This document shows, piece after piece, positions 1 through 64,000 of a stretch of 64,000 nt of DNA. The DNA lies in NCBI GenBank assembly GCA_963712135.1, contig CAVQGV010000026.1:388671-452670 (forward strand), in the 5' to 3' direction. How positions within the stretch are numbered: the first letter of the stretch is position 1; each line of letters opens with the position of its first letter. A program made the position numbers and the translations under genes. Source of the DNA: an uncultured Gammaproteobacteria bacterium (GTDB lineage: Bacteria > Pseudomonadota > Gammaproteobacteria > Pseudomonadales > Halieaceae). Under the pieces are notes generated by a model. It saw nothing but the letters and a program-made list of their open reading frames with translations, did no database searches and was not told where the DNA came from.

Positions 1-624
1 AGGACGATTATGGTACCACCGTGGCCTGGACCTTTGCGGCAGGCGGGCGCGTTAGTGCCGAGGATACGACCGGTTGTAAATATGCCGGCCAGATGACGCA
101 AAGCCTCCCTCAATTCAATGTTTTTGAGCTTAAGTTAGTGCTTTCAGATTGCGCGCTTGCGGGGACTTACTCGGGATTGGCCGCGGCCTGGCCGGGCTGG
201 GAACAGCCGTTCGTCCTGGGGATTTCTGTGGAGGACGGAGCAGGGCGAGCGTTGAATTTCATTGTGGGCGGTTAGTTGTCTGTATGTATTCGCTAGTGCA
301 AAGGGAGCCCTCCCCATATTCGCGAGGCAATTTTGGTAAGGTAGTTCAAAGAGGCTTTGCGCCCCCTTCAGTAATGAAAGCGGGACCTGATGCCGGGCCA
401 GATATCCCTGCTTGTTAACGGTCAGCTCCAGCTTCGTAACCTCGCCAAGCCCTGCCCGGTATTTTTGATTTGTTCTGTGAATAGTAAAAATCCCCATCAT
501 TGATTTCAATTATGGAGCTACGGTCTCTACACTAGCCCGGTCTTGACCAGAGGGACCGTGCCCGATTCGACACCCTCTTCCAACTAATTAGATTTCCCGC
601 AACCCAGTATCCAGAGGTACTACC

Positions 625-2220
625 ATGACTACGTTTCAGAATGAACTTGCTGAATTGGCCCGGCTGCGTCAAAAGAACGGCAGCGCCTGGGATCACATCA
701 ACCCCGAGTCCGCCGCCCGCATGCGCCTGCAGAACCGCTTCAGGACCGGCCTGGATATCGCCAGGTACACGGCGGCGATCATGCGCAAGGACATGGCGGA
801 GTACGATGCTGACAGCAGTCAGTACACCCAGTCCCTGGGGTGTTGGCACGGCTTTATCGGCCAGCAGAAGCTGATTGCCATCAAGAAACACTTCGGTGAC
901 ACCAGCAAGCGCTACCTGTACCTCTCCGGTTGGATGATTGCAGCATTGCGCTCTGAGTTTGGTCCTCTGCCCGACCAGTCAATGCACGAGAAAACCTCTG
1001 TGTCCGATCTTATCGAAGAGCTGTATACCTTCCTGCGCCAGGCTGACGCCCGCGAGCTGGGCGGCTTGTTCCGCGAACTGGATGCCGCGCGCGAATCCGG
1101 CAACAAAAGTGCAGAGCAGGCGGTACAGAAAAAAATCGACAACTTCCAGACGCACGTCGTTCCGATCATTGCTGACATCGACGCCGGTTTCGGCAACGCT
1201 GAAGCAACCTACCTGCTGGCGCGCAAGATGATCGAGGCGGGTGCCTGTGCCATCCAGATCGAGAACCAGGTATCCGACGAGAAACAGTGCGGTCACCAGG
1301 ACGGTAAGGTCACCGTTCCCCATGAGGACTTCCTGGCCAAGATCCGCGCCGTACGTTACGCCTTCCTGGAACTGGGTGTTGATGACGGGATCATCGTAGC
1401 CCGTACCGACTCGCTCGGCGCCGGCCTGACCAAGCAGATTGCTGTGACACACACGCCCGGCGATCTGGGCGATCAGTACAACAGCTTCCTCGATATGGAA
1501 GAGCTTTCCGTCGCGGAGATGAGTCACGGCGACGTTATCATCAAGCATCACGATCAGTTGATGCGTCCCAAGCGCCTGCCGTCCAACCTCTACCAGTTCC
1601 GCAAGGGTACCGGTGAAGATCGCTGTGTACTGGATAGCATTACCTCTCTGCAGCACGGCGCTGATCTGCTGTGGATTGAAACCGAGAAGCCGCATATCGG
1701 CCAGATCGGTGGTATGGTCAAGCGCATCCGTGAGGTCATTCCCAACGCCAAACTGGTGTACAACAACAGCCCCTCTTTTAACTGGACGCTGAACTTCCGC
1801 CAGCAGATCTTTGATGCGTGGAGCAAGGCGGGCAAGGACGTATCAGCCTACAAGCGTGACGCGCTGATGAGCGTCGACTATGACGGTACCGAACTGGCCG
1901 CTGAAGCCGACGAGAAGATTCGCACCTTCCAGGCTGATTCCGCGCGCGAAGCAGGTATTTTCCATCACCTGATCACTCTGCCGACGTATCACACCGCAGC
2001 ACTGTCTACTGATAACCTGGCAAAGGAATACTTTGGCGAGCAGGGCATGCTGGGCTATGTGGCCGGCGTGCAGCGCCAGGAAATCCGCCAGGGTATCGCC
2101 TGCGTCAAGCACCAGAATATGGCAGGCTCTGACCTCGGCGATGACCACAAGGAGTACTTCGCCGGTGAAGCCGCCCTGAAAGCTGGTGGTGCACATAACA
2201 CCATGAACCAGTTCGGCTGA
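625..2220 (+). CDS. aceA: isocitrate lyase (long, about 530 aa form)
   Basis: 531 aa ORF with the ICL signature K-[KR]-C-G-H (EKQCGHQDGK); overall long-form ICL architecture. Confidence 0.93.
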   Translation: MTTFQNELAELARLRQKNGSAWDHINPESAARMRLQNRFRTGLDIARYTAAIMRKDMAEYDADSSQYTQSLGCWHGFIGQQKLIAIKKHFGDTSKRYLYLSGWMIAALRSEFGPLPDQSMHEKTSVSDLIEELYTFLRQADARELGGLFRELDAARESGNKSAEQAVQKKIDNFQTHVVPIIADIDAGFGNAEATYLLARKMIEAGACAIQIENQVSDEKQCGHQDGKVTVPHEDFLAKIRAVRYAFLELGVDDGIIVARTDSLGAGLTKQIAVTHTPGDLGDQYNSFLDMEELSVAEMSHGDVIIKHHDQLMRPKRLPSNLYQFRKGTGEDRCVLDSITSLQHGADLLWIETEKPHIGQIGGMVKRIREVIPNAKLVYNNSPSFNWTLNFRQQIFDAWSKAGKDVSAYKRDALMSVDYDGTELAAEADEKIRTFQADSAREAGIFHHLITLPTYHTAALSTDNLAKEYFGEQGMLGYVAGVQRQEIRQGIACVKHQNMAGSDLGDDHKEYFAGEAALKAGGAHNTMNQFG

Positions 2221-2380
2221 GTCTGGCGCAGCCTGCGCTTAGCGCGGCCAAGCCATGGCGAGGGCGGGTTTTCTTCCCGCCCTTTTTTTTGCCCGTTATT
2301 CGAGGGTTCCAGAGAGGAATGGATGTGGTACATTTTAGCCGAATATCCAGTGCTGACGGCATGAGGGTAGCGGGGACTGT

Positions 2381-2899
2381 ATGCGATGGGATGATATCGA
2401 TAAACAGGTGTGTTCGGTGGCGCGCGCGCTGTCCGTGGTCGGTGAGCGCTGGACCATGCTGATTCTGCGCGATGCGTTTCTCGGTACGCGCCGTTTCGAT
2501 CAGTTCCAGAGCAACCTGGGCATTACACGCCACCGTCTGTCAGAGCGACTGACCATGCTCGTGGAGCAGGGTGTGCTGGTGAAGGTGCCTTACCACCAGC
2601 GACCGCTGCGCTACGAATACCGCCTTACCCGCAAGGGTTTGGGACTGTACCCTGTGCTGATGAGTCTGGCGCGCTGGGGCGATGACTGGATGGACAAAGG
2701 TAAGGGCGCTCCTCTGGAATACGTACATCACTCCTGCGGCAACAAAACCCGTCCCACACTTACCTGCAGTGAATGTGGTGAGCCACTACGACCGGAGGAG
2801 GTCGGGGCGCAACTGGGTCCCGCACTGCGCGATCCTGCGCATCCTAACGAGGCCGCGTCTTTGAAGGATATCCCCACGCTAATGAAACGAACGGTATAG
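2381..2899 (+). CDS. HxlR-family winged-helix transcriptional regulator
   Basis: ERWTMLILRDAF motif typical of the HxlR/MarR-like family; 172 aa. Confidence 0.8.
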   Translation: MRWDDIDKQVCSVARALSVVGERWTMLILRDAFLGTRRFDQFQSNLGITRHRLSERLTMLVEQGVLVKVPYHQRPLRYEYRLTRKGLGLYPVLMSLARWGDDWMDKGKGAPLEYVHHSCGNKTRPTLTCSECGEPLRPEEVGAQLGPALRDPAHPNEAASLKDIPTLMKRTV

Positions 2900-3170
2900 A
2901 GCTATGGTGATACGATGTCCAACAGATTACTTGCAGCAGTTCATGATCCCGAACTTGTAGCTTTCCAATATCCCCGATTACTGGAAATCTGTACTCAGTG
3001 TCATTCGGCATATGCCAAATCAAGGTTTCCAGAGTTCGCTTTACCTGATCAGCAGGACCATCATCACTGAGCGAAACATAACGATCCAGGTTATGCCGAG
3101 AAAACTCCGGAAGAATTTTTAGGTATCCGATGGTAGCTATGCCCGTGACACTGGCATAACGGAACATACT

Positions 3171-3938
3171 TCAAAAATATTGCTCAGTCAGAATCTGCCC
3201 AGGCTTGTGATGCAAGTGTTTTTGCATACCACGCGCCGCCAGGATCGATTGAATATCCTTAATCATATTGTGGTTACCGCACAACATTACACTGCTTGTC
3301 GCTTTACTTATGGGAAAACCAACGCTCCGCTCCAGGTCTCCACGATTTAATGTGTCCGTAATACGCCCATTTAATCCAGTAGGGTTCTTTTCTCGGGAAA
3401 CACACGAGAGGTAACGAAATCGTTCAGGATACTTCGATTGAACCAAATTGATCACGTCCTGGTATACAAGCTCTTCACAGTAGGGGACACCATGCACCAG
3501 TACAACATTCTCATATCGCTCCCAGAGTTGGCCAGTTCGTAGGATCGACAAATAAGGCCCCAAGCCAGTACCCGTAGCAACTAGCCAGAGATCTCTCGCA
3601 GAAGGTATTTCGGCTAGAATGAAAAAGCCGCTAGCCGGTTGTGATACTGCCACGGAATCATTCTTCTGTAACGCTGCAAGTGCGTTGGACAGTTTGCCAC
3701 CCGGGACGGTATTGAAGAAAACTTCCACTACGGGATCACCAGGTATATTCACCAGTGAATAGGGCCTTGCTACCTTTTCACCATCGATGTCGAGTTCCAG
3801 TCGTACAAACTGCCCGGCCTCAAATTGTAATGACTCGACGTCCAGACGAAGCGCGTACAAGCGCTTTGTCAGTGCCTCATTGCTCAATACACGCCCATCA
3901 ATCATTCTGGAACGCTGGATCTGTCTGAGAACTGACAT
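3171..3938 (-). CDS. fpr: ferredoxin-NADP+ reductase (flavodoxin reductase family)
   Basis: FAD/NAD-binding FNR fold motifs (RPYSL, GTGLGPYLSIL); start set at internal Met MSVLRQ (position 3938) rather than the upstream ORF extension. Confidence 0.85.
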   Translation of the reverse strand: MSVLRQIQRSRMIDGRVLSNEALTKRLYALRLDVESLQFEAGQFVRLELDIDGEKVARPYSLVNIPGDPVVEVFFNTVPGGKLSNALAALQKNDSVAVSQPASGFFILAEIPSARDLWLVATGTGLGPYLSILRTGQLWERYENVVLVHGVPYCEELVYQDVINLVQSKYPERFRYLSCVSREKNPTGLNGRITDTLNRGDLERSVGFPISKATSSVMLCGNHNMIKDIQSILAARGMQKHLHHKPGQILTEQYF

Positions 3939-3961
3939 ATATTTCTCCTCAATAGAGGCGC

Positions 3962-4733
3962 TTAAACTCCGCTTTTTAGTAGCATGCGCTTGATGTGAAC
4001 TATAGCTCTTTCCGGGTCGAGGTTCTTGGGACAGGTATACGTACAATTTTGAATTTGCCGACAACGGAACAGGCTGAAGGGGTCTTCCAAATTTCTAAAG
4101 AACGAAAAGTATGCAACCACGATAAAATTCGCACTCCACATAACACCCGCGGTCCCCAGCAAGATCTCTCTATACAGCGGTATCATCGATGCCAGGAAAC
4201 GGCTGATTGTTGCGAATCCAATCAATAAAACCACTGCGCAGTAAACGCTTGCGTGAATTTGAGATCGCTTGCTTGATAGCTTCAAAATTATGGTGGAAGA
4301 CAGTGTACCGAGTGCACCGATTGTGATGACATGAAGACTGGCGGTCGTGGAGAGACCTGCGGCCAGGGACATGCTAAAAGCCATCAGTCCTGTTGCCAGC
4401 CACAGATACCCCACGCCCAGTGCCCTGAGGTCTGCGTGGCGCAAATTCAGCCTGAAGATCCGCCAGCCATAAAGCAACCAGGGTGAGCATGTAACCGCGC
4501 CGCTGTTTCCCCACGAGGTAACCCGCAATTAATGCGCCTACGAATCCAAACAGCATGCCCCGTGCAGGAGTGGGCACATCAACGATTAATCCGAATTTTC
4601 CAGATAGTGATATCAACAAGAGCCAGGGCGCTACCGCGGCGAACACAGCGGCAATTGGGAAAAACACCTGCTGCGCTAACAAACCAGCCTGTGGACTTTG
4701 GGTTACATCTCCTGCATTGAATACCGTGCTCAT
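3962..4733 (-). pseudogene. NnrS-family heme-copper membrane protein, split across two frames (frameshift near 4374-4528) and short
   Basis: Two overlapping minus ORFs carrying NnrS-like motifs ([17 protein letters not shown]; [12 protein letters not shown]); combined length about 257 aa versus about 390 aa for NnrS. Confidence 0.45.
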
Positions 4734-4965
4734 CTAAATCATCTCGATACATCATCAGACTGCTTTAGCAATCCAGATGGAACTTACGGCTAACAGCACC
4801 TCTACAGAATAGAAGGAATTTTCGCTAAATCACGGGAATTTTCTCGCCCGCTAAGATATTCAAGTGTTTAATTCCCAATTGTCTGGTAGCAGCTCTGCAG
4901 AGTGCCAGAAAAACCGTGTTTTCACTCGCAATCACTTGACTGCCTCGCACCTGAAAAGGATGCTG

Positions 4966-6240
4966 CTATTTCGCCGCCGCGAGCGCCTGGTCGATATCGG
5001 CCAGGATATCGTCAATGTGCTCAATGCCAATGGACAGCCTGACCATGTCTGCACTGACACCCGCCGATTCCAATTCGCTGGCGTTAAGTTGCCGGTGGGT
5101 CGTACTGGCGGGATGACAAGCCAGTGATTTGGCGTCGCCGATGTTCACCAGGCGCAGTATCAACTGCAGGGCGTCGATAAAGCGCATGCCCGCCGCGATG
5201 CCGCCCTTGATACCAAAACTGAGGATGCCGGCCGCCTTACCCTTGCAGAACTTCTTGCTGTTCTCGCGGTAGGGGCTGTCCGCCAGCCCAGCATAATTTA
5301 CCCAGTTGACCTGCGGGTGCTGCTGCAGGTGCTGTGCCACCTTTTCCGCATTCTCGCAGTGCCGCTCCATACGTAAACTCAATGTTTCCAGTCCCTGCAT
5401 GATCAGGAAGGCGCTGTGCGGTGACAGGGCCGCCCCGGTATTGCGCAGCGGCACCACGCGGCAGCGACCGATGTAGGCGGCCGCGCCCATGGCCTGTGTA
5501 TAGACCACACCGTGATAAGACGGGTCGGGGTTGTTCATGATCGCAAAGCGTTCGTTGTGCGCAGCCCAGTCGAACTTGCCGGAATCGACGATGGCGCCGC
5601 CAATGGTGGTGCCGTGGCCGCCGATGTACTTGGTGAGCGAGTGGACTGCGATATCCGCGCCATAATCGAACACGCGGCAAAGCATCGGCGTCGCCACGGT
5701 ATTGTCGACAATCAACGGTACCCCGGCGGCATGTGCGATGTCGGCCCAGCGCTGTATATCGACAATATTCCCCGCAGGGTTGCCAATGGATTCGCAAAAC
5801 AGTGCCTTGGTGTTGACGTCGATCAGTGCGGCCACTTTGTCGAAATCATCGGCAGCGGCAAAGCGGGTTTCAATACCCTGGCGCGGGAAGGTATGGGCGA
5901 ACAGGTTGTAGGTGCCGCCATAGAGCTGTGAGGTGCTGACGATATTGCTGCCAACTTCGGCTATCGCCTCGATGGAATAGCGTATGGCCGCCATGCCTGA
6001 GGCCACCGTCAGTGCACCCACGCCACCTTCGAGTTCGGTCAGGCGTTGCTCCAGTACGGCATTGGTGGGATTCATGATGCGACTGTAGATGTTGCCGGGA
6101 ACTGCCAGATTGAACAGGTCGGCCCCGTGCTGGCTGTCGTTGAAGGTAAAAGAGGTGGTCTGGTAAATGGGCGTTGTGGCCGCGTTAGTGGTGGGGTCGC
6201 CCGCATAGCCGGCGTGCAGGGCAATGGTTTCTGGTTTCAT
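4966..6240 (-). CDS. metY: O-acetylhomoserine sulfhydrylase / aminocarboxypropyltransferase (PLP-dependent)
   Basis: MKPETIALHAGY N-terminus and PLP-lysine region SLTKYIGGHG; start ATG mapped to 6238-6240. Confidence 0.9.
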   Translation of the reverse strand: MKPETIALHAGYAGDPTTNAATTPIYQTTSFTFNDSQHGADLFNLAVPGNIYSRIMNPTNAVLEQRLTELEGGVGALTVASGMAAIRYSIEAIAEVGSNIVSTSQLYGGTYNLFAHTFPRQGIETRFAAADDFDKVAALIDVNTKALFCESIGNPAGNIVDIQRWADIAHAAGVPLIVDNTVATPMLCRVFDYGADIAVHSLTKYIGGHGTTIGGAIVDSGKFDWAAHNERFAIMNNPDPSYHGVVYTQAMGAAAYIGRCRVVPLRNTGAALSPHSAFLIMQGLETLSLRMERHCENAEKVAQHLQQHPQVNWVNYAGLADSPYRENSKKFCKGKAAGILSFGIKGGIAAGMRFIDALQLILRLVNIGDAKSLACHPASTTHRQLNASELESAGVSADMVRLSIGIEHIDDILADIDQALAAAK

Positions 6241-6374
6241 GGTGGTGTCCTTGTCGCAAGAGAGATCAGTCATTTTCTGGAGCAGAGAGCTTAGCAAAGG
6301 CGGGGCGAAGGGCAAGCACTACGGCATCGATCCGGGTCGATACACTTGCCTCGGCGCAGAGTATCAACCTGGCG

Positions 6375-7202
6375 TTAGCGTACTTGATCCAATTGTTGGC
6401 ACAGGCGCTGTGCACCTAGCAGTATACGGGCGGTGGGGCGCTGCAGGTGATCCGGGTTGATAAAAAAGAGGGCATCGCCTGCCACGGCCTTGAGGGACGG
6501 ATAGGCCCGCCACTGATCCAGCCACTCAGGGCGAGCTTCTCCCATGCCGCTGGCAACGATGGCGTCTGGGTTGCGCAATAGTACCGACTCAACACTGATG
6601 CGCGGGGCGAGTGCGCTGGCATCACCGAAGACATTGCGGCCACCGCACAGCGCGATGACCTCGCTGATCAGGTGCTCGCGGTTTACGGTTTGCAGTGGAT
6701 CGTTCCATATCTGGTAGAACACACCCAGCGCTCGGCTCCGACCGTAGCGGTGGCGCAACGACTCAATTTCACTCTCGATGCGGCGGGCTTCCGCGCCGGC
6801 AACGCGGGTGGTTCCAGCCAGCTCGCCCAGTCGCCGGATGCTTTCAGGCACATCGGATAGCTTCCGTAACTCGCTGACATATACCGGAATGCCGAGTCCT
6901 TCCAGCTTGGACAGCGTTTGCATGCCATTACCCGATCCCCACATGACCACCAGGTCGGGTTGCAGGGCGAGAATCTGCTCCACACTGAAGGCGTTATACG
7001 TTCCCACTTCAGGAAGGTCTTTCGCCTGTGGCGGATAATTACTGTAGCTGACGACACCTACTAGCCTGTCACCGGCGCCTGCGCTGAACAGGTTTTCCAC
7101 GATATCCGGCGCCAGTGCCACAATGCGCCGGGCAGGCTGCTCCAGTGTCACCTCACGCCCGGCGAAGTCCTGCACGGTGATCGCCAGTGCGGGGAGCGTC
7201 AT
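6375..7202 (-). CDS. btuF: periplasmic cobalamin/Fe-siderophore ABC substrate-binding protein (BtuF-like)
   Basis: 275 aa class III periplasmic binding protein with signal-like N-terminus; last gene of a btuB-cobO-btuCD cluster. Confidence 0.7.
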   Translation of the reverse strand: MTLPALAITVQDFAGREVTLEQPARRIVALAPDIVENLFSAGAGDRLVGVVSYSNYPPQAKDLPEVGTYNAFSVEQILALQPDLVVMWGSGNGMQTLSKLEGLGIPVYVSELRKLSDVPESIRRLGELAGTTRVAGAEARRIESEIESLRHRYGRSRALGVFYQIWNDPLQTVNREHLISEVIALCGGRNVFGDASALAPRISVESVLLRNPDAIVASGMGEARPEWLDQWRAYPSLKAVAGDALFFINPDHLQRPTARILLGAQRLCQQLDQVR

Positions 7203-7235
7203 TGTGCAGAGCAGCAGCGCGAGGTAGCAGTTTCT

Positions 7236-8031
7236 TCATAAAAATTGTTGGCACGGCGTGATCAGGGGGAAATCTCCCTGCGGATGGCTACTGATGATGA
7301 CATCAACATCAAACACCTCTTTGAACAATGCTTGCGTGAATACCTGATCTGGCGTTCCCAGGGCTGCCTGCTGGCCCTTGTCCAATACCAGTATCTGGTC
7401 TGCGACACTGGCTGCCAGGTTGAGATCGTGTATCACCAGCACCACGCTGCAACCCCGCTCGGGCCAGCTGACGTATTGCCAGGAGCACCTGTTGCTGATG
7501 GGCCAGGTCCAGGGCCGAGGTGGGTTCGTCCAGTAGTAGGAGTCTACCCGATCAGGGACTTCTCGCCACAGACCTGCGCGAATACTCTGGCCAGTTGCGT
7601 GCGCTGTTTCTCGCCGACGGAAAGTTGCGTGTAGAGCCTGTGCCTCAGGTGCAGTGTGTCGGTAAGTCGCAGCGCCTCGCTCCACGACTTCCCTGTCTGT
7701 CTGATGGCCGCTGCTGTGGGGTATGCGTCCCAGCATGACCACTTCATCAACGGTATAGGGGAAGTTAAGCAGGGACATCTGTGGCAGCACGGCCATGTGT
7801 TGTGCGCGGTCCTGCGGTGACCACTGCGCCAGTGATCGACCACCGAAGGTCAGTTGGCCCGGTGCTGATCCGGATGTCACCTGCGATGAGCTGCAGCAGG
7901 CTGGACTTACCCGCGCCGTTGGGCCCGGCGAGTCCGAGTACAGCGCCGGGTTCGAGGGTAAAGGTAATGTCCTTCAGCAGCGCCTGGCCCCAGGGTGCAG
8001 CATGGACACCGGCAAGTTGTAAGGTGCTCAC
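7236..8031 (-). pseudogene. btuD: ABC transporter ATPase (BtuD/FecE-like) broken into 3 frames
   Basis: Walker A GPNGAGKSSLL (ORF 7765-8031), ABC signature LSVGEKQR (7544-7843) and C-terminal domain (7236-7880) lie in three different frames. Confidence 0.7.
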
Positions 8032-8066
8032 GGGTTAACACCGTTTCGAGTTGCGCTGCGCTTGCA

Positions 8067-9216
8067 TTACTGCATTCCATAATGGTGGCGTTTGCGCAAC
8101 AGCGAGATAAAGAAGGGCACGCCGACAATGGTGGTGATGACCCCAACAGGTAATTCGGTGGGTGCCACCAGGACGCGGGCCAGAGTATCTGCCACGACCA
8201 GCAACAGCGCACCGGCCAGCGCCGAGGCAGGCATCAGGTAGCGATGATCGGGTCCCGCCAGCATGCGGATCATATGCGGCACTACGAGACCCACGAAGGC
8301 GATCGTGCCTACCAGGGCCACCGAGGTGCCAACTCCGATAGCTACCCAGGTAATCAAGGCCACCTTGATACTGTCAACCCTGATACCCAGATGCCGGGCC
8401 TCGGATTCACCGAGCAACAGCGCATTCAGCGCCAGGGCGTAGCGGGGCAGTGTCACCAGCAATGCGGAGCTCACCACCGTGGCCAGCAGCAGTCGAGGGT
8501 AGTTGGCCCCGTCCAGCCCTCCCATCTTCCACACGCTGATGCGTCGCAACATGTCGTTGTCGGCGAAGAACTCCAGCAGGCTGCCGATTGCCCCAGACAG
8601 GGCGGTGATCGCGATGCCAGCCAGTAACATGGTTGCCACCGATGTGCCATTGGGTGATGTTGCCAGTCGGTACACAAAAAGCACAGCGATCACACCGCCT
8701 GCAAAAGCACCGGCGGACACCAGGGTGAGCCCGGTATAGCCCTGTAGCAGGTTGCCTCCGGTTACGATGACCAGCGCCGCGCCCAGCGAGGCCCCGGCAG
8801 TGACGCCAATCAGAGAAGGGTCCGCCAGTGGATTGCGAAACAGGCCCTGCATCGCGGCTCCGCTAATCGCCAGTGTCGCACCCATGACCGCCGCCAGCAG
8901 AACGCGCGGCAAGCGTATCTGTCCGACGATCAACGCGTTCTGGTTACCGGTCTCTCCCGACAGCGTATCCGTCAGTCCCTGCACGACGTCGGACAGCGGA
9001 GAGGCTGACAGCGCCGCTGGCCAGGCTCAGCGCCATGGCGCAGGGCAGTACGGCTGCCAGTGCGACAATCAGCAATCGCGCGCGCTGTTGTCGCTGTGAG
9101 TACAGGCCGGTGTTAATAATCGACGCCCTTGCGGGCCTTGATGCCGGCCTTGAACGCGTGTTTGACCTCCCTGACTTCCGATACGGTATCCATAATCCTC
9201 TGCAGCGCTGTGCCAC
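8067..9216 (-). pseudogene. btuC: FecCD-family ABC permease (BtuC-like), frameshift near the N-terminus (about 8984-9000)
   Basis: 305 aa permease body (8067-8984) plus a separate-frame N-terminal signal anchor segment RARLLIVALAAVLPCAMALSLASGAVSLS (8944-9216). Confidence 0.65.
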
Positions 9217-9723
9217 CGCCGCGACCGGTGACTGACCACGCTTTGCGTAGCGGGGCGCTCGCTGATGGCGTGGATGATCTCGTCCTCGGGCAGATAGTCG
9301 TAGGCAATCATGTAGGTCAGCTCATCCAGCACAACCAGATCGAAGCTGGCATCGCGTAACATGCTCCTTGGCCACTGCCCAGGTCCTGATAGCTGCAACG
9401 ATATCGCCGCTGCGGTCCTGGGTGTCCCAGGTAAAGCCGGTGCCCATCTGGTAGAAATCTACCTGCGGGCAGTGTTCCTTCAGGTAGATTTCCTCGCCGG
9501 ACAACTGTTCACCCTTGATGAACTGCACCACGCCGACCTTCTGGCCGTAGCCCAGGGCGCGCATCACCATGCCGAAGGCAGAACTGGATTTACCCTTGCC
9601 ATCGCCTGTGAGTAGAACGGCGACACCACGCTCGGTACTGGCAGCGTCAATGCTGGCATCGACGCTGGCCTTCTGCTTTTGCATGGCTGCCTTGTGTTTG
9701 GCGTCCTTACGACTGTCACTCAT
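9113..9723 (-). pseudogene. cobO: cob(I)yrinic acid a,c-diamide adenosyltransferase (CobO/BtuR) in 3 frames
   Basis: N-terminal P-loop region VLLTGDGKGKSS (9322-9723), middle FDLVVLDELTYMIAYDYL (9069-9398) and C-terminus VTGRGG...GIKARKGVDY (9113-9307) each in a different frame. Confidence 0.7.
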
Positions 9724-9733
9724 GACGCATCCT

Positions 9734-11603
9734 CTAAAAGGAATATCTCAGACCGGCGTAGGCGGCGGCACCACTGGTATTGTAAGTGGGAATTTCCTCG
9801 TAGTCTTCATCCAGCAGATTTTCAACTCGCCCGTAGACATCCAACCCGTCGACCAGTTCAGTAACTGGCGGTGAAATCCAGCACTTCGTAATTGTCCAGA
9901 TCCTCGCCCTCCAGTCCCTCGGCATCGCGCGCCATGCGTACATAGAGTGCCAACACCAGCCGTTCAGCCAGAGGCTTCCAGCTCAATCCGAGGTTTGCCA
10001 GATGCTTGGGGCGGAATATGCGGTTGGTACCGCTGTTGGTCTCGGTTTCGTTATAGGTATAGTTACTGCTGAGCCACACAGGTATCCAGAAGCGGCGCCT
10101 GCGCTGTCAGCTCTACACCGTTTGACTGCGTATCACCATTGCTTTGCAGGTAGCCCGAGAAGTCCACGATGTCGAAATAAATCTCGTCGTTGACAGTCTG
10201 GTCGAAATAGACGGCTTCCAGGTACAGGCCGGCTGCGGTTGACCAGGATAATCCCAGGTCGAAGCCTTCACTCTCCTCCTCCGAGAGCTGAGTACCCTGC
10301 GCGGGCGGGTAGGCGAAGGGTCCCTCGTTGAAGGCAATTTCATACAGGCTGGGCGCACGAAAGCCAGTGCCGTAGGTCCCTTTTAACTTGAGTTCGCCGT
10401 CAGATACATCGAATCAGGTAGGCACCACTCACGCGGTAGGTGGCGTGCGTGCCGAAATCATCGTTGTCGTCATAGCGCGCACCAGTGGTGACGAAAAAGC
10501 GATCATTGAAGCCGCCCTGGTATTCCAGGTAGTACCCATCCTGGCTGCGGTCGGTGTCGAAGCTGCCGTCATCCATCGATTCGGTTTCCAGGTCAACGCC
10601 GTATACCAGCTTCAGTGCGTCGCCCCCGGCAAAGCTGCCCAGGTAGCCGCTGCGTTCCAGGGTGCCCTGGGGCTTGAAGCTGGATACACCGTCTGAGTAG
10701 AAATTGCGCTCTGTGTCGCTGTCACTATAGAACAGCTGGTGATTGAAGCGACCGAGTTCATAGTCACCCTGAGCGCGCCAGGCCTGTTGTTCGTAATCAT
10801 TCTCGCAGCGATCAGTACGTTCGAAATTGGAGTCGGAGCACTCGTCATAGTCGTTGGTGGCGTCGATATCGTGGACTGCCAGTCCCAAGTCGCAAATTGT
10901 CGCTGGCGTTCCAGCCGAAACGACCGTGCACAGTGGTGTTATCGTAACCATCGTCATCTGCGAGCGTATTGTCGTCGGTGCGCGCGTTGAATCCGTCGGT
11001 CGAAAAATCTGCGGCGGAGAGGTTGAAGTCCACAGTTTCATTGCCGCCACCCACATTGCCAGCGAATTGTTGTGTACCGTAGCGGCCGCCCTCGGCACTG
11101 ACTTCACCGCCGAGGCCATCCCGGGGCGCAATGGTTGTGATATTCACCACGCCGCCGGCGTCAGCTCCGTACAACAGCCCCTGCGGACCGCGCAGGATCT
11201 CCACCCGCTGTATTCCGGAACTGAGCAGTTGCTCTACCCGCGGACCGATCTGTGGCGAGGATGTGTCGGAGATGTCAATGCCATCCAGCAACATCAGGGT
11301 ACGGTAGCCTTCCTCACCGCGAATTCTCAGCGATGTTGGGCTGCCCGCGCCACCCGCGTTGCTGACGGCTACGCCGGGCTGCGTGCGCAGTATCTCGTAC
11401 AAGGAGGTAAAACCTGATTGCGAGATTTCCTCCTCTGTAATAACCGATACCGAGGTGCCGATCTCGCGCAATGGCATTGGCACACGGGATGAGGTGACAA
11501 TGATTTCTTCCAGCTTATCCCTGGATGGAGTGCTTTGTGCAACTGCTTGCCAGGGGCTGGCGGCGGCAAGTGCCAGTAAAGTAAAAACTGATAGCTTGTT
11601 CAT
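9734..11603 (-). pseudogene. btuB: TonB-dependent outer-membrane receptor (BtuB-like) in at least 4 frames
   Basis: Signal peptide plus plug domain (10845-11603), barrel segments (10400-11131, 9858-10079) and C-terminal ...YAGLRYSF terminal Phe (9734-9943) occupy different frames. Confidence 0.75.
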
Positions 11604-11624
11604 GTGGTGTCCTCAATTGCCGTA

Positions 11625-11880
11625 AGATCAATGGCGATTGAGGGAGGGGATCTGGAAACGCAATGCAAGCATTGAGCAACCGTGTATGAAGCCCTCCGCT
11701 CCATCGTTGCGCATCACCAGGCAGGTGTCGGGCTCACAGTCGTCGACTGTATACCGTTGCGGGGGCAGCGGTGGATTGGGCAATTGCCGTTCCACACTTC
11801 CCATTTAACCCACCCAGTGAACAACTAAAATGTGCACGGTGGGCACCTGGTTACGGGGTGGACTCTAGAGATACGGAGTG
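11625..11880 (-). ncRNA. cobalamin (B12) riboswitch in the btuB leader
   Basis: Minus-strand read shows TTAAATGGGAAGTGTGGAACGGCAATTGCCCAATCCACCGCTGCCCCCGCAACGGTATACAG, matching the conserved AxGGGAA...GTG..AA...GCTG.C.CGCAACGGTA core of the E. coli btuB leader; positioned directly 5' of btuB. Confidence 0.6.
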
Positions 11881-11923
11881 ATCTTGTCAACCGAGGAGGG
11901 CCCCGCTCGCTGCCAGGTGATTC

Positions 11924-12526
11924 TTGCGGCTTTTGCAAAAAGTGTATTTGCGCGCCTGCGCTGCTGCCAAAATTGTCGGCGATTTCGTAGAATGCTCTCA
12001 TCAGAACAAACAGCGGTACCAGCGTTTGAGTCTAGCTCCCCATGTTGTTGATCAGGTTGCGGTCCTGCTCGGCAGGCCGCCGCGTGGATTGGAAGAGATC
12101 GCTGTCATGGGCCCCGCCGGTGAGCCGGTGGTCATCCGTGTTGCTTCCCTGGTGGATGACAGACCTTTCCCGACCTTGTTCTGGCTGATTGATCCCGGGC
12201 TGTGTTACCGCATCGATCAGCTTGAGGCCGCTGGCTTGATCCGGCAGCTGCAGCAGCGCATCGATGCAGATCCTGATTTACAGCGTCGCATGCGCAACGA
12301 TCATCTGGCGCATATCGCGTTGCGTGATCGCTGTATGCCTTCGCTGGTTCGCCTACGACTTCAGGAATTGGGCTTTGCAGAGGCACTGGTCAACAAGGGT
12401 ATCGGAGGTATTGCGGATTTTACCCGTATTCGCTGCCTCCACACCTGGTATGGCGCCCATCTTGTGGTACCCAATACCGTGGGAGGCCTGCTGGACGACT
12501 GGTGGTGTCAGCACAGCGGCGGATAG
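11924..12526 (+). CDS. DUF501-like conserved hypothetical protein
   Basis: 200 aa ORF; PFPTLFWLIDP segment resembles the DUF501 family; assignment from memory only. Confidence 0.4.
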   Translation: MRLLQKVYLRACAAAKIVGDFVECSHQNKQRYQRLSLAPHVVDQVAVLLGRPPRGLEEIAVMGPAGEPVVIRVASLVDDRPFPTLFWLIDPGLCYRIDQLEAAGLIRQLQQRIDADPDLQRRMRNDHLAHIALRDRCMPSLVRLRLQELGFAEALVNKGIGGIADFTRIRCLHTWYGAHLVVPNTVGGLLDDWWCQHSGG

Positions 12527-12610
12527 CGCTGGCTGGCGTATCATTGTGGTATATTACACGCCCCCTGATTCAGGACTTTTCCTCCTGAAAGAAACAAATT
12601 GGAATAGAGC

Positions 12611-13666
12611 ATGACAGCGAGAACCGATGATCTTCGCATCCAGCAGATCAATGAACTGATTTCCCCGGAACAGTTGATCAAGGATATCAGTGTCAGTGAG
12701 CAGGCGGCGGAAACGGTGGCCCGGGCCCGGCATACAATCCATCGTATTCTTGAAGGTGACGATGATCGTTTGCTGGTAATTGTCGGGCCCTGTTCGATAC
12801 ACGATCCGGCTGCTGCCCTGGACTATGCCGCCCTGCTGAAACAGGCTGCGCGGGAGTTGTCTGAAGAGCTGTTCGTAGTCATGCGCGTCTATTTTGAAAA
12901 ACCGCGCACTACGGTGGGCTGGAAGGGGTTGATCAATGACCCGGACCTTAACAACAGTTTCCAGATCAACAAGGGTTTACACCTCGCGCGGCAGTTGTTG
13001 TCAGATCTCGCTGACATGGGCCTGCCCTCGGGTACGGAGTATCTGGACCTGATCACGCCGCAGTACTGCGCCGATCTGGTGTCCTGGGGAGCCATTGGCG
13101 CGCGCACCACTGAGAGCCAGACGCATCGGGAATTGACCTCCGGCCTGTCCTGCCCCGTGGGTTTTAAAAACGCCACAGATGGCGATATACAGGTGGCCAT
13201 TGATGCCATAAAGTCAGCTTCCCAGCCGCATCATTTCCTGTCGGTGACTAAACAGGGGCGCTCCGCTATTTTCCAGACCACCGGTAACGAAGACTGCCAT
13301 ATCATCCTGCGCGGCGGTAAACACCCCAACTACGATATGTTTTCGGTGGAGGATGCGCAGGCGATGTTGGCGAAAGCGGGGCTGCCCGCGCGTATCATGA
13401 TCGATGCCAGTCATGCCAATAGTCGCAAAGTACCCGCCCGCCAGGTTGATGTAGCCACTGATGTCGCCACGCAGGTGGCCCGCGGTAGTCGCAGCATCTT
13501 TGGATTGATGCTCGAGAGCAATCTGGTGGAAGGGCGGCAGGACGTGGTGGCGGGCCAGCCACTGACCTATGGGCAGAGCATCACTGACCCCTGTATCAAC
13601 TGGGATGACACCCTGCCTCTGCTGCAGAAACTGGCCAGCGCGGTGCGACAGCGCCGCTCCCTGTAG
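12611..13666 (+). CDS. aroG: 3-deoxy-7-phosphoheptulonate (DAHP) synthase, class I alpha
   Basis: 351 aa; VIVGPCSIHD, KPRTTVGWKGL, GARTTESQ(T)HRE motifs. Confidence 0.9.
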   Translation: MTARTDDLRIQQINELISPEQLIKDISVSEQAAETVARARHTIHRILEGDDDRLLVIVGPCSIHDPAAALDYAALLKQAARELSEELFVVMRVYFEKPRTTVGWKGLINDPDLNNSFQINKGLHLARQLLSDLADMGLPSGTEYLDLITPQYCADLVSWGAIGARTTESQTHRELTSGLSCPVGFKNATDGDIQVAIDAIKSASQPHHFLSVTKQGRSAIFQTTGNEDCHIILRGGKHPNYDMFSVEDAQAMLAKAGLPARIMIDASHANSRKVPARQVDVATDVATQVARGSRSIFGLMLESNLVEGRQDVVAGQPLTYGQSITDPCINWDDTLPLLQKLASAVRQRRSL

Positions 13667-13699
13667 TACCGCCCACATCTTACTAGCGAGGTAGACACC

Positions 13700-14557
13700 A
13701 TGTATTTGGGATTCAGCTCCATGAACACGGCGGATGACCCCGCCCCGCACCTTCTGGCAAAGATTCTGGAGGAGGCCGGTTTTGAGTCTCTGTGGTACGG
13801 CGAGCACAGCCACATCCCGGTCGAGCGGCGCACGCCGTATCCGCCCGGGGGCGAGTTACCTGAGCCGTACAAAAAAATGATGGACCCTTACGTCTCACTG
13901 ATGGCGGCTGCAGCCGCTACCACGACCCTCAAACTGGGCACGGGCATTGCCCTGCTGATGGAGCGCGAACTGTTTTCCCAGGCCAAGACGATCGCCACAC
14001 TGGATAGGCTTTCCAACGGTCGTGTGGTGATCGGATGCGGTGTGGGCTGGAACCAGGAGGAATTCGAGAACGCAACCGATTTGCCGTTTAACCGCCGGTA
14101 TCTGGCGCTGAAGGAAACGGTGTTGGCCCAGCGTGCGTTACTTACGGATGCGGAGCCGCAGTTCCATGGTGAACTGATCGACTTCGATCCGGTGTGGTTC
14201 GAGCCCAAGGCGATGCGTCCCGGCGGTCCGCCGGTTACCCTTGGGGCGATGGGTCCCCTGGGTATCAAGCACGCTGCACAGTGGGCAGACGGTTGGATGC
14301 CGGTGGATGTAGCGATGGGGGATATCGAGCAGGAGATAAAGAATTTCCGCCAGATGGTGCGGGACAATGGCCGCGATCCGGATGCTGTGGAAATCACGCT
14401 GGTGGTAATGGCACCGGTGACCGCTGAGCTGCTGAAGTCCTACCGGGATATGGGTGTCGATCGCTGCAACATCGGCGTGGGCATGCAGAACTGGGACAAG
14501 CCGGAGATCGTGATGCCCATGATCGAGCAATTCTCCAGAATTATTCCAGAGCTCTAG
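13700..14557 (+). CDS. LLM-class (luciferase-like) flavin-dependent oxidoreductase
   Basis: 285 aa; bacterial luciferase-like TIM barrel signature; ESLWYGEH N-terminus. Confidence 0.75.
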   Translation: MYLGFSSMNTADDPAPHLLAKILEEAGFESLWYGEHSHIPVERRTPYPPGGELPEPYKKMMDPYVSLMAAAAATTTLKLGTGIALLMERELFSQAKTIATLDRLSNGRVVIGCGVGWNQEEFENATDLPFNRRYLALKETVLAQRALLTDAEPQFHGELIDFDPVWFEPKAMRPGGPPVTLGAMGPLGIKHAAQWADGWMPVDVAMGDIEQEIKNFRQMVRDNGRDPDAVEITLVVMAPVTAELLKSYRDMGVDRCNIGVGMQNWDKPEIVMPMIEQFSRIIPEL

Positions 14558-14584
14558 CGTTTGGGGAGCGGTTCAGCCAATTGC

Positions 14585-15646
14585 TCACTGCGCCTCCTGT
14601 GCCAGCCACATACCGATCAACTTGTACATGATGGACAGTATGACCGCCCCGACAAACAGCCCAATAAGGCCGGACATGATCATGCCGCCGATGGCGCCCA
14701 CCAGGATTACCGGCATGGGTATGTCCAGCCCGCGTCCCATCAATAATGGCTTCAGGACGTTGTCGCTGGCGCCCGCCAGTAACTGGTAGACAGTGAAAAT
14801 CACGGCCGTAGTCGTATCCGCGGTTGTCCATATGTAGACCGTGATAGGCGCTACGACCAGCAATGGAGGCAGCTGTGCGATGGCCAGCACCAGGATGATG
14901 CTGCTCCACAGCGGGGCTGCGGGTACACCTGCCACGAACAGCCCGATAGCGATCAGGGTCGTTTGTATCACCGCCACGCCCACGACACCCAGCAGGACGC
15001 TTCTTACCGTGGCCACGGCGAGAGGTGCCCACTCGCCGCCCGGATTGAGTCCGCCCACCCGCACGAAAAAACGTTTAGCCGCGGTGCCGCAACCGTCGGC
15101 AAACGTCATGAAGCCTCCGGCGATGACTATGGCGACGACAAAATTGAGGACACCCAGCAAACTGTTGCCGAGCCGCTTGAGTAAAAAGCCGCTCAACTCC
15201 TTGATCTGGTTCGCACGGGCCAGGAGAAATGTTTCCAGGTCACTGCTGGCGCTGCTCCAGGCACTGTAGAGTCTTTCGCCGATCACCGGCCATTCCTCGA
15301 CCTTAGCGGAGGGCGGAGGCACTCTCAAGTCGCCATGTTCCAGCGCCGCGGAAACGTGTTTGATACCGCCTACGGCCGCCTCAGTAACCGACAGGGCCGG
15401 TATCACCAGGATTAGCAGGAAACTGAGACTGACCAGCGCAGCGGCGAGGCCGCGCCGTCCACCGACCTTCGGCTCCAGCCACCGCACCAGCGGAAATGCC
15501 GCTATGGCAATGATGGCGCCCCACAGGATGGGTACGGTGAAGGGCCTGATAATCTGGTAGGACACAGACAGCAGCAAGGCCAGCAGAGCGATGCGCAGGG
15601 TCGATTCGATCATGTTTCGTACAAACAATGGATCGTAATCTGCCAT
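14585..15646 (-). CDS. AI-2E family transporter (PerM/YdiK, UPF0118)
   Basis: 8-TM profile and conserved C-terminal region; start placed at MADYDPLFVRN. Confidence 0.8.
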   Translation of the reverse strand: MADYDPLFVRNMIESTLRIALLALLLSVSYQIIRPFTVPILWGAIIAIAAFPLVRWLEPKVGGRRGLAAALVSLSFLLILVIPALSVTEAAVGGIKHVSAALEHGDLRVPPPSAKVEEWPVIGERLYSAWSSASSDLETFLLARANQIKELSGFLLKRLGNSLLGVLNFVVAIVIAGGFMTFADGCGTAAKRFFVRVGGLNPGGEWAPLAVATVRSVLLGVVGVAVIQTTLIAIGLFVAGVPAAPLWSSIILVLAIAQLPPLLVVAPITVYIWTTADTTTAVIFTVYQLLAGASDNVLKPLLMGRGLDIPMPVILVGAIGGMIMSGLIGLFVGAVILSIMYKLIGMWLAQEAQ

Positions 15647-16070
15647 GGGGTTTTTGTTGTCCACGATGTTCTCCCGTTCCATTCAAGTTTGCTTTGCAAC
15701 CCTGCTGTTAGTACCTGCCGGATTAGCGCCTGCCACAGCCATTTAAAGGTACCGTTAATGGCCTGCATGCAGGCCCGTAGTCCGGGTGACCGGCGGCGCC
15801 GGAGTGATATCGCCATAACCGCTCGATGTCATGGTGATTACGCTGCAATATAACGCTGTACCCAGATTATCATGCCACTTCCTGTAGTCGATACCACCGG
15901 TGAAAAGCAAAAGCCCGTGTGACCCCCGGGCTTGCATGCTAGACTTCCTGGACCTTTAACGAGCGGACGCTCGCAAGGGAATGCAGTCAGCCGTGGCAGC
16001 GGCTAAGATAAAAATAACTTATGCCTGGATCGCCAATTGCGTCACGGGCAGTGGTACAGGAAGTGAGAGT

Positions 16071-16622
16071 ATGGCGCTTGCACACGCAATCATGACCGCC
16101 CTGATCGATGCTGACCTCTCGGGCTTTGAATTGGCCCGCGATTTCGAGAAATCCCTGGGCTTTTTCTGGCATGCCTCCCATCAACAGATTTACCAGGAGC
16201 TGCATAAGCTCGCGGAGAAATCCTGGCTCAACAAGCGGGAAGTACACCAGAGTGGCAAGCCCAACAAGATTGTCTACGGTTTGACCAAGGCAGGCCGGGA
16301 CGCTCTGGCTGAGTGGGTGTACGGCGCGACCAAAACCCAGTCGGCCAAGGATGAACTGGTGATCAAGTTGTACAACCTTAGCGCTGACAATGCTGCGCAT
16401 CTGGCGGCTGAGATTACAGACCGCAGGGAGCAGATGATGCGCCTGCTGTACGTGTACGAAAAAATACGCCTGCGACACTATAACGATCCGCACTCCCTGC
16501 CAACTCGCAGCAAGGGAGCGTACCTGGCGCTGGTCCGCGGTCTTGGACATGGTCAGCAGTTCCTGGCCTGGTGCGACGAGGCGCTGGAGTTGATTGCCAG
16601 TGTTGATGATGCGGCTCACTGA
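16071..16622 (+). CDS. PadR-family transcriptional regulator with C-terminal dimerisation domain
   Basis: PadR wHTH motifs (GFELARDFEKSLGFFWHASHQQIYQELHKLAEKSWL); start at MALAHAIM. Confidence 0.75.
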   Translation: MALAHAIMTALIDADLSGFELARDFEKSLGFFWHASHQQIYQELHKLAEKSWLNKREVHQSGKPNKIVYGLTKAGRDALAEWVYGATKTQSAKDELVIKLYNLSADNAAHLAAEITDRREQMMRLLYVYEKIRLRHYNDPHSLPTRSKGAYLALVRGLGHGQQFLAWCDEALELIASVDDAAH

Positions 16623-16657
16623 GCGTATGAGCCGCTCCCGCGTTAGGGATATCCCCG

Positions 16658-17253
16658 TCAATCCCCGATCTGGGTAGCTGCCTCGCTTCCCCATAGCTGT
16701 TGCAGTCGCTGGTCGCGCCCGCAGTTCCAGCGATAGTACTTGTAGCGTACCGGATTCTTCAGGTAGTAATCCTGGTGGTAATTCTCCACTGGCCAGAACG
16801 CGCCCGCATCGAGAATCTCGGTGTACACAGTTCCTGACCGCTGAAGCGCGCCGCGACCGCCGTCTTTGATTGTTCGGCCATTTCTCGTTCCGCAGCACTA
16901 GCCGGAAAAATGGCGCTGCGGTAGCTGGAGCCCTTGTCACAGAACTGGCCTTTATCGTCGAAGGGGTCGATATTGCGCCAGAACAGGTCAAGCAGTTCCT
17001 GATAACTGACCACAGTGGGGTCGTAGGTGACTTCAACGGCCTCGAAATGACCCGCGTGGTTCCCCGAGTAGGTGGGGTTTTTCAGAGTGCCGCCGGTAAA
17101 GCCGGAGACCACGCCCGTGACTCCTTCCTGCTCTTCATACGCGGACTCCATACACCAGAAGCAACCCCCGGCGAATAGCGCGGTGGCAGAGCCCGCCATT
17201 GCCGGGGTAATGAAGGCGAGTAGGGTGATCAGGAGCAGGGGTATGTGTCGCAT
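16658..17253 (-). pseudogene. msrA: peptide methionine sulfoxide reductase MsrA with one frameshift near 16840
   Basis: GGCFWC active site in the 16759-17253 ORF; the true C-terminus TEILDAGAFWPVENYHQDYYLKNPVRYKYYRWNCGRDQRLQQLWG is found in another frame ending at 16658. Confidence 0.8.
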
Positions 17254-17493
17254 GGAACGGAGTTCTCAGTAAGTGCCTGTATTGATAGATAGTTATCCAA
17301 AAAATTAGTTCATCTATGGCTAAATAAGTCAACATAATGTTAAAAGTTGGTTTAAATCTCTTAATTTTTCGATAGCACCCATTTTTTTCGGTTATCTGGA
17401 GAAATCTCCAGTTTTTGGTCGCCTATTGGTTATGGGAGTGGCTATTCTGTATGCATCCTGAGATATAACTCGGGCAAATAGGGAACAGGGACA

Positions 17494-17800
17494 ATGAAAA
17501 AGTTAGCTTTTACTGCACTGCTACTGCTGGTACCGCAGCTCGCTGCGGCGCGGGTCTATATGTGCGTGGATCAGGCAACGGGCCAGACCAGCTTTACCGA
17601 TCAGGCCTGTGATACAGCCAGCTGTGCGTGAAGAAGTTCGAGTGCCGACCGCCAACCTGGACTCAGGTCAACATTATGCCGCGCCCGCAAAGCGCAAGAC
17701 ATGGCGCAGCCAGGCAGATATCAGGAAGACCGGTACAGATTACAATGCCGAACGACGTCAGCTGTATGAAAGTAATGCTACAGCCGCTGCCGCGCGATAG
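17494..17800 (+). pseudogene. DUF4124-like small secreted protein (signal peptide plus RVYMCVDQATGQTSFTDQAC), interrupted by a stop/frameshift near 17630
   Basis: Signal peptide MKKLAFTALLLLVPQLAAA followed by the DUF4124-type motif; continuation is found in another frame (17609-17800). Confidence 0.35.
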
Positions 17801-17876
17801 CAGGACAGCTAACCTGGGCCATGTAGAAGCGATTTATTAATTCGCACACGCCATCCTTTTCGATTCTCCTCAGCAT

Positions 17877-19211
17877 CTAGAGTGCTTTCTCCTGTTTGAC
17901 GGAAGGCGCAACATTCGGCTGTGGATGTGGTCGCGCAGGCGGGTTGTAAATGCCGAGGGAAACTGCAGTTGTGACGATTGAACGGGTTTCGTTCTTTGTC
18001 GCCCCGAGAGCCCAATACACCCCTCGATTGTAGCCAACTACCCGCTTTTCCAGCATCTGTTGCAGACTTGGTTGATACGTATTAAATGACGATCCCCAAT
18101 ATAAGGCGCACATAAGGAGAATAATCGAATAGGTGATCAGGTTTTGCCGGCGTGCTGGTAAATGATAAGCGAGTCCGGCAATTATTGTCATCAGTAGCAA
18201 TACCGAGGGCAGTGCGTAGCGAGAGGATAAAGCATATTCAACTTCCGTCAGTACAGCGCGACCGAATGTCACTGCAAGCAGTGAAAGGATAAGATACCAG
18301 GCGTAGAACTCCAGAGTGAGGTCTTCCTGGCTGAAGCGGCGAACAGAGGAGTAGCTGACGACACACAACATGACACCACCAGCGCTTGCGGCCAACAAGA
18401 CGCTGCTGCCGCTGACAGCGTTACCCATTAGAGTAAGAAAATAGGTTATCGGGTGCAGCGGCGCTGAGAGTAACGCCTGCAATATATTCGGTACTGTATA
18501 GCCCTCCTCAAATCCAATGTGCCAGACAATTAAGATAACCAAAGCGCTAAGGAGCCAACCAAATGCATAGATCAGCGATGTGCGGCGTAGAATGAGCGAC
18601 TGATGCAACAGACTGCCAAAACCAACCAGCCAAATTAACTGCCCGTTAGCGAGGGTAAAAGTGCCAAGCGAAGCAAAAATCAGCGCCGCCACGAAGCGCA
18701 CCAAGCGAACCTTTCGCAAGCAAATTAAACTGGCAAATCCATAAACGTAGACATACATATCGTCCATGGGTGCGGCCCAAAAACTCAGTTCATAGGTTCG
18801 AAGCCCAAACAAGATCAGCGCAGCAGAAAAAAGCACCAACCAGCGGTGGGTCTGATGGCGGACTGTGAGATAAAGCAACATCAGCAACAGAGGAAGCACT
18901 AGGTTCGCCAGGAATACGGTCGTGCGAAAGTTGACTTCCCCCGTTGCCAGAAGCACCAGGTAATAGAACAGGCGGTTTGACAGGGTGCGGTGATTAAAGT
19001 ATTGCGCGTAGAGCAGCCCGAAGGTTTCTTGCCAGTCGTTTGCATGCACTGTGAGATTCAGGACCTGCAGCATGTCCAAGATATCGTCGGCGTACGGTAT
19101 GTTCACCGCATGCTGGTAAACAAACAGCGCGTAATGCAGCACCACAGCCACAACACCAACGGAGGGCACCCATTGGGTGACAACCTTATCCAGTATTTTT
19201 CTAGACATCAC
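17877..19211 (-). CDS. polytopic inner-membrane protein of unknown function (at least 10 predicted TM; possibly Wzy_C/O-antigen-ligase-like or GT-C)
   Basis: 444 aa, very hydrophobic, lower-GC context; no catalytic motif recognised. Confidence 0.5.
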   Translation of the reverse strand: MMSRKILDKVVTQWVPSVGVVAVVLHYALFVYQHAVNIPYADDILDMLQVLNLTVHANDWQETFGLLYAQYFNHRTLSNRLFYYLVLLATGEVNFRTTVFLANLVLPLLLMLLYLTVRHQTHRWLVLFSAALILFGLRTYELSFWAAPMDDMYVYVYGFASLICLRKVRLVRFVAALIFASLGTFTLANGQLIWLVGFGSLLHQSLILRRTSLIYAFGWLLSALVILIVWHIGFEEGYTVPNILQALLSAPLHPITYFLTLMGNAVSGSSVLLAASAGGVMLCVVSYSSVRRFSQEDLTLEFYAWYLILSLLAVTFGRAVLTEVEYALSSRYALPSVLLLMTIIAGLAYHLPARRQNLITYSIILLMCALYWGSSFNTYQPSLQQMLEKRVVGYNRGVYWALGATKNETRSIVTTAVSLGIYNPPARPHPQPNVAPSVKQEKAL

Positions 19212-19528
19212 CAGAGCCTTAGTTAGGCATGGATGGAAAATCAGCCAGGAATTCTAGCAAGAAAGTGTTCTTATCCTTCGAGACGGCAGTAAATTTCACT
19301 TCGCAATCGCCGCTTGTAGAGGAGCACCATGGCCTGGATCTTTATTATTTTGATGCGATCGTTCCTATTCGGAGTGCGGCTTTCTTCGTCCATGATATCA
19401 GCTTTTGAGAATACCCCAGAATGCGTGGTGCAGACAATAATCCGGACAGGTCGTTCGCCAGTTCACCGTGATCCCGCAAAAGTAGTATGGTGCTTTTGGC
19501 AACGAATGCTGTCTTCAGGCGCACGATA

Positions 19529-20411
19529 TCAGGACGACAGAGTGGGCTGGTCTTGATCCCGCGCCAGGTAAATCGTCAGCAGGGCGCCGGCAATGACCAG
19601 TGCGCTTCCCAATAGCGACCAGCGATCAGGGACCTGATTCCAGAACAACCAACCCCACAGCCCGGCCAGCACTACCGAGAAATAATTGATGGGTGCGATA
19701 GCTGCCGTTGGCGCCATGCCATAGGCCCAGGTGTACAGCACCAGGACCAGATAAATGGCAATCCCTACATAACAAAGTGCAATCCAGTCCAGTGTGGCGA
19801 TACCACGGAAGTCATGGAGACTGAAGGGCGCCACGCAAGCCAGCGAAAGTGCGCAGTAATAAAATAAAATTCGCGCTGTCGGTTCGGTGCTGGCAAGTTT
19901 GCGCGTGCCGACCATGGATATGGCCAGCCCCAGGGCGGATAAAAATCCACCAAGGTGCCACCAGCTGAGCCCAAGTGGGCTAGGCCGGAGGATGATGGCA
20001 ATGCCGGCAAATCCGATGGTCAGCGGCAGCCAGGCACTCGTCGCGATCTGTCTCGCGACTCCAGATCCACATGACCAGTGGTACTGCCAGTGGTGCGCTT
20101 TGGCGCAGCATCATGGCATCCATCAGTGAAATGTGCTCGAGCGCCGCATAGAAAAGGTAGAAGCTCGCCACACCGGCCAGCCCGCGCATGAGGTGGAGTC
20201 CAAGGCGTTCGGTGCGCAGTGTCCGCACTCCGGAGCGCAGTATCCGGGGCAGGCACAACAGGGTGCATATGAAGTACTGAAAGGTGACGATAGCCTCAGT
20301 CGTGACATGAGCAGAGACGTATTTGGTGGCCGCCGCAGCGGTGCTGCCCAGCATGACCATCAGAACGGAGAGAAAGATAGCGCGGTGTACAGCATGCCGT
20401 TCAGCGGTCAT
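19529..20411 (-). pseudogene. EamA/DMT-family transporter in 3 frames
   Basis: N-terminal EamA half (19980-20411) and C-terminal half (19529-19915) in different frames, with the linking segment in a third. Confidence 0.6.
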
Positions 20412-20563
20412 TGATTTTGGCTCAAATATGTAGGGCAGCGCGACAGCATTTTATGTCGAGTCGCCATGATCGATGGCGCCGCGCAATGGGCTGCAGTGAC
20501 CGTGATCCAGTCCAGCGGTACGGATCACTGCAACAGTCTTGAAGGCCCCGATAGTATTCGCGA

Positions 20564-21205
20564 CTATTTTTCCGCTAACAGCCGCAGTTGAGCAATATCG
20601 GTAAACGTGGACGCTGCCACTTGTGGGTTGATCACGTCGGGTGACAGGTCGCCTCCTAAATCGGTGTGCATGATATAGGTAAGTTCAACCTGCTCAGCGC
20701 TGATCGTTTTTATCGTGTACTCGCCGCTGGATTCAGCACGTACATAATCCTTGGCAGGGTGCCTGGAAGAAGCAGGCGCCAGCTGCACAGTTGCTGTTCT
20801 GGATGCTGGGTCAATTTGGGCAGTCGAATGTATCACCATGTCACGATCCGATAATGGCCACGGCAAATCCAGTACCAGGTAGACATAGCGCTCTGTGTCC
20901 GAAACCGTGCTCAGGACCTCGGAGGATTTACACAGGGCGCGCCATGCACTGCAGCCGTCACCGTCACCGAAGGCGTCCGCTACTTTTGTCATTGGCGCGT
21001 TGATCAAAGTGATCGCCTTGACTTCAAGGAAAGGTGAACCGGACACGGGGCGCGTATAAAGCTGAATGTGTTCTTCGTCTTTTTCAAGTGTCCACTCTGC
21101 CTCGGTGGATACAGCCGTGGAAGATGCGGCCAACGACGCTGATAACAGCAGCAGGCGGGCGGCCCTGTCCAATTTTCCGAGCCTTTTGTTCGATACTCTC
21201 GACAT
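20564..21205 (-). CDS. secreted SRPBCC/START-like lipid-binding domain protein
   Basis: Signal peptide after MSRVSNKRLGK; fold assignment tentative. Confidence 0.45.
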   Translation of the reverse strand: MSRVSNKRLGKLDRAARLLLLSASLAASSTAVSTEAEWTLEKDEEHIQLYTRPVSGSPFLEVKAITLINAPMTKVADAFGDGDGCSAWRALCKSSEVLSTVSDTERYVYLVLDLPWPLSDRDMVIHSTAQIDPASRTATVQLAPASSRHPAKDYVRAESSGEYTIKTISAEQVELTYIMHTDLGGDLSPDVINPQVAASTFTDIAQLRLLAEK

Positions 21206-21288
21206 AGCGGGTCTCTCGTAGCATGCGTTGATCGTGTTGTTATCAATTGGCATCATTTCATCCTTGGCCTGGCTAACAGTTGGCCCCG

Positions 21289-22764
21289 TTATCCCAGCTT
21301 CAGGTAGGCCATTTCTCCAAAGTTCGAGGAGGGGTCCAACTGGATGACCTTCTCGAAGTACTGACGGGCCTTTATACCATCGCCACCGGCTTCGTGCAGC
21401 TGTCCCAGGTAGAAATTGGTATACATCTGGTACACCACGCGCGCACCCTCAAGCGGCAGTCCGAGGTCTTCAATGCTGCTGCCTTCAAGGCTTTGCAGCA
21501 TGGTTTCAAGATCCCTGATCGCCTCCGGTCCCTTGCTGATCGCATCCGGGAACAGGGTGTTCGCCCTGGCTTGTAGTAAGCAGGCTTCAAACCGGTCAAT
21601 TTCGTCTTTCGGTGGTATTACTGGGTCGCGGAACAGCTCGGCGGCGTCTTTTAGCAGGCCAGTTGTATCGGATACGCCGCCCAACTTCGCTGCTTGCATA
21701 AGCAGCGCCAGTAAACGCGCTTCCAGCGCGACAGGGTGGCGACTATCCGACGCTTCAAGTCGCCTTGCATAGAGCAGGGCCTGCTCCAGATTCTTATCCA
21801 TGCTGTACGCGAGACTCTTGCAGGCAAGCGCGAGCTCGTTATCGGGCACGAGCGCCAGGGCGGCGTCCGCAAATGCAATGGCCCGCTCGAAATCCGTCAA
21901 CAGCAGGCAGGCGCGACATGCGTCATGGATGCTATGCAGGTCCCCGGGACGCGATTCAAGCCTTTTTCCCAGGAGTGCCAGTTCCTCTTCAATCCGGAAC
22001 CGCTTGTGAAACACCTTGCTGGGAAAATAAATTGCATCATGGATGGTGGACAGCGCTTTTTCGGAATTGTCCATGATGCGCTGGAACATGCGCCTGGCCT
22101 GCCGGGTTTTCTCACTGATCATCCAGCGATTGATCACGCGATCAGTGTTTGTAACACTCGTGGCCACCGCATCGAAATCCAGCCCGGGCCTGGGTGTGGC
22201 AATCAGTGCTTTTACTTCAAGGTCAGCCAGTGTCCGCAGCTGCTTCCCGGCGGCCTGAAAAAAGGCAAGCGGTACCCCCTCATTGCGAGCCGCCCACAAC
22301 AACCCGGCTATTTCGATCTGGCTGGCATCAATGGGACCCTCTTTTTCCAGTAGCCCATGACTGTAAAGTTCCTCAATAAATTCCTGCGGGAAGCTGAGGC
22401 TGACGTTGTTTTTGGTCTCGGCCGCAAAGGGAATAATGAAATCACGTCTGCCAGCACTGTATTTATCGGACAGTAGTTCGATCTCTATCGTATGGGGGTC
22501 AAAGTTTGCCGCCATGAATACTGCGGCAATCTCCGGCAGCGACAACGTGGTCTGCTGCTGGATGCGCAGTATCAGTCGGATCAACGACAGGTGATTTTCA
22601 GTGTAAAGCGACAGATTCGGCCTGGGCTTGATTGGTTTCGGTAGCAGGTGAGCGCGCAGGTAATACTTGATCATGTCGCGGGAGACGCCAGACGCGTCAA
22701 CCAGTTCGGAGATGCGGTACTTCCTGTCACCCGTCGCGGGTGCTTTCAGTCGGTGTTTGGCCAT
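21289..22764 (-). CDS. MerR-family transcriptional regulator with long C-terminal TPR-like domain
   Basis: N-terminal MerR HTH (YRISELVDASGVSRDMIKYYL); 491 aa; helical repeat C-terminus. Confidence 0.75.
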   Translation of the reverse strand: MAKHRLKAPATGDRKYRISELVDASGVSRDMIKYYLRAHLLPKPIKPRPNLSLYTENHLSLIRLILRIQQQTTLSLPEIAAVFMAANFDPHTIEIELLSDKYSAGRRDFIIPFAAETKNNVSLSFPQEFIEELYSHGLLEKEGPIDASQIEIAGLLWAARNEGVPLAFFQAAGKQLRTLADLEVKALIATPRPGLDFDAVATSVTNTDRVINRWMISEKTRQARRMFQRIMDNSEKALSTIHDAIYFPSKVFHKRFRIEEELALLGKRLESRPGDLHSIHDACRACLLLTDFERAIAFADAALALVPDNELALACKSLAYSMDKNLEQALLYARRLEASDSRHPVALEARLLALLMQAAKLGGVSDTTGLLKDAAELFRDPVIPPKDEIDRFEACLLQARANTLFPDAISKGPEAIRDLETMLQSLEGSSIEDLGLPLEGARVVYQMYTNFYLGQLHEAGGDGIKARQYFEKVIQLDPSSNFGEMAYLKLG

Positions 22765-22824
22765 ACTGGTTTCTTATCGGGTGTGGGGTCAGGTTATTAT
22801 AGATAATTTATTGACTCACTCAAT

Positions 22825-22841
22825 GGATAATACTATTATCC
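22825..22841. promoter_or_regulatory. perfect inverted repeat GGATAATA-c-TATTATCC next to a TTGACT -35 box (22811-22816), candidate MerR-type operator
   Basis: Lies in the divergent intergenic region between the MerR-TPR gene and the di-iron protein gene. Confidence 0.4.
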
Positions 22842-22886
22842 AACATAAGCTTCACTTAAACTCTTTAATTGTTGGAAACCATTCAA

Positions 22887-23750
22887 ATGGGTGCTGCAGA
22901 ACACATTAGTCAATCCAACACACCGGTCAACATAGAAGTCAGGCAGTTTGATCCGGAGGCGACTCGGGCTGCCGGGGAGTATTTTTTTGATAACGACCCC
23001 TTCAAAACGCACTTTATGAATGGGCTTTCCATTCTGTTCCCGGAAGGCGAGCGCTTCTTTATTCGCTCTGTGCTGGCCTACCGGGAACAGATCAGTGATC
23101 CGAAATTGCTTCAGGAGATCAGGGAGTTTTGCGCGCAGGAGGCGCAGCATACGCTGGTGCATGAGGCGATGAACGCTCTCGCCGCGCGTTACGGGTATCC
23201 TGTGGCAAAACTGGAATCCTGGGTGCGTCGTGATCTGCGCCGCTTCAGCAACCGTGGCAAGAAGAGCAGGGCTGCACGCCGGGCAGCGCTCGCGATGACA
23301 GTGTGTATGGAACACTTTACCGCGATCCTCGCTTTCCAGGTGCTGACCAATGCAGCCGCTACCCAGCAGGGGCTTGATCCTGCGGTGCAGGCCCTGTTCA
23401 AGTGGCATGCCCTGGAAGAAACTGAACACAAGGGAGTCGCCTTTGATGTCTACCAGGCAACTAAAGGCAGCCCCTTCTTCCTGCGCTTCGCTATGATCTT
23501 CTCGACCTTCTTCTTCCTGCTGGGTTTGTTTGTGAATGTCACGGTGCTGCTTTTCAAGGATGGCAGCATCCGCAAATGGTCAACCTGGAAGACTGGTGCA
23601 CAGTTTGTGTTTGGCCCCAGGCAGGGCTTTCTCGTGCGGCCGTTCCGCGATTGGCTGGCATTTTTCAAGCCGGGTTTTCATCCCTGGAAGCAGCACATGG
23701 ACCTCGACATACAGCCCACCGTCGCAGGAATCGGCGCCTACATCGTGTAA
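22887..23750 (+). CDS. ferritin-like di-iron / predicted metal-dependent hydrolase family protein with C-terminal TM segment
   Basis: Two ExxH motifs (EAQHTLVHE, EETEHKG) typical of di-iron carboxylate proteins. Confidence 0.5.
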   Translation: MGAAEHISQSNTPVNIEVRQFDPEATRAAGEYFFDNDPFKTHFMNGLSILFPEGERFFIRSVLAYREQISDPKLLQEIREFCAQEAQHTLVHEAMNALAARYGYPVAKLESWVRRDLRRFSNRGKKSRAARRAALAMTVCMEHFTAILAFQVLTNAAATQQGLDPAVQALFKWHALEETEHKGVAFDVYQATKGSPFFLRFAMIFSTFFFLLGLFVNVTVLLFKDGSIRKWSTWKTGAQFVFGPRQGFLVRPFRDWLAFFKPGFHPWKQHMDLDIQPTVAGIGAYIV

Positions 23751-23830
23751 ACACCCGTCATAGCTTTGCTGCCAGCGCTTGGGCATAATGCCAGCAGATC
23801 AAAACGCACAGGCCACTGGCTCGCGACTGC

Positions 23831-25559
23831 ATGTATTATCAATATTTCGGGCTGACTGAAGCACCCTTTTCGATAGCGGTAAACCCGCGCTACCTGTTTA
23901 TGAGTCCGCGCCATCGGGATGCCTTGGCGCATCTGCTCTACGGGGTGGGCGCAGGCGGTGGCTTTATCCTGTTGACGGGCGAGGTGGGCACAGGAAAAAC
24001 CACGATCAATCGCTGCCTGTTGGAGCAACTGCCCCCGGACACGGATGTTGCGATCATTCTCAACCCGGCACTCAATGCCATTGAATTGCTGGCCAGCGTT
24101 TGTGATGAATTGGGGATTCAGTATGATTCGCAGCAGCACACCCTCAAAGCGCTGACGGACAAGCTGCACAGCTTTCTCCTCGAGAATCACGCCAGGGGAC
24201 GCAAGACCGTACTGCTGATCGACGAGGCGCAGCATCTGGACTTTGACGTGTTGGAGCAGATCAGGCTGCTCACCAATCTGGAAACCAACAGCGAGAAACT
24301 GCTACAGATCATCCTGATCGGCCAGCCGGAACTGGCCCATATGTTGGGGCAACCAGAGCTGCGCCAGCTGAACCAGCGCGTTACCGCGCGTTACAATCTG
24401 GAACCGCTGACGCTAGATGAGACCGGGACCTATATCCAGCACCGCTTGCAGGTGGCGGGTATGAGCCCGGAGCGGGTGATTTTTTCCGCTTCCGTGGTAC
24501 GGGGTATCTACAAGGCCACGCGGGGCATCCCACGTGTGATCAATGTGCTGTGTGACCGTATGCTCCTGGGTGCCTATGGCCGCAAAAAATCCCGTGCGGA
24601 CCACGACATGCTGAGATTGGCGGTGCGCGAGGTATTGGGCGGGCAAGACCCGGCCCCGGCGGTCTGGCGCTGGCTGGCAGTGGCTGCCGCTGTGCTGCTG
24701 TTGGTGTGGGCGGGTGGCTGGCTGCTGGGAAGCTACACTGCCGCTCCTGCTGTAGACATCGCTTCGAGTGAGGAAATAGCCGCGCCAACGCCGGACGTCG
24801 GCACCGTCCCTGCCCCGGAGGCGCTGCAGGAGGTCCCAGTCACACCCACCGAAGCGGTGGCAGCACCTGCGGCGGAAGAACTTGCGGTAGCAGCGACTCC
24901 GACTGGCGCGCCGCAGGCAGAAACGGTGAGCATAGCCGGCGCCATGCATGCTCCGGGCGACGCCATGGCCAGGCTGTGGATGCTTAATTCTGCACAACCG
25001 GCCCCGGAGATTCCCTGTTCACAGAATGTCCAACACGGCCTGGCTTGCGTCGAAGGAGAGGTCTGGACCTGGAATGAACTGGCCGTGTTCGACAGGCCAA
25101 TGGTATTGCAGACGATTAATCCGGAGCGATTTTCTGCCGAGATTCTGCTGTTGGGTGTCTCGGATACAATGGCCTGGCTATTGACGGAGGCGGGTCCTGT
25201 ACAAGTCGGTCTGGCCGAGCTGGCGCCCTATTGGACGGGGCGCTATCGCTTTCTCTGGCACCCGCCAGCGGGTTTTGAAAAACCGCTGGCACTGGGCGAT
25301 GACAGCGAGGTAGTTGCTGCGGTCGCGCAGCTATTTGCGTCGCCTCGATGCACAGCCAAAGCCTCTGGCAGGCCGGCGCTTCAACGCGGCACTGCAACAG
25401 CGGGTGCGCCTCTTTCAGCAGCAAAATGCATTGGCGGACGATGGCGTGGTCGGGGTGCAAACACTGCTTAAATTGAATGAACTATTGGGTATCGATGTAA
25501 CCGCGGCCCAGTCAAGACAACAACTGCAGGCAGCTGCAGTGGAGCCCTCACCACCATGA
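23831..25559 (+). pseudogene. gspA: GspA/ExeA-type AAA ATPase with C-terminal peptidoglycan-binding domain, frameshift near 25330
   Basis: MYYQYFGLTEAPFSIAVNPRYLFMS N-terminus, Walker A GEVGTGKTT; PG-binding motif FNAALQQRVRLFQQQNALADDGVVGVQTLLKLN sits in a separate frame (25314-25559). Confidence 0.75.
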
Positions 25560-25593
25560 ACCGAAACAGTTCTCTGCCAGCCGCTGAGGAAAC

Positions 25594-26563
25594 GTGCCTG
25601 TGTCGTTGATTCTTGATGCTCTGAACCGCTCCCGACAGGATGCGAATCCTGTGCCTGGTTTGGGCACACATCACCCGGTGGACCCCAACCCGGCAGACTG
25701 GCGTCAGTATCTCGTCTGGGTGGCCCTGGCAGTGGCGCTGGTGGTGATTGCCTGGATGGTGATGGAACGCTTCAGTGCGCCGCCAGTACCCGTCGCAGAT
25801 ATCGGGGCCCCCGTGGCTGAACTGTCGAGTAATTTCGGCAGTGCTGTCACGTCCGTCACAACCGAGCTCAAAGCACGCGCCGCCGCTTCGGCACCGCAAG
25901 CGGCGGTGGCGGCGCAACCCGCAGTAGAAGTTACCCGGTCTCAAGCCGAGCACAACGGCGCCGGTAGCGGCGGCACTCTTCCGCTGCAGATCCCGGAGCC
26001 AGCGGCGGCGACGCCAATCTGAGCCGAGTCCGACGCAGGACTCTGCTGACGCCGCAGCGCAGACGATGAAAACTCCCTCCCTCCGTGCAGCGGAAAATGC
26101 CGCAGTAGCGGAGCTTTACCAGAATCGTGAATTGCAGCAAGACCCTGTAATGCCGGAGCCGGTATCGCGATCGGACTCACGGCCAGCGCAGGCCAGCGAG
26201 CGAGGCGCCACAGCGGAAAGTTCCAGAGTTGCTCCGCTAGAGCAGTCTGTCGATATCGACCAGATTCTGCAGCAGGCGCGGGAGGAAGTTGAAGACGCCA
26301 GCCTGGATGACCATCCCGTGCCGTTCCTGGCCGACTTGTCGCAGCAAACCAAGGATGGCATTCCTACGCTGTATTACCAGCGTCATGATTATTCAAGTGA
26401 CACGAATCTATCCACGATTGTGTTGAATGGCACGCCAGTCAAAGCAGGAGGAAGTCCACTGCCGGGGATGAAGGTTGAAGAAATCCTGCCGGATTCGGTG
26501 GTGTTAAATTATCGCGGCACGCAATTCAGGCTGCGCGCGCTGAATAGTTGGATCAACCTGTAG
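25594..26563 (+). pseudogene. gspB: GspB/ExeB-like general secretion pathway protein B, interrupted around 26022-26066
   Basis: N-terminus MPVSLILDALNRSRQD (GspB hallmark) with TM segment; C-terminal GspB domain (VVLNYRGTQFRLRALNSW) lies in the following ORF. Confidence 0.55.
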
Positions 26564-26581
26564 CTCTGCGGACGCACCCGT

Positions 26582-28000
26582 TCAGAGCCCAAGATAGTCC
26601 CGGGTGATCGCGAAAATTTGCGGTTGTTGAATAAACGGCGGTATCCGTCCCAGGCTCTCGCTATTGCCGAACAGCGGGACAGCCGCTCCCGTGTGTTCCT
26701 CCTGTTTGAAGCTGTTCGTGGCGTAGTTGACCGCCATGTGACCGCCCTCGGGTGTCATTATCCGGGCCAGCTTACCCGGCGTGTAGATGGGAATGGGGAA
26801 AGCCGCGTAGAGGCTCTCATAGGGAACCAGCTGCGCCGCCTGGGCGTGATCCGCGGTCACCAGGATCAGTGTATGCAGATGTGTCTGCGCAAACGCCAGG
26901 GCGCTGGCCAGGGCCTCTTCCAGCTGCGCCACCTCACCGATCGAGCCACAGGGCTTGCGCTCGTGGGACTGTTTATCGATGGAAGCAGACTCGATCATCA
27001 GAAAGAAGCCCCTGTCGTTTTCGCGGCTCAGGTGGTGCAGGGCAGCGTCGGTCATTTGTTGCAGCGTTGGAACCTTGCGGAAGTCCGGATTGGGTTCACA
27101 GGCCATGGGTGCAGGCAGCGTCACGCTGCCCAGGTAGGGGTGTAGTCGATTGAGCCAGCTCGGCTTGGGTGTTTCCGCTTCCCGGCCACCTTCACCCTGT
27201 AAACGCACCGGCAGGGTGCTCGGGGCAAACAGGCCCAGCAGCCTCTGGTCCGGCGCTGCCGCCGCCAGCGCCGCCGCATTAGTGACCATCTGGAAACCGT
27301 GCCGCTGGGCCAGCTCTGCTACCGTCACGGTCTCGCCCTCGGCGGTAGGGGTAAAGTGTTCGCTGCCGCCGCCGAGTATCACGTGCAGGGAAGATGCCGC
27401 CAATTGCTCGGCAATTGAACCTTTGCCACCGTTCGCCTTCAGGTCGTTGGAGCAATCTCCCAGGGGAACATCTTTATAGCGGACGTTCACCATGGTGTCC
27501 GGGTCTTCGCACAGGCGAAAGCTTATGTGTGTAGCAAAGGCCGCGGGCGTGGCGTCAGTAACGCTGGCCGTTGTGACGATGCCCGAGCGCAGCCCAGCGG
27601 CAGCTGCCAGTTCGACGATGGTGGTGAAGTCTTTATCCGTGCCGGCGCTGGTGCTGATGCGCCCGGTACTGGTGACTGCCCCGGTGGCCATACTGGTGGC
27701 GGTATTGGCAGAGTCCGCGACATAGACAGGCTTGCCGTTCGGCCGTTCCTCGGTGGTGAGAATCTGCACCGCTGCGCGTAGCGGCATCTGGTCCAGTAGC
27801 AGCTGTCCGGCAGCGCCTTTGAGATAGTTGCGGGCGATTGTAATCTGCTGTTCGTCCATGCCATCGCCGATAATGAGGATCACCTGGCGGGGTTGCGTGG
27901 CAGGACTGGCGTTGGCCGTCAATGGGTTGTCCTGGGCCATCGCCAGCGCGGCACAGAGCAGGAGGCTGCCCAGCAGGCCGCGTGTCATTAACAGATTCAT
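26582..28000 (-). CDS. phoA: alkaline phosphatase (PhoA family)
   Basis: 472 aa with signal peptide; PhoA active-site regions (DSANTATSMATG, ADH..A). Confidence 0.9.
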   Translation of the reverse strand: MNLLMTRGLLGSLLLCAALAMAQDNPLTANASPATQPRQVILIIGDGMDEQQITIARNYLKGAAGQLLLDQMPLRAAVQILTTEERPNGKPVYVADSANTATSMATGAVTSTGRISTSAGTDKDFTTIVELAAAAGLRSGIVTTASVTDATPAAFATHISFRLCEDPDTMVNVRYKDVPLGDCSNDLKANGGKGSIAEQLAASSLHVILGGGSEHFTPTAEGETVTVAELAQRHGFQMVTNAAALAAAAPDQRLLGLFAPSTLPVRLQGEGGREAETPKPSWLNRLHPYLGSVTLPAPMACEPNPDFRKVPTLQQMTDAALHHLSRENDRGFFLMIESASIDKQSHERKPCGSIGEVAQLEEALASALAFAQTHLHTLILVTADHAQAAQLVPYESLYAAFPIPIYTPGKLARIMTPEGGHMAVNYATNSFKQEEHTGAAVPLFGNSESLGRIPPFIQQPQIFAITRDYLGL

Positions 28001-28206
28001 AGGATTATTCCATTATGCAGAAGCAGAAATCGCGTATTGATACCATGCCATTGGGGCCGATGCACGAGAACATCCGGCTTTGATCTACTGTAACAGGACG
28101 CTGTAGGCTGCGCCAAACTGTGGACGTTCCAGGGGGTACTACCCGACGCCCGGCAGCGGTCAGTATTGGCCAGTTAGCCTCTAAAACTGTGAGCAAAAAT
28201 ACTTAG

Positions 28207-28356
28207 CCACTACACCTTACAGACACAAAGATCAGGAACGCCAAGCCCCAGGAAAAGTCCTACCGCCTCTTCGATGAGCGGGGCCTATATCTGGAGGTTT
28301 CGCCCACGGGTGGCAAGTGGTGGCGCTTTAAGTATTCATCCGACGATTCTACCTAA
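28207..28356 (+). pseudogene. int: P4-type tyrosine integrase, N-terminal roughly 45 aa remnant only
   Basis: Translation LTDTKIRNAKPQEKSYRLFDERGLYLEVSPTGGKWWRFKY is the canonical N-terminal arm-binding (DUF4102) start of P4-like integrases; the ORF stops after about 45 aa. Confidence 0.7.
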
Positions 28357-28458
28357 TCCAGCTAGTTAAGTTGTCGGCACCAGAAATAGTAATCATTTAT
28401 TGATCGTGTGTTATTCCTATACTTGACCCTCGTAGGGTGATCCTTTATTGTCCGAGAA

Positions 28459-31013
28459 ATGGATGTAGATAAAAAATCTTCGGCGCCTGCCGCTGCGCCG
28501 AAGAAGCGTGTGATTCGCGCTTTCGGAACCTATCAGGCCGGTCTTGACGGCCTTCGCGGATATACCATCTTTTGTACTCTGCTTTTTCACGCCCGCTTGG
28601 GCCCCTACGAAGGTTTTTACCTGTCGTTGTCGCTGTTCTTCTCTCTCTCCGGTTTCCTGATAACAGCGATCCTACTCGATGACAGCGAGCGTGCCGGCCG
28701 ACTCGATCTCGTGCGTTTCGGCGCCCGTCGCCTCCGCCGCATCACTCCGGCCGCGCTCGCAGGCGTCGTGCTGGCCATAATCTTCGGCGCGACCATCGCG
28801 ACCCGCAGTCAGGCCGAGCAGCTTGTAGGCGATCTCATTGGCGTGGTCTTCTACGTGGTCAACTGGACCTTTATCGTCACGGAGCAATCATATATTGATG
28901 TTTTCTCCCCCCCTCCCCAGTTCAGCATTATTGGTCGCTCGCTGTCGAGGAGCAGTTTTACGCGGTGATCCCGTTGTTTTTGGGGATTCTTATGTGGGCC
29001 AGGGCTTCTCACCGTGTCGTCGTGGGCCTGCTGAGCACCGTAGTCATTGGCTCGACCTTCTGGATGTATTACCTCCACAGCACAGGCACCAGCATCGATC
29101 GCCTTTACTACGGGACCGATACGCGTATTGCCGAGGTGATGGTGGGTGTCCTGCTCGCCGTCGTCATGCACCACCGCAACGGCGCGATCAGTGAGAGGGT
29201 GCGGCAGATACTGTCGTGGGCAGGCTGGCTGGCGATCCTCGTCCTGGGCTACATGTGGACCAACTTCAGTATCACTGAGTCGTTCGCGTATCGGGGAGGG
29301 TTCCTGCTCAACGCGCTGCTCACCTCACTGGTGATCATGGCGATCATCTCCCGGCGTGGAATAATCGACCGTGTCTTCAATTGGCCCCCGGCAATCTGGG
29401 TCGGTGTCCTTGCCTATGGGCTCTATATCTATCATTTCGTGATCTTCCTCTGGCTGACGCCGGAGCGAACCGGGCTCGATCCGTGGCCAAACCTGGCCCT
29501 GCGGCTCGCGGTAACGTTCCTTTTCGCGTGGACCTCTCACCGTTTCCTCGAAATGCCCATCCTCAAGGGCGCGACGTTCGGCCTTCCCAAGGCTGGCCAA
29601 CTGATGCTCTATCCGGTCGTGGGGCTCACACTTATTGGCATCGCCAGCCTGACTGCCAACACAGGCGGCGCGGATCCCCTCGCGACACTGCGCGATGACG
29701 GGCGTTCGCAGCGAGCGCCGGTGGCCGCCGCGGACGGCGTACTCGATATTCTCGTTATCCACAGCGCGGAGCACGCAGCGATCGTCGATGAACTCGAAGC
29801 TAAGCTAGCTGATGACCCTCAGATTCGCGTCAGCGCCCGCTCCGTATTTTCCTGCGACGGCGGGTGGGTGGACGTCGACGGCTCTCCCACGTGTGCGAAC
29901 TGGGCCTCTGAATGGCCTGCTCTTATCGCCGAACACGACCCCGACAGTATCGTGTTTTTCGTCGACGACTGGGCCGGCGATGACATCAGCAAGTTCGCCA
30001 TCGAGGGCGCGGGGAGCAAACGGGCGATCGGCAGAGCCCTCCTCGGTACCGGATTCGACATACTCACATCCCAGGGCGCGTCCGTCAGCCAGATCGGATC
30101 GGGCCAGGCGTTTGCAACGGCCTTTGCCCGCGCTTTGTCGTCCCCCTTTTACCAATCGCTCGCCGACCTGAGTATGCGCCCCGACGTCAATCGGGGGAGC
30201 GATGGCTCCATGCCTAACCCGACCGAAGTCGACGCGACTGAGTATCTCAGCGCGTCCGCCGATGTCTTGCTCGAACTCGCCGTACTCTACCAACGTGCCG
30301 ACCGAGCGGGTATGCCGCGGGTTCTCATCATCGGCGACTCCCAGGCGCGCTCCCTCGGTTATGGCTTCGAGCGATGGGGTGTCGATCATGGTATTTGGGT
30401 GTGGAATGCCGCCACCAATGGTTGCGGTATTGCCGACGAGGGCTACGTCTACTACTGGGGTGAGAACAAGGAGGCTCCCCTCCGGCCGGAGTGCATCACG
30501 GCAGTAGCGGCGTACAAGGACCAGGTCGCGCGCTTCGAGCCCGACCTCGTGCTCGTGTTGTCGAGTGCATGGGACATCGGCCTGCGCCGACTCGATGGAT
30601 GGCCCGAGCCGCTACACGTGCAGAATCCGGAGTTCAAGGCCTACCTCACCCGCGAGTATCGCGAGGTCGCCGAGACTCTCACCGAACGCGGCGCGAAGGT
30701 CGTGTGGATGCAGGCGCCTTGTGTCGATAGGAGTACCGAAAATGCAACTCATATCAATTGGTTCACCCGCGACGACCTCGATACCCTCAATCTGGAGATT
30801 CTGCCGTCGATCGCGGCGGAGTATCCGGACAATATCGTGCTCTACGATCTCGACGAAATCCTGTGCCCTAGCGGTGAGGCTCTAGGTGAGATCGACGGCA
30901 TCTCGCCCATCCGCGGTGACGGCGTGCACTTCGGCCCCGAATCCAGCGGCTGGTTTGCCGAGACCTACGGCCCCTCAATACTCGAGGCAGGTGGCCTCGG
31001 CCCGTCACCCTGA
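28459..31013 (+). pseudogene. OafA/YrhL-like acyltransferase-3 with C-terminal SGNH-type domain(s), interrupted at a C7 homopolymer (28907-28913)
   Basis: N-terminal LDGLRG..LFH, then the conserved ...QHYWSLAVEEQFYAVIPLFLG motif in a different frame downstream of the tract tctcccccccctcccc; GC (about 65%) is higher than the flanks. Confidence 0.75.
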
Positions 31014-31066
31014 TCCCCGTCAGACTTCATATCAACATTCGCGAACTCGTGGTCGTTTTGGGTTAG

Positions 31067-31087
31067 CTAAGGCCACTGTGGCCTTAG
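31067..31087. terminator. perfect hairpin CTAAGGCCA-ctg-TGGCCTTAG downstream of the acyltransferase gene (no T-tract)
   Basis: 9-bp stem palindrome about 50 bp after the stop at 31013. Confidence 0.25.
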
Positions 31088-31301
31088 CGTGGATGGGGAT
31101 GGCTCATTACCTTAGAACTCTTTCTGCTGCTTGAAGCTCAACCACCCGCTTCTAAACCCCCGGACCGACAAAATGGCATAGATTCCGATCAGCCCTGCGT
31201 AGGTGTCCGGTTGGCGGTCCTGGTACTGCCAGATGTTGCCCGCGCGCAGGCTCTGTAATCCTGAGATCAGGTATTACTTGTAGTCTCGCGCTTTCGCGGG
31301 A

Positions 31302-32471
31302 TCAAATCTCAAACGATTCAATGTTTGCTCTGATATCGTTCATGAACCTGGCCGCGCCGATACCATTGACGATGCGATGGTCGAAGCAGAGTGTCGCATT
31401 AGCCATTGTTACGAACCGGAAAGAATCACCCTGAGGAAACGGATGTGCAAACGTTTCGCCAATAGCAAGGGTGGCTGCTGCAGGGGCGACGATGGCGGGA
31501 ATTCCCACGTGCATCCTGCCCATACCAATGTTCGAAACGCTGATAGTTGTGGCTTCATCGGCCTGGTCCTTGCCGTTGCGTGCCAGATCGACCTGTCTGT
31601 CATATGCCGCAAAAAATTCATTGGCTGAAAGCTGGTCAGCGTTACTGACTACTGCAGTGACCAATTCGTCGTTTGGTAATGCGACCGCAACCCCCAGGTT
31701 GACGTGGTGGAAGACTTTTAATGATTTTCGTTCGACATTTATGACACTGCGAAATTTCGGGCTATCTTGCAATGCTTGAACGACCGCCCAGCACAGCATG
31801 GCGAACTCTGTTGGCCCGCCGCTCGAGCGCACTTTATTACGCGCGCGCTCTAAAGAAGTCCATTCAATGTCGGTCATGATTGTGACCGGTATGCATCCTT
31901 TAGCACTTTGTGCGAGGCGGTAATTCAATACGATCTGGGATTTTGGTAGCGGCTCGATGGTATAGCGATCTGACAAAACGCTGGCAGCGGCTTGGCCGGC
32001 AAGGTAGGCGTCGACATCTTCGGGCATCAGCTTGCTGCCGGCGCTGGGAATGTGGTCCGCGATGTCGAGTAGATTGTGCTCTTTCAGATATTTTCTCGTC
32101 TTTGGAGGGATGAGAGTCCTGGTCGCGTGTCGCTGTACGCTCACGATTGGCGGTATACGTCCGCCACTGCTCCGGGAGGAAGACCCGTCCTGATCCGGCT
32201 GGTGCTCCGCGGAAACTTCCGCCACGCGATCGGCGACATCTATAGTCGCGATTACGGCCCCGATCGCCACGACTGAATCGGGCTCAAACAGCCATTCAAC
32301 GAGGGTGCCGCTGTAGGGTGACTCCACTTCCGTTGTGGCCTTGTCGGTTTCCATGGTGTAGATCGGCTCGTCGCGCGCGATCTTGTCCCCGGGTTTTTTA
32401 AGGCACTCGACAAGCAGTGCTTCGCGCAGGCCTTCGCCAAGTTGTGGAATTTTAATAGCAATGACGGCCAT
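31302..32471 (-). CDS. 2-oxoacid dehydrogenase E2 (dihydrolipoamide acyltransferase), single lipoyl domain
   Basis: Lipoyl-lysine motif METDKATTEVESP and catalytic DHRIVNG. Confidence 0.85.
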   Translation of the reverse strand: MAVIAIKIPQLGEGLREALLVECLKKPGDKIARDEPIYTMETDKATTEVESPYSGTLVEWLFEPDSVVAIGAVIATIDVADRVAEVSAEHQPDQDGSSSRSSGGRIPPIVSVQRHATRTLIPPKTRKYLKEHNLLDIADHIPSAGSKLMPEDVDAYLAGQAAASVLSDRYTIEPLPKSQIVLNYRLAQSAKGCIPVTIMTDIEWTSLERARNKVRSSGGPTEFAMLCWAVVQALQDSPKFRSVINVERKSLKVFHHVNLGVAVALPNDELVTAVVSNADQLSANEFFAAYDRQVDLARNGKDQADEATTISVSNIGMGRMHVGIPAIVAPAAATLAIGETFAHPFPQGDSFRFVTMANATLCFDHRIVNGIGAARFMNDIRANIESFEI

Positions 32472-32477
32472 GGCCCT

Positions 32478-34448
32478 TCAGTCCTCCAGTGTAAGTCGGA
32501 TTGCATCGATCACTTTATTCGTGTCTGGTAATGCAGCGTACTCGTAGTTCGGGTTGTAACCGATATATACGTCAGGTGTCGCGACCAGTTGCGGCGCGCT
32601 GACAAAATAGCAAAAGCTTTCCGGGTCGCCCATGATCTCACTGATAATCATCTGGCCGACGCTACACGAGCGATTGTCTTCCTGGACGATGACCAGCCGT
32701 CCGGTCTTTTCAACGGATGCCAGGATCGTGTCCTTGTCCCAGGGTTGGATCGAGCGCAAGTCAATGATCTCAATTGAGGCCTCCGGGGCCAGAAGGTCCG
32801 CCGCTGCGAGAGCCTGTTCAATGCAGTTCCCCCAGGCCACGAGGGTGACATCGTCACCCTCCCGACGAATTCGCGCCTCGCCAAACCCAACCGCAGGAAC
32901 GTCCTGCGGGACAGTCATTGGTTGGCGTAACAAGTGCTTTGGAATCAGGAAAATGGTGGGGTCATTCGCGTGCATTGATGTCCACATCAATGCCGCCGCA
33001 TCTTCCGGTGTACTGGGTACCACGACGCGGACTCCGGGACAGTGAGCGAGCAGGGATTCGTTAGCCTGGGAGTGCCACAGTGAACCGCCGGGAAGGTAGG
33101 CGCCGTAGGGCGCGTACAACACCATAGGGCAACACCACTCACCGTTGGACCGCCAGCGAAGTGTGGCAAGATTTTGTGTGATCTGGTTCATTGCCGGCCC
33201 CATGAAATCGACGAACTGGAGCTCGAAGATTGGTCGTTTTCCGAAACAGGCCATGCCAATTCCGATGCCTGCAATCGTGGCTTCGGCAAGCGGTGAGTTG
33301 AATACTCTGGCGGGGAAATGGTGTGACAGTTCGGCGGTCAGCCCGAATACCCCGCCCTTGGGGGCTTCTATATCTTCCCCGAAGAAAATGAATGATTCGT
33401 CTGTCTCGAGGCCGTGTTTAAAGGTCTGGTTAAGGGAGTCGACGATGCGCCAGGTTCTGTTTCCATCGATGGGTGGTTTCTCCGCAGCAGGAGGCTCGTC
33501 CAATAGTTGTGTCATCAGGTCGGCAGAAGTTGGATCCCCTTCGGCTTCTGCAGCGATGTATTCCTGTTCGATTTGTTGATCAATGTCCGCTTTGATAGAT
33601 TCCCACTCTTGCTCGCTCAGTTCGCCCGCCTCGATCATTTCCCGGGCGGTGACCAGAATCGGGTCCCGATCAAACATGGCGTCTATTTCTGCCTGGGGTC
33701 GGTAGACGCGGTGGTCATCAGAGCTTGTATGGGAACAAAGGCGGTCCAGTTCGGCGATGATTACAGTGGGTCCGCCACCACTGCGTGCTTTCTCCATTGC
33801 AGGTCGCGTTGCATTGAACACACGATCAGGATGCCGGGCGTCAATTCGCAGAAGATGGCTCTCGCCAAAAACTCCGAGCTTGAACGGGTTGAACCGGTCG
33901 GTGTTAGTGCTTATCCCGTAGTTATTGTCTTCAACAACAAACACCACAGGCAACTGCCGCTCGATTGCAAATGCGACGGCTTCGTAGAACTCCCCCTGCC
34001 TGGAGGCGGCGTCGCCAATCGTCGCAATAACAATATTGGGTTCATTGTCCAATTGCATGGACCAGGCAACACCACAGGCAGGGAGAGCATTGGCGGCGGT
34101 GGGCGTGAGTACGCTCCAGATGTTGCGTTCTTTGTCCGAGTAGTGGCCGGGCATTTGCCTGCCGCCGCTAGAGGAGCCGGCTTTTGCAAAATAGGCGCTG
34201 GCCAATTCGGCGTTGGTAACGCCTTTGGCCAGGACCATCGCGCGATCTCGATAGTAGGGAAACAGATAATCCCCAGAATACATCTGAATTGAAATGGCGA
34301 CCAGCGCTTCGTGTCCCATGCCTGCCACCTGAAACCAACCCTTTCCCTGGCGATGCAGAATACCCTCCCGGCGGTCGCCCTCGCGACTGAGGTACATCAA
34401 TTTCAGAAGCTCCAGTCGGTTACACGTTATGTTTGTCTGGGAGTTCAT
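32478..34448 (-). CDS. 2-oxoacid dehydrogenase E1 component, alpha-beta fused (TPP-dependent; pyruvate/acetoin-dehydrogenase-like)
   Basis: 657 aa with E1-alpha TPP motif (IGDAASRQGEFYEA...VVEDNNYGIST) followed by E1-beta transketolase-like domain; start at MNSQTN (34448); the stop overlaps the E2 start. Confidence 0.85.
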   Translation of the reverse strand: MNSQTNITCNRLELLKLMYLSREGDRREGILHRQGKGWFQVAGMGHEALVAISIQMYSGDYLFPYYRDRAMVLAKGVTNAELASAYFAKAGSSSGGRQMPGHYSDKERNIWSVLTPTAANALPACGVAWSMQLDNEPNIVIATIGDAASRQGEFYEAVAFAIERQLPVVFVVEDNNYGISTNTDRFNPFKLGVFGESHLLRIDARHPDRVFNATRPAMEKARSGGGPTVIIAELDRLCSHTSSDDHRVYRPQAEIDAMFDRDPILVTAREMIEAGELSEQEWESIKADIDQQIEQEYIAAEAEGDPTSADLMTQLLDEPPAAEKPPIDGNRTWRIVDSLNQTFKHGLETDESFIFFGEDIEAPKGGVFGLTAELSHHFPARVFNSPLAEATIAGIGIGMACFGKRPIFELQFVDFMGPAMNQITQNLATLRWRSNGEWCCPMVLYAPYGAYLPGGSLWHSQANESLLAHCPGVRVVVPSTPEDAAALMWTSMHANDPTIFLIPKHLLRQPMTVPQDVPAVGFGEARIRREGDDVTLVAWGNCIEQALAAADLLAPEASIEIIDLRSIQPWDKDTILASVEKTGRLVIVQEDNRSCSVGQMIISEIMGDPESFCYFVSAPQLVATPDVYIGYNPNYEYAALPDTNKVIDAIRLTLED

Positions 34449-34729
34449 TAGTTTTATCAGCTCCGCGGCGAGTTTCCCCCGGGGGGATCCTGCAACAGTG
34501 TAAAAAACAGTAAATGCAAAAATCAGGTCTATCAGGATACCTGATCGAGGTATTTCGCGGGCAGATGATAGCTCTTTGCGCCACGATAATGGGAGATAAC
34601 TCACACTTACTCCCCGATGATCTCCCACAGACGCTAGTCAGTGGGACTATTACGCTGCATGAACTCGGGCACTTGCTTCACCGGGGTTACCACGTTAGCT
34701 TTAGTCCCGTCACTTTTGGAGCAAGGCTG

Positions 34730-34918
34730 ATGAGTAAAATCAGGTATCACGATTTTATGCCAAAGGAAAAACAGCGGGGCGGCTTGTTTGGCGGGGTGGA
34801 TTTTTCCGGGTTTGACAGCTGTGTTAGTGCCATGAATGATTGGCTGGCGCAGAAACCGGTGAATGTTATCCGCGTGGAGACGGTTACCCTGCCCAATATC
34901 CACAATGTAAAATTATAG
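34730..34918 (+). CDS. small conserved hypothetical protein, paralog A (62 aa, probably C-terminally truncated)
   Basis: 55% identical over 60 aa to the ORF at 48132-48407 (GLFGGVD(F/Y)S.F.SCV.AMN.WL.Q.PV..(I/V).VETVTLPN(I/M)H.V). Confidence 0.4.
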   Translation: MSKIRYHDFMPKEKQRGGLFGGVDFSGFDSCVSAMNDWLAQKPVNVIRVETVTLPNIHNVKL

Positions 34919-35188
34919 GAAATATTAAGGCCCTGTTGAAAGTAGATCCCCCCGCTGATTCTGTTACCACGCGCCTGTCAACTGGGCTTGCTGATCTGTC
35001 GATTTTCCCGCCTATTGACCCGAAAATTCTGTTCGCGGCGTTAAGCATGCCATTCAAATCCGTTCATTCCTGAACGGGTGCACGCGACAGCCCATGGCAT
35101 GTGGTTTTCACTGGCTTTCTTGATAGTGGAGTGCTGTTGTGCTGGAATCCTTTCCAGCGAAAAGAGCCAATGTCTCAGGTGGTGCCCA

Positions 35189-36352
35189 AGGGAAGCTCTG
35201 AAAAACTCCAGTAGTCTGGCATACTTTGAGGAACCTGATCCAGAGATAGAATGCTATGGGCCAGCTGACCTTTGCCGAAGCGGAATATGCCAATAAGAAG
35301 CGTAAAACTCGTCGGGAGAAGTTTCTGGAGAAGATGGATGAGTTAATGCCCTGGGCGCGGCTGGAAAAAAAGATTGCCCGGTATTATGTGAAGCCGGGTA
35401 ACCAGGGAGGAAGACCGCCCTATCCGCTGTCGACCATGCTCAGGGTGCACTGTCTGCAACTGTTCTACAACCTGAGCGATCCCGGCATGGAGGACGCCCT
35501 GTACGAAGTGGAGTCGATGCGCCGGTTTGCACGAATCAGCCTGGACCGCGTGCCGGATGAGACCACCATCCTGAACTTCCGGCACCTGCTGGAGCGTCAT
35601 GAGTTGGGTAAAAAGCTGTTCAAGGAGATCAATGCGCACCTGCATGACAACGGCCTGATGCTGCGCGAGCGCACTATTGTTGACGCCACCATCATTGCCG
35701 CGCCCACCTCGACAAAGAACCCGGAAGGCGAACGAGATCCGGCTATGCACCAGGTGAAGAAGGGCAATGAATGGCACTTTGGCATGAAGATGCATATCGG
35801 AGTGGACGACGCCCTGAGCCTGATCCACAGTGTGGAGACCACGCCAGCCAACGAGCATGACATCACCGTGGCGGACAAATTGCTGCACGGGGAGGAGCGG
35901 CGAGTCTGGGGCGACGCGGGGTATGTTGGCATCGACAAGCGCAGGGAACATGAGGACCGCGAGACGGACTGGTTGATAGCTTTGCGTCCTGGGCATCGTC
36001 GACTGCTGGAGGCGGGCAGTGAGCTTGCTGAGGCGGAGCGGATCAAAGCCAGCGTGCGCGCCAAGGTGGAGCACGCATTCTTCTACATCAAACGGATGTT
36101 TGGTTATAGCAAGGTGCGTTACCGGGGACTGGAGAAAAACACCAATCGGCTGTACGTGTTGTCGGGGCTGTCCAATCTGTTGCGCAGCCAGAAATACCTG
36201 CTGGCGTGGGGTGAGTGCGCCTGAATTCTGCGAAATGGCGGAATTCAGGAGAAGAAACGAACACTACGGACAGATTCGTTGCCGGAATTTAGGCTTTGCC
36301 GGGGCGAACTCGGGTTGAAGCAAGAATCGAGAGGTTAATCAGAGCTTCCCCA
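35189..36352 (+). mobile_element. IS5-family insertion sequence (about 1.16 kb)
   Basis: Imperfect terminal inverted repeats GGGAAGCTCTGA (35190-35201) and TCAGAGCTTCCC(C) (about 36339-36351) flanking a DDE transposase gene. Confidence 0.65.
35256..36224 (+). CDS. IS5-family DDE transposase
   Basis: 322 aa with high similarity to E. coli IS5 InsH across its length (LTFAE.E.SKRR.TRRE.FL..M...PW, YNLSD..MEDALYE..SMRRFAR, HFGMK.HIGVD, DAGY.G, RAKVEH.F..IKR.FG). Confidence 0.85.
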   Translation: MGQLTFAEAEYANKKRKTRREKFLEKMDELMPWARLEKKIARYYVKPGNQGGRPPYPLSTMLRVHCLQLFYNLSDPGMEDALYEVESMRRFARISLDRVPDETTILNFRHLLERHELGKKLFKEINAHLHDNGLMLRERTIVDATIIAAPTSTKNPEGERDPAMHQVKKGNEWHFGMKMHIGVDDALSLIHSVETTPANEHDITVADKLLHGEERRVWGDAGYVGIDKRREHEDRETDWLIALRPGHRRLLEAGSELAEAERIKASVRAKVEHAFFYIKRMFGYSKVRYRGLEKNTNRLYVLSGLSNLLRSQKYLLAWGECA

Positions 36353-36572
36353 GAAAATTCAATATTGATTTGTGGTACCTGGTTGGGGACGACAGGGACG
36401 AACGACAGCCTTTCCCAAGCAGGATTTCTCCCATTTGGGTGCGCATGGCTGTTAACCTTTGCACCACAATGTGGCAGGATGCGGGTTCCGCTTCGTCCCG
36501 TGACGGAGGAAGCTGCCCTGTACGCCCCGCAGATCCGAAAAGACATAATTCAACGGGGCAATATAATGGTGA

Positions 36573-36920
<348 letters not shown>

Positions 36921-36922
36921 CT

Positions 36923-38242
36923 ATGCTGAAATCAAGCGAGGCACTGCAAGGAAATGTGCTGCTGGCAGCGGCTTTGGTGGTGTTTTCGGCCGGCGCCAGC
37001 GCCGATGATCTGAACGGTGCGGACACGGCGTGGATACTGACCTCCACTGCCCTGGTGTTGTTTATGACGATTCCCGGGCTGTCGCTGTTTTATGCCGGCC
37101 TGGTGCGAGTCAAAAATGTGTTGTCGGTGCTGATGCAATGTTTCGCCCTGACCTGCCTCATGTCAGTGCTGTGGTTTGCGGTGGGCTACACCATTGCCTT
37201 TGGCAGCGATGGCGTTGAACAAGGCAAGTATATCGGCGACTTTGGCAATGTGTTCTTTGGCGCCATGACAAAAGATTCAATGAAGGGTACCATCCCGGCC
37301 AGTTTGTTTGCCATTTTCCAGATGACTTTCGCTATTATCACACCTGCCCTGATCGCAGGTGCTTTCGCCGAACGTATGCGTTTTTCGGCCATGCTGATCT
37401 TCAGCGCGCTGTGGCTGGTGGTGGTGTATTCACCGGTGTGCCACTGGGTCTGGGGTGGCGGCTGGCTGGGAGCGATGGGTCTGCAGGATTTTGCCGGTGG
37501 TACTGTGGTGCATATTACGGCGGGCGTTGCGGCGGTGGTCGTGGCCCTGCTCATGGGACCGCGCAAAGGTTTCGGCACCGTGGCCATGCCACCGCACAAT
37601 CTGACCATTACCGTCGCCGGCGCCGGTATGTTGTGGGTCGGCTGGTTCGGCTTTAACGCCGGGTCTGCGCTGGCCGCCAATAACGCCGCCGCGATGGCCA
37701 TGCTGGTCACGCATCTCTCCGCCGCCTGCGGTGCACTGGCGTGGATGACCATGGAATGGGTGCGCCACGGCAAGCCGTCGGTGCTGGGTATTGTTACCGG
37801 CATGGTGGCGGGACTGGGTACCATCACGCCCGCCTCCGGTTCAGTGGGACCCGCCGCCGCAGTCGTTATTGGGTTGAGCGCTGGTGTCATCTGTTACTTC
37901 GCCACCACCTTCCTGAAAAACGCTATGAAAGTTGACGACAGCCTGGATGTCTTTCCGGTGCACGGTGTCGGCGGTATCCTCGGCACACTGCTGGCGGGCG
38001 TTTTTGCCTCCACGCAGCTCGGGATATTCAGCGGCCACGGCTTCTCGGCGGGAATCGACAGCATGGGCGGCCAGCTGGCAGTGCAGGCCACCGGCGTGGT
38101 GGCGACCTTTGTCTACTCCGGCATCATGACCTTTATTATTCTCAAACTGGTCGATATGCTGGTTGGTTTGCGGGTCGACAGTGACGCGGAAACCCAGGGC
38201 CTGGACCTGGTGCTCCACGACGAGCGCGGTTACGACCTGTAA
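36923..38242 (+). CDS. amtB: ammonium transporter
   Basis: 439 aa Amt family; signal peptide; conserved His pair; tightly coupled to glnK. Confidence 0.92.
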   Translation: MLKSSEALQGNVLLAAALVVFSAGASADDLNGADTAWILTSTALVLFMTIPGLSLFYAGLVRVKNVLSVLMQCFALTCLMSVLWFAVGYTIAFGSDGVEQGKYIGDFGNVFFGAMTKDSMKGTIPASLFAIFQMTFAIITPALIAGAFAERMRFSAMLIFSALWLVVVYSPVCHWVWGGGWLGAMGLQDFAGGTVVHITAGVAAVVVALLMGPRKGFGTVAMPPHNLTITVAGAGMLWVGWFGFNAGSALAANNAAAMAMLVTHLSAACGALAWMTMEWVRHGKPSVLGIVTGMVAGLGTITPASGSVGPAAAVVIGLSAGVICYFATTFLKNAMKVDDSLDVFPVHGVGGILGTLLAGVFASTQLGIFSGHGFSAGIDSMGGQLAVQATGVVATFVYSGIMTFIILKLVDMLVGLRVDSDAETQGLDLVLHDERGYDL

Positions 38243-38304
38243 ACTCCTGTGCTGCAGACCACAGGCCACCGCTGGTGGCCTTTTTTCGTTAGGGGAGCCT
38301 CATT

Positions 38305-39280
38305 GTGAACTGGCAACATCACCATGCCACCATCAACGGCATACACATGCACTATGTGGAGCAGGGGGAGGGCATGCCGGTGGTGCTGTGCCACGGCTTT
38401 CCCCACCTGTGGTTTAGCTGGCACCGGCAAATCAGTGCACTGGCTGATGCGGGCTACCGGGTAATTGCCCCGGACATGCGCGGTATGGGACAGACCGAGG
38501 CACCACCTGATCCGTCATCCTACGACATTGATCACATCACTGGCGACCTGCTGGGGTTACTCGATCATATCGGCGTGGAGCGCGCAGTATTTGCCGGCCT
38601 GGATTTCGGCGCCTTTGCTATCTACGACCTTGCCCTGCGCCACCCCGAGCGCGTCATCGCGCTGATTGGCCTGGAGAATCCGGCGGCGCCCCATAATCCT
38701 GCACGAGCCTCCGCTCACCGAGTACCGGCGCATGGGGCAGGCGCATTTTCTGCATATCGAGTACTTTCGCGTGCCGCCGCGGGCCGACGAGGAACTTGCA
38801 GCGCAGCCGCGCCGCTTCCTGCACAAGGTCTTCCATACGCTGAGTGGTGCGGGTAATTATTTCGATGTGTTCAATTACCCGCCGGGTACGGCCTATATCG
38901 ACGCCATGGCCGAACCGCCGCCGCTGCCCTGGCCATGGTTGTCCGAGCTAGAGCTGGAATTTTTTGTCAGCGAGTACAGCCGCAGCGGATTTACCGGTGG
39001 CCTCAATTGGTACCGCTCATTCGACTTGAAGTGGGCGCAGCGCAAGCCCTTCGAAGGCGTGCAAAGCGCGGTGCCCGCGTATTTCCTGGGCAGCGAGCAC
39101 GATGTGGACCTGGAGGGTTTTCACGGCGATGATCCCATCGCCCAGATGCGGGCGATTTTTCCCGGAATTGCGCGAGGTGCGCATGATTCCCGGTGCGGGT
39201 CATATGGTGCAGTTGGAAGCGTCGAGTGAAGTGAATGCAATTCTGCTCGACTACCTGCAGGATATTCGGCAGCGCCTTTA
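38305..39280 (+). pseudogene. alpha/beta-fold hydrolase (epoxide-hydrolase-like) with two frameshifts (about 38690 and about 39185)
   Basis: HGFPHLWFSWHRQ motif and nucleophile elbow region; the remainder continues in two other frames and ends ...IPGAGHMVQLE... Confidence 0.6.
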
Positions 39281-39314
39281 GCAGTACACCTTTTGCGCAA
39301 ATCGGCGTCGTGGC

Positions 39315-40823
39315 TCAGCTTATCGACAGTTTCAGCCCCGCCTTGCCCAACACCACTTTCTCGCTCTCCAGTGCATGGGCGGTGAGGGGGTGATCCTCCA
39401 GCCAGCCCTTGGGAAAATCCAGGGTGAGGGATTTCTCCTTCGCGGCAATGGAAAAATCGGGCAACTGCTCCAGCTTCTCCACGTACTTGAAACAGCTGGC
39501 CAGACGCATGATGGCCAGCAGATACATTACTCTCGTCAGATCCGCATCCGCCGTGGCCGCAAAGAAATCCGCACCCAGTTTGCCGCGATGACCGAGGGCA
39601 AGTACCGCCAACAGTTCCTGCTCATCCTGGGAGAAGCCGGGCAGATCGGCATGGCGCAGCAGGTAGGCAGTGTGGCGATTGAAATGCTTGTGTGAAATCG
39701 CCATGCCGATTTCGTGGGTGTGCGCGAGCCAGTGCAGTAATTCCCAATCATCGCTGGTTAGCTGCCAACGGTTGCGCGTGGCAGCAAAGAGCGTGCGCGC
39801 CCGGCGTTCCACGATGTCTGCTGTATCTGCATCCACGGCATAGCGCTGCATCAGCGCGTTTACCGTGCGCTCGCGCACATCCTCATGGTTGAGTCGTCCC
39901 ATCAGGTCGTAGATCACGCCTTCCCGCAGAGCCCCCCTGGAGGTGCGCATGCGGTCTATGCCCAGCACATCGAACACGGCGCTGGCGATGGCGACGCCGG
40001 GCAGGATCACATTGCGCCGCTGGGCGACCAGTCCCTCCACCTGGATATCATCCATCAGTTTGTATTTGATCAGGTTCTTTTCCAGCGTCGACAGGCCCTG
40101 GCGATCAATGCCACCTTCACTCCAGCCGTTTTGCGTCAGGATGGTCTCGATGGCCTGCAGGGTACCTGATGAGCCTACGCACTCTGCCCAGTGCTTCGAG
40201 CGGAAACTGTGGCGAATTGGAACGGTCTGGGCGCGTGCCTGGTTATAGGCATTGCGGAAATTGTCCCGGCTGATCCTGCCTTTGGGAAAAAAGGTTTTGC
40301 CGTAGGAGACACAGCCCATCTGCAGGCTTTCCATGAACTGCGGCTCAAAGCGTTGCCCGATGATGAATTCGGTACTGCCGCCCCCGATGTCGATGACCAG
40401 GCGTGAGTGTGCATCGTCAGCCAGGGAATGGGCCACACCCAGATAGACCAGGCGAGCTTCTTCCAGACCGTAGATCACGTCGACCCGGGTCCCGAGAATG
40501 CGCCTGGCGGGCCCGGTAAATGCCTTGCGGTTTTTCGCCATGCGCAGCGCATTGGTGCCCACCACACGCACGCGCTGGATAGCCACGCTGCCCAGCAACT
40601 GGGCGAAGCGCGACAGGCAGTTGAGGCCGCGCTCAATAGCCTCATCAGAGAGCAGGCCGTCTTCCAGTCCGGCACCCAATTGGACTTTCTCCGCCAGCGC
40701 CTCCACCGGCCTGATTTCTCCGTGCTCGATTTTGGCGATGAGGAGATGGAAGGAGTTGCTGCCCAGGTCTATGGCTGCCAGCAAACTGCCCTCGGGTAGT
40801 TCTTCCTGCGCGACTGCACTCAA
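39315..40823 (-). CDS. ppx: exopolyphosphatase / guanosine pentaphosphate phosphohydrolase
   Basis: 502 aa; Ppx/GppA N-terminal ASKHA fold (AAIDLGSNSFHLLIA) and C-terminal HD domain. Confidence 0.9.
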   Translation of the reverse strand: MSAVAQEELPEGSLLAAIDLGSNSFHLLIAKIEHGEIRPVEALAEKVQLGAGLEDGLLSDEAIERGLNCLSRFAQLLGSVAIQRVRVVGTNALRMAKNRKAFTGPARRILGTRVDVIYGLEEARLVYLGVAHSLADDAHSRLVIDIGGGSTEFIIGQRFEPQFMESLQMGCVSYGKTFFPKGRISRDNFRNAYNQARAQTVPIRHSFRSKHWAECVGSSGTLQAIETILTQNGWSEGGIDRQGLSTLEKNLIKYKLMDDIQVEGLVAQRRNVILPGVAIASAVFDVLGIDRMRTSRGALREGVIYDLMGRLNHEDVRERTVNALMQRYAVDADTADIVERRARTLFAATRNRWQLTSDDWELLHWLAHTHEIGMAISHKHFNRHTAYLLRHADLPGFSQDEQELLAVLALGHRGKLGADFFAATADADLTRVMYLLAIMRLASCFKYVEKLEQLPDFSIAAKEKSLTLDFPKGWLEDHPLTAHALESEKVVLGKAGLKLSIS

Positions 40824-41164
40824 GTGTTGTTAGTTCCCGTTGCGGTATATCTTCGAGCCATGTTAAAGGATTCTTTGCTTCGGCGCACATCTGCAAGGGA
40901 TCTTAGACTTCTGCGGATTGTTGCAGTTTGCCGGGTCTGCGCTGGCACCATCCTCTGGGGCACTTGCGACATTGAACAATGCCTGGTGACCGCATAGCGC
41001 TGCCAGATGAAAACGTCGTAGGAGGTCTTGAGATATAGCGCCACAGAAGTTTCAACTTCTTCCGCTTGTGTGCCAGACAGGTAGTGGACGTCATTTGCGC
41101 CAGAGTATAAACTGCCCTCCTGTTTTGAGCGCCGTTGACAGACCTGTACTAAGGAGTCTTTGAG

Positions 41165-41401
41165 TTGAGCAAAGAAGTCGAAGTTATCGAAATGATAAAA
41201 ACCATACTCAAGCATCAGGCCATGCCAGAAGTCGCGGTAGAGTTGTCCTCGGAACTTTACGATGACGGTATTGGACTGGACTCCCTGTGTGTCGCTGAGC
41301 TGTCCGCCATGCTGGAAAAAGCCTACGGGAGGGATCCTTACACCAGCAAAATCATGCCCCGCACGGTTAACGATATTGTAAGTTTCTATGGTGACGACTG
41401 A
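41165..41401 (+). CDS. acyl/peptidyl carrier protein (phosphopantetheine attachment site DSL)
   Basis: 78 aa; GIGLDSLCVAEL matches the carrier-protein Ser motif; AAGGAG-like RBS upstream; start may be TTG at 41165 or ATG at 41192. Confidence 0.7.
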   Translation: MSKEVEVIEMIKTILKHQAMPEVAVELSSELYDDGIGLDSLCVAELSAMLEKAYGRDPYTSKIMPRTVNDIVSFYGDD

Positions 41402-41403
41402 CG

Positions 41404-42762
41404 GTGATTGCGGCCCGATTTAGTGGTGCGCTCGAGCGTTGTCCCGAACGCCCCTTTTTACTGAGTGCTGCCATCGAATACAGCTATTCCGATTTTTTTC
41501 AATACTGCCGCAAGCTGGGTAACGGGTTTTCTAAACTTGAGGGAAGCCGACTGGCTTGCCATATGGCTGATTCACCCGTGTTGGTCGCCGTGATGCTCGC
41601 TGCGGGGATGAGCGGTAAGTCCCTGCTAATGCTGAACCGCGACTTCACAGATCAACAGTTGCCCGACTTGTTGCAGCGCTATAAAGTGGATGTGCTGATC
41701 AGTGATTCAGTGCCAACAGTCGCAATTCCCGCTAGTTTGCAGAGCGCTGATACACTAGATCGACTGTCCACTGGTGCGCCACTGCATAACTACAGTGAAG
41801 GCGAAATACTGATTTTGACATCCGGAACGACGGGGCAGCCCAAATGTGCTCGCTACACATGGGCCGATCTTTTTGCTCAGGTAAGTGAACGGCATGCACC
41901 GGCGGATGAGCGCTGGCTGCTGGCCTACCGCCTCAATCACTTTGCTGGCTTGCAGATGTTGGTTCACGTTCTGCAAAACCGCAGCACCCTGGTTCTGGCA
42001 GAATCGACGCGAGTCGCCCATGCACTTGACACCATGCAAGCATTTGCCGTCACACATGTCAGTTCCACCCCCACTTTTTGGCGATATGCGCTGGCAACTC
42101 TGCCCGCAGCGGGGCATAAGTTGAAACTCAAGCATATTACACTTGGCAGCGAAGCGGTTTCGTCGTCCTTACTGGAACGGCTACACCATACATTCCCCGA
42201 TGCCCGTATTGTCCATATTTATGCATCTACCGAAGCTGGTTCCTGTGTCTCTGTTAGTGATATGCGTGCTGGGCTGCCAATTTCAATATTGCATCGGGAT
42301 GCTAATGCAGATGTGCAGTTCCGCGTGGTACAGGACGAGCTGCATATCCGCAGTGCGCATGGAATGCGCGGCTACGCAGGCCCGGGAGAGATTGCCAGTA
42401 AGGATGAGGATGGTTGGCTCGCTACGGGGGATCTTGTGCGAATCGAGGATGACCGAATACTCTTCATGGGCAGACGATCAGAAACTATCAATGTCGGTGG
42501 TGTCAAGGTACATCCAATGGAGGTAGAGAATGTGATTTCTTCTCTCCCTGGAGTAAAGCTGGCGCGTGCGTTTGGAAAAGACAATCCTGTAGTGGGTCAA
42601 ATTGTAGCCGTGGAAGTGGTAATTAATTCAGGCTGTAACGAACCGGAAGTCGAGGAATCCATCCGCGAAGCCTGTTTGGTGCTGACCCGCCATGCGCGCC
42701 CACGAATCATCACTTTTGTTGATACAATAGAAACCAATAATTTCAAACTAAAAAGGCAATAG
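41404..42762 (+). CDS. ANL-superfamily adenylating enzyme (AMP-binding), short form, candidate carrier-protein ligase
   Basis: 452 aa; AMP-binding core TSGTTGQPK; translationally coupled to the upstream carrier protein (stop/start 41401/41404). Confidence 0.8.
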   Translation: MIAARFSGALERCPERPFLLSAAIEYSYSDFFQYCRKLGNGFSKLEGSRLACHMADSPVLVAVMLAAGMSGKSLLMLNRDFTDQQLPDLLQRYKVDVLISDSVPTVAIPASLQSADTLDRLSTGAPLHNYSEGEILILTSGTTGQPKCARYTWADLFAQVSERHAPADERWLLAYRLNHFAGLQMLVHVLQNRSTLVLAESTRVAHALDTMQAFAVTHVSSTPTFWRYALATLPAAGHKLKLKHITLGSEAVSSSLLERLHHTFPDARIVHIYASTEAGSCVSVSDMRAGLPISILHRDANADVQFRVVQDELHIRSAHGMRGYAGPGEIASKDEDGWLATGDLVRIEDDRILFMGRRSETINVGGVKVHPMEVENVISSLPGVKLARAFGKDNPVVGQIVAVEVVINSGCNEPEVEESIREACLVLTRHARPRIITFVDTIETNNFKLKRQ

Positions 42763-42770
42763 AGCGCACA

Positions 42771-43493
42771 ATGAAAGTAGTGCTTATCAGCGGCGGCAGC
42801 AAGGGTCTTGGTGCAGGCCTGGTGGACAGTTTCCTAGGTCGCGGGTTCAAGGTTGCTACCTTTAGTCGCGCTGCAACTGACACGACCAAACAGTGGCAGC
42901 AGCAATATGGTGACAATTTCTATTTTGAAACCTTGAGCTTAGCCGACAAGGCTGCATGCAAACAGTACGTAGAAAATGTTCAGCGGCAACTGGGCGATAT
43001 CAATATCCTGGTTAACAATGCCGGAGTTGCACATACAGCGTTGTTGGCACTGACCGACGACGAAGCCATTGATCGCCTGATCGACACCAATCTCAAGGGC
43101 ACCTTTTACCTGACCCGTCTGGTCTGCCGCCCAATGCTTTCTTTGGGTTGGGGGCGCATCATCAATATATCGTCTATTGTCGGTCTTTCTGGTTATCGCG
43201 GCCTTTCAGTGTACAGCGCCACCAAAGCTGGCTTGGATGGCTTTACGCGTTCTCTTGCCAGGGAATTGGGCTCTCGTAATATTACTGTCAACTCTGTCGC
43301 GCCAGGTTATCTCACCACGGAAATGACGGAGGAACTGGGTGCCAGGCAGCGTCGTCAGATAGTCGGGCGCACACCGATGGGGCGCATGGGCACAGCCGAG
43401 GATGTTGCCGGCGCAGTTCAATTTTTGGCTGGTGACGACGCTAACTTCATCACAGGCCAGGTACTTGTTGTCGATGGGGGCATTACCTGCTAA
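42771..43493 (+). CDS. SDR-family oxidoreductase (FabG-like 3-oxoacyl reductase)
   Basis: 240 aa; N-terminal GGSKGLG Rossmann motif, NNAG, catalytic S...YSATK. Confidence 0.85.
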   Translation: MKVVLISGGSKGLGAGLVDSFLGRGFKVATFSRAATDTTKQWQQQYGDNFYFETLSLADKAACKQYVENVQRQLGDINILVNNAGVAHTALLALTDDEAIDRLIDTNLKGTFYLTRLVCRPMLSLGWGRIINISSIVGLSGYRGLSVYSATKAGLDGFTRSLARELGSRNITVNSVAPGYLTTEMTEELGARQRRQIVGRTPMGRMGTAEDVAGAVQFLAGDDANFITGQVLVVDGGITC

Positions 43494-44350
43494 TGGCCGA
43501 TTTGCCCGTATCTCCCATTTCCCCCGGCAGCGAACCGGTGCACCACTACGATACCGTGGTGGGCGCCTGGGGCGATCTGCTTGAGGAAGACCTGCATTAC
43601 GGCTATTTTCACAGTGGCAATGAATCACTCATTGAAGCCACCAATGAACTCACCAACCAGATGCTGAACCTGGCTGAGCTTCGATCTGGTCTTCATGTGC
43701 TAGATGTGGGCTGCGGTACTGGTAAAGCCGGCTGCCGCTTGGCGGGGGAGTACGCTGCGAGGGTAACCGGCATTTCGCCCAGCAGCGCCTGCGTAGAAAG
43801 AGCCCAGGCGTTGGCGAGGGAAACGAGGCAGCAGGATCTCGCTATTTTTTGTCACGGCGATGGCACATCTCTGTCCTTCGATGACAATACCTTTGATTGC
43901 GTTTGGGTGATGGAATCCTCACACCTGATGCAGGACAAGAAGGCGCTTATCTCAGAGTGCACGCGGGTACTTCGTCCCGGCGGACGTGTTGTACTTTGCG
44001 ACATCATGGTCAAACGCAAACTTACTTTGGAAGAAGTTATCGAGTACCGGGACGAATTTCTGCTTCTTAGAGACGTCTTCGGTCGAGCGATCATGGAGCC
44101 ATTGCAATTCTATCGGCAGCAGTTCGAGTCCAAAGGGTTAAATGTTGCTGCCGCGTCAGATATTTCTGCGCCCACATACCACACTTTTGCGCGGTGGCGC
44201 CAGAATGCCTATGAAAACCGGGAGAGCGTTTGCAGAATGATTGGCGAGCGTGCCTGGGAGCAATTCATATTATCCTGTGATGTGTTGGAGCAGTTTTGGC
44301 AGAGTAATATCCTTGGCTATGGAATTATCTGCGCGCACAAATACGCGTAG
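43493..44350 (+). CDS. class I SAM-dependent methyltransferase (CFA-synthase / mycolate-MT-like)
   Basis: 285 aa; VLDVGCGTG motif I; N-terminal YDTVVGAWGDLLEEDLHYGYF resembles the CMAS family; start overlaps the SDR stop. Confidence 0.7.
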   Translation: MADLPVSPISPGSEPVHHYDTVVGAWGDLLEEDLHYGYFHSGNESLIEATNELTNQMLNLAELRSGLHVLDVGCGTGKAGCRLAGEYAARVTGISPSSACVERAQALARETRQQDLAIFCHGDGTSLSFDDNTFDCVWVMESSHLMQDKKALISECTRVLRPGGRVVLCDIMVKRKLTLEEVIEYRDEFLLLRDVFGRAIMEPLQFYRQQFESKGLNVAAASDISAPTYHTFARWRQNAYENRESVCRMIGERAWEQFILSCDVLEQFWQSNILGYGIICAHKYA

Positions 44351-44354
44351 CGAC

Positions 44355-45893
44355 TCAAAACTGGAAGTACAGAAATTCGCTGACTTCCGTCAGGTTTACA
44401 ATAGATGCAACGGCCAGAACAGCAATACCAACAGACCAGCCCCGACTGGCCTGCCACTGCAGACTGATCACTGGTTCCCGACCCGCCAGCGGTTTGTCAA
44501 TGGCAACCTCGCAGTGGCGAAAAAGCTGGTAAGTGCTGGGCAGTATCCAGCAAGCTGCCAAAGCCATTGCAAGAAGCAGGAAAACCACACTGACTGCGTA
44601 GCTTTCCCCGAATAACATGGAAGTGAGTTGAAGGTTTTTATTACCCTTCAGTGCGGCCATGTACTCAGGCACAAACTGCAGCCCATCCCAGTTAAGGATC
44701 GCGTTATACACATGGCCAGCTGAGGCCAGATTATCTGCGCGAAAAACCACCAGGGTTAACGCCACCACCAAAAACGTAAGCAGCTGTGCCGCTGCCTTAT
44801 AATCTCTTCTGCCCACCAGTCCCAGCGGCCCGGAAACCTTGATCCGCCAGAGTTGATGGATCACCACGTAACTACCATGACAAAGTCCGTATACGACAAA
44901 GGTCCATCCGGCGCCGTGCCAGACCCCACCGATGAACATCGTGGCGAACAGGTTAAATCTTTGCCTTGCAGGACTACAGAAAAATCCGCCCAGGGGAGTG
45001 TAGACATAGTCCCTGAGGAAACGAGAAAGAGTGGCGTGCCACATACGCCAGAAATCGCTGATATTCAATGCTCGATAAGGCGAAAAGAAATTTACTGGAA
45101 GTTTGATTCCGAACATGCAGGACAGTCCAATAGCCATATCGCAGTAACCGGAGAAATCAAAATAGAGCTGGAAAGCGTAACTGAATGCTCCGGCAAGCGC
45201 ATCGAGTGTAGAAAGATTGCTGCCCTGCGACGCCAGAGAAAAAACTGGCGTTGCGAACTTGGAAAAGCCATCGGCAATAACAACTTTCTTAAACAGGCCA
45301 ACAACCATGATAGATAGCCCAATACTTAGATTAGTATAGGTTCTTGAACGGTCGGTGAGCGTTCTGAACTGTGACAACATCTCTCGGTGATGCACGATTG
45401 GACCAGCAATCAGCTGCGGGAAAAAAGCAACAAATAGGCAGTATTCAAGGAATCCGTGGTCTTCGGTAAGCCCTTTGCGGGAATCCACCAGATAGGCAAT
45501 CTTCTGGAAAGTGAAAAAAGAAATCCCAAGGGGCAAGATGATCTTCTCGAACTCGAAGCTCCAATCCATTGCCACCCGGAAATTATCAATAAAGAAATTA
45601 GCGTATTTAAAATAGCCCAGCAGGCCGAGATTGAACAGCACTCCGAGCACCAGCCAATGACGACCCTGATTTTTCCCGCCCTTGGCAAGCAAGGTGCCCA
45701 GAAAATAATTCACGCAAGCGGAGAAGATCAGCAGCAGCAGGTAGACTGGGTTCCACCAGCCATAAAAAAACATTGAGGAACTAACCAGCCAGATCAAGAT
45801 CAGGCGAAGATTGCCGACTTTTTGCAGAAACAGGAATCCCGCCAACACCACGGGTAGGAAGAAAAAAAGAAACTCACTGGAATTAAATAGCAT
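44355..45893 (-). CDS. MBOAT-family membrane-bound O-acyltransferase (AlgI/DltB-like)
   Basis: 512 aa; conserved FWRRWH-like motif (FWRMWHATLSRFLRDYVYTPLGG) and GGVWHGAGW; catalytic His region. Confidence 0.85.
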   Translation of the reverse strand: MLFNSSEFLFFFLPVVLAGFLFLQKVGNLRLILIWLVSSSMFFYGWWNPVYLLLLIFSACVNYFLGTLLAKGGKNQGRHWLVLGVLFNLGLLGYFKYANFFIDNFRVAMDWSFEFEKIILPLGISFFTFQKIAYLVDSRKGLTEDHGFLEYCLFVAFFPQLIAGPIVHHREMLSQFRTLTDRSRTYTNLSIGLSIMVVGLFKKVVIADGFSKFATPVFSLASQGSNLSTLDALAGAFSYAFQLYFDFSGYCDMAIGLSCMFGIKLPVNFFSPYRALNISDFWRMWHATLSRFLRDYVYTPLGGFFCSPARQRFNLFATMFIGGVWHGAGWTFVVYGLCHGSYVVIHQLWRIKVSGPLGLVGRRDYKAAAQLLTFLVVALTLVVFRADNLASAGHVYNAILNWDGLQFVPEYMAALKGNKNLQLTSMLFGESYAVSVVFLLLAMALAACWILPSTYQLFRHCEVAIDKPLAGREPVISLQWQASRGWSVGIAVLAVASIVNLTEVSEFLYFQF

Positions 45894-46247
45894 AGATTGG
45901 CCGTGTTCATCTCGGCTGCTAATTCGTTGACGTCCTTGGCCCGAAAGTATATCTTCTTTTACGATAAGTCAGTAGGGATAATGCGAGTCAGAATCGGTAG
46001 CTAGCTATCGGTTTGCAGCATATTAGCTATCTGCGGATTGATATGCTGGTTTCCACACAATCAATACCCAGCAATACATGCGGTATCAACATCGAGTTAT
46101 CGAAGACGGTTATCCTGGCTCTACCGGATTGCGTGGTATACAGTGGCAATCCCGCTGGCTTACTGCCGGTGTAGCGGGGCTATTGCTGAGTATCAGACTG
46201 CCCAACCTAATCGCCGTCAATGAATTTATATACTTTCAGTTCTATTT

Positions 46248-47450
46248 ATGAAGCAATATCTTTTCGGCACTTTAGTACTCATATTTGGCTTCTGCTTGTT
46301 GGTAGCCCTGTTCAATTACCGTGTCGACCCCTACGCAATTTATCACTACAAACAGGTGAATGCAGACTGGCTGAGTCGGATTGATCAGTTCCTCCATTTA
46401 CGGATAACAAAACCTTGGCACGTTGTGCAAATAAAACCTACGGCGATCATTGTGGGGACATCAAGATCTGCATCGGTGAACCCAATGCATTCCACCTGGC
46501 CCCAAAACGCTAGCTACAATCTGTCAATTCCCGGCCTGACGTCGTATGAAATGCTACGATTTATCGAGCATGCCCAGGCTAATGGACCTGTCAGCAAGCT
46601 GATGATTGGGTTAGATTTTGAGGCTTTCATTCATCCGGAGCCACGTTTCCAGTTTGGTTTTGAGGAGTCGCGGATGGCCCGTGATCCCGATGATCTGGCT
46701 TCGGCACATTTTATCTGGCAGCTCATGAGCGATATGAGAAACACATTGTTATCGATGTCGGGTATTAGCCAGAGTGTAATGGCGCTCACCGGCAGTGCGG
46801 AAGTGGGTCGTCGCTATTTTTCGGACGGGACTTGGGAAAGTACCCAATCAAGATTCACGGGTAGACCAGGTTATATCTATATTGGTAAGGAAACTGTATT
46901 TGATCAGCGAAATGAGAAGCTGAGCCTTGATAGAAATCTGGACAATTTCGCTGACATATTGCGCTTTTCCCATCGACAGAAAATAGAAACACGCCTGTTC
47001 ATCACACCCCAACATGTATTCATGATTGATCTTTGGTGGCGTCTGGGTTACAGAGAATTGTGGAAAGAGTTCCACCGCCGTCTGGTAGAGGTAAATGATG
47101 CGGTAGCTATTGAGATGGGAGTTGAGCCTTTTCCTATATTTGGATTTAATCATCTACGGGGGGTTGTCGATGAGCCTATTAGCAGTGCTCAGAATTCCAC
47201 TCGTTCCTTGTTCAGCGATGGCTTGCACTTTCGACCACGACTCGGGAAGCAAATCATGGATGCAGTGTGGACTGATGGTGCTGAGTTGGGAGCTAAACTG
47301 GATGTCAATTCAGTTAATTCCTATCTGTCTCAGGTAGAACAGTTGCATCATACATTCGAGTCTGCCAATACAGAACTCACTGCAGCGTCTACGTCGGGGG
47401 ATTTCCCCCGAATTGGAATAGCTGGCGGCGGTATTTGTGGCCGAAGCTAA
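46248..47450 (+). CDS. N-terminally membrane-anchored extracytoplasmic protein, candidate DltD/AlgJ-like O-acyl transfer partner of the MBOAT
   Basis: 400 aa; single N-terminal TM; IVGTSRSA segment in the position of the DltD GSSE-type nucleophile motif; divergently paired with the MBOAT gene; function is inferred from context. Confidence 0.35.
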   Translation: MKQYLFGTLVLIFGFCLLVALFNYRVDPYAIYHYKQVNADWLSRIDQFLHLRITKPWHVVQIKPTAIIVGTSRSASVNPMHSTWPQNASYNLSIPGLTSYEMLRFIEHAQANGPVSKLMIGLDFEAFIHPEPRFQFGFEESRMARDPDDLASAHFIWQLMSDMRNTLLSMSGISQSVMALTGSAEVGRRYFSDGTWESTQSRFTGRPGYIYIGKETVFDQRNEKLSLDRNLDNFADILRFSHRQKIETRLFITPQHVFMIDLWWRLGYRELWKEFHRRLVEVNDAVAIEMGVEPFPIFGFNHLRGVVDEPISSAQNSTRSLFSDGLHFRPRLGKQIMDAVWTDGAELGAKLDVNSVNSYLSQVEQLHHTFESANTELTAASTSGDFPRIGIAGGGICGRS

Positions 47451-47558
47451 TGACTTGATGCCAGAATCTTTTTGCCGCAAGGGCTCGCCCGCTGGTTTTC
47501 GCAGAAGCGCCGTTGAGTAGCGTATAATCAACTTTGTATACTTATAGGAGAAGAGTAT

Positions 47559-48104
47559 ATGAACAAGGGTGTGTTGATTGGAACCGTGTTAGGAGCTGGT
47601 CTGGCAACTGCCTACGGTGGTTTTGCAGGTTACCGGATGTTGAGCCAACCCGAGTACGCGCAGGTGGTGGATGTCACTACAGTCACCGAGAGCGTCAAAA
47701 CGCCGCGCGAGGAGTGTCGTGACCAGGTCGTGACACGGAAAAAGCCGGTCAAGGATACGCATCAGGTTACCGGCACCGTGCTTGGTGCAGTTGCCGGCGG
47801 CTTGCTAGGCGATGCGATCGGCGGCGGGGGCAAGAACACTGCAGCAAAAATTGCTGGTGCGGCGGCGGGTGGTTATGCCGGTAACAAAACGCAGGAAACA
47901 ATGCAGGAAAATGACACCTACCAGACAACGGAACGCGTGTGCAAGACGGTAGTTGATGTCAGCGAGCGCACCGTGGGTTACGATGTTAAATATCGCATCG
48001 GCGATGTCCCCGGTGAAGTGCGTATGGATCACGATCCCGGTGACACCATTCCACTGGAAGACGGAAAACTGGTGCTTTCCCGTGCCACTGCAGCAGCTGA
48101 TTGA
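47559..48104 (+). CDS. glycine-zipper (SlyB/YMGG-like) small outer-membrane/periplasmic protein
   Basis: N-terminal GxxxG repeats (GTVLGAGLATAYGG) and Gly-rich middle; 181 aa. Confidence 0.5.
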   Translation: MNKGVLIGTVLGAGLATAYGGFAGYRMLSQPEYAQVVDVTTVTESVKTPREECRDQVVTRKKPVKDTHQVTGTVLGAVAGGLLGDAIGGGGKNTAAKIAGAAAGGYAGNKTQETMQENDTYQTTERVCKTVVDVSERTVGYDVKYRIGDVPGEVRMDHDPGDTIPLEDGKLVLSRATAAAD

Positions 48105-48131
48105 AGGATTAGGTAAATTGGAGTTGAATCA

Positions 48132-48407
48132 ATGAGCACTATTGCGTATCGCGACTTCCTGCCACAGGAGACCCCGCGCAGTGGATTGTTTGGCGGCGTG
48201 GATTATTCCGATTTCAACAGCTGTGTGGCCGCCATGAATCACTGGCTGAAACAGAATCCAGTTAGCATAGTGCATGTCGAGACAGTTACCTTGCCTAATA
48301 TGCACAGTGTGTATGAAGATGGCTCCAACGATACAGAACTGCACACCACAGGTCGTACGGTCTGGTACCAGTTTGTGCGGCTGTGGTATTCGGTCGCAGC
48401 GATATAA
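48132..48407 (+). CDS. small conserved hypothetical protein, paralog B (91 aa, full-length form)
   Basis: Paralog of 34730-34918; shares the GLFGGVDYSDFNSCVAAMNHWL..VETVTLPNMHSV core. Confidence 0.45.
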   Translation: MSTIAYRDFLPQETPRSGLFGGVDYSDFNSCVAAMNHWLKQNPVSIVHVETVTLPNMHSVYEDGSNDTELHTTGRTVWYQFVRLWYSVAAI

Positions 48408-48465
48408 GCAGGTAACTATGAGCGCAGACTCGATGCCGTTGGCTGCGCCAGCCCAGTGCGGCCCC

Positions 48466-49844
48466 CTAGATGAGTTTTTTGGGATCTAGCAACGAGGCCA
48501 GTTTTTGCGGTGACAGATCCGTCATTTGTGCAGCTACTTCAATGATCGGGCGGCTTTCCTGGTAGGCGCGTTTGGCGATTTCAGCTGCCGTACTATAACC
48601 GATCTCACGATTCAGGGCGGTCACCAGGATGGGATTTCTCGCCAGGTTGGCCTCAATGTTTGCGCGATTGACCACAAAGTCAGCGATGCACTTATCCGCC
48701 AATGCTGTGCAACTGTTGGCGAGCAGGGTAATGCTCTGCAACAGGTTGTAGGCGATTACCGGCAGCATTACATTGAGTTGGAAATTGCCTGACTGGCCGG
48801 CCACGGTGATGGCAGAGTCGTTGCCAATCACCTGCGCCGCCGCCATTGCTACCGCTTCGGGAATGACCGGATTGACCTTGCCCGGCATGATACTGCTGCC
48901 CGGTTGCAGGGGTTTGAGGCTGATTTCACCCAACCCGGCCAACGGCCCGCTGTTCATCCAGCGCAGGTCATTGGCGATCTTCAGCAGTGCCACTGCCAGC
49001 GTCTTGAGCTGCCCGGAGAGCGCTACGGCAATGTCCTGGCTGGCGAGGGCGGCAAAGAAATTATCTGCCGGTTTGAACGTGGCTGCGCAACTCTCGTTGA
49101 GATAGAAACAGAAACGCGCGGCGAACTGCGGGTCCGCATTGACGCCCGTGCCGACGGCCGTGCCGCCCTGCGCCAACTGGCGCAGCTGTGCGCGACAGGC
49201 ATCGATGCGCTGTGCGGCCTGCACCAACTGTGCGCGCCAGCCAGAGAGCTCCTGCGCCAGGCTCAGCGGCATCGCATCCATCAGGTGCGTTCGCCCCGTC
49301 TTGATACAGTCGGCCAGGCCTGCTTCGCGTGCGGCGATGACTTCCGCCAGGCGGTGCAGGGCAGGCATGAGTGAATTGGCCAGCGCCAGCTCGGCACTGA
49401 CGTGAATTGCGGTGGGAATCACATCGTTGCTGCTCTGGCTGCAGTTCACATGGTCGTTGGGATGCACGGCCTGTCCCGACTGGCGGGAGGCGAGGGTGGC
49501 GATCACCTCGTTGGCATTCATATTGGTGCTGGTGCCCGAACCGGTCTGGAACACATCGACGGGAAACTGCTCCAGATGCTGTCCGTCGGCGATGGACAGT
49601 GCGGCAGCGGCGATGCTCGCCGCCAGTGCGGGGTCCAGCAGACCCAGCTCGGCATTGGCGCGCGCAGCAGCGGCTTTGATCAGGCCGAGAGTGGCAATAA
49701 AACCTGCTGGCATGGGCATGCCGCTGATCTGGAAATTCTCCACGGCGCGCTGTGTTTGCGCGCTATAAAGCGCTGTTGCGGGCACCTGCACCTCGCCCAG
49801 GCTGTCCTGTTCTATCCGCATATCACTCATCGCGATGGTCCTCG

Positions 49845-49848
<4 letters not shown>
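48466..49848 (-). CDS. fumC: class II fumarate hydratase
   Basis: 460 aa; GSSIMPGKVNP signature. Confidence 0.9.
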
Positions 49849-52527
<2,679 letters not shown>

Positions 52528-52559
52528 GGTGGCAGTCCTGTTCCGACAGTAGCGCACCG

Positions 52560-54825
52560 CAGTATAGAGGATAAACATGCTCCCCGCTGTCACTGTAATC
52601 CGGACGCGCCGACATGGCAGCGGGTACAGTACATACACCCCCGCCAATACCAGAGCCGCCCGGAGAGTTGGCCCCGGGATAGGGGATGTCCTAAACGGTC
52701 GCAAGCATTTCCCGTTGCCGTCGGTCCAGGGCACTCGTGCCAGATTCACGGGCCAACCAATTACCCCGTGATGTTTAGGGGAGCAGCAGACCGCTGTTGG
52801 GTACGACAAAGAGTCGGAGTCTAAACGGATACGTTTGAGTGTCAACAAGGGAACCAGGGAAGCTCGGCTGAGTAGGGTAGTCGCACAGCTAGGCCGGTCT
52901 TCGGACCGACCGAAGCACCTACCGATGAGGCAGCCGAGTGGCGGAGCACCCGTAGTAGTCGGAGACGTGAAAGACGTTCACATGGCGAAGGGGTGCAGGA
53001 TGATTCGTGTTTGGATGACTGAAGTGTTCTTTAATTTGGAGGCTTCCAAATGAACATCGAAGAAGTCCAGCGTAGGCTCTGGGAGCAATCGCAGGCCCAC
53101 AAGCAACACAGGGAGTCAGGAACACCGCTCTTTCCGACCAACCCGTACGGTGGCCGGATTCGGAACCTGATGGACCTGATGCACAATCCCACGTGGATTG
53201 CGGCAGCTTGTGACCGCGTGCTGAAACGCTCCCGTGGCAAAGCAGCAGGCGTAGACGGGGTGACGGCTCGCGAGTTCGCAAGAACCGTGAGTCCCGCCTC
53301 GAACAACTACGCCTGGAGTTGAAACGCGGTACGTATCGGCCTCTGCCGCTACGACGGGTGGAAATTCCCAAGGCTAACGGCAAAATGCGCCAGCTTGGAA
53401 TCCCCTGTCTGCGGGACAAGATCGTCCAAGAGGCAATACGTATGGCGTTGGAACCCATCTTCGAGGTCGAGTTCCATGACAACTCCTACGGGTTTCGGCC
53501 CAACCGGAGCACACACCACGCGGTGGCCCGTTGCCGCCATATGGCATTGACGGGCTTCACCTGGATCATCGAGGGCGATGTCAAGGCTTGCTTTGACGAA
53601 ATCTCGCACAAGGCGATCCTGCGGTGCGTCAGGGAAAAGGTGATGGACAACAAGTTTCTCGCTCTGATCCACCTCCTGTTGAAGGCGGGCGTGGAAATCG
53701 ACGGCGTCGTTCATCCGACCGACCAAAGGGGTTCCTCAGGGTGGCGTGGTCTCACCGCTCCTGGCCAACGTCGTGCTGAACAAATTGGATTGGTTTCTCC
53801 ATTCCAAGGGGTTCCACGGCAACGGCCAGCGAGAGGCGGTGCATCGCCACGGCCTGCCAAATGTCCGGTTCTGCCCGCTACGCCGACGATTGGTGCGTGT
53901 TTCTCACGCGCTGCAATCGGCAGCATGCGGAACGGCTACGGGACGAGATCCGCGACTTCCTTCGGGAAACCTGCGGGCTCGAACTGTCGGCCGAAAAGAC
54001 CCGGATTACCCACGTGAGAGACGGGTACGACTTTCTCGGATTCAACATCTCTGTAGGTGTTGGCAAATCCGGGAAGTTGGTGCCCAAAGTCAGGGTAGGC
54101 CGCAAGGCAATCACCAACATCCAGACTCGCTTGGGCGAGGCCCTTCGCTATCGCCCAATGCAGGAAAGCATCTCGGTCCGTCTTGTTCGTGCTTCGGCAG
54201 TCATTCGTGGCTGGTCGAACTACTTCAAGATTGCCCACAACTTCTCGCAAGTTGCTCACGGGCTGGACCACAAGGCTTTCTGGATCGCGGTGAAAGCGAT
54301 ATGTCGGAAGGAAGACATATCGACTGCCCAAGTGTCTCCGCAGGTACCGTCTTCGGAACACCATTGGGGTTCACGAAGACTGTACCCTGGCCCGCTTCCA
54401 AGATACGGCGTCGACGTACTACTGTCCGTCACCGGAACCGTATCAACCCGGCTGCAACCAGCCGTACCTGGAAGACGACGAATGGGAGGCGGCTTTCGTC
54501 TTCCACGAACGTCAACGGCCTGGTTGCGGAGACCTCAAGTGGAAGGCTTTGGTTCGCGACGGCTTTCATTGCCGTGGCTGCGCGGTCGTGGTCACATCCA
54601 AGACCTCGCACGCGGACCATATCGAACCTGTCAACCGCTTTGCCAACCTCGCAATGGCGAACGACTTGGACAACATCCAGACGCTTGTGTCTGCGATGTC
54701 ACAAGCTCAAAACTGCGAGGGAACAATGAGAATAGAATCATCTGGAAAGCCGGATGCTTGGAAACTTGCACGTCCGGTTTGGGGTTGGGGCCGGGGTGAA
54801 ACTCCCCGGCCTACACCACATGCCC
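52560..54825 (+). mobile_element. group II intron (domains I-IV with RT/maturase/HNH ORF); 3' end (domains V/VI) not confidently found and apparently cut at the GC break
   Basis: About 490 nt structured leader with hairpins before the IEP ORF; IEP has RT motifs (YRPLPLRRVEIPKANGKMRQLGIPCLRDKIVQ; YADDWCVF), maturase X and C-terminal HNH (HADHIEP...); only a weak GNRA-capped hairpin GGCCGGGG-TGAAAC-TCCCCGGCC at about 54806-54827. Confidence 0.6.
53050..54799 (+). pseudogene. group II intron-encoded reverse transcriptase/maturase/HNH endonuclease, in at least 4 frames
   Basis: RT domains 0-4 (53050-53760), RT5-7 with YADD (53861-...), X and HNH (to about 54730) are each in different frames. Confidence 0.7.
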
Positions 54826-55540
54826 TGGCGCTGCCGTCGAGTTCGAGCCCCCGGGCACATTCCCCGAGGTGACCGGCTATCGGGGCGGCGGCCCGCACGG
54901 CTTGGCCCCGGGCGAATGGACCGACGACACCAGCATGGCGCTGGCCGACCCCCCTGAGCGGCCCCATCCCGCAATCGCCCGGAGATACTTGGTCGGTACT
55001 TCACCATGCGCTAGTGCGCGGAACGCGGGGGCTGCCAGGCGGATTGACCCTTTCCAAGTTGCTCACGAAACATGGGCTAAAGTGAAGCAGCGCGATCAAC
55101 ATAGCTCGATGGGCTATCGAGCACGCCCGGGACGGGTTGGCCCGCCGATCTTCATCCCTCGCCCAATCGCAGCCGCTCCAGAAAATCGGACCGAATCCGG
55201 TCCCGGACGCCTCCCACAGCAGCGACTCCGCGAGGGCCTGCCCACGCCGGGCCTCCAACTCCGCCAGCCGGGCCGCATGGAACGGAGCACAGCATGGCTC
55301 GACCGATGGCCATCCAGGCAAGCTGGTACGACAATCCACAATATTATGACCTCGCGTATCGCTCAGGGCATGATCCGCGGAGGTGCCGTATCGGGTGGAT
55401 TGATCGGCTATTGCGGAGCCTGTTGCATTGCCGATGGATGGACCCGGCGTTGGACGTCGGGTTCGATAACACCGAAGGTGGCCTCGTACCGCTGGATGGT
55501 CATCATCAAGGCTTGCAACATCCGTTTCGCCGAGAAATAG
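54826..55540 (+). CDS. ADP-ribosylglycohydrolase-family protein, 5'-truncated at the GC break; later part of the ORF doubtful
   Basis: Frame begins mid-domain with ...VEFEPPGTFPEVTGYRGGGPHGLAPGEWTDDTSMALA, the conserved ARH motif, with no upstream N-terminus. Confidence 0.4.
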
Positions 55541-55767
55541 TTGGTGACGATCCGCTGGGTGATAGCAATCGGCACAGTCGGCACCCCGAACGGCTGGGGA
55601 TTGACGCCAAAGTCGAGGATCAGCTCCTCCGGCGTGCCGGTGACTCGGCAGAAGTTGTTGTACATTGGGACGGCCCTTGAGTCATCAATCCGGATCTGCG
55701 GTTGCTGCGCCTGATCCTGGGCAGGGGCCTGCGGGGAGGTGTCAGGATTGCTGCCGGGTTCGACCAT
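55408..55767 (-). CDS. DUF3467-like small protein
   Basis: 119 aa; RAVPMYNNFCRVTGTPEELILDFGVNP resembles the DUF3467 core; from memory. Confidence 0.35.
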   Translation of the reverse strand: MVEPGSNPDTSPQAPAQDQAQQPQIRIDDSRAVPMYNNFCRVTGTPEELILDFGVNPQPFGVPTVPIAITQRIVTNYFSAKRMLQALMMTIQRYEATFGVIEPDVQRRVHPSAMQQAPQ

Positions 55768-56179
55768 GAGTTGGATCCTTTATGTGAAGGTATTGAGTTT
55801 GACCGCCATCCATGGGCGGCCCCACGTATCGCGCTCTCATTGTAGACAGACCGCTTTGCGATGAGAATGGCGTCTACGGGGCTGACACTGGTAACCGATT
55901 GGCCGACCGGCTGTGGTACCGAAAACGGCAGAGCACGGTTCTCGGGGGTCGGCCTTGACTGCGCGAAACCAAAGACCGTATTCTCCCAACCCACGAACCA
56001 CACCATCCGCGGCAACCGCGCTGCCGCAGCGCGTCCAATCGCTCCCGAAGAAGCGAGTCTCCTTACCCCCCTTGGGATACTGGCTTTTCGGGAGCCTTTT
56101 GTTGCGCCCTTCGGTCGCAGGCGGGGCGTGCTTGTCTAGCAGAGTGCATACGGCAATCCATCCAGGGCGGTACGGCGAT

Positions 56180-57293
56180 TCAGTCCGCCGGAAGTCTCCC
56201 GGCTCTCCAGACCAGCCACGCGCCAAAACCAACGGCGCATCCGCCCAGATGCGCCAGGGCGGAAACATGGCCGATTCCCAAAAGCTGCTCGACGGCTAAC
56301 CAGCATTGCAGCAACAGCCAGAGCACCATCGCGACCCAAGCGGGCAGGTAGATCCAGCGGAACCAGAACCAGAATCCGCCACAGGAAGCCCAATCGGGCG
56401 TGTGGGTACCGCAAGGCGTAGAAGGCGATGGCCCCAGAAATGCCCCCGCTGGCACCGACGCACGGGACCGTGGCCCATGGATCGGCCAGGATATGCAACA
56501 GATCGCCGAACAGCGCCGCCCCTGCAATCAACAGTGCATAGCGCCACCGGCCAAGGTCGTCTTCCACGTTGTCGCCGAAGACCAATAGGAAATAGGCGTT
56601 GCCCAGCAAATGGAGGAAGCCCCCGTGCAGAAAGAAACTCGTCAGCAGCGTCAAGCCCCCGTGCCGCCCAAGCTGAGCGGGCACCAGGCCCCAATCGTCC
56701 ACAACGGGCTTCAAGTTCCACGCCGTCAGCGCGAACACCAGCGCCATGGCGGCGGCCAGCCCCCACGTCAACCAGGGCCAACAGCGGATCGGGTTGACGT
56801 CGAACTCGACGGGAAAGCCAAACAGAGCGGGAATCCACTTCCACTCCTCGTCCGGCGATTCCTCGCCAAGGCATGAGGCGCGTTCCTTGGCTTCGAGGGT
56901 CTTCAGTTGCATCAGGGCGATTTGTTCCCGTGCCTTCTCGGGCAGCCGCTCCCGGAGGCTCGGCTCTCGCTTGACGGAAGGGAGTTGCCCCGATTCCATG
57001 GGATCGAGCCACACGAATTGGCAAGCGGGGCACACATCGAGCGCCACTGAACCGACAGACGCGGGGACCGGCACCTCAGCCATCGCGCGGTGGCAGATCG
57101 GACATTCTTTTCCCGGCCAAGCGTCCTCCTGCCGTGCCCGCAGCCATAGGTCTTTCACCAATTTTTCGGGAACGAGTTTCCGCAGTACGGGAATGCCGAT
57201 GGCACGGCCTTTACACTTCGGACAATCGAAGGCAACTCCCTGCGGAATCGCTGTCCGTGCCAGCCGCTGATTGCAACGAGGGCAAAGAGCCAT
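56180..57293 (-). pseudogene. rhomboid-family intramembrane serine protease with N-terminal double zinc-ribbon, frameshift about 56400-56500
   Basis: CPRCNQRL...CPKC and CPICHRA...CPACQ zinc ribbons; rhomboid motifs HLLGN and GASGGISG; catalytic His region AHLGG lies in a separate frame (56180-56527). Confidence 0.6.
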
Positions 57294-58900
57294 CGCCGGT
57301 CCTCCGCTGCTATTTCTCTGGGGAGCACCATGATTGTCTTCTCCGCCCGGCCGCCGCGTCCGCTCTTGTCCCAGACGATCAGCGTCACGCGGTACTTGCC
57401 CGGCTGGTCGAAGGTGTGCTTCGGTTGGGCCGTGACTTCCGGGATGCCGTCGCCGAAGTCCCATAGCCGCTCGACGATCGCCGCCCGCCGGACGCGAGTT
57501 GCACTGGAACTGAGCCGGCTCCCCGGCCCGGATCGTCTCCGGCACGACGGAAGTCGGCCACCGGCGGCGGACTGGGCAAGCGGCTTGGCCGCCGGGAGCC
57601 GGTCGTTCTTGTTCCCCTCGACCTTGCAGTCGGTGAACTCCAGGGCCGTGTACTGCGGAGGGCCGACGACGGCGGCCTGCCCGTTGCCGGTGATCGCGCA
57701 GCGGAGGAAGGCCAGAGCAATCGACGTCCCGTCCGCCGAGCTGCACGCCGTAGCCGCCGTTGTTGCGGAAGGCGCAATCCTCGAAGACCAGTCCCCGGCA
57801 GGCGCCGTTGGTGCGGAAGCCGTGGCCGCTGTCCTGGGGATACCGGGCCTGTGGAGTCGCCGCGGACCGTGTTCTCGAAGACGCAGCGGTAGAAGTAGTG
57901 ATGGGCGATGCCGCCGGTCTCGCCCTGGAACTGGGCACCCCACTGGGCGCAGTCGCGGACCGTGTTGTAGCCCCAGTAGACGTTGTTCTTGACCGGCTTG
58001 TTGGAGACCGACAGGCCGATATGCGCGCCCCGCTTGACGACGTTGTCGGTGACCACCACATCGCGGGCGATGATCTCGATGCCCAGGAACTTGAGCGTGC
58101 CGTCGTCGGTGCCGATCACGTTGCGCCGCACGGCCGATTGGTCGCCGCTGGTCGACGCTGAGCCAGTGGTCGACGACGTTGTCCTCGATGAGCGATCGCG
58201 GGCAGCCGCCCCAGATCTCGATGCCCAGCCCTTCGCCGCCGGAGCCGCTGACGCGGTTGTTGCGGATGACCAGCTCGGCCGAGTGGTCGCCGAAGATGCC
58301 GCCCCGGCCGGTGTTGTGGATCATGTTGCCGAGCACCTGGTTCCGTACCGAGCCCCAGGCCAGGCGGATGCCGCCGCCGTACTCGGCCTCCAGGCCGATG
58401 TTCTCGATCCGGCAGTCGGTGATGCGGCTGTCGGTCACGCCGCCTTCCATGCGTCGGGTTGTGGCCGGAGAAGAGGATGCGCGTGCGGGCCCCAGGTCTC
58501 GGCCTTGCAGGTTGCGGATCGTCAGGTGGTGGAGCCAGAGCCGCCGCGAGTCGCTGCCGCTGATGCCCTGGTGGACCAGCGGATTGTTCTGGCCGTCGAG
58601 CGTCATGTGGGCGATCTCCACGTCCTCGCAGCCGCTGAGGCTGATGAGGACGCCGGGCTTGGTGCCCTTGTAGACCAGCCGCGTCTTGTCCTGCCCGGCG
58701 CCGAGCAGCTTGATCCCCGACTTGGGCCGGATCGGCTCGGCCAGCTCGAACGTGCCCTCCGGCAGGCGGACGGTGTCGCCCGGTGCAGCCTGTCGAATGG
58801 CGGCGGCGATGCTGTGGGAGCCGAATCCCTTGGGCTCAATGACCGCTGAGGGCTTGGCCGCGACAACGAGACGCAGAACATGACTATGGGCAGCATCCCT
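57155..58900 (-). pseudogene. secreted right-handed beta-helix (PbH1 repeat) protein with C-terminal PKD domain, frameshifted
   Basis: Parallel beta-helix repeats (NIG..A.YGGGI; GNMIHNTGRGGIFG; IRNNRVSGSGGEG) and PKD motif WDFGDG...YRVTLIVWD; N-terminal part lies in another frame. Confidence 0.5.
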
Positions 58901-58905
58901 GCACT

Positions 58906-59154
58906 CTAATGAGGGCAGCTCGCGGTGTCAAACAGCCGGCCATCCGCTTCGGCGAGTTCCTGCCGGACCTCCATGCGAATCTCCGCAGAGCTGGTTCCGT
59001 CCCTTTCCCCGGCATATCCCCCAGAAATTGGTTTCTTGGCCGCCTGGAAGGCGTGCTCCACGGTCGGGTATTCGATGCGCTCAAAGGTAATCGGCGCAGG
59101 GTGGAAGTTCGACAGGAAGCTGTACTCTCCCTGGAAACGGTCGATTACTTGCAT
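58906..59154 (-). pseudogene. NADAR-domain (YbiA-like) protein, truncated or frameshifted
   Basis: MQVIDRFQGEYSFLSNFHPAPITFERIEYPTVEHAFQAAK is the NADAR N-terminal core; ORF ends after about 80 aa. Confidence 0.45.
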
Positions 59155-59382
59155 CGTTGGCTTCACGGAATTGACGGGAATCGAACCGCGGGCACCGCTA
59201 TTGTACGAAGATCGGCGTTGGAAACAGGAAGCCCGGAGGCCGGGATCGCTCCCAGCCTCCGGGCATCGCATTCGATCAGAGCAGGTTCACGACCCGCTCG
59301 GCCAGGCCCTTCTCGCCCAGCACGACGTTCAGCTTGCCGCTGGCGGCGACCTTCTCCAGGACTTCCAGCTCCCGGAGCCGCA

Positions 59383-60399
59383 TCAGCGTCGGGTTGTCCT
59401 GCCAGCAGCTTGGCCGTGTTGGCCTGGCTGCGCATGGCCGCCGTCTCCTCGCGGCGGACGATGAGGTTGGCCTCGGCCGCCTTCTTGGCCTCCGTGACCT
59501 TGTTCATCAGGTCCTTCATGTCGCCCGGCAGGATCACGTCGCGGATGCCGACCGAGACGATCTCCAGACCCAACTCGGCCACCCGCTGGCGGACGATCTC
59601 CTCCAGCTCGCTCGGCCACGGCGTCCTTGTCGGCCAGGAACGGGTCGAGTTCGCGGGCGCCGACCACCGCCCGCAGGGCCAACTGCGCCTCGCGGTACAG
59701 CGCCTGGCGGGCGTCGTCGGCCGCGCTGACCGCCTTGCGGGCGTCGACCACGCGGTAGGTGACCACCGCGTTCAGGCGCAGCGTGACCTTGTCGGCCGTC
59801 ATGATCTCCTGGCCGCCGACGTCGAGCATCGTCTCGCGCAGGTCGACCGGCACGAGCTTGACCTCGGCCACGTTCTTCCAGAAGGCGTACTGGCCCGGCG
59901 GCAGCGTCTCGACGTAGTCGGCCGTCCACGAACAGCACGCCCACGTGGCCCTGCTCGACCGCGCAGACGTCCAGCACGCGGTCGGCCATGCGCCGAGCGG
60001 ACGATCACCTGGAGGTCCTCGTGCTCGAAGCGGACCTTGCGGGCGTCGACCACCTCGACGCGCCACCTCGCGGAAGCCGGTCCAGTAGGCGTACAGGCCC
60101 GGCGGCAGGATGTGGCTGAAGCGGCCGTCGATCCAGACCAGCGCCCGCTCGTAGTCCTTCAGGTCCAGCACCACGGCGCGGTCCTCCAGCGCACCCGACT
60201 TGACGATCACGTCGAGCTTCTCGTGGACCAGCCACGGGTCGCGCTGCGAGACGACCTCGACCTTGACCTTGCCCAGCGGGTCGAAGAACCAGTGGCGGCC
60301 CGCGCCGAGCAGGCCCTGGAACTCGCCGTCGCGGAAGTACAGGCCCATTTCGTAGCTGCGGATCTTGATGGTCTTCAGCACAGCACAGTCATCCTTCAC
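59383..60399 (-). pseudogene. SPFH/band-7 domain protein with 2-3 N-terminal repeat modules, frameshifted
   Basis: SPFH core (VDLRETMLDVGGQEIMTADKVTLRLNAVVTYRVVD) preceded by repeated approximately LPPG(L/Q)YA(Y/F)W...EV modules, one of them in another frame (59799-60053). Confidence 0.45.
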
Positions 60400-60827
60400 C
60401 TTCCTTCCTGCGGCCTATTGACGGCCGTCTTCGTTTCGTTTCAGCGTCGTGTCAGGCAACGCCGTCGGGCGGCGGAACCAGCGGCGATCACACGGACAAG
60501 TGCGGAGTGTCGTTTGAGCATCCACGTAGCCTTGCGGCGGCACGGCAGCTTCCGCTCGGCTCGTCGCCGCCGGGGCAAGCCCCGACGCGAGTCGCCGGAC
60601 ATCCGCTGCCGCTTGCCGAAGGCCGGTGGAAGCGGTATCCACGCACTGCATGGCACTCGGCCGTGCTGCCACCGGCAGCCGCGTGCCGGTCGGGCGCCGA
60701 TTCCTCCGGGAGCCGCCCATGGGCGGACTGCCCGGAATCCTCGACGCCGCCGGTCGCTCGCCGCCGGTGGCCGATCACACGTTGGCCCGCCTCCCTCGGG
60801 CCGCTTGGAGCAGGTTTTCAGCCTGCG

Positions 60828-60905
60828 GTGTTGGTACGGGAGTCGAACCCGCGACAGCCAGATTCATGGTCTGGTGCTCTACCACTGAGCTAACCTCGGT
60901 TGACA
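60828..60905 (-). tRNA. tRNA-like gene (T-loop GGGTTCGACTCC, D-arm AGCTCAGTGGTAGAGC); acceptor pairing imperfect, anticodon loop CCATGAA (possibly CAT)
   Basis: Manual fold; the acceptor stem could not be paired cleanly. Confidence 0.35.
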
Positions 60906-61009
60906 CGACCATCGGTCAGAACCCATGTACGGAACACACGTCGCCAACCGCCTCGTTGGAGGACAGGGCGACGTGCGCCGCTGGCCCGGCCGTATCATTG
61001 CTTCCAAAG

Positions 61010-61081
61010 AGACGCCGGTGGGAGTCGAACCCACTTGAAGCTGCTTTGCAGGCAGCCGCCGTGCCGTCTGGCTCCAGCGCC
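61010..61081 (-). tRNA. tRNA-Cys (GCA)
   Basis: Acceptor GGCGCTG/CGGCGTC, anticodon loop CTGCAAA, T-arm GTGGG-TTCGACT-CCCAC. Confidence 0.7.
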
Positions 61082-61091
61082 ACGTTGTCAG

Positions 61092-61164
61092 TGTCCTCGC
61101 CAGGAATCGAACCTGGTCTTCGACCTTCGCAGGGTCGCGTGCGAATCCGGCACACTCCGAGGAC
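61092..61164 (-). tRNA. tRNA-Arg with anticodon GCG as read (G34 unusual)
   Basis: Acceptor GTCCTCG/CGAGGAC; anticodon stem CGACC/GGTCG, loop CTGCGAA. Confidence 0.5.
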
Positions 61165-61179
61165 GTATTCTCGTTCAGC

Positions 61180-61251
61180 GCCCCGCCGAGGAATCGAACC
61201 TCGTCTTGCAGTTTCGAAGACTGCCGTGCTGATCCGGCACACTCGCAGGGC
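61180..61251 (-). tRNA. tRNA-Arg (TCG)
   Basis: Acceptor GCCCTGC/GCGGGGC; loop CTTCGAA; T-arm CGAGG-TTCGATT-CCTCG. Confidence 0.65.
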
Positions 61252-61259
61252 ATGTCAAG

Positions 61260-61331
61260 TGTCTCGACCAGGAATCGAACCTGGATCTGGACCTTCGGAG
61301 GGTCCTATGCGATCCGTTACACCATCGAGAC
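61260..61331 (-). tRNA. tRNA-Arg (CCG)
   Basis: Acceptor GTCTCGA/TCGAGAC; anticodon stem GGACC/GGTCC, loop CTCCGAA. Confidence 0.65.
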
Positions 61332-61337
61332 ATTCAG

Positions 61338-61409
61338 CATCCCGACCTGGAGTCGAACCAGGACCAGGACCTTAGGAGAGCCCCGTGCGATCCGCTACAC
61401 CATCGGGAC
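61338..61409 (-). tRNA. tRNA-Arg (CCT), tentative
   Basis: Acceptor GTCCCGA/TCGGGAT; anticodon stem with G.U pairs, loop CTCCTAA. Confidence 0.5.
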
Positions 61410-61420
61410 ATACACACCAG

Positions 61421-61493
61421 AGCCGACGACTGGATTTGCACCAGCATCGATGCGGTTTACAAAACCGCCGCCTCTCTGTTCGGCCACGTCGGC
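61421..61493 (-). tRNA. tRNA-Thr (TGT)
   Basis: Acceptor GCCGACG/CGTCGGC; anticodon stem GCGGT/ACCGC, loop TTTGTAA; T-loop TGCAAAT. Confidence 0.6.
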
Positions 61494-61500
61494 AATCAAG

Positions 61501-61571
61501 CAGGAGCGCGAGGAGTCGAACCCCGTCCGGCGGCTTTGGAGACCGCCTGCTCTCCCAGGAGCACACTCCTG
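61501..61571 (-). tRNA. tRNA-Trp (CCA), tentative
   Basis: Acceptor AGGAGTG/CGCTCCT; loop CTCCAAA; followed by hairpin GGCCCCCGG..CCGGGGGCC (61571-61608), which is probably the terminator of the adjacent HNH gene. Confidence 0.4.
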
Positions 61572-61615
61572 TATCGGCCCCCGGCCTTGCGGACCGGGGG
61601 CTCTTGGCGTAACGA

Positions 61616-62214
61616 CTACTCTCGCAGCGTCACGTTCCAGTACGCTTCGCTGACGAACTTCGACCAGCTTTCGATCCGCACGTCGTGGTCCGCGTACAGC
61701 GGCTTCCACGTCGGCCGGACCGGCTGCTTGCGCAGCCGCATCCGCGCCTGCTCCGGCGTGCGGTCGGCCTTCCGCTTGTTGCAGGCCATGCACGCCAGCA
61801 CGCAGTTCTCCCAGCTCGACACGCCACCCTGCGACACGCGGCACGACGTGGTCGATCGTCAGTTCCTCGCTGCCCGGCTGCGCACCGCAGTACTGGCAGG
61901 TGTAGTGGTCACGCTTGAAGATGTTCCGCCGGCTGAAGGTCACTGGGCCACCGGCAGCCGGTCGTAGCCGCGTCAGCGCGACCACCTCCGGCACCCGCAG
62001 CCGGAACCGCACCGCCTGGATGAACGGCTCGCCGTCGCGCGGCCGCAGCTTCGACCAGTCCTCCCAGGTGTAGAGCTGGTAGTCGGCCGGGTCCACGACG
62101 CGGGCCGACTCGTTCCACAACAGCACCAGCGCCCGCGCCACGGTGGCCACGTTCACCGGCTGCCAGTTGCGGTTCAGGACCAGCGTCGGCCGCTGGAGTA
62201 TTCTCGGGGTCATG
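61616..62214 (-). pseudogene. HNH homing-type endonuclease, one frameshift
   Basis: HYTCQYCG...IDHVVP (first frame, start ATG 62212-62214) and ...[20 protein letters not shown] (second frame) form the HNH motif; embedded in the tRNA array. Confidence 0.6.
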
Positions 62215-62234
62215 GTCACGTCCTTTCCATCAAG

Positions 62235-62309
62235 GGTGTCCGGGCGGAGTCGAACCCCCACCTTCTGGTTCACAGCCAGCCGTGCAGAAACCGCTACACC
62301 ACAGACACC
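62235..62309 (-). tRNA. tRNA-His (GTG) with encoded G-1
   Basis: G-1 pairs with C73; acceptor GTGTCTG/CGGACAC; loop CTGTGAA; one T-stem mismatch. Confidence 0.6.
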
Positions 62310-62350
62310 ATATGCGGGCCGCCGTCCTACCGGGCGACGGCCCGCTCGAA

Positions 62351-63166
62351 TCAGTCGAGAAACGCCAGATGCCGCATGGAGGCCGCCTGGCTCTCGGTGT
62401 TCGGCACGACCCGGTGCCACCCGTTGAGCTTGACCGTCTTGTGGTCCGGGTGGCGAATCTTGCCGCGAACGTACACTCCGGCGTCCCGCCGCATCACGCG
62501 CCACGGCAGCCGCTTCTTGGCCGGGTTCTCGGCGATCAGTCGCCGATACGCCGACTCGCTGATTCCCTGCGGGTACTCGAAGCAAACGTAGACGTTCACT
62601 CCGCCGCTCCGGTACAGGAACTCAGCCCAATGCGGCTTGCCGCGTCCGCGTGCCAGCGGTTCATTGCTCAGCACCAGCTTCGGGTCCACAACCAGGTCCG
62701 GCTCGGGGATGAAGAACCATTCCCCCTGCCGGATGAAAGCCTTGTTGTGGCGCCGGTTGCGGTGCCGCGCCTTCAGTCCCTTGCGGGCCTGGGCCGCCAG
62801 CACCTCCGAGGGCTTGAGGGCCTCCATGGCGGTGCGGACGGTGGCCACGCCCGACGTCTCCGGCACGGCCGCAGCGAACCAGTCCCGCTCGTCGTGGCCG
62901 CAGAGGAACTTGTGCTTCTCCTCGCGGTGGCCGTCAGGCTCGCGGACGAGCAGCAACAGGTGCCGCTGGCCGGGCTGGATGTCCAGGACCTCCAGTTCCC
63001 GCTCCGCGTCTTCGCCGAGGGTGACATCGAAGAACGGGCCATGCCCGTCCCGGCCGATGTCCACGGCGAAGCCGGTGAAGCGGGAGCGCCGAATCGTCGA
63101 CCGCACGTTCACCTTGAGCCGTGCGCCCATGCGGGCGAACTGCTTCTCCAGTAACGTGGTATCCAT
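62351..63166 (-). CDS. hypothetical protein (phage-like context)
   Basis: 272 aa from MDTTLLEKQ; no recognised domain; in-frame upstream extension not used. Confidence 0.3.
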   Translation of the reverse strand: MDTTLLEKQFARMGARLKVNVRSTIRRSRFTGFAVDIGRDGHGPFFDVTLGEDAERELEVLDIQPGQRHLLLLVREPDGHREEKHKFLCGHDERDWFAAAVPETSGVATVRTAMEALKPSEVLAAQARKGLKARHRNRRHNKAFIRQGEWFFIPEPDLVVDPKLVLSNEPLARGRGKPHWAEFLYRSGGVNVYVCFEYPQGISESAYRRLIAENPAKKRLPWRVMRRDAGVYVRGKIRHPDHKTVKLNGWHRVVPNTESQAASMRHLAFLD

Positions 63167-63323
63167 AACCTTTCCTTTGTGTTGAGGATCATGGCGGCGC
63201 ACGACGCCGCCATGAACGATTGTCAGTCTCGAACAACAGACGCAGGTCGGATTGTTCTGGGCATCAGCATCGCAACACTCCTTTCGCCATAGGGACACGT
63301 CGTCCCACGCAAAGGTTCTCCAG

Positions 63324-63395
63324 CACCCCGACCAGGAGTCGAACCTGGAACACCTCGTTAGAAGCGAGGCATGATTTCCGTTTCACCATCGGGGC
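63324..63395 (-). tRNA. tRNA-Arg (TCT)
   Basis: Acceptor GCCCCGA/TCGGGGT; anticodon stem CCTCG/CGAGG, loop CTTCTAA. Confidence 0.6.
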
Positions 63396-63415
63396 ACATA
63401 ATCCGGCACACCAAG

Positions 63416-63502
63416 CGGAAGGCAAGGGAGTCGAACCCTCATCTCCACGGGGGAGAACCGCGTTAGCAGAGCGGCCCGGCCAACCGTATCCGGCTACCTT
63501 CC
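63416..63502 (-). tRNA. tRNA-Ser (GCT), type II long variable arm
   Basis: Acceptor GGAAGGT/GCCTTCC; loop CTGCTAA; 87 nt with extra arm. Confidence 0.55.
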
Positions 63503-63528
63503 GTAATCATCGATCCATTTCGATCCAG

Positions 63529-63599
63529 TGGACCGCCGGGGAATCGAACCCCGATTTCCTGGGTGCAAACCAGGCGTCTTCCCGTTGGACCAGCGGCCC
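63529..63599 (-). tRNA. tRNA-Ala (TGC)
   Basis: Acceptor GGGCCGC/GCGGTCC; anticodon stem CCTGG/CCAGG, loop TTTGCAC. Confidence 0.65.
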
Positions 63600-63611
63600 G
63601 TATCATCCGAG

Positions 63612-63682
63612 AGGTCCGTCCGGGAATTGAACCCGGTCTTCCTCCTTACCACGGAGGTGTGCTGCCAAAACACCTACAGACC
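63612..63682 (-). tRNA. tRNA-Thr (GGT)
   Basis: Acceptor GGTCTGT/ACGGACC; anticodon stem CCTCC/GGAGG, loop GTGGTAA. Confidence 0.6.
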
Positions 63683-63691
63683 ATTCGCAAG

Positions 63692-63764
63692 TGATCCCGG
63701 ATGGAGTCGAACCATCACTTTCCTGGTTGTCACCCAGGCGTCTTTGCCGTTGGACCACGGGATC
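63692..63764 (-). tRNA. tRNA-Val (GAC)
   Basis: Acceptor GATCCCG/CGGGATC; anticodon stem CCTGG/CCAGG, loop GTGACAA. Confidence 0.65.
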
Positions 63765-63772
63765 GTTCACAG

Positions 63773-63846
63773 TGACCGAGGTGGGAGTCGAACCCACAGG
63801 CACGAGGCTCTCGACCTCGCCGCTTTGCCAATTTGCGTACCCGGTC
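63773..63846 (-). tRNA. tRNA gene, anticodon uncertain (loop reads TCGAGAG; GAG?)
   Basis: Acceptor GACCGGG/CTCGGTC and T-arm GTGGG-TTCGACT-CCCAC are good; anticodon arm non-canonical (C33). Confidence 0.4.
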
Positions 63847-63850
63847 AGTG

Positions 63851-63917
63851 GCGGGTCCGGGGGTCGCACCCGGCGGTCCAGGCTTATGAGGCCCGGCTGA
63901 GCACTGGCCCACCCGCG
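63851..63917 (-). tRNA. tRNA-Met/Ile (CAT)-like, acceptor imperfect
   Basis: Loop CTCATAA; T-arm CCGGG-TGCGACC-CCCGG; acceptor 6/7 bp. Confidence 0.4.
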
Positions 63918-63923
63918 CAAGTT

Positions 63924-63990
63924 GCAGGCCCCGGTATCGAACCGGGCGCACCGGCCTTATGAGAGCCAGTTGGGCACCTGCCGCGCCTGC
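63924..63990 (-). tRNA. tRNA (CAT)-like
   Basis: Loop CTCATAA; T-arm CCCGG-TTCGATA-CCGGG; near the window end. Confidence 0.4.
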
Positions 63991-64000
63991 AATAAGTGGC

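Follow-up and report, generated by a model that had tools for sequence, protein, structure and literature searches.

A putative 3'-terminal third of a long Planctomycetota-type tRNA array with an embedded HNH endonuclease gene

We analyzed a stretch of 64,000 nucleotides (the window) that ends within a dense run of tRNA genes. Compared with its relatives, this run appears to be the 3'-terminal third of a long single-strand array of ~45 tRNA genes that continues past position 64000; only 17 genes lie in the window, and we infer the 5' two-thirds and the leader from relatives. The explanation that we favor, and consider likely as a whole, is that the array belongs to the 'L-array' or 'tRNA array unit' family, is carried sporadically by Planctomycetota and serves as a back-up tRNA set. 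It is ordinary for the class of long tRNA arrays, which is known and horizontally spread, and the companions of the array have not yet been described.

ARAGORN called 15 tRNA genes in the 64 kb, all on the minus strand at 61009–63917 and none outside it, and 13 of the 15 passed the gathering score of the Rfam tRNA model. Together with a CAT tRNA (63922–63991) and a tRNA-like element (60833–60895), also on the minus strand, this gives 17 array members in 3.16 kb (5.4 per kb). The preliminary description had reported at least 17 minus-strand tRNAs, a count that holds. It had also given spacers of 5–25 nt; the measured range is 1–25 nt, except around both open reading frames (ORFs) and at a 113-nt gap before the last element. 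No 3'-CCA is encoded in the array tRNAs, and Rfam found no rRNA near the array.

Read along the minus strand, the window part of the array opens with two CAT tRNAs. The 'type A' tRNA (63922–63991) folds into a cloverleaf whose acceptor stem has 7 bp and whose D-arm is miniature (3–4 bp stem, 4-nt loop). Both ARAGORN and Rfam missed it in the window. Copies at L002 8383–8452 and L007 2176–2244 match it at 98.6% identity, and its orthologues in loci L008, L010, L030 and L031 are called tRNA-Met by ARAGORN. The 'type B' tRNA-Met(CAT) (63848–63917), with orthologues in L026, L082, L007, L002, L008 and L010, combines a C1xC72 mismatch with a mini D-arm and the T-loop UGCGACC. The next ARAGORN calls are tRNA-Leu(GAG) (63772–63846; Rfam 48.2 bits; 7 compensatory pairs, 10 orthologues), tRNA-Val(GAC) (63691–63764; 59.1 bits; 5 compensatory pairs, 0 non-canonical cells), tRNA-Thr(GGT) (63611–63682; 47.3 bits), tRNA-Ala(TGC) (63528–63599; 58.1 bits; G3:U70 kept), tRNA-Ser(GCT) with its long variable arm (63415–63502; 10 compensatory pairs, 11 orthologues) and tRNA-Arg(TCT) (63323–63395; 58 bits; 7 compensatory pairs). 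An intact 271-aa ORF, hyp271 (62351–63166), is followed by tRNA-His(GTG) (62234–62308; 47.4 bits), whose encoded G-1 was read directly in the sequence, and by the HNH endonuclease gene (61616–62213), both ORFs being on the minus strand as well. Beyond them ARAGORN called tRNA-Trp(CCA) (61500–61570; 32.7 bits; atypical D-arm; 10 compensatory pairs, 9 orthologues), tRNA-Thr(TGT) (61420–61493; an extra variable-region base at ~61448 relative to all orthologues), tRNA-Arg(CCT) (61337–61409; 45.1 bits), tRNA-Arg(CCG) (61259–61331; 55.8 bits), tRNA-Arg(TCG) (61178–61251; a partial match of 29.8 bits; 4 compensatory pairs), tRNA-Arg(GCG) (61091–61164; 10 compensatory pairs, 0 non-canonical cells; one extra D-loop base in the window) and tRNA-Cys(GCA) (61009–61081; 44.8 bits). 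G34 of tRNA-Arg(GCG) is kept in five of seven orthologues, with A34 in L006 and L010 in the alignment. The anticodons read earlier, including His with G-1 and Arg with G34, were all recovered, but Trp-CCA and Leu-GAG had been missed.

The tRNA-like element at 60833–60895 marks the array end, upstream of an SPFH gene. It scores 47.8 bits against the Rfam tRNA model at model positions 5–66 only, and has D, anticodon and T arms, only ~3 acceptor pairs and the loop CCAUGAA with C33. It is conserved at L008 12312–12375 and L074 11296–11385, both of which have a different anticodon loop and an acceptor that is unpaired as well.

In relatives, the complete array holds ~45 genes in a fixed order that together serve all 20 amino acids and almost every codon box: Phe Glu Pro Pro Ile Lys Ile(UAU) Lys Thr Gly Pro Asn Ser Gly Gln Gln Ser Ser Ala Val Leu Leu Asp Leu Tyr Glu Leu Met Met Leu Val Thr Ala Ala Ser Arg, hyp271, His, HNH, Trp Thr Arg Arg Arg Arg Cys and the tRNA-like element. 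This order recurs in ~15 Planctomycetota loci with both ORFs at fixed places (order and ORF positions are common to L001, L002, L006, L007, L008, L010, L026, L030, L031, L064 and L082), and reduced forms occur in L035 and L074. The closest orthologue is in a Thermoguttaceae MAG (hyp271 identity 93%) and all orthologues are of Planctomycetota type, which contradicts the actinobacterial or actinophage affinity suggested earlier. The array occupies different locations in different genomes, with almost no shared synteny upstream and differing flanks downstream. At least five tRNA genes lie within 8 kb of hyp271 in 10 of the 80 hyp271 genome loci fetched, most of which lack the array, and of two clades, neither of which follows family boundaries, one contains all the array-linked copies. 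The earlier reading as a mobile type of tRNA array with an embedded HNH gene holds and fits the architecture reported for tRNA array units and L-arrays (PMC5966550, PMC8421152). Two members of the array family carry other labels in MAG collections, Nitrospira for L026 and Acidobacteriota for L076.

Both of the embedded ORFs noted earlier are real. The HNH protein (198 aa after repair) matches PF01844 at E 2.7e-15 with one inserted base removed, and phrog_16726 at E 1.2e-35. In the window the gene is broken by a +1 insertion at ~61835, with a local shift from a +1/-1 pair at 61972/61943; it is intact in seven orthologous loci. Mobility is usually proposed as its role; its fixed position and good conservation (69–85% aa) would suit a component that is maintained better than an element that homes freely. 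Relatives are found within arrays on plasmids of Mycolicibacterium and Acidiphilium, and in or next to tRNA clusters of the phages Rctr197k, Tunturi_5, Mimi and S-CRM01; the family accompanies such arrays across phyla and in jumbo phages. In this array family hyp271 is always encoded between tRNA-Arg(TCT) and tRNA-His; the protein matches no known family or fold. Genes for its relatives either belong to tRNA clusters on contigs of jumbo-phage size or adjoin RtcB, RlaP, Ro60 or KptA, and hyp271 is probably a tRNA- or RNA-repair-linked protein.

The array had been placed next to foreign-looking DNA, but the foreign part is the array side itself. Bases 1–52.6 kb are Halieaceae-like (Gammaproteobacteria), and 52.6–64 kb are Planctomycetota-like; synteny with locus L208 stops at 52591, where tetranucleotide composition flips. 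A group II intron on the plus strand (52850–54820, 5' boundary approximate; Rfam Intron_gpII at 54745–54819, 52.3 bits; RVT_1 and GIIM domains, with the RT/maturase frameshifted) lies at the junction. An SPFH/Band 7 gene (59270–60399, minus strand; PF01145) travels with the array end; it carries five +1 insertions in the window, has 86% nucleotide identity to L008 and 78% to L074, and is intact in both loci (380 and 369 aa, respectively). In viral locus L105, too, a Band 7 gene adjoins hyp271. The neighboring minus-strand ORF (58906–59271) is a weak, NADAR-like domain assignment (PF08719, E 0.0028, below the curated cut-off), and window positions 59034–59154 within it match L010 11802–11922, inside the L010 array. 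The DUF3467 region of the block also matches DNA near hyp271 in Gemmataceae locus L019.

A true integration of these 11.4 kb of Planctomycetota-like DNA with the array into a Halieaceae chromosome, by a very recent cross-phylum transfer beside the group II intron, is possible but doubtful. L-arrays are known to spread by horizontal transfer across phyla (PMC8421152, PMC4758250), the Nitrospira and Acidobacteriota labels would agree with this, and the sequence is continuous in the window. However, the block retains Planctomycetota composition (r = 0.86–0.92 vs. 0.64–0.74) and holds ordinary planctomycete chromosomal genes (DUF3467, rhomboid, beta-helix/PKD), none of the best 80 genome matches is gammaproteobacterial (0/80), and the join coincides exactly with a mobile repeat, inside a stretch rich in consensus errors that begins ~2 kb earlier. 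Single-base insertions, the HNH frameshift included, run throughout 50.8–62 kb. Since the Halieaceae-like aconitase gene is also affected (seven insertions, no deletions), they are a property of the assembly stretch and not of the island. The contig is probably chimeric at the group II intron, an assembly chimera being more likely than a real insertion.

We regard it as improbable that the array belongs to a phage or prophage, probably of the jumbo type, in which the tRNAs would serve phage translation or evade host tRNA nucleases. The phage-like character noted earlier stands for relatives of the embedded proteins: 88 relatives of hyp271 come from IMG/VR contigs, many of them 100–530 kb long, 19 of 33 distinct full-length viral ones have at least five tRNAs within 8 kb, genes for tail fibres, SbcCD, RtcB and Rnl occur in such loci, and jumbo-phage tRNA clusters hold HNH relatives. 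tRNA-Ile(UAU) and tRNA-Arg(GCG) are phage-like choices, and viral loci L098 and L102 share the sub-block Arg(CCT)-Arg(CCG)-Arg(TCG) with the array. A location of the array inside a phage does not hold, however: the adjoining 11 kb of Planctomycetota-like DNA contain no phage structural or replication genes, orthologous arrays lie on contigs of 0.2–7.5 Mb with ordinary cellular genes on both sides (on contigs of 0.6–7.5 Mb, the flanks of relatives were cellular and free of phage structural genes), the array leader is absent from viral contigs, hyp271 has no match in 50,697 isolate-phage records, and its viral copies are at most 54% identical, vs. 69–96% for the closest planctomycete and metagenome copies.

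That the array represents the main chromosomal tRNA operon of the organism, passed on vertically, is very unlikely, even though its codon coverage, conserved tRNA structure and identity elements would suit one. The array is patchy across families, at different loci, and missing from most Planctomycetota hyp271 loci; rRNA is lacking nearby, housekeeping sets do not typically include mini D-arm Met tRNAs or tRNA-Ile(UAU), and stand-alone tRNA genes are the rule in the phylum (PMC8421152). Array tRNAs diverge from stand-alone tRNAs of the same anticodon, with identities of only ~50%. Array copies of Ala(GGC) share 77% identity among themselves but only 51% with a canonical tRNA-Ala(GGC) gene located 6.5 kb outside the L006 array; 'supernumerary' status rests on this one direct comparison together with distribution.

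The array tRNAs are kept under selection for cloverleaf structure and retain identity elements such as G3:U70 and G-1. Across 14 orthologue groups, both partners have changed in 88 of 302 consensus pairs, and non-canonical cells number only 62 of 2329; because of these compensatory changes, the tRNAs appear functional and not decayed. A relic in decay, with pseudo-tRNAs and a defunct HNH gene on an island that is breaking down, is highly improbable, since the features that suggest it (frameshifted HNH, SPFH, rhomboid and beta-helix genes, two members missed by ARAGORN, several Rfam scores of 26–33 bits) are set against an intact hyp271, broken genes that are all intact in orthologous loci, the same insertion type in the aconitase gene and compensatory evolution. 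The preliminary description had left its non-canonical features as either real or indel artefacts, and both occur: the G34 Arg, the mini D-arm CAT tRNAs and the acceptor-less last element are real, since they are conserved in orthologues, and the window-specific oddities are only a few single-base insertions.

In relatives, outside the window, the array starts with a leader made of a conserved small ORF and a terminator/antiterminator, found in six genome loci and ~22 metagenome loci, always 87–90 nt before tRNA-Phe. The ORF has 31–34 codons, and its UGA stop lies within the 5' strand of the antiterminator, which is predicted to compete with a strong intrinsic terminator just before tRNA-Phe. 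All 27 distinct leader ORFs end in ...YPLR(M/L/T)-UGA, with ORF-internal indels in threes; a third-position excess of variation was not seen, in a test biased by pattern selection and RNA constraints. Pairing is 98% for the terminator and 92% for the antiterminator, and four of six pairs in the P1 hairpin are compensatory. In folding, the antiterminator is the best structure before segment 4 exists in 27 of 27 leaders; it shows little covariation, and one L006 change preserves the terminator but not the antiterminator. The leader is likely a ribosome-sensing attenuator.

Neither a sigma-70-like promoter nor a minus-strand terminator was found in 60.3–64 kb, and with spacers of 1–25 nt the array could form a single transcription unit. 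RNase P and RNase Z would process its transcript, and a CCA-adding enzyme, needed because the array encodes no CCA, would complete the tRNAs. Efficient translation of the leader, with a ribosome on the stop codon, would let the terminator form and keep the array silent; with ribosomes slow, stalled or absent, the antiterminator would form first and the spare tRNA set would be made, providing a tRNA reserve for cells whose translation is stressed or whose tRNAs are damaged.

This model draws on the L-array of Anabaena. The HNH protein is homologous to the nuclease of that array (all8564-type) and 35% identical (E 4e-22) to the HNH protein adjoining the trn operon of Anabaena pCC7120delta, and a link between HNH genes and tRNA arrays is likewise reported in the literature (PMC8421152, PMC5966550). 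In Anabaena the L-array is silent until ribosome-targeting antibiotics induce it, and it promotes survival (PMC8421152). A back-up role was shown experimentally there and is proposed here for the planctomycete array.

Using ARAGORN over the whole window, we found 15 tRNA genes, all on the minus strand between 61009 and 63917, most of them backed by the Rfam tRNA model. The preliminary description had counted at least 17 and had proposed such a search as a check. The number holds when two further minus-strand elements are added: a tRNA-like element at 60833-60895, a partial match to the Rfam tRNA model (47.8 bits, model positions 5-66) that has no acceptor stem, and a tRNA(CAT) at 63922-63991, recognized by sequence reading and folding, with a full acceptor stem and a miniature D-arm. 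This tRNA(CAT) is 98.6% identical to its copies in two of the loci fetched for comparison (designated by L numbers), L002 and L007, and its orthologues in four other arrays are called tRNA-Met by ARAGORN. Every anticodon listed in the preliminary description was correct, with Trp-CCA and Leu-GAG left out, and the HNH gene and single hypothetical ORF placed within the run are both present: an HNH endonuclease ORF at 61616-62213 (minus strand), whose frame is continuous only once one base is removed, and an ORF at 62351-63166 (minus strand) encoding a 271-aa protein, here called hyp271. Intergenic spacers are 1-25 nt, except at the flanks of these two ORFs and in a 113-nt gap preceding the last element. 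None of the array genes encodes CCA, and the density is 5.4 tRNA genes per kb with the two ORFs counted in. A search within the window array found no internal promoter-like or minus-strand terminator-like site. Every anticodon is single except CAT and the gene order has no repeating unit; the array is non-periodic, unlike the accretive A-arrays. The window holds 17 genes before the array runs off its end, set against a formal array threshold of at least 20 in one unit.

The rest of the array can be seen in relatives. A search for hyp271 homologues returned 3911, mainly from Planctomycetota metagenomes, and eleven loci (L001, L002, L006, L007, L008, L010, L026, L030, L031, L064 and L082) share the order ...Leu(GAG), Val(GAC), Thr(GGT), Ala(TGC), [Ala(GGC)], Ser(GCT), Arg(TCT), hyp271, His, HNH, Trp, Thr(TGT), Arg(CCT), Arg(CCG), Arg(TCG), Arg(GCG/ACG), Cys. 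In these relatives, about 28 more tRNA genes precede the shared block, beginning with tRNA-Phe; ARAGORN makes 37 calls in the L002 array, and the pan-array of ~45 genes covers all 20 amino acids. Judged against these relatives, the window appears simply to end inside the array. Among genomes, the nearest copy lies on a 7.5-Mb contig of a Thermoguttaceae MAG (hyp271 93% identical); among metagenome contigs, it is L209, with 90% identity across 2.6 kb. The window array is a tRNA array unit, or L-array, with an HNH endonuclease, a known class here of planctomycete type, and its distribution follows the pattern described for such arrays. Earlier surveys already list Planctomycetes among the L-array phyla (PMC8421152, PMC4758250).

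Is this set of tRNAs functional, and is it separate from the housekeeping set? In 14 orthologue groups, the consensus cloverleaves comprise 302 pairs, and in 88 of them both sides have changed; only 62 of 2329 cells are non-canonical. Identity elements are retained, including G3:U70 in tRNA-Ala and the encoded G-1 with C73 in tRNA-His. The preliminary description had left undecided whether several odd features were real or indel artefacts. Since they are conserved in orthologues, G34 in tRNA-Arg(GCG) (five of seven arrays), the two CAT tRNAs with miniature D-arms, one with a UGCGA T-loop, and the acceptor-less final element are real, and the artefact option falls away for these. Array tRNAs share 38-52% identity with stand-alone planctomycete tRNAs of matching anticodon. 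For a possible supernumerary status there is one direct comparison. The L006 array has a canonical tRNA-Ala(GGC) 6.5 kb beyond it, which shares 51% identity with array Ala(GGC) genes, whereas the array genes match one another at 77%. Taken together, these comparisons indicate that the array tRNAs are functional and set apart from stand-alone tRNAs.

Both CAT tRNAs (63848-63917 and 63922-63991) have a 4-nt D-loop in which G18G19 is absent, and the T-loop of one of them, in the window as in L026, is the non-canonical UGCGACC. These loop changes would fit a lost D-loop/T-loop contact; tRNAs with reduced D-arms are rare outside organelles. The tRNA-like element at 60833-60895 is conserved jointly with the SPFH (Band 7) gene behind it (59270-60399), at 86% nucleotide identity in L008 and 78% in L074; the three copies of the element have different anticodon loops (CCAUGAA, CCGAUAA and UUAGAAC). 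We considered and rejected a YrlA-type Y RNA partner of Ro60 for this element: its arms follow the normal D-anticodon-T order, not the permuted one of YrlA, and within Rfam it matches the tRNA model only.

Two other identities for the locus were weighed. The array is not a phage: the ORFs at 52.6-61 kb, on the window side downstream of the array, match DUF3467, rhomboid, beta-helix/PKD, NADAR-like, SPFH and group II intron RT families in Pfam, with no capsid, portal, terminase or tail gene among them, and the flanks of the L001 and L002 arrays are cellular. Blastn of the region against isolate phages returned only short HNH and tRNA matches. The earlier label 'phage-like' is fair only to the extent that relatives in jumbo phages exist for the two embedded proteins and for some of the anticodon choices. 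A chromosomal housekeeping rRNA/tRNA operon, the alternative named in the preliminary description, is not seen here either, as there is no rRNA gene anywhere in the window and the array tRNAs are unlike the canonical stand-alone tRNAs of the phylum.

Most of the window encodes ordinary metabolism, and two phyla meet within it. The fumarase (48466-49848) matches Halioglobus/Halieaceae proteins at 84-91% identity, and 45980-52591 is collinear with a Halieaceae-like contig, L208 (aconitase then fumarase). From ~52.6 kb, the tetranucleotide profile is Planctomycetota-like (r = 0.86-0.92 vs 0.64-0.74), and sequence matches past this point are to planctomycete loci. The junction coincides with a group II intron at 52850-54820, whose RT is broken and whose domain V/VI is placed by Rfam at 54745-54819. 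Compared with intact orthologues, insertions of one base begin at ~50.8 kb and run to ~62 kb, with deletions almost absent. The aconitase gene has seven, the SPFH gene five and the HNH gene two to three (61835 and 61972 among them); tRNA-Thr(TGT), at 61448, and tRNA-Arg(GCG) have one apiece, and others fall in the genes for the RT, the rhomboid and the beta-helix protein. Upstream of ~50 kb, and in the fumarase, the sequence looks intact. Because the errors start in a gammaproteobacterial gene and cross the junction, we read this stretch as low-quality consensus, and the HNH frameshift would then be an artefact rather than the mark of a pseudogene. The case is a practical caution: with two phyla joined at an intron and insertion errors on both sides of the join, what looks like a gammaproteobacterial tRNA array whose HNH gene is dead was probably produced by the assembly. 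We favor a chimeric contig, which is the probable explanation, over a very recent insertion across phyla, which would make the intron-marked junction a genuine one and which we consider possible but not likely. A Thermoguttaceae host for the whole window was rejected, as the fumarase and aconitase are Halieaceae-like.

Other features of the window were recorded along the way. The 126 nt just past the 3' end of the intron (54820-54945) are 75-76% identical to 16651-16777 of L015, a Planctomycetota MAG, and to 5568-5687 of the viral locus L148, and match no Rfam family. The Halieaceae-like part has an ordinary cobalamin riboswitch (RF00174, 11703-11865, minus strand, 56.8 bits) near a FecCD-type transporter gene. 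A low-GC patch (0.46-0.51) at 44000-48000 holds an MBOAT gene, an unassigned 400-aa ORF and a glycine-zipper protein. As the Halieaceae-like L207 and L208 have these genes too, the patch was not inserted recently.

The reading frame of the HNH gene is broken in the window as it stands; once one inserted base is removed, the product covers PF01844 profile positions 1-47 of 47 (E 2.7e-15), and it matches PF01844 and phrog_16726 across nearly its full length. By tblastn, a homologue with 35% identity (E 4e-22) lies beside the trn operon of Anabaena PCC 7120 (NC_003273.1 52432-52872), with 24 tRNA genes downstream of it, and the array thus has a linked HNH of the all8564 type. Other relatives lie in or beside arrays on plasmids of Mycolicibacterium (29 tRNAs) and Acidiphilium (31 tRNAs), in the jumbo phages Rctr197k and Tunturi_5, and in Arthrobacter phage Mimi; a relative in cyanophage S-CRM01 has a looser link to a tRNA array, and five other homologues have no tRNA within 6 kb. 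In the planctomycete arrays, the HNH position is constant and the proteins are 69-85% identical. Because it holds one position and is well conserved, the gene looks like a maintained component of the array, and the 'homing' activity ascribed to it earlier should be taken as presumptive.

The second embedded protein, hyp271, has no match among isolate phage genomes (tblastn), is absent from PHROGs, and by text check is not among the families named in a survey of RNA repair (PMC7824862). A 2H phosphoesterase assignment was rejected, since there is a sole HxT motif and the fold search was unsupportive. IMG/VR gave 88 relatives, and many of these are on contigs 100-530 kb long whose GC is 0.28-0.66. 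Among 33 distinct full-length versions, 19 lie within 8 kb of five or more tRNAs, and for 15 a tRNA gene is no more than 1 kb away. RtcB adjoins hyp271 in L096 and L105; the order in L105 is RlaP, hyp271, RtcB, HNH, with an SPFH (Band 7) gene nearby and a tail-fibre-like gene beyond the HNH. At eight loci, five of them planctomycete and three viral, Ro60/TROVE genes occur no more than a few kb from hyp271 (L030, L031, L056, L059, L082, L116, L121 and L126). In a clade that is never array-linked, a gene for KptA/Tpt1 RNA 2'-phosphotransferase directly follows hyp271 at six loci (L013 185-1628; L022, L024, L028, L046 and L068), and in some the ends of the genes overlap. RtcB, RlaP, Ro60 and KptA are all parts of phage and bacterial RNA-repair modules (PMC7824862). 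From these neighbors, we infer that hyp271 may act on tRNA or RNA ends. The bacterial substrate of Tpt1 is a long-standing puzzle. A protein this widespread (~3,900 homologues) and without family or fold assignment offers one of two concrete handles on the purpose and control of long tRNA arrays.

In a one-genome-per-species scan, we found 569 hyp271 relatives. About a dozen of the best 80 of these loci have the array (Thermoguttaceae, Planctomycetaceae, Schlesneria and others), and at least five tRNA genes lie within 8 kb of hyp271 in 10 of the best 80. A neighbor-joining tree places all array-linked copies in one of two major clades, each of which mixes families. The upstream flanks of ten arrays have almost nothing in common; downstream, the SPFH gene of the window is common only to L008 and L074, and nothing is common to the window and its closest relative, L006. 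Complete genomes with the array include JAXGXG010000001, CAVPVK010000007 and OY-type MFD chromosomes. This patchy distribution and variable location are as would be expected for horizontal gene transfer. Two arrays are binned outside the planctomycetes: L026, binned as Nitrospira, has a planctomycete-type array, and L076 (1089-6391), binned as Acidobacteriota, has 27 tRNA genes in a wholly different order followed by homologues of hyp271 (55%) and HNH (37%). The hyp271-HNH pair is therefore not bound to one array lineage. Three group II introns lie in or near tRNA arrays: one within that of L010 (7788-7864), one beside the Anabaena trn operon (ltrA; L086 7624-8983) and one ~6 kb from the window array, a recurrence that may be coincidental.

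How might such an array be controlled? Outside the window, six genome loci (L002 5690-5835, L001, L006, L008, L010 and L082) have a conserved leader of ~150 nt upstream of tRNA-Phe. A pattern scan of metagenomes gave 31 matches, ~22 of them whole leaders with tRNA-Phe and the array 87-90 nt further on; the conserved leader was recorded in L178-L206 as well as in the six genome loci. The leader has a purine-rich ribosome-binding site and an ORF of 31-34 codons, whose 27 distinct versions end in ...YPLR(M/L/T)-UGA and differ by indels in threes; the leader predicted for the window array itself would read ...TATCCATTGCGCNNGTGACAC...GCCCGGTGTC...GACATCGGGCTTTTTTT. A hairpin within the ORF has compensatory changes in four of six pairs. 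A terminator of 10 GC-rich base pairs with a U7 tail (98% paired) lies ~15 nt before tRNA-Phe, and a 12-nt segment spanning the UGA stop is complementary to the 5' strand of the terminator (92% paired). This antiterminator is the best fold in all 27 leaders before the last terminator strand is made. Four attenuator elements are therefore kept in 27 relatives, namely the short ORF, the intrinsic terminator, the competing antiterminator and the position of the ORF, with weak covariation in the antiterminator. Codon-position entropy of the ORF (0.91/0.87/0.89) is uninformative, being biased by the search pattern and by RNA constraints. Against Rfam, the leader has no significant family (best Thr_leader, E 0.34), a search of viral contigs found no copy, and the literature searched contained no published leader of this kind before a tRNA operon.

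The simplest reading of these elements is that the leader is a candidate for ribosome-mediated attenuation. A ribosome reaching the leader stop would mask the antiterminator, and transcription of the array would be terminated; poor translation of the leader would let transcription through. The attenuator would thereby sense ribosome performance and turn on the spare tRNA set when ribosomes stall or tRNAs are damaged. In Anabaena, ribosome inhibitors induce an L-array that is otherwise silent (PMC8421152), an outcome that the planctomycete leader would match via a different device. One could go further and see the array family as a self-contained 'translation back-up' module, uniting the attenuator leader with hyp271 as a tRNA/RNA-repair enzyme of new fold that is paired in other genomes with KptA/Tpt1, RtcB, RlaP or Ro60 and might supply or process the bacterial Tpt1 substrate, but we regard this combined proposal as doubtful. 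The purpose and control of long tRNA arrays have been tested in one organism only, Anabaena; the leader is the other concrete handle, as its architecture predicts that the spare set is expressed upon failed translation of the leader. The candidate attenuator and the hyp271 family with its putative RNA-repair neighborhood would both be parts beyond current descriptions.

Ribosome-mediated transcription attenuators include the trp, thr and pheL leaders and the antibiotic-responsive bmrB-bmrCD system. The planctomycete leader resembles these in its short ORF, predicted to be translated, in its mutually exclusive antiterminator and terminator hairpins, and in a stop codon positioned such that a terminating ribosome would mask the antiterminator strand. 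It differs in preceding a tRNA operon, where the known leaders precede genes for amino-acid biosynthesis or resistance, and in having a conserved YPLRx-UGA C-terminus without a run of one regulatory codon. The tRNA clusters of jumbo phages with RNA-repair modules (Iyer et al., 2021, PMC7824862) likewise interleave tRNA genes with HNH nucleases and include tRNA-Ile(UAU), and RtcB/Rnl ligases, RlaP, KptA and Ro60/TROVE neighbor hyp271 relatives; phage genes, however, are absent from the window locus. With the tRNA array units of Mycobacterium chromosomes, plasmids and mycobacteriophages (Morgado and Vicente, 2018, PMC5966550) and those of Acidithiobacillus ICEs and Firmicutes (Tran et al., 2016, PMC4758250), the planctomycete arrays share a density well above 2 per kb, HNH as the most widespread embedded CDS, and the occurrence of one array type in differing genomic contexts; the HNH of the pCBMA213_1 array is a homologue of the planctomycete one. 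Phylum and isotype order differ, the surroundings of the planctomycete arrays showed no plasmid, ICE or prophage backbone, and the 17 genes in the window are below the formal threshold of 20 (Tran et al., 2016). The L-array on plasmid delta of Anabaena PCC 7120 (Puerto-Galan and Vioque, 2012; Santamaria-Gomez et al., 2021, PMC8421152) is similarly long, non-periodic, same-stranded and tightly spaced, has diverged from housekeeping tRNAs, shows a patchy, HGT-like spread, and has a homologous linked HNH (35% identity) and RNA-repair genes nearby. In contrast to its 24-26 genes, the planctomycete array has ~45 in another order, with the HNH embedded between His and Trp rather than upstream, and hyp271 as an extra embedded protein. 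Control in Anabaena involves 9-nt direct repeats over the promoter, whereas in the planctomycete arrays it is predicted to lie in a leader ORF with a terminator and antiterminator.
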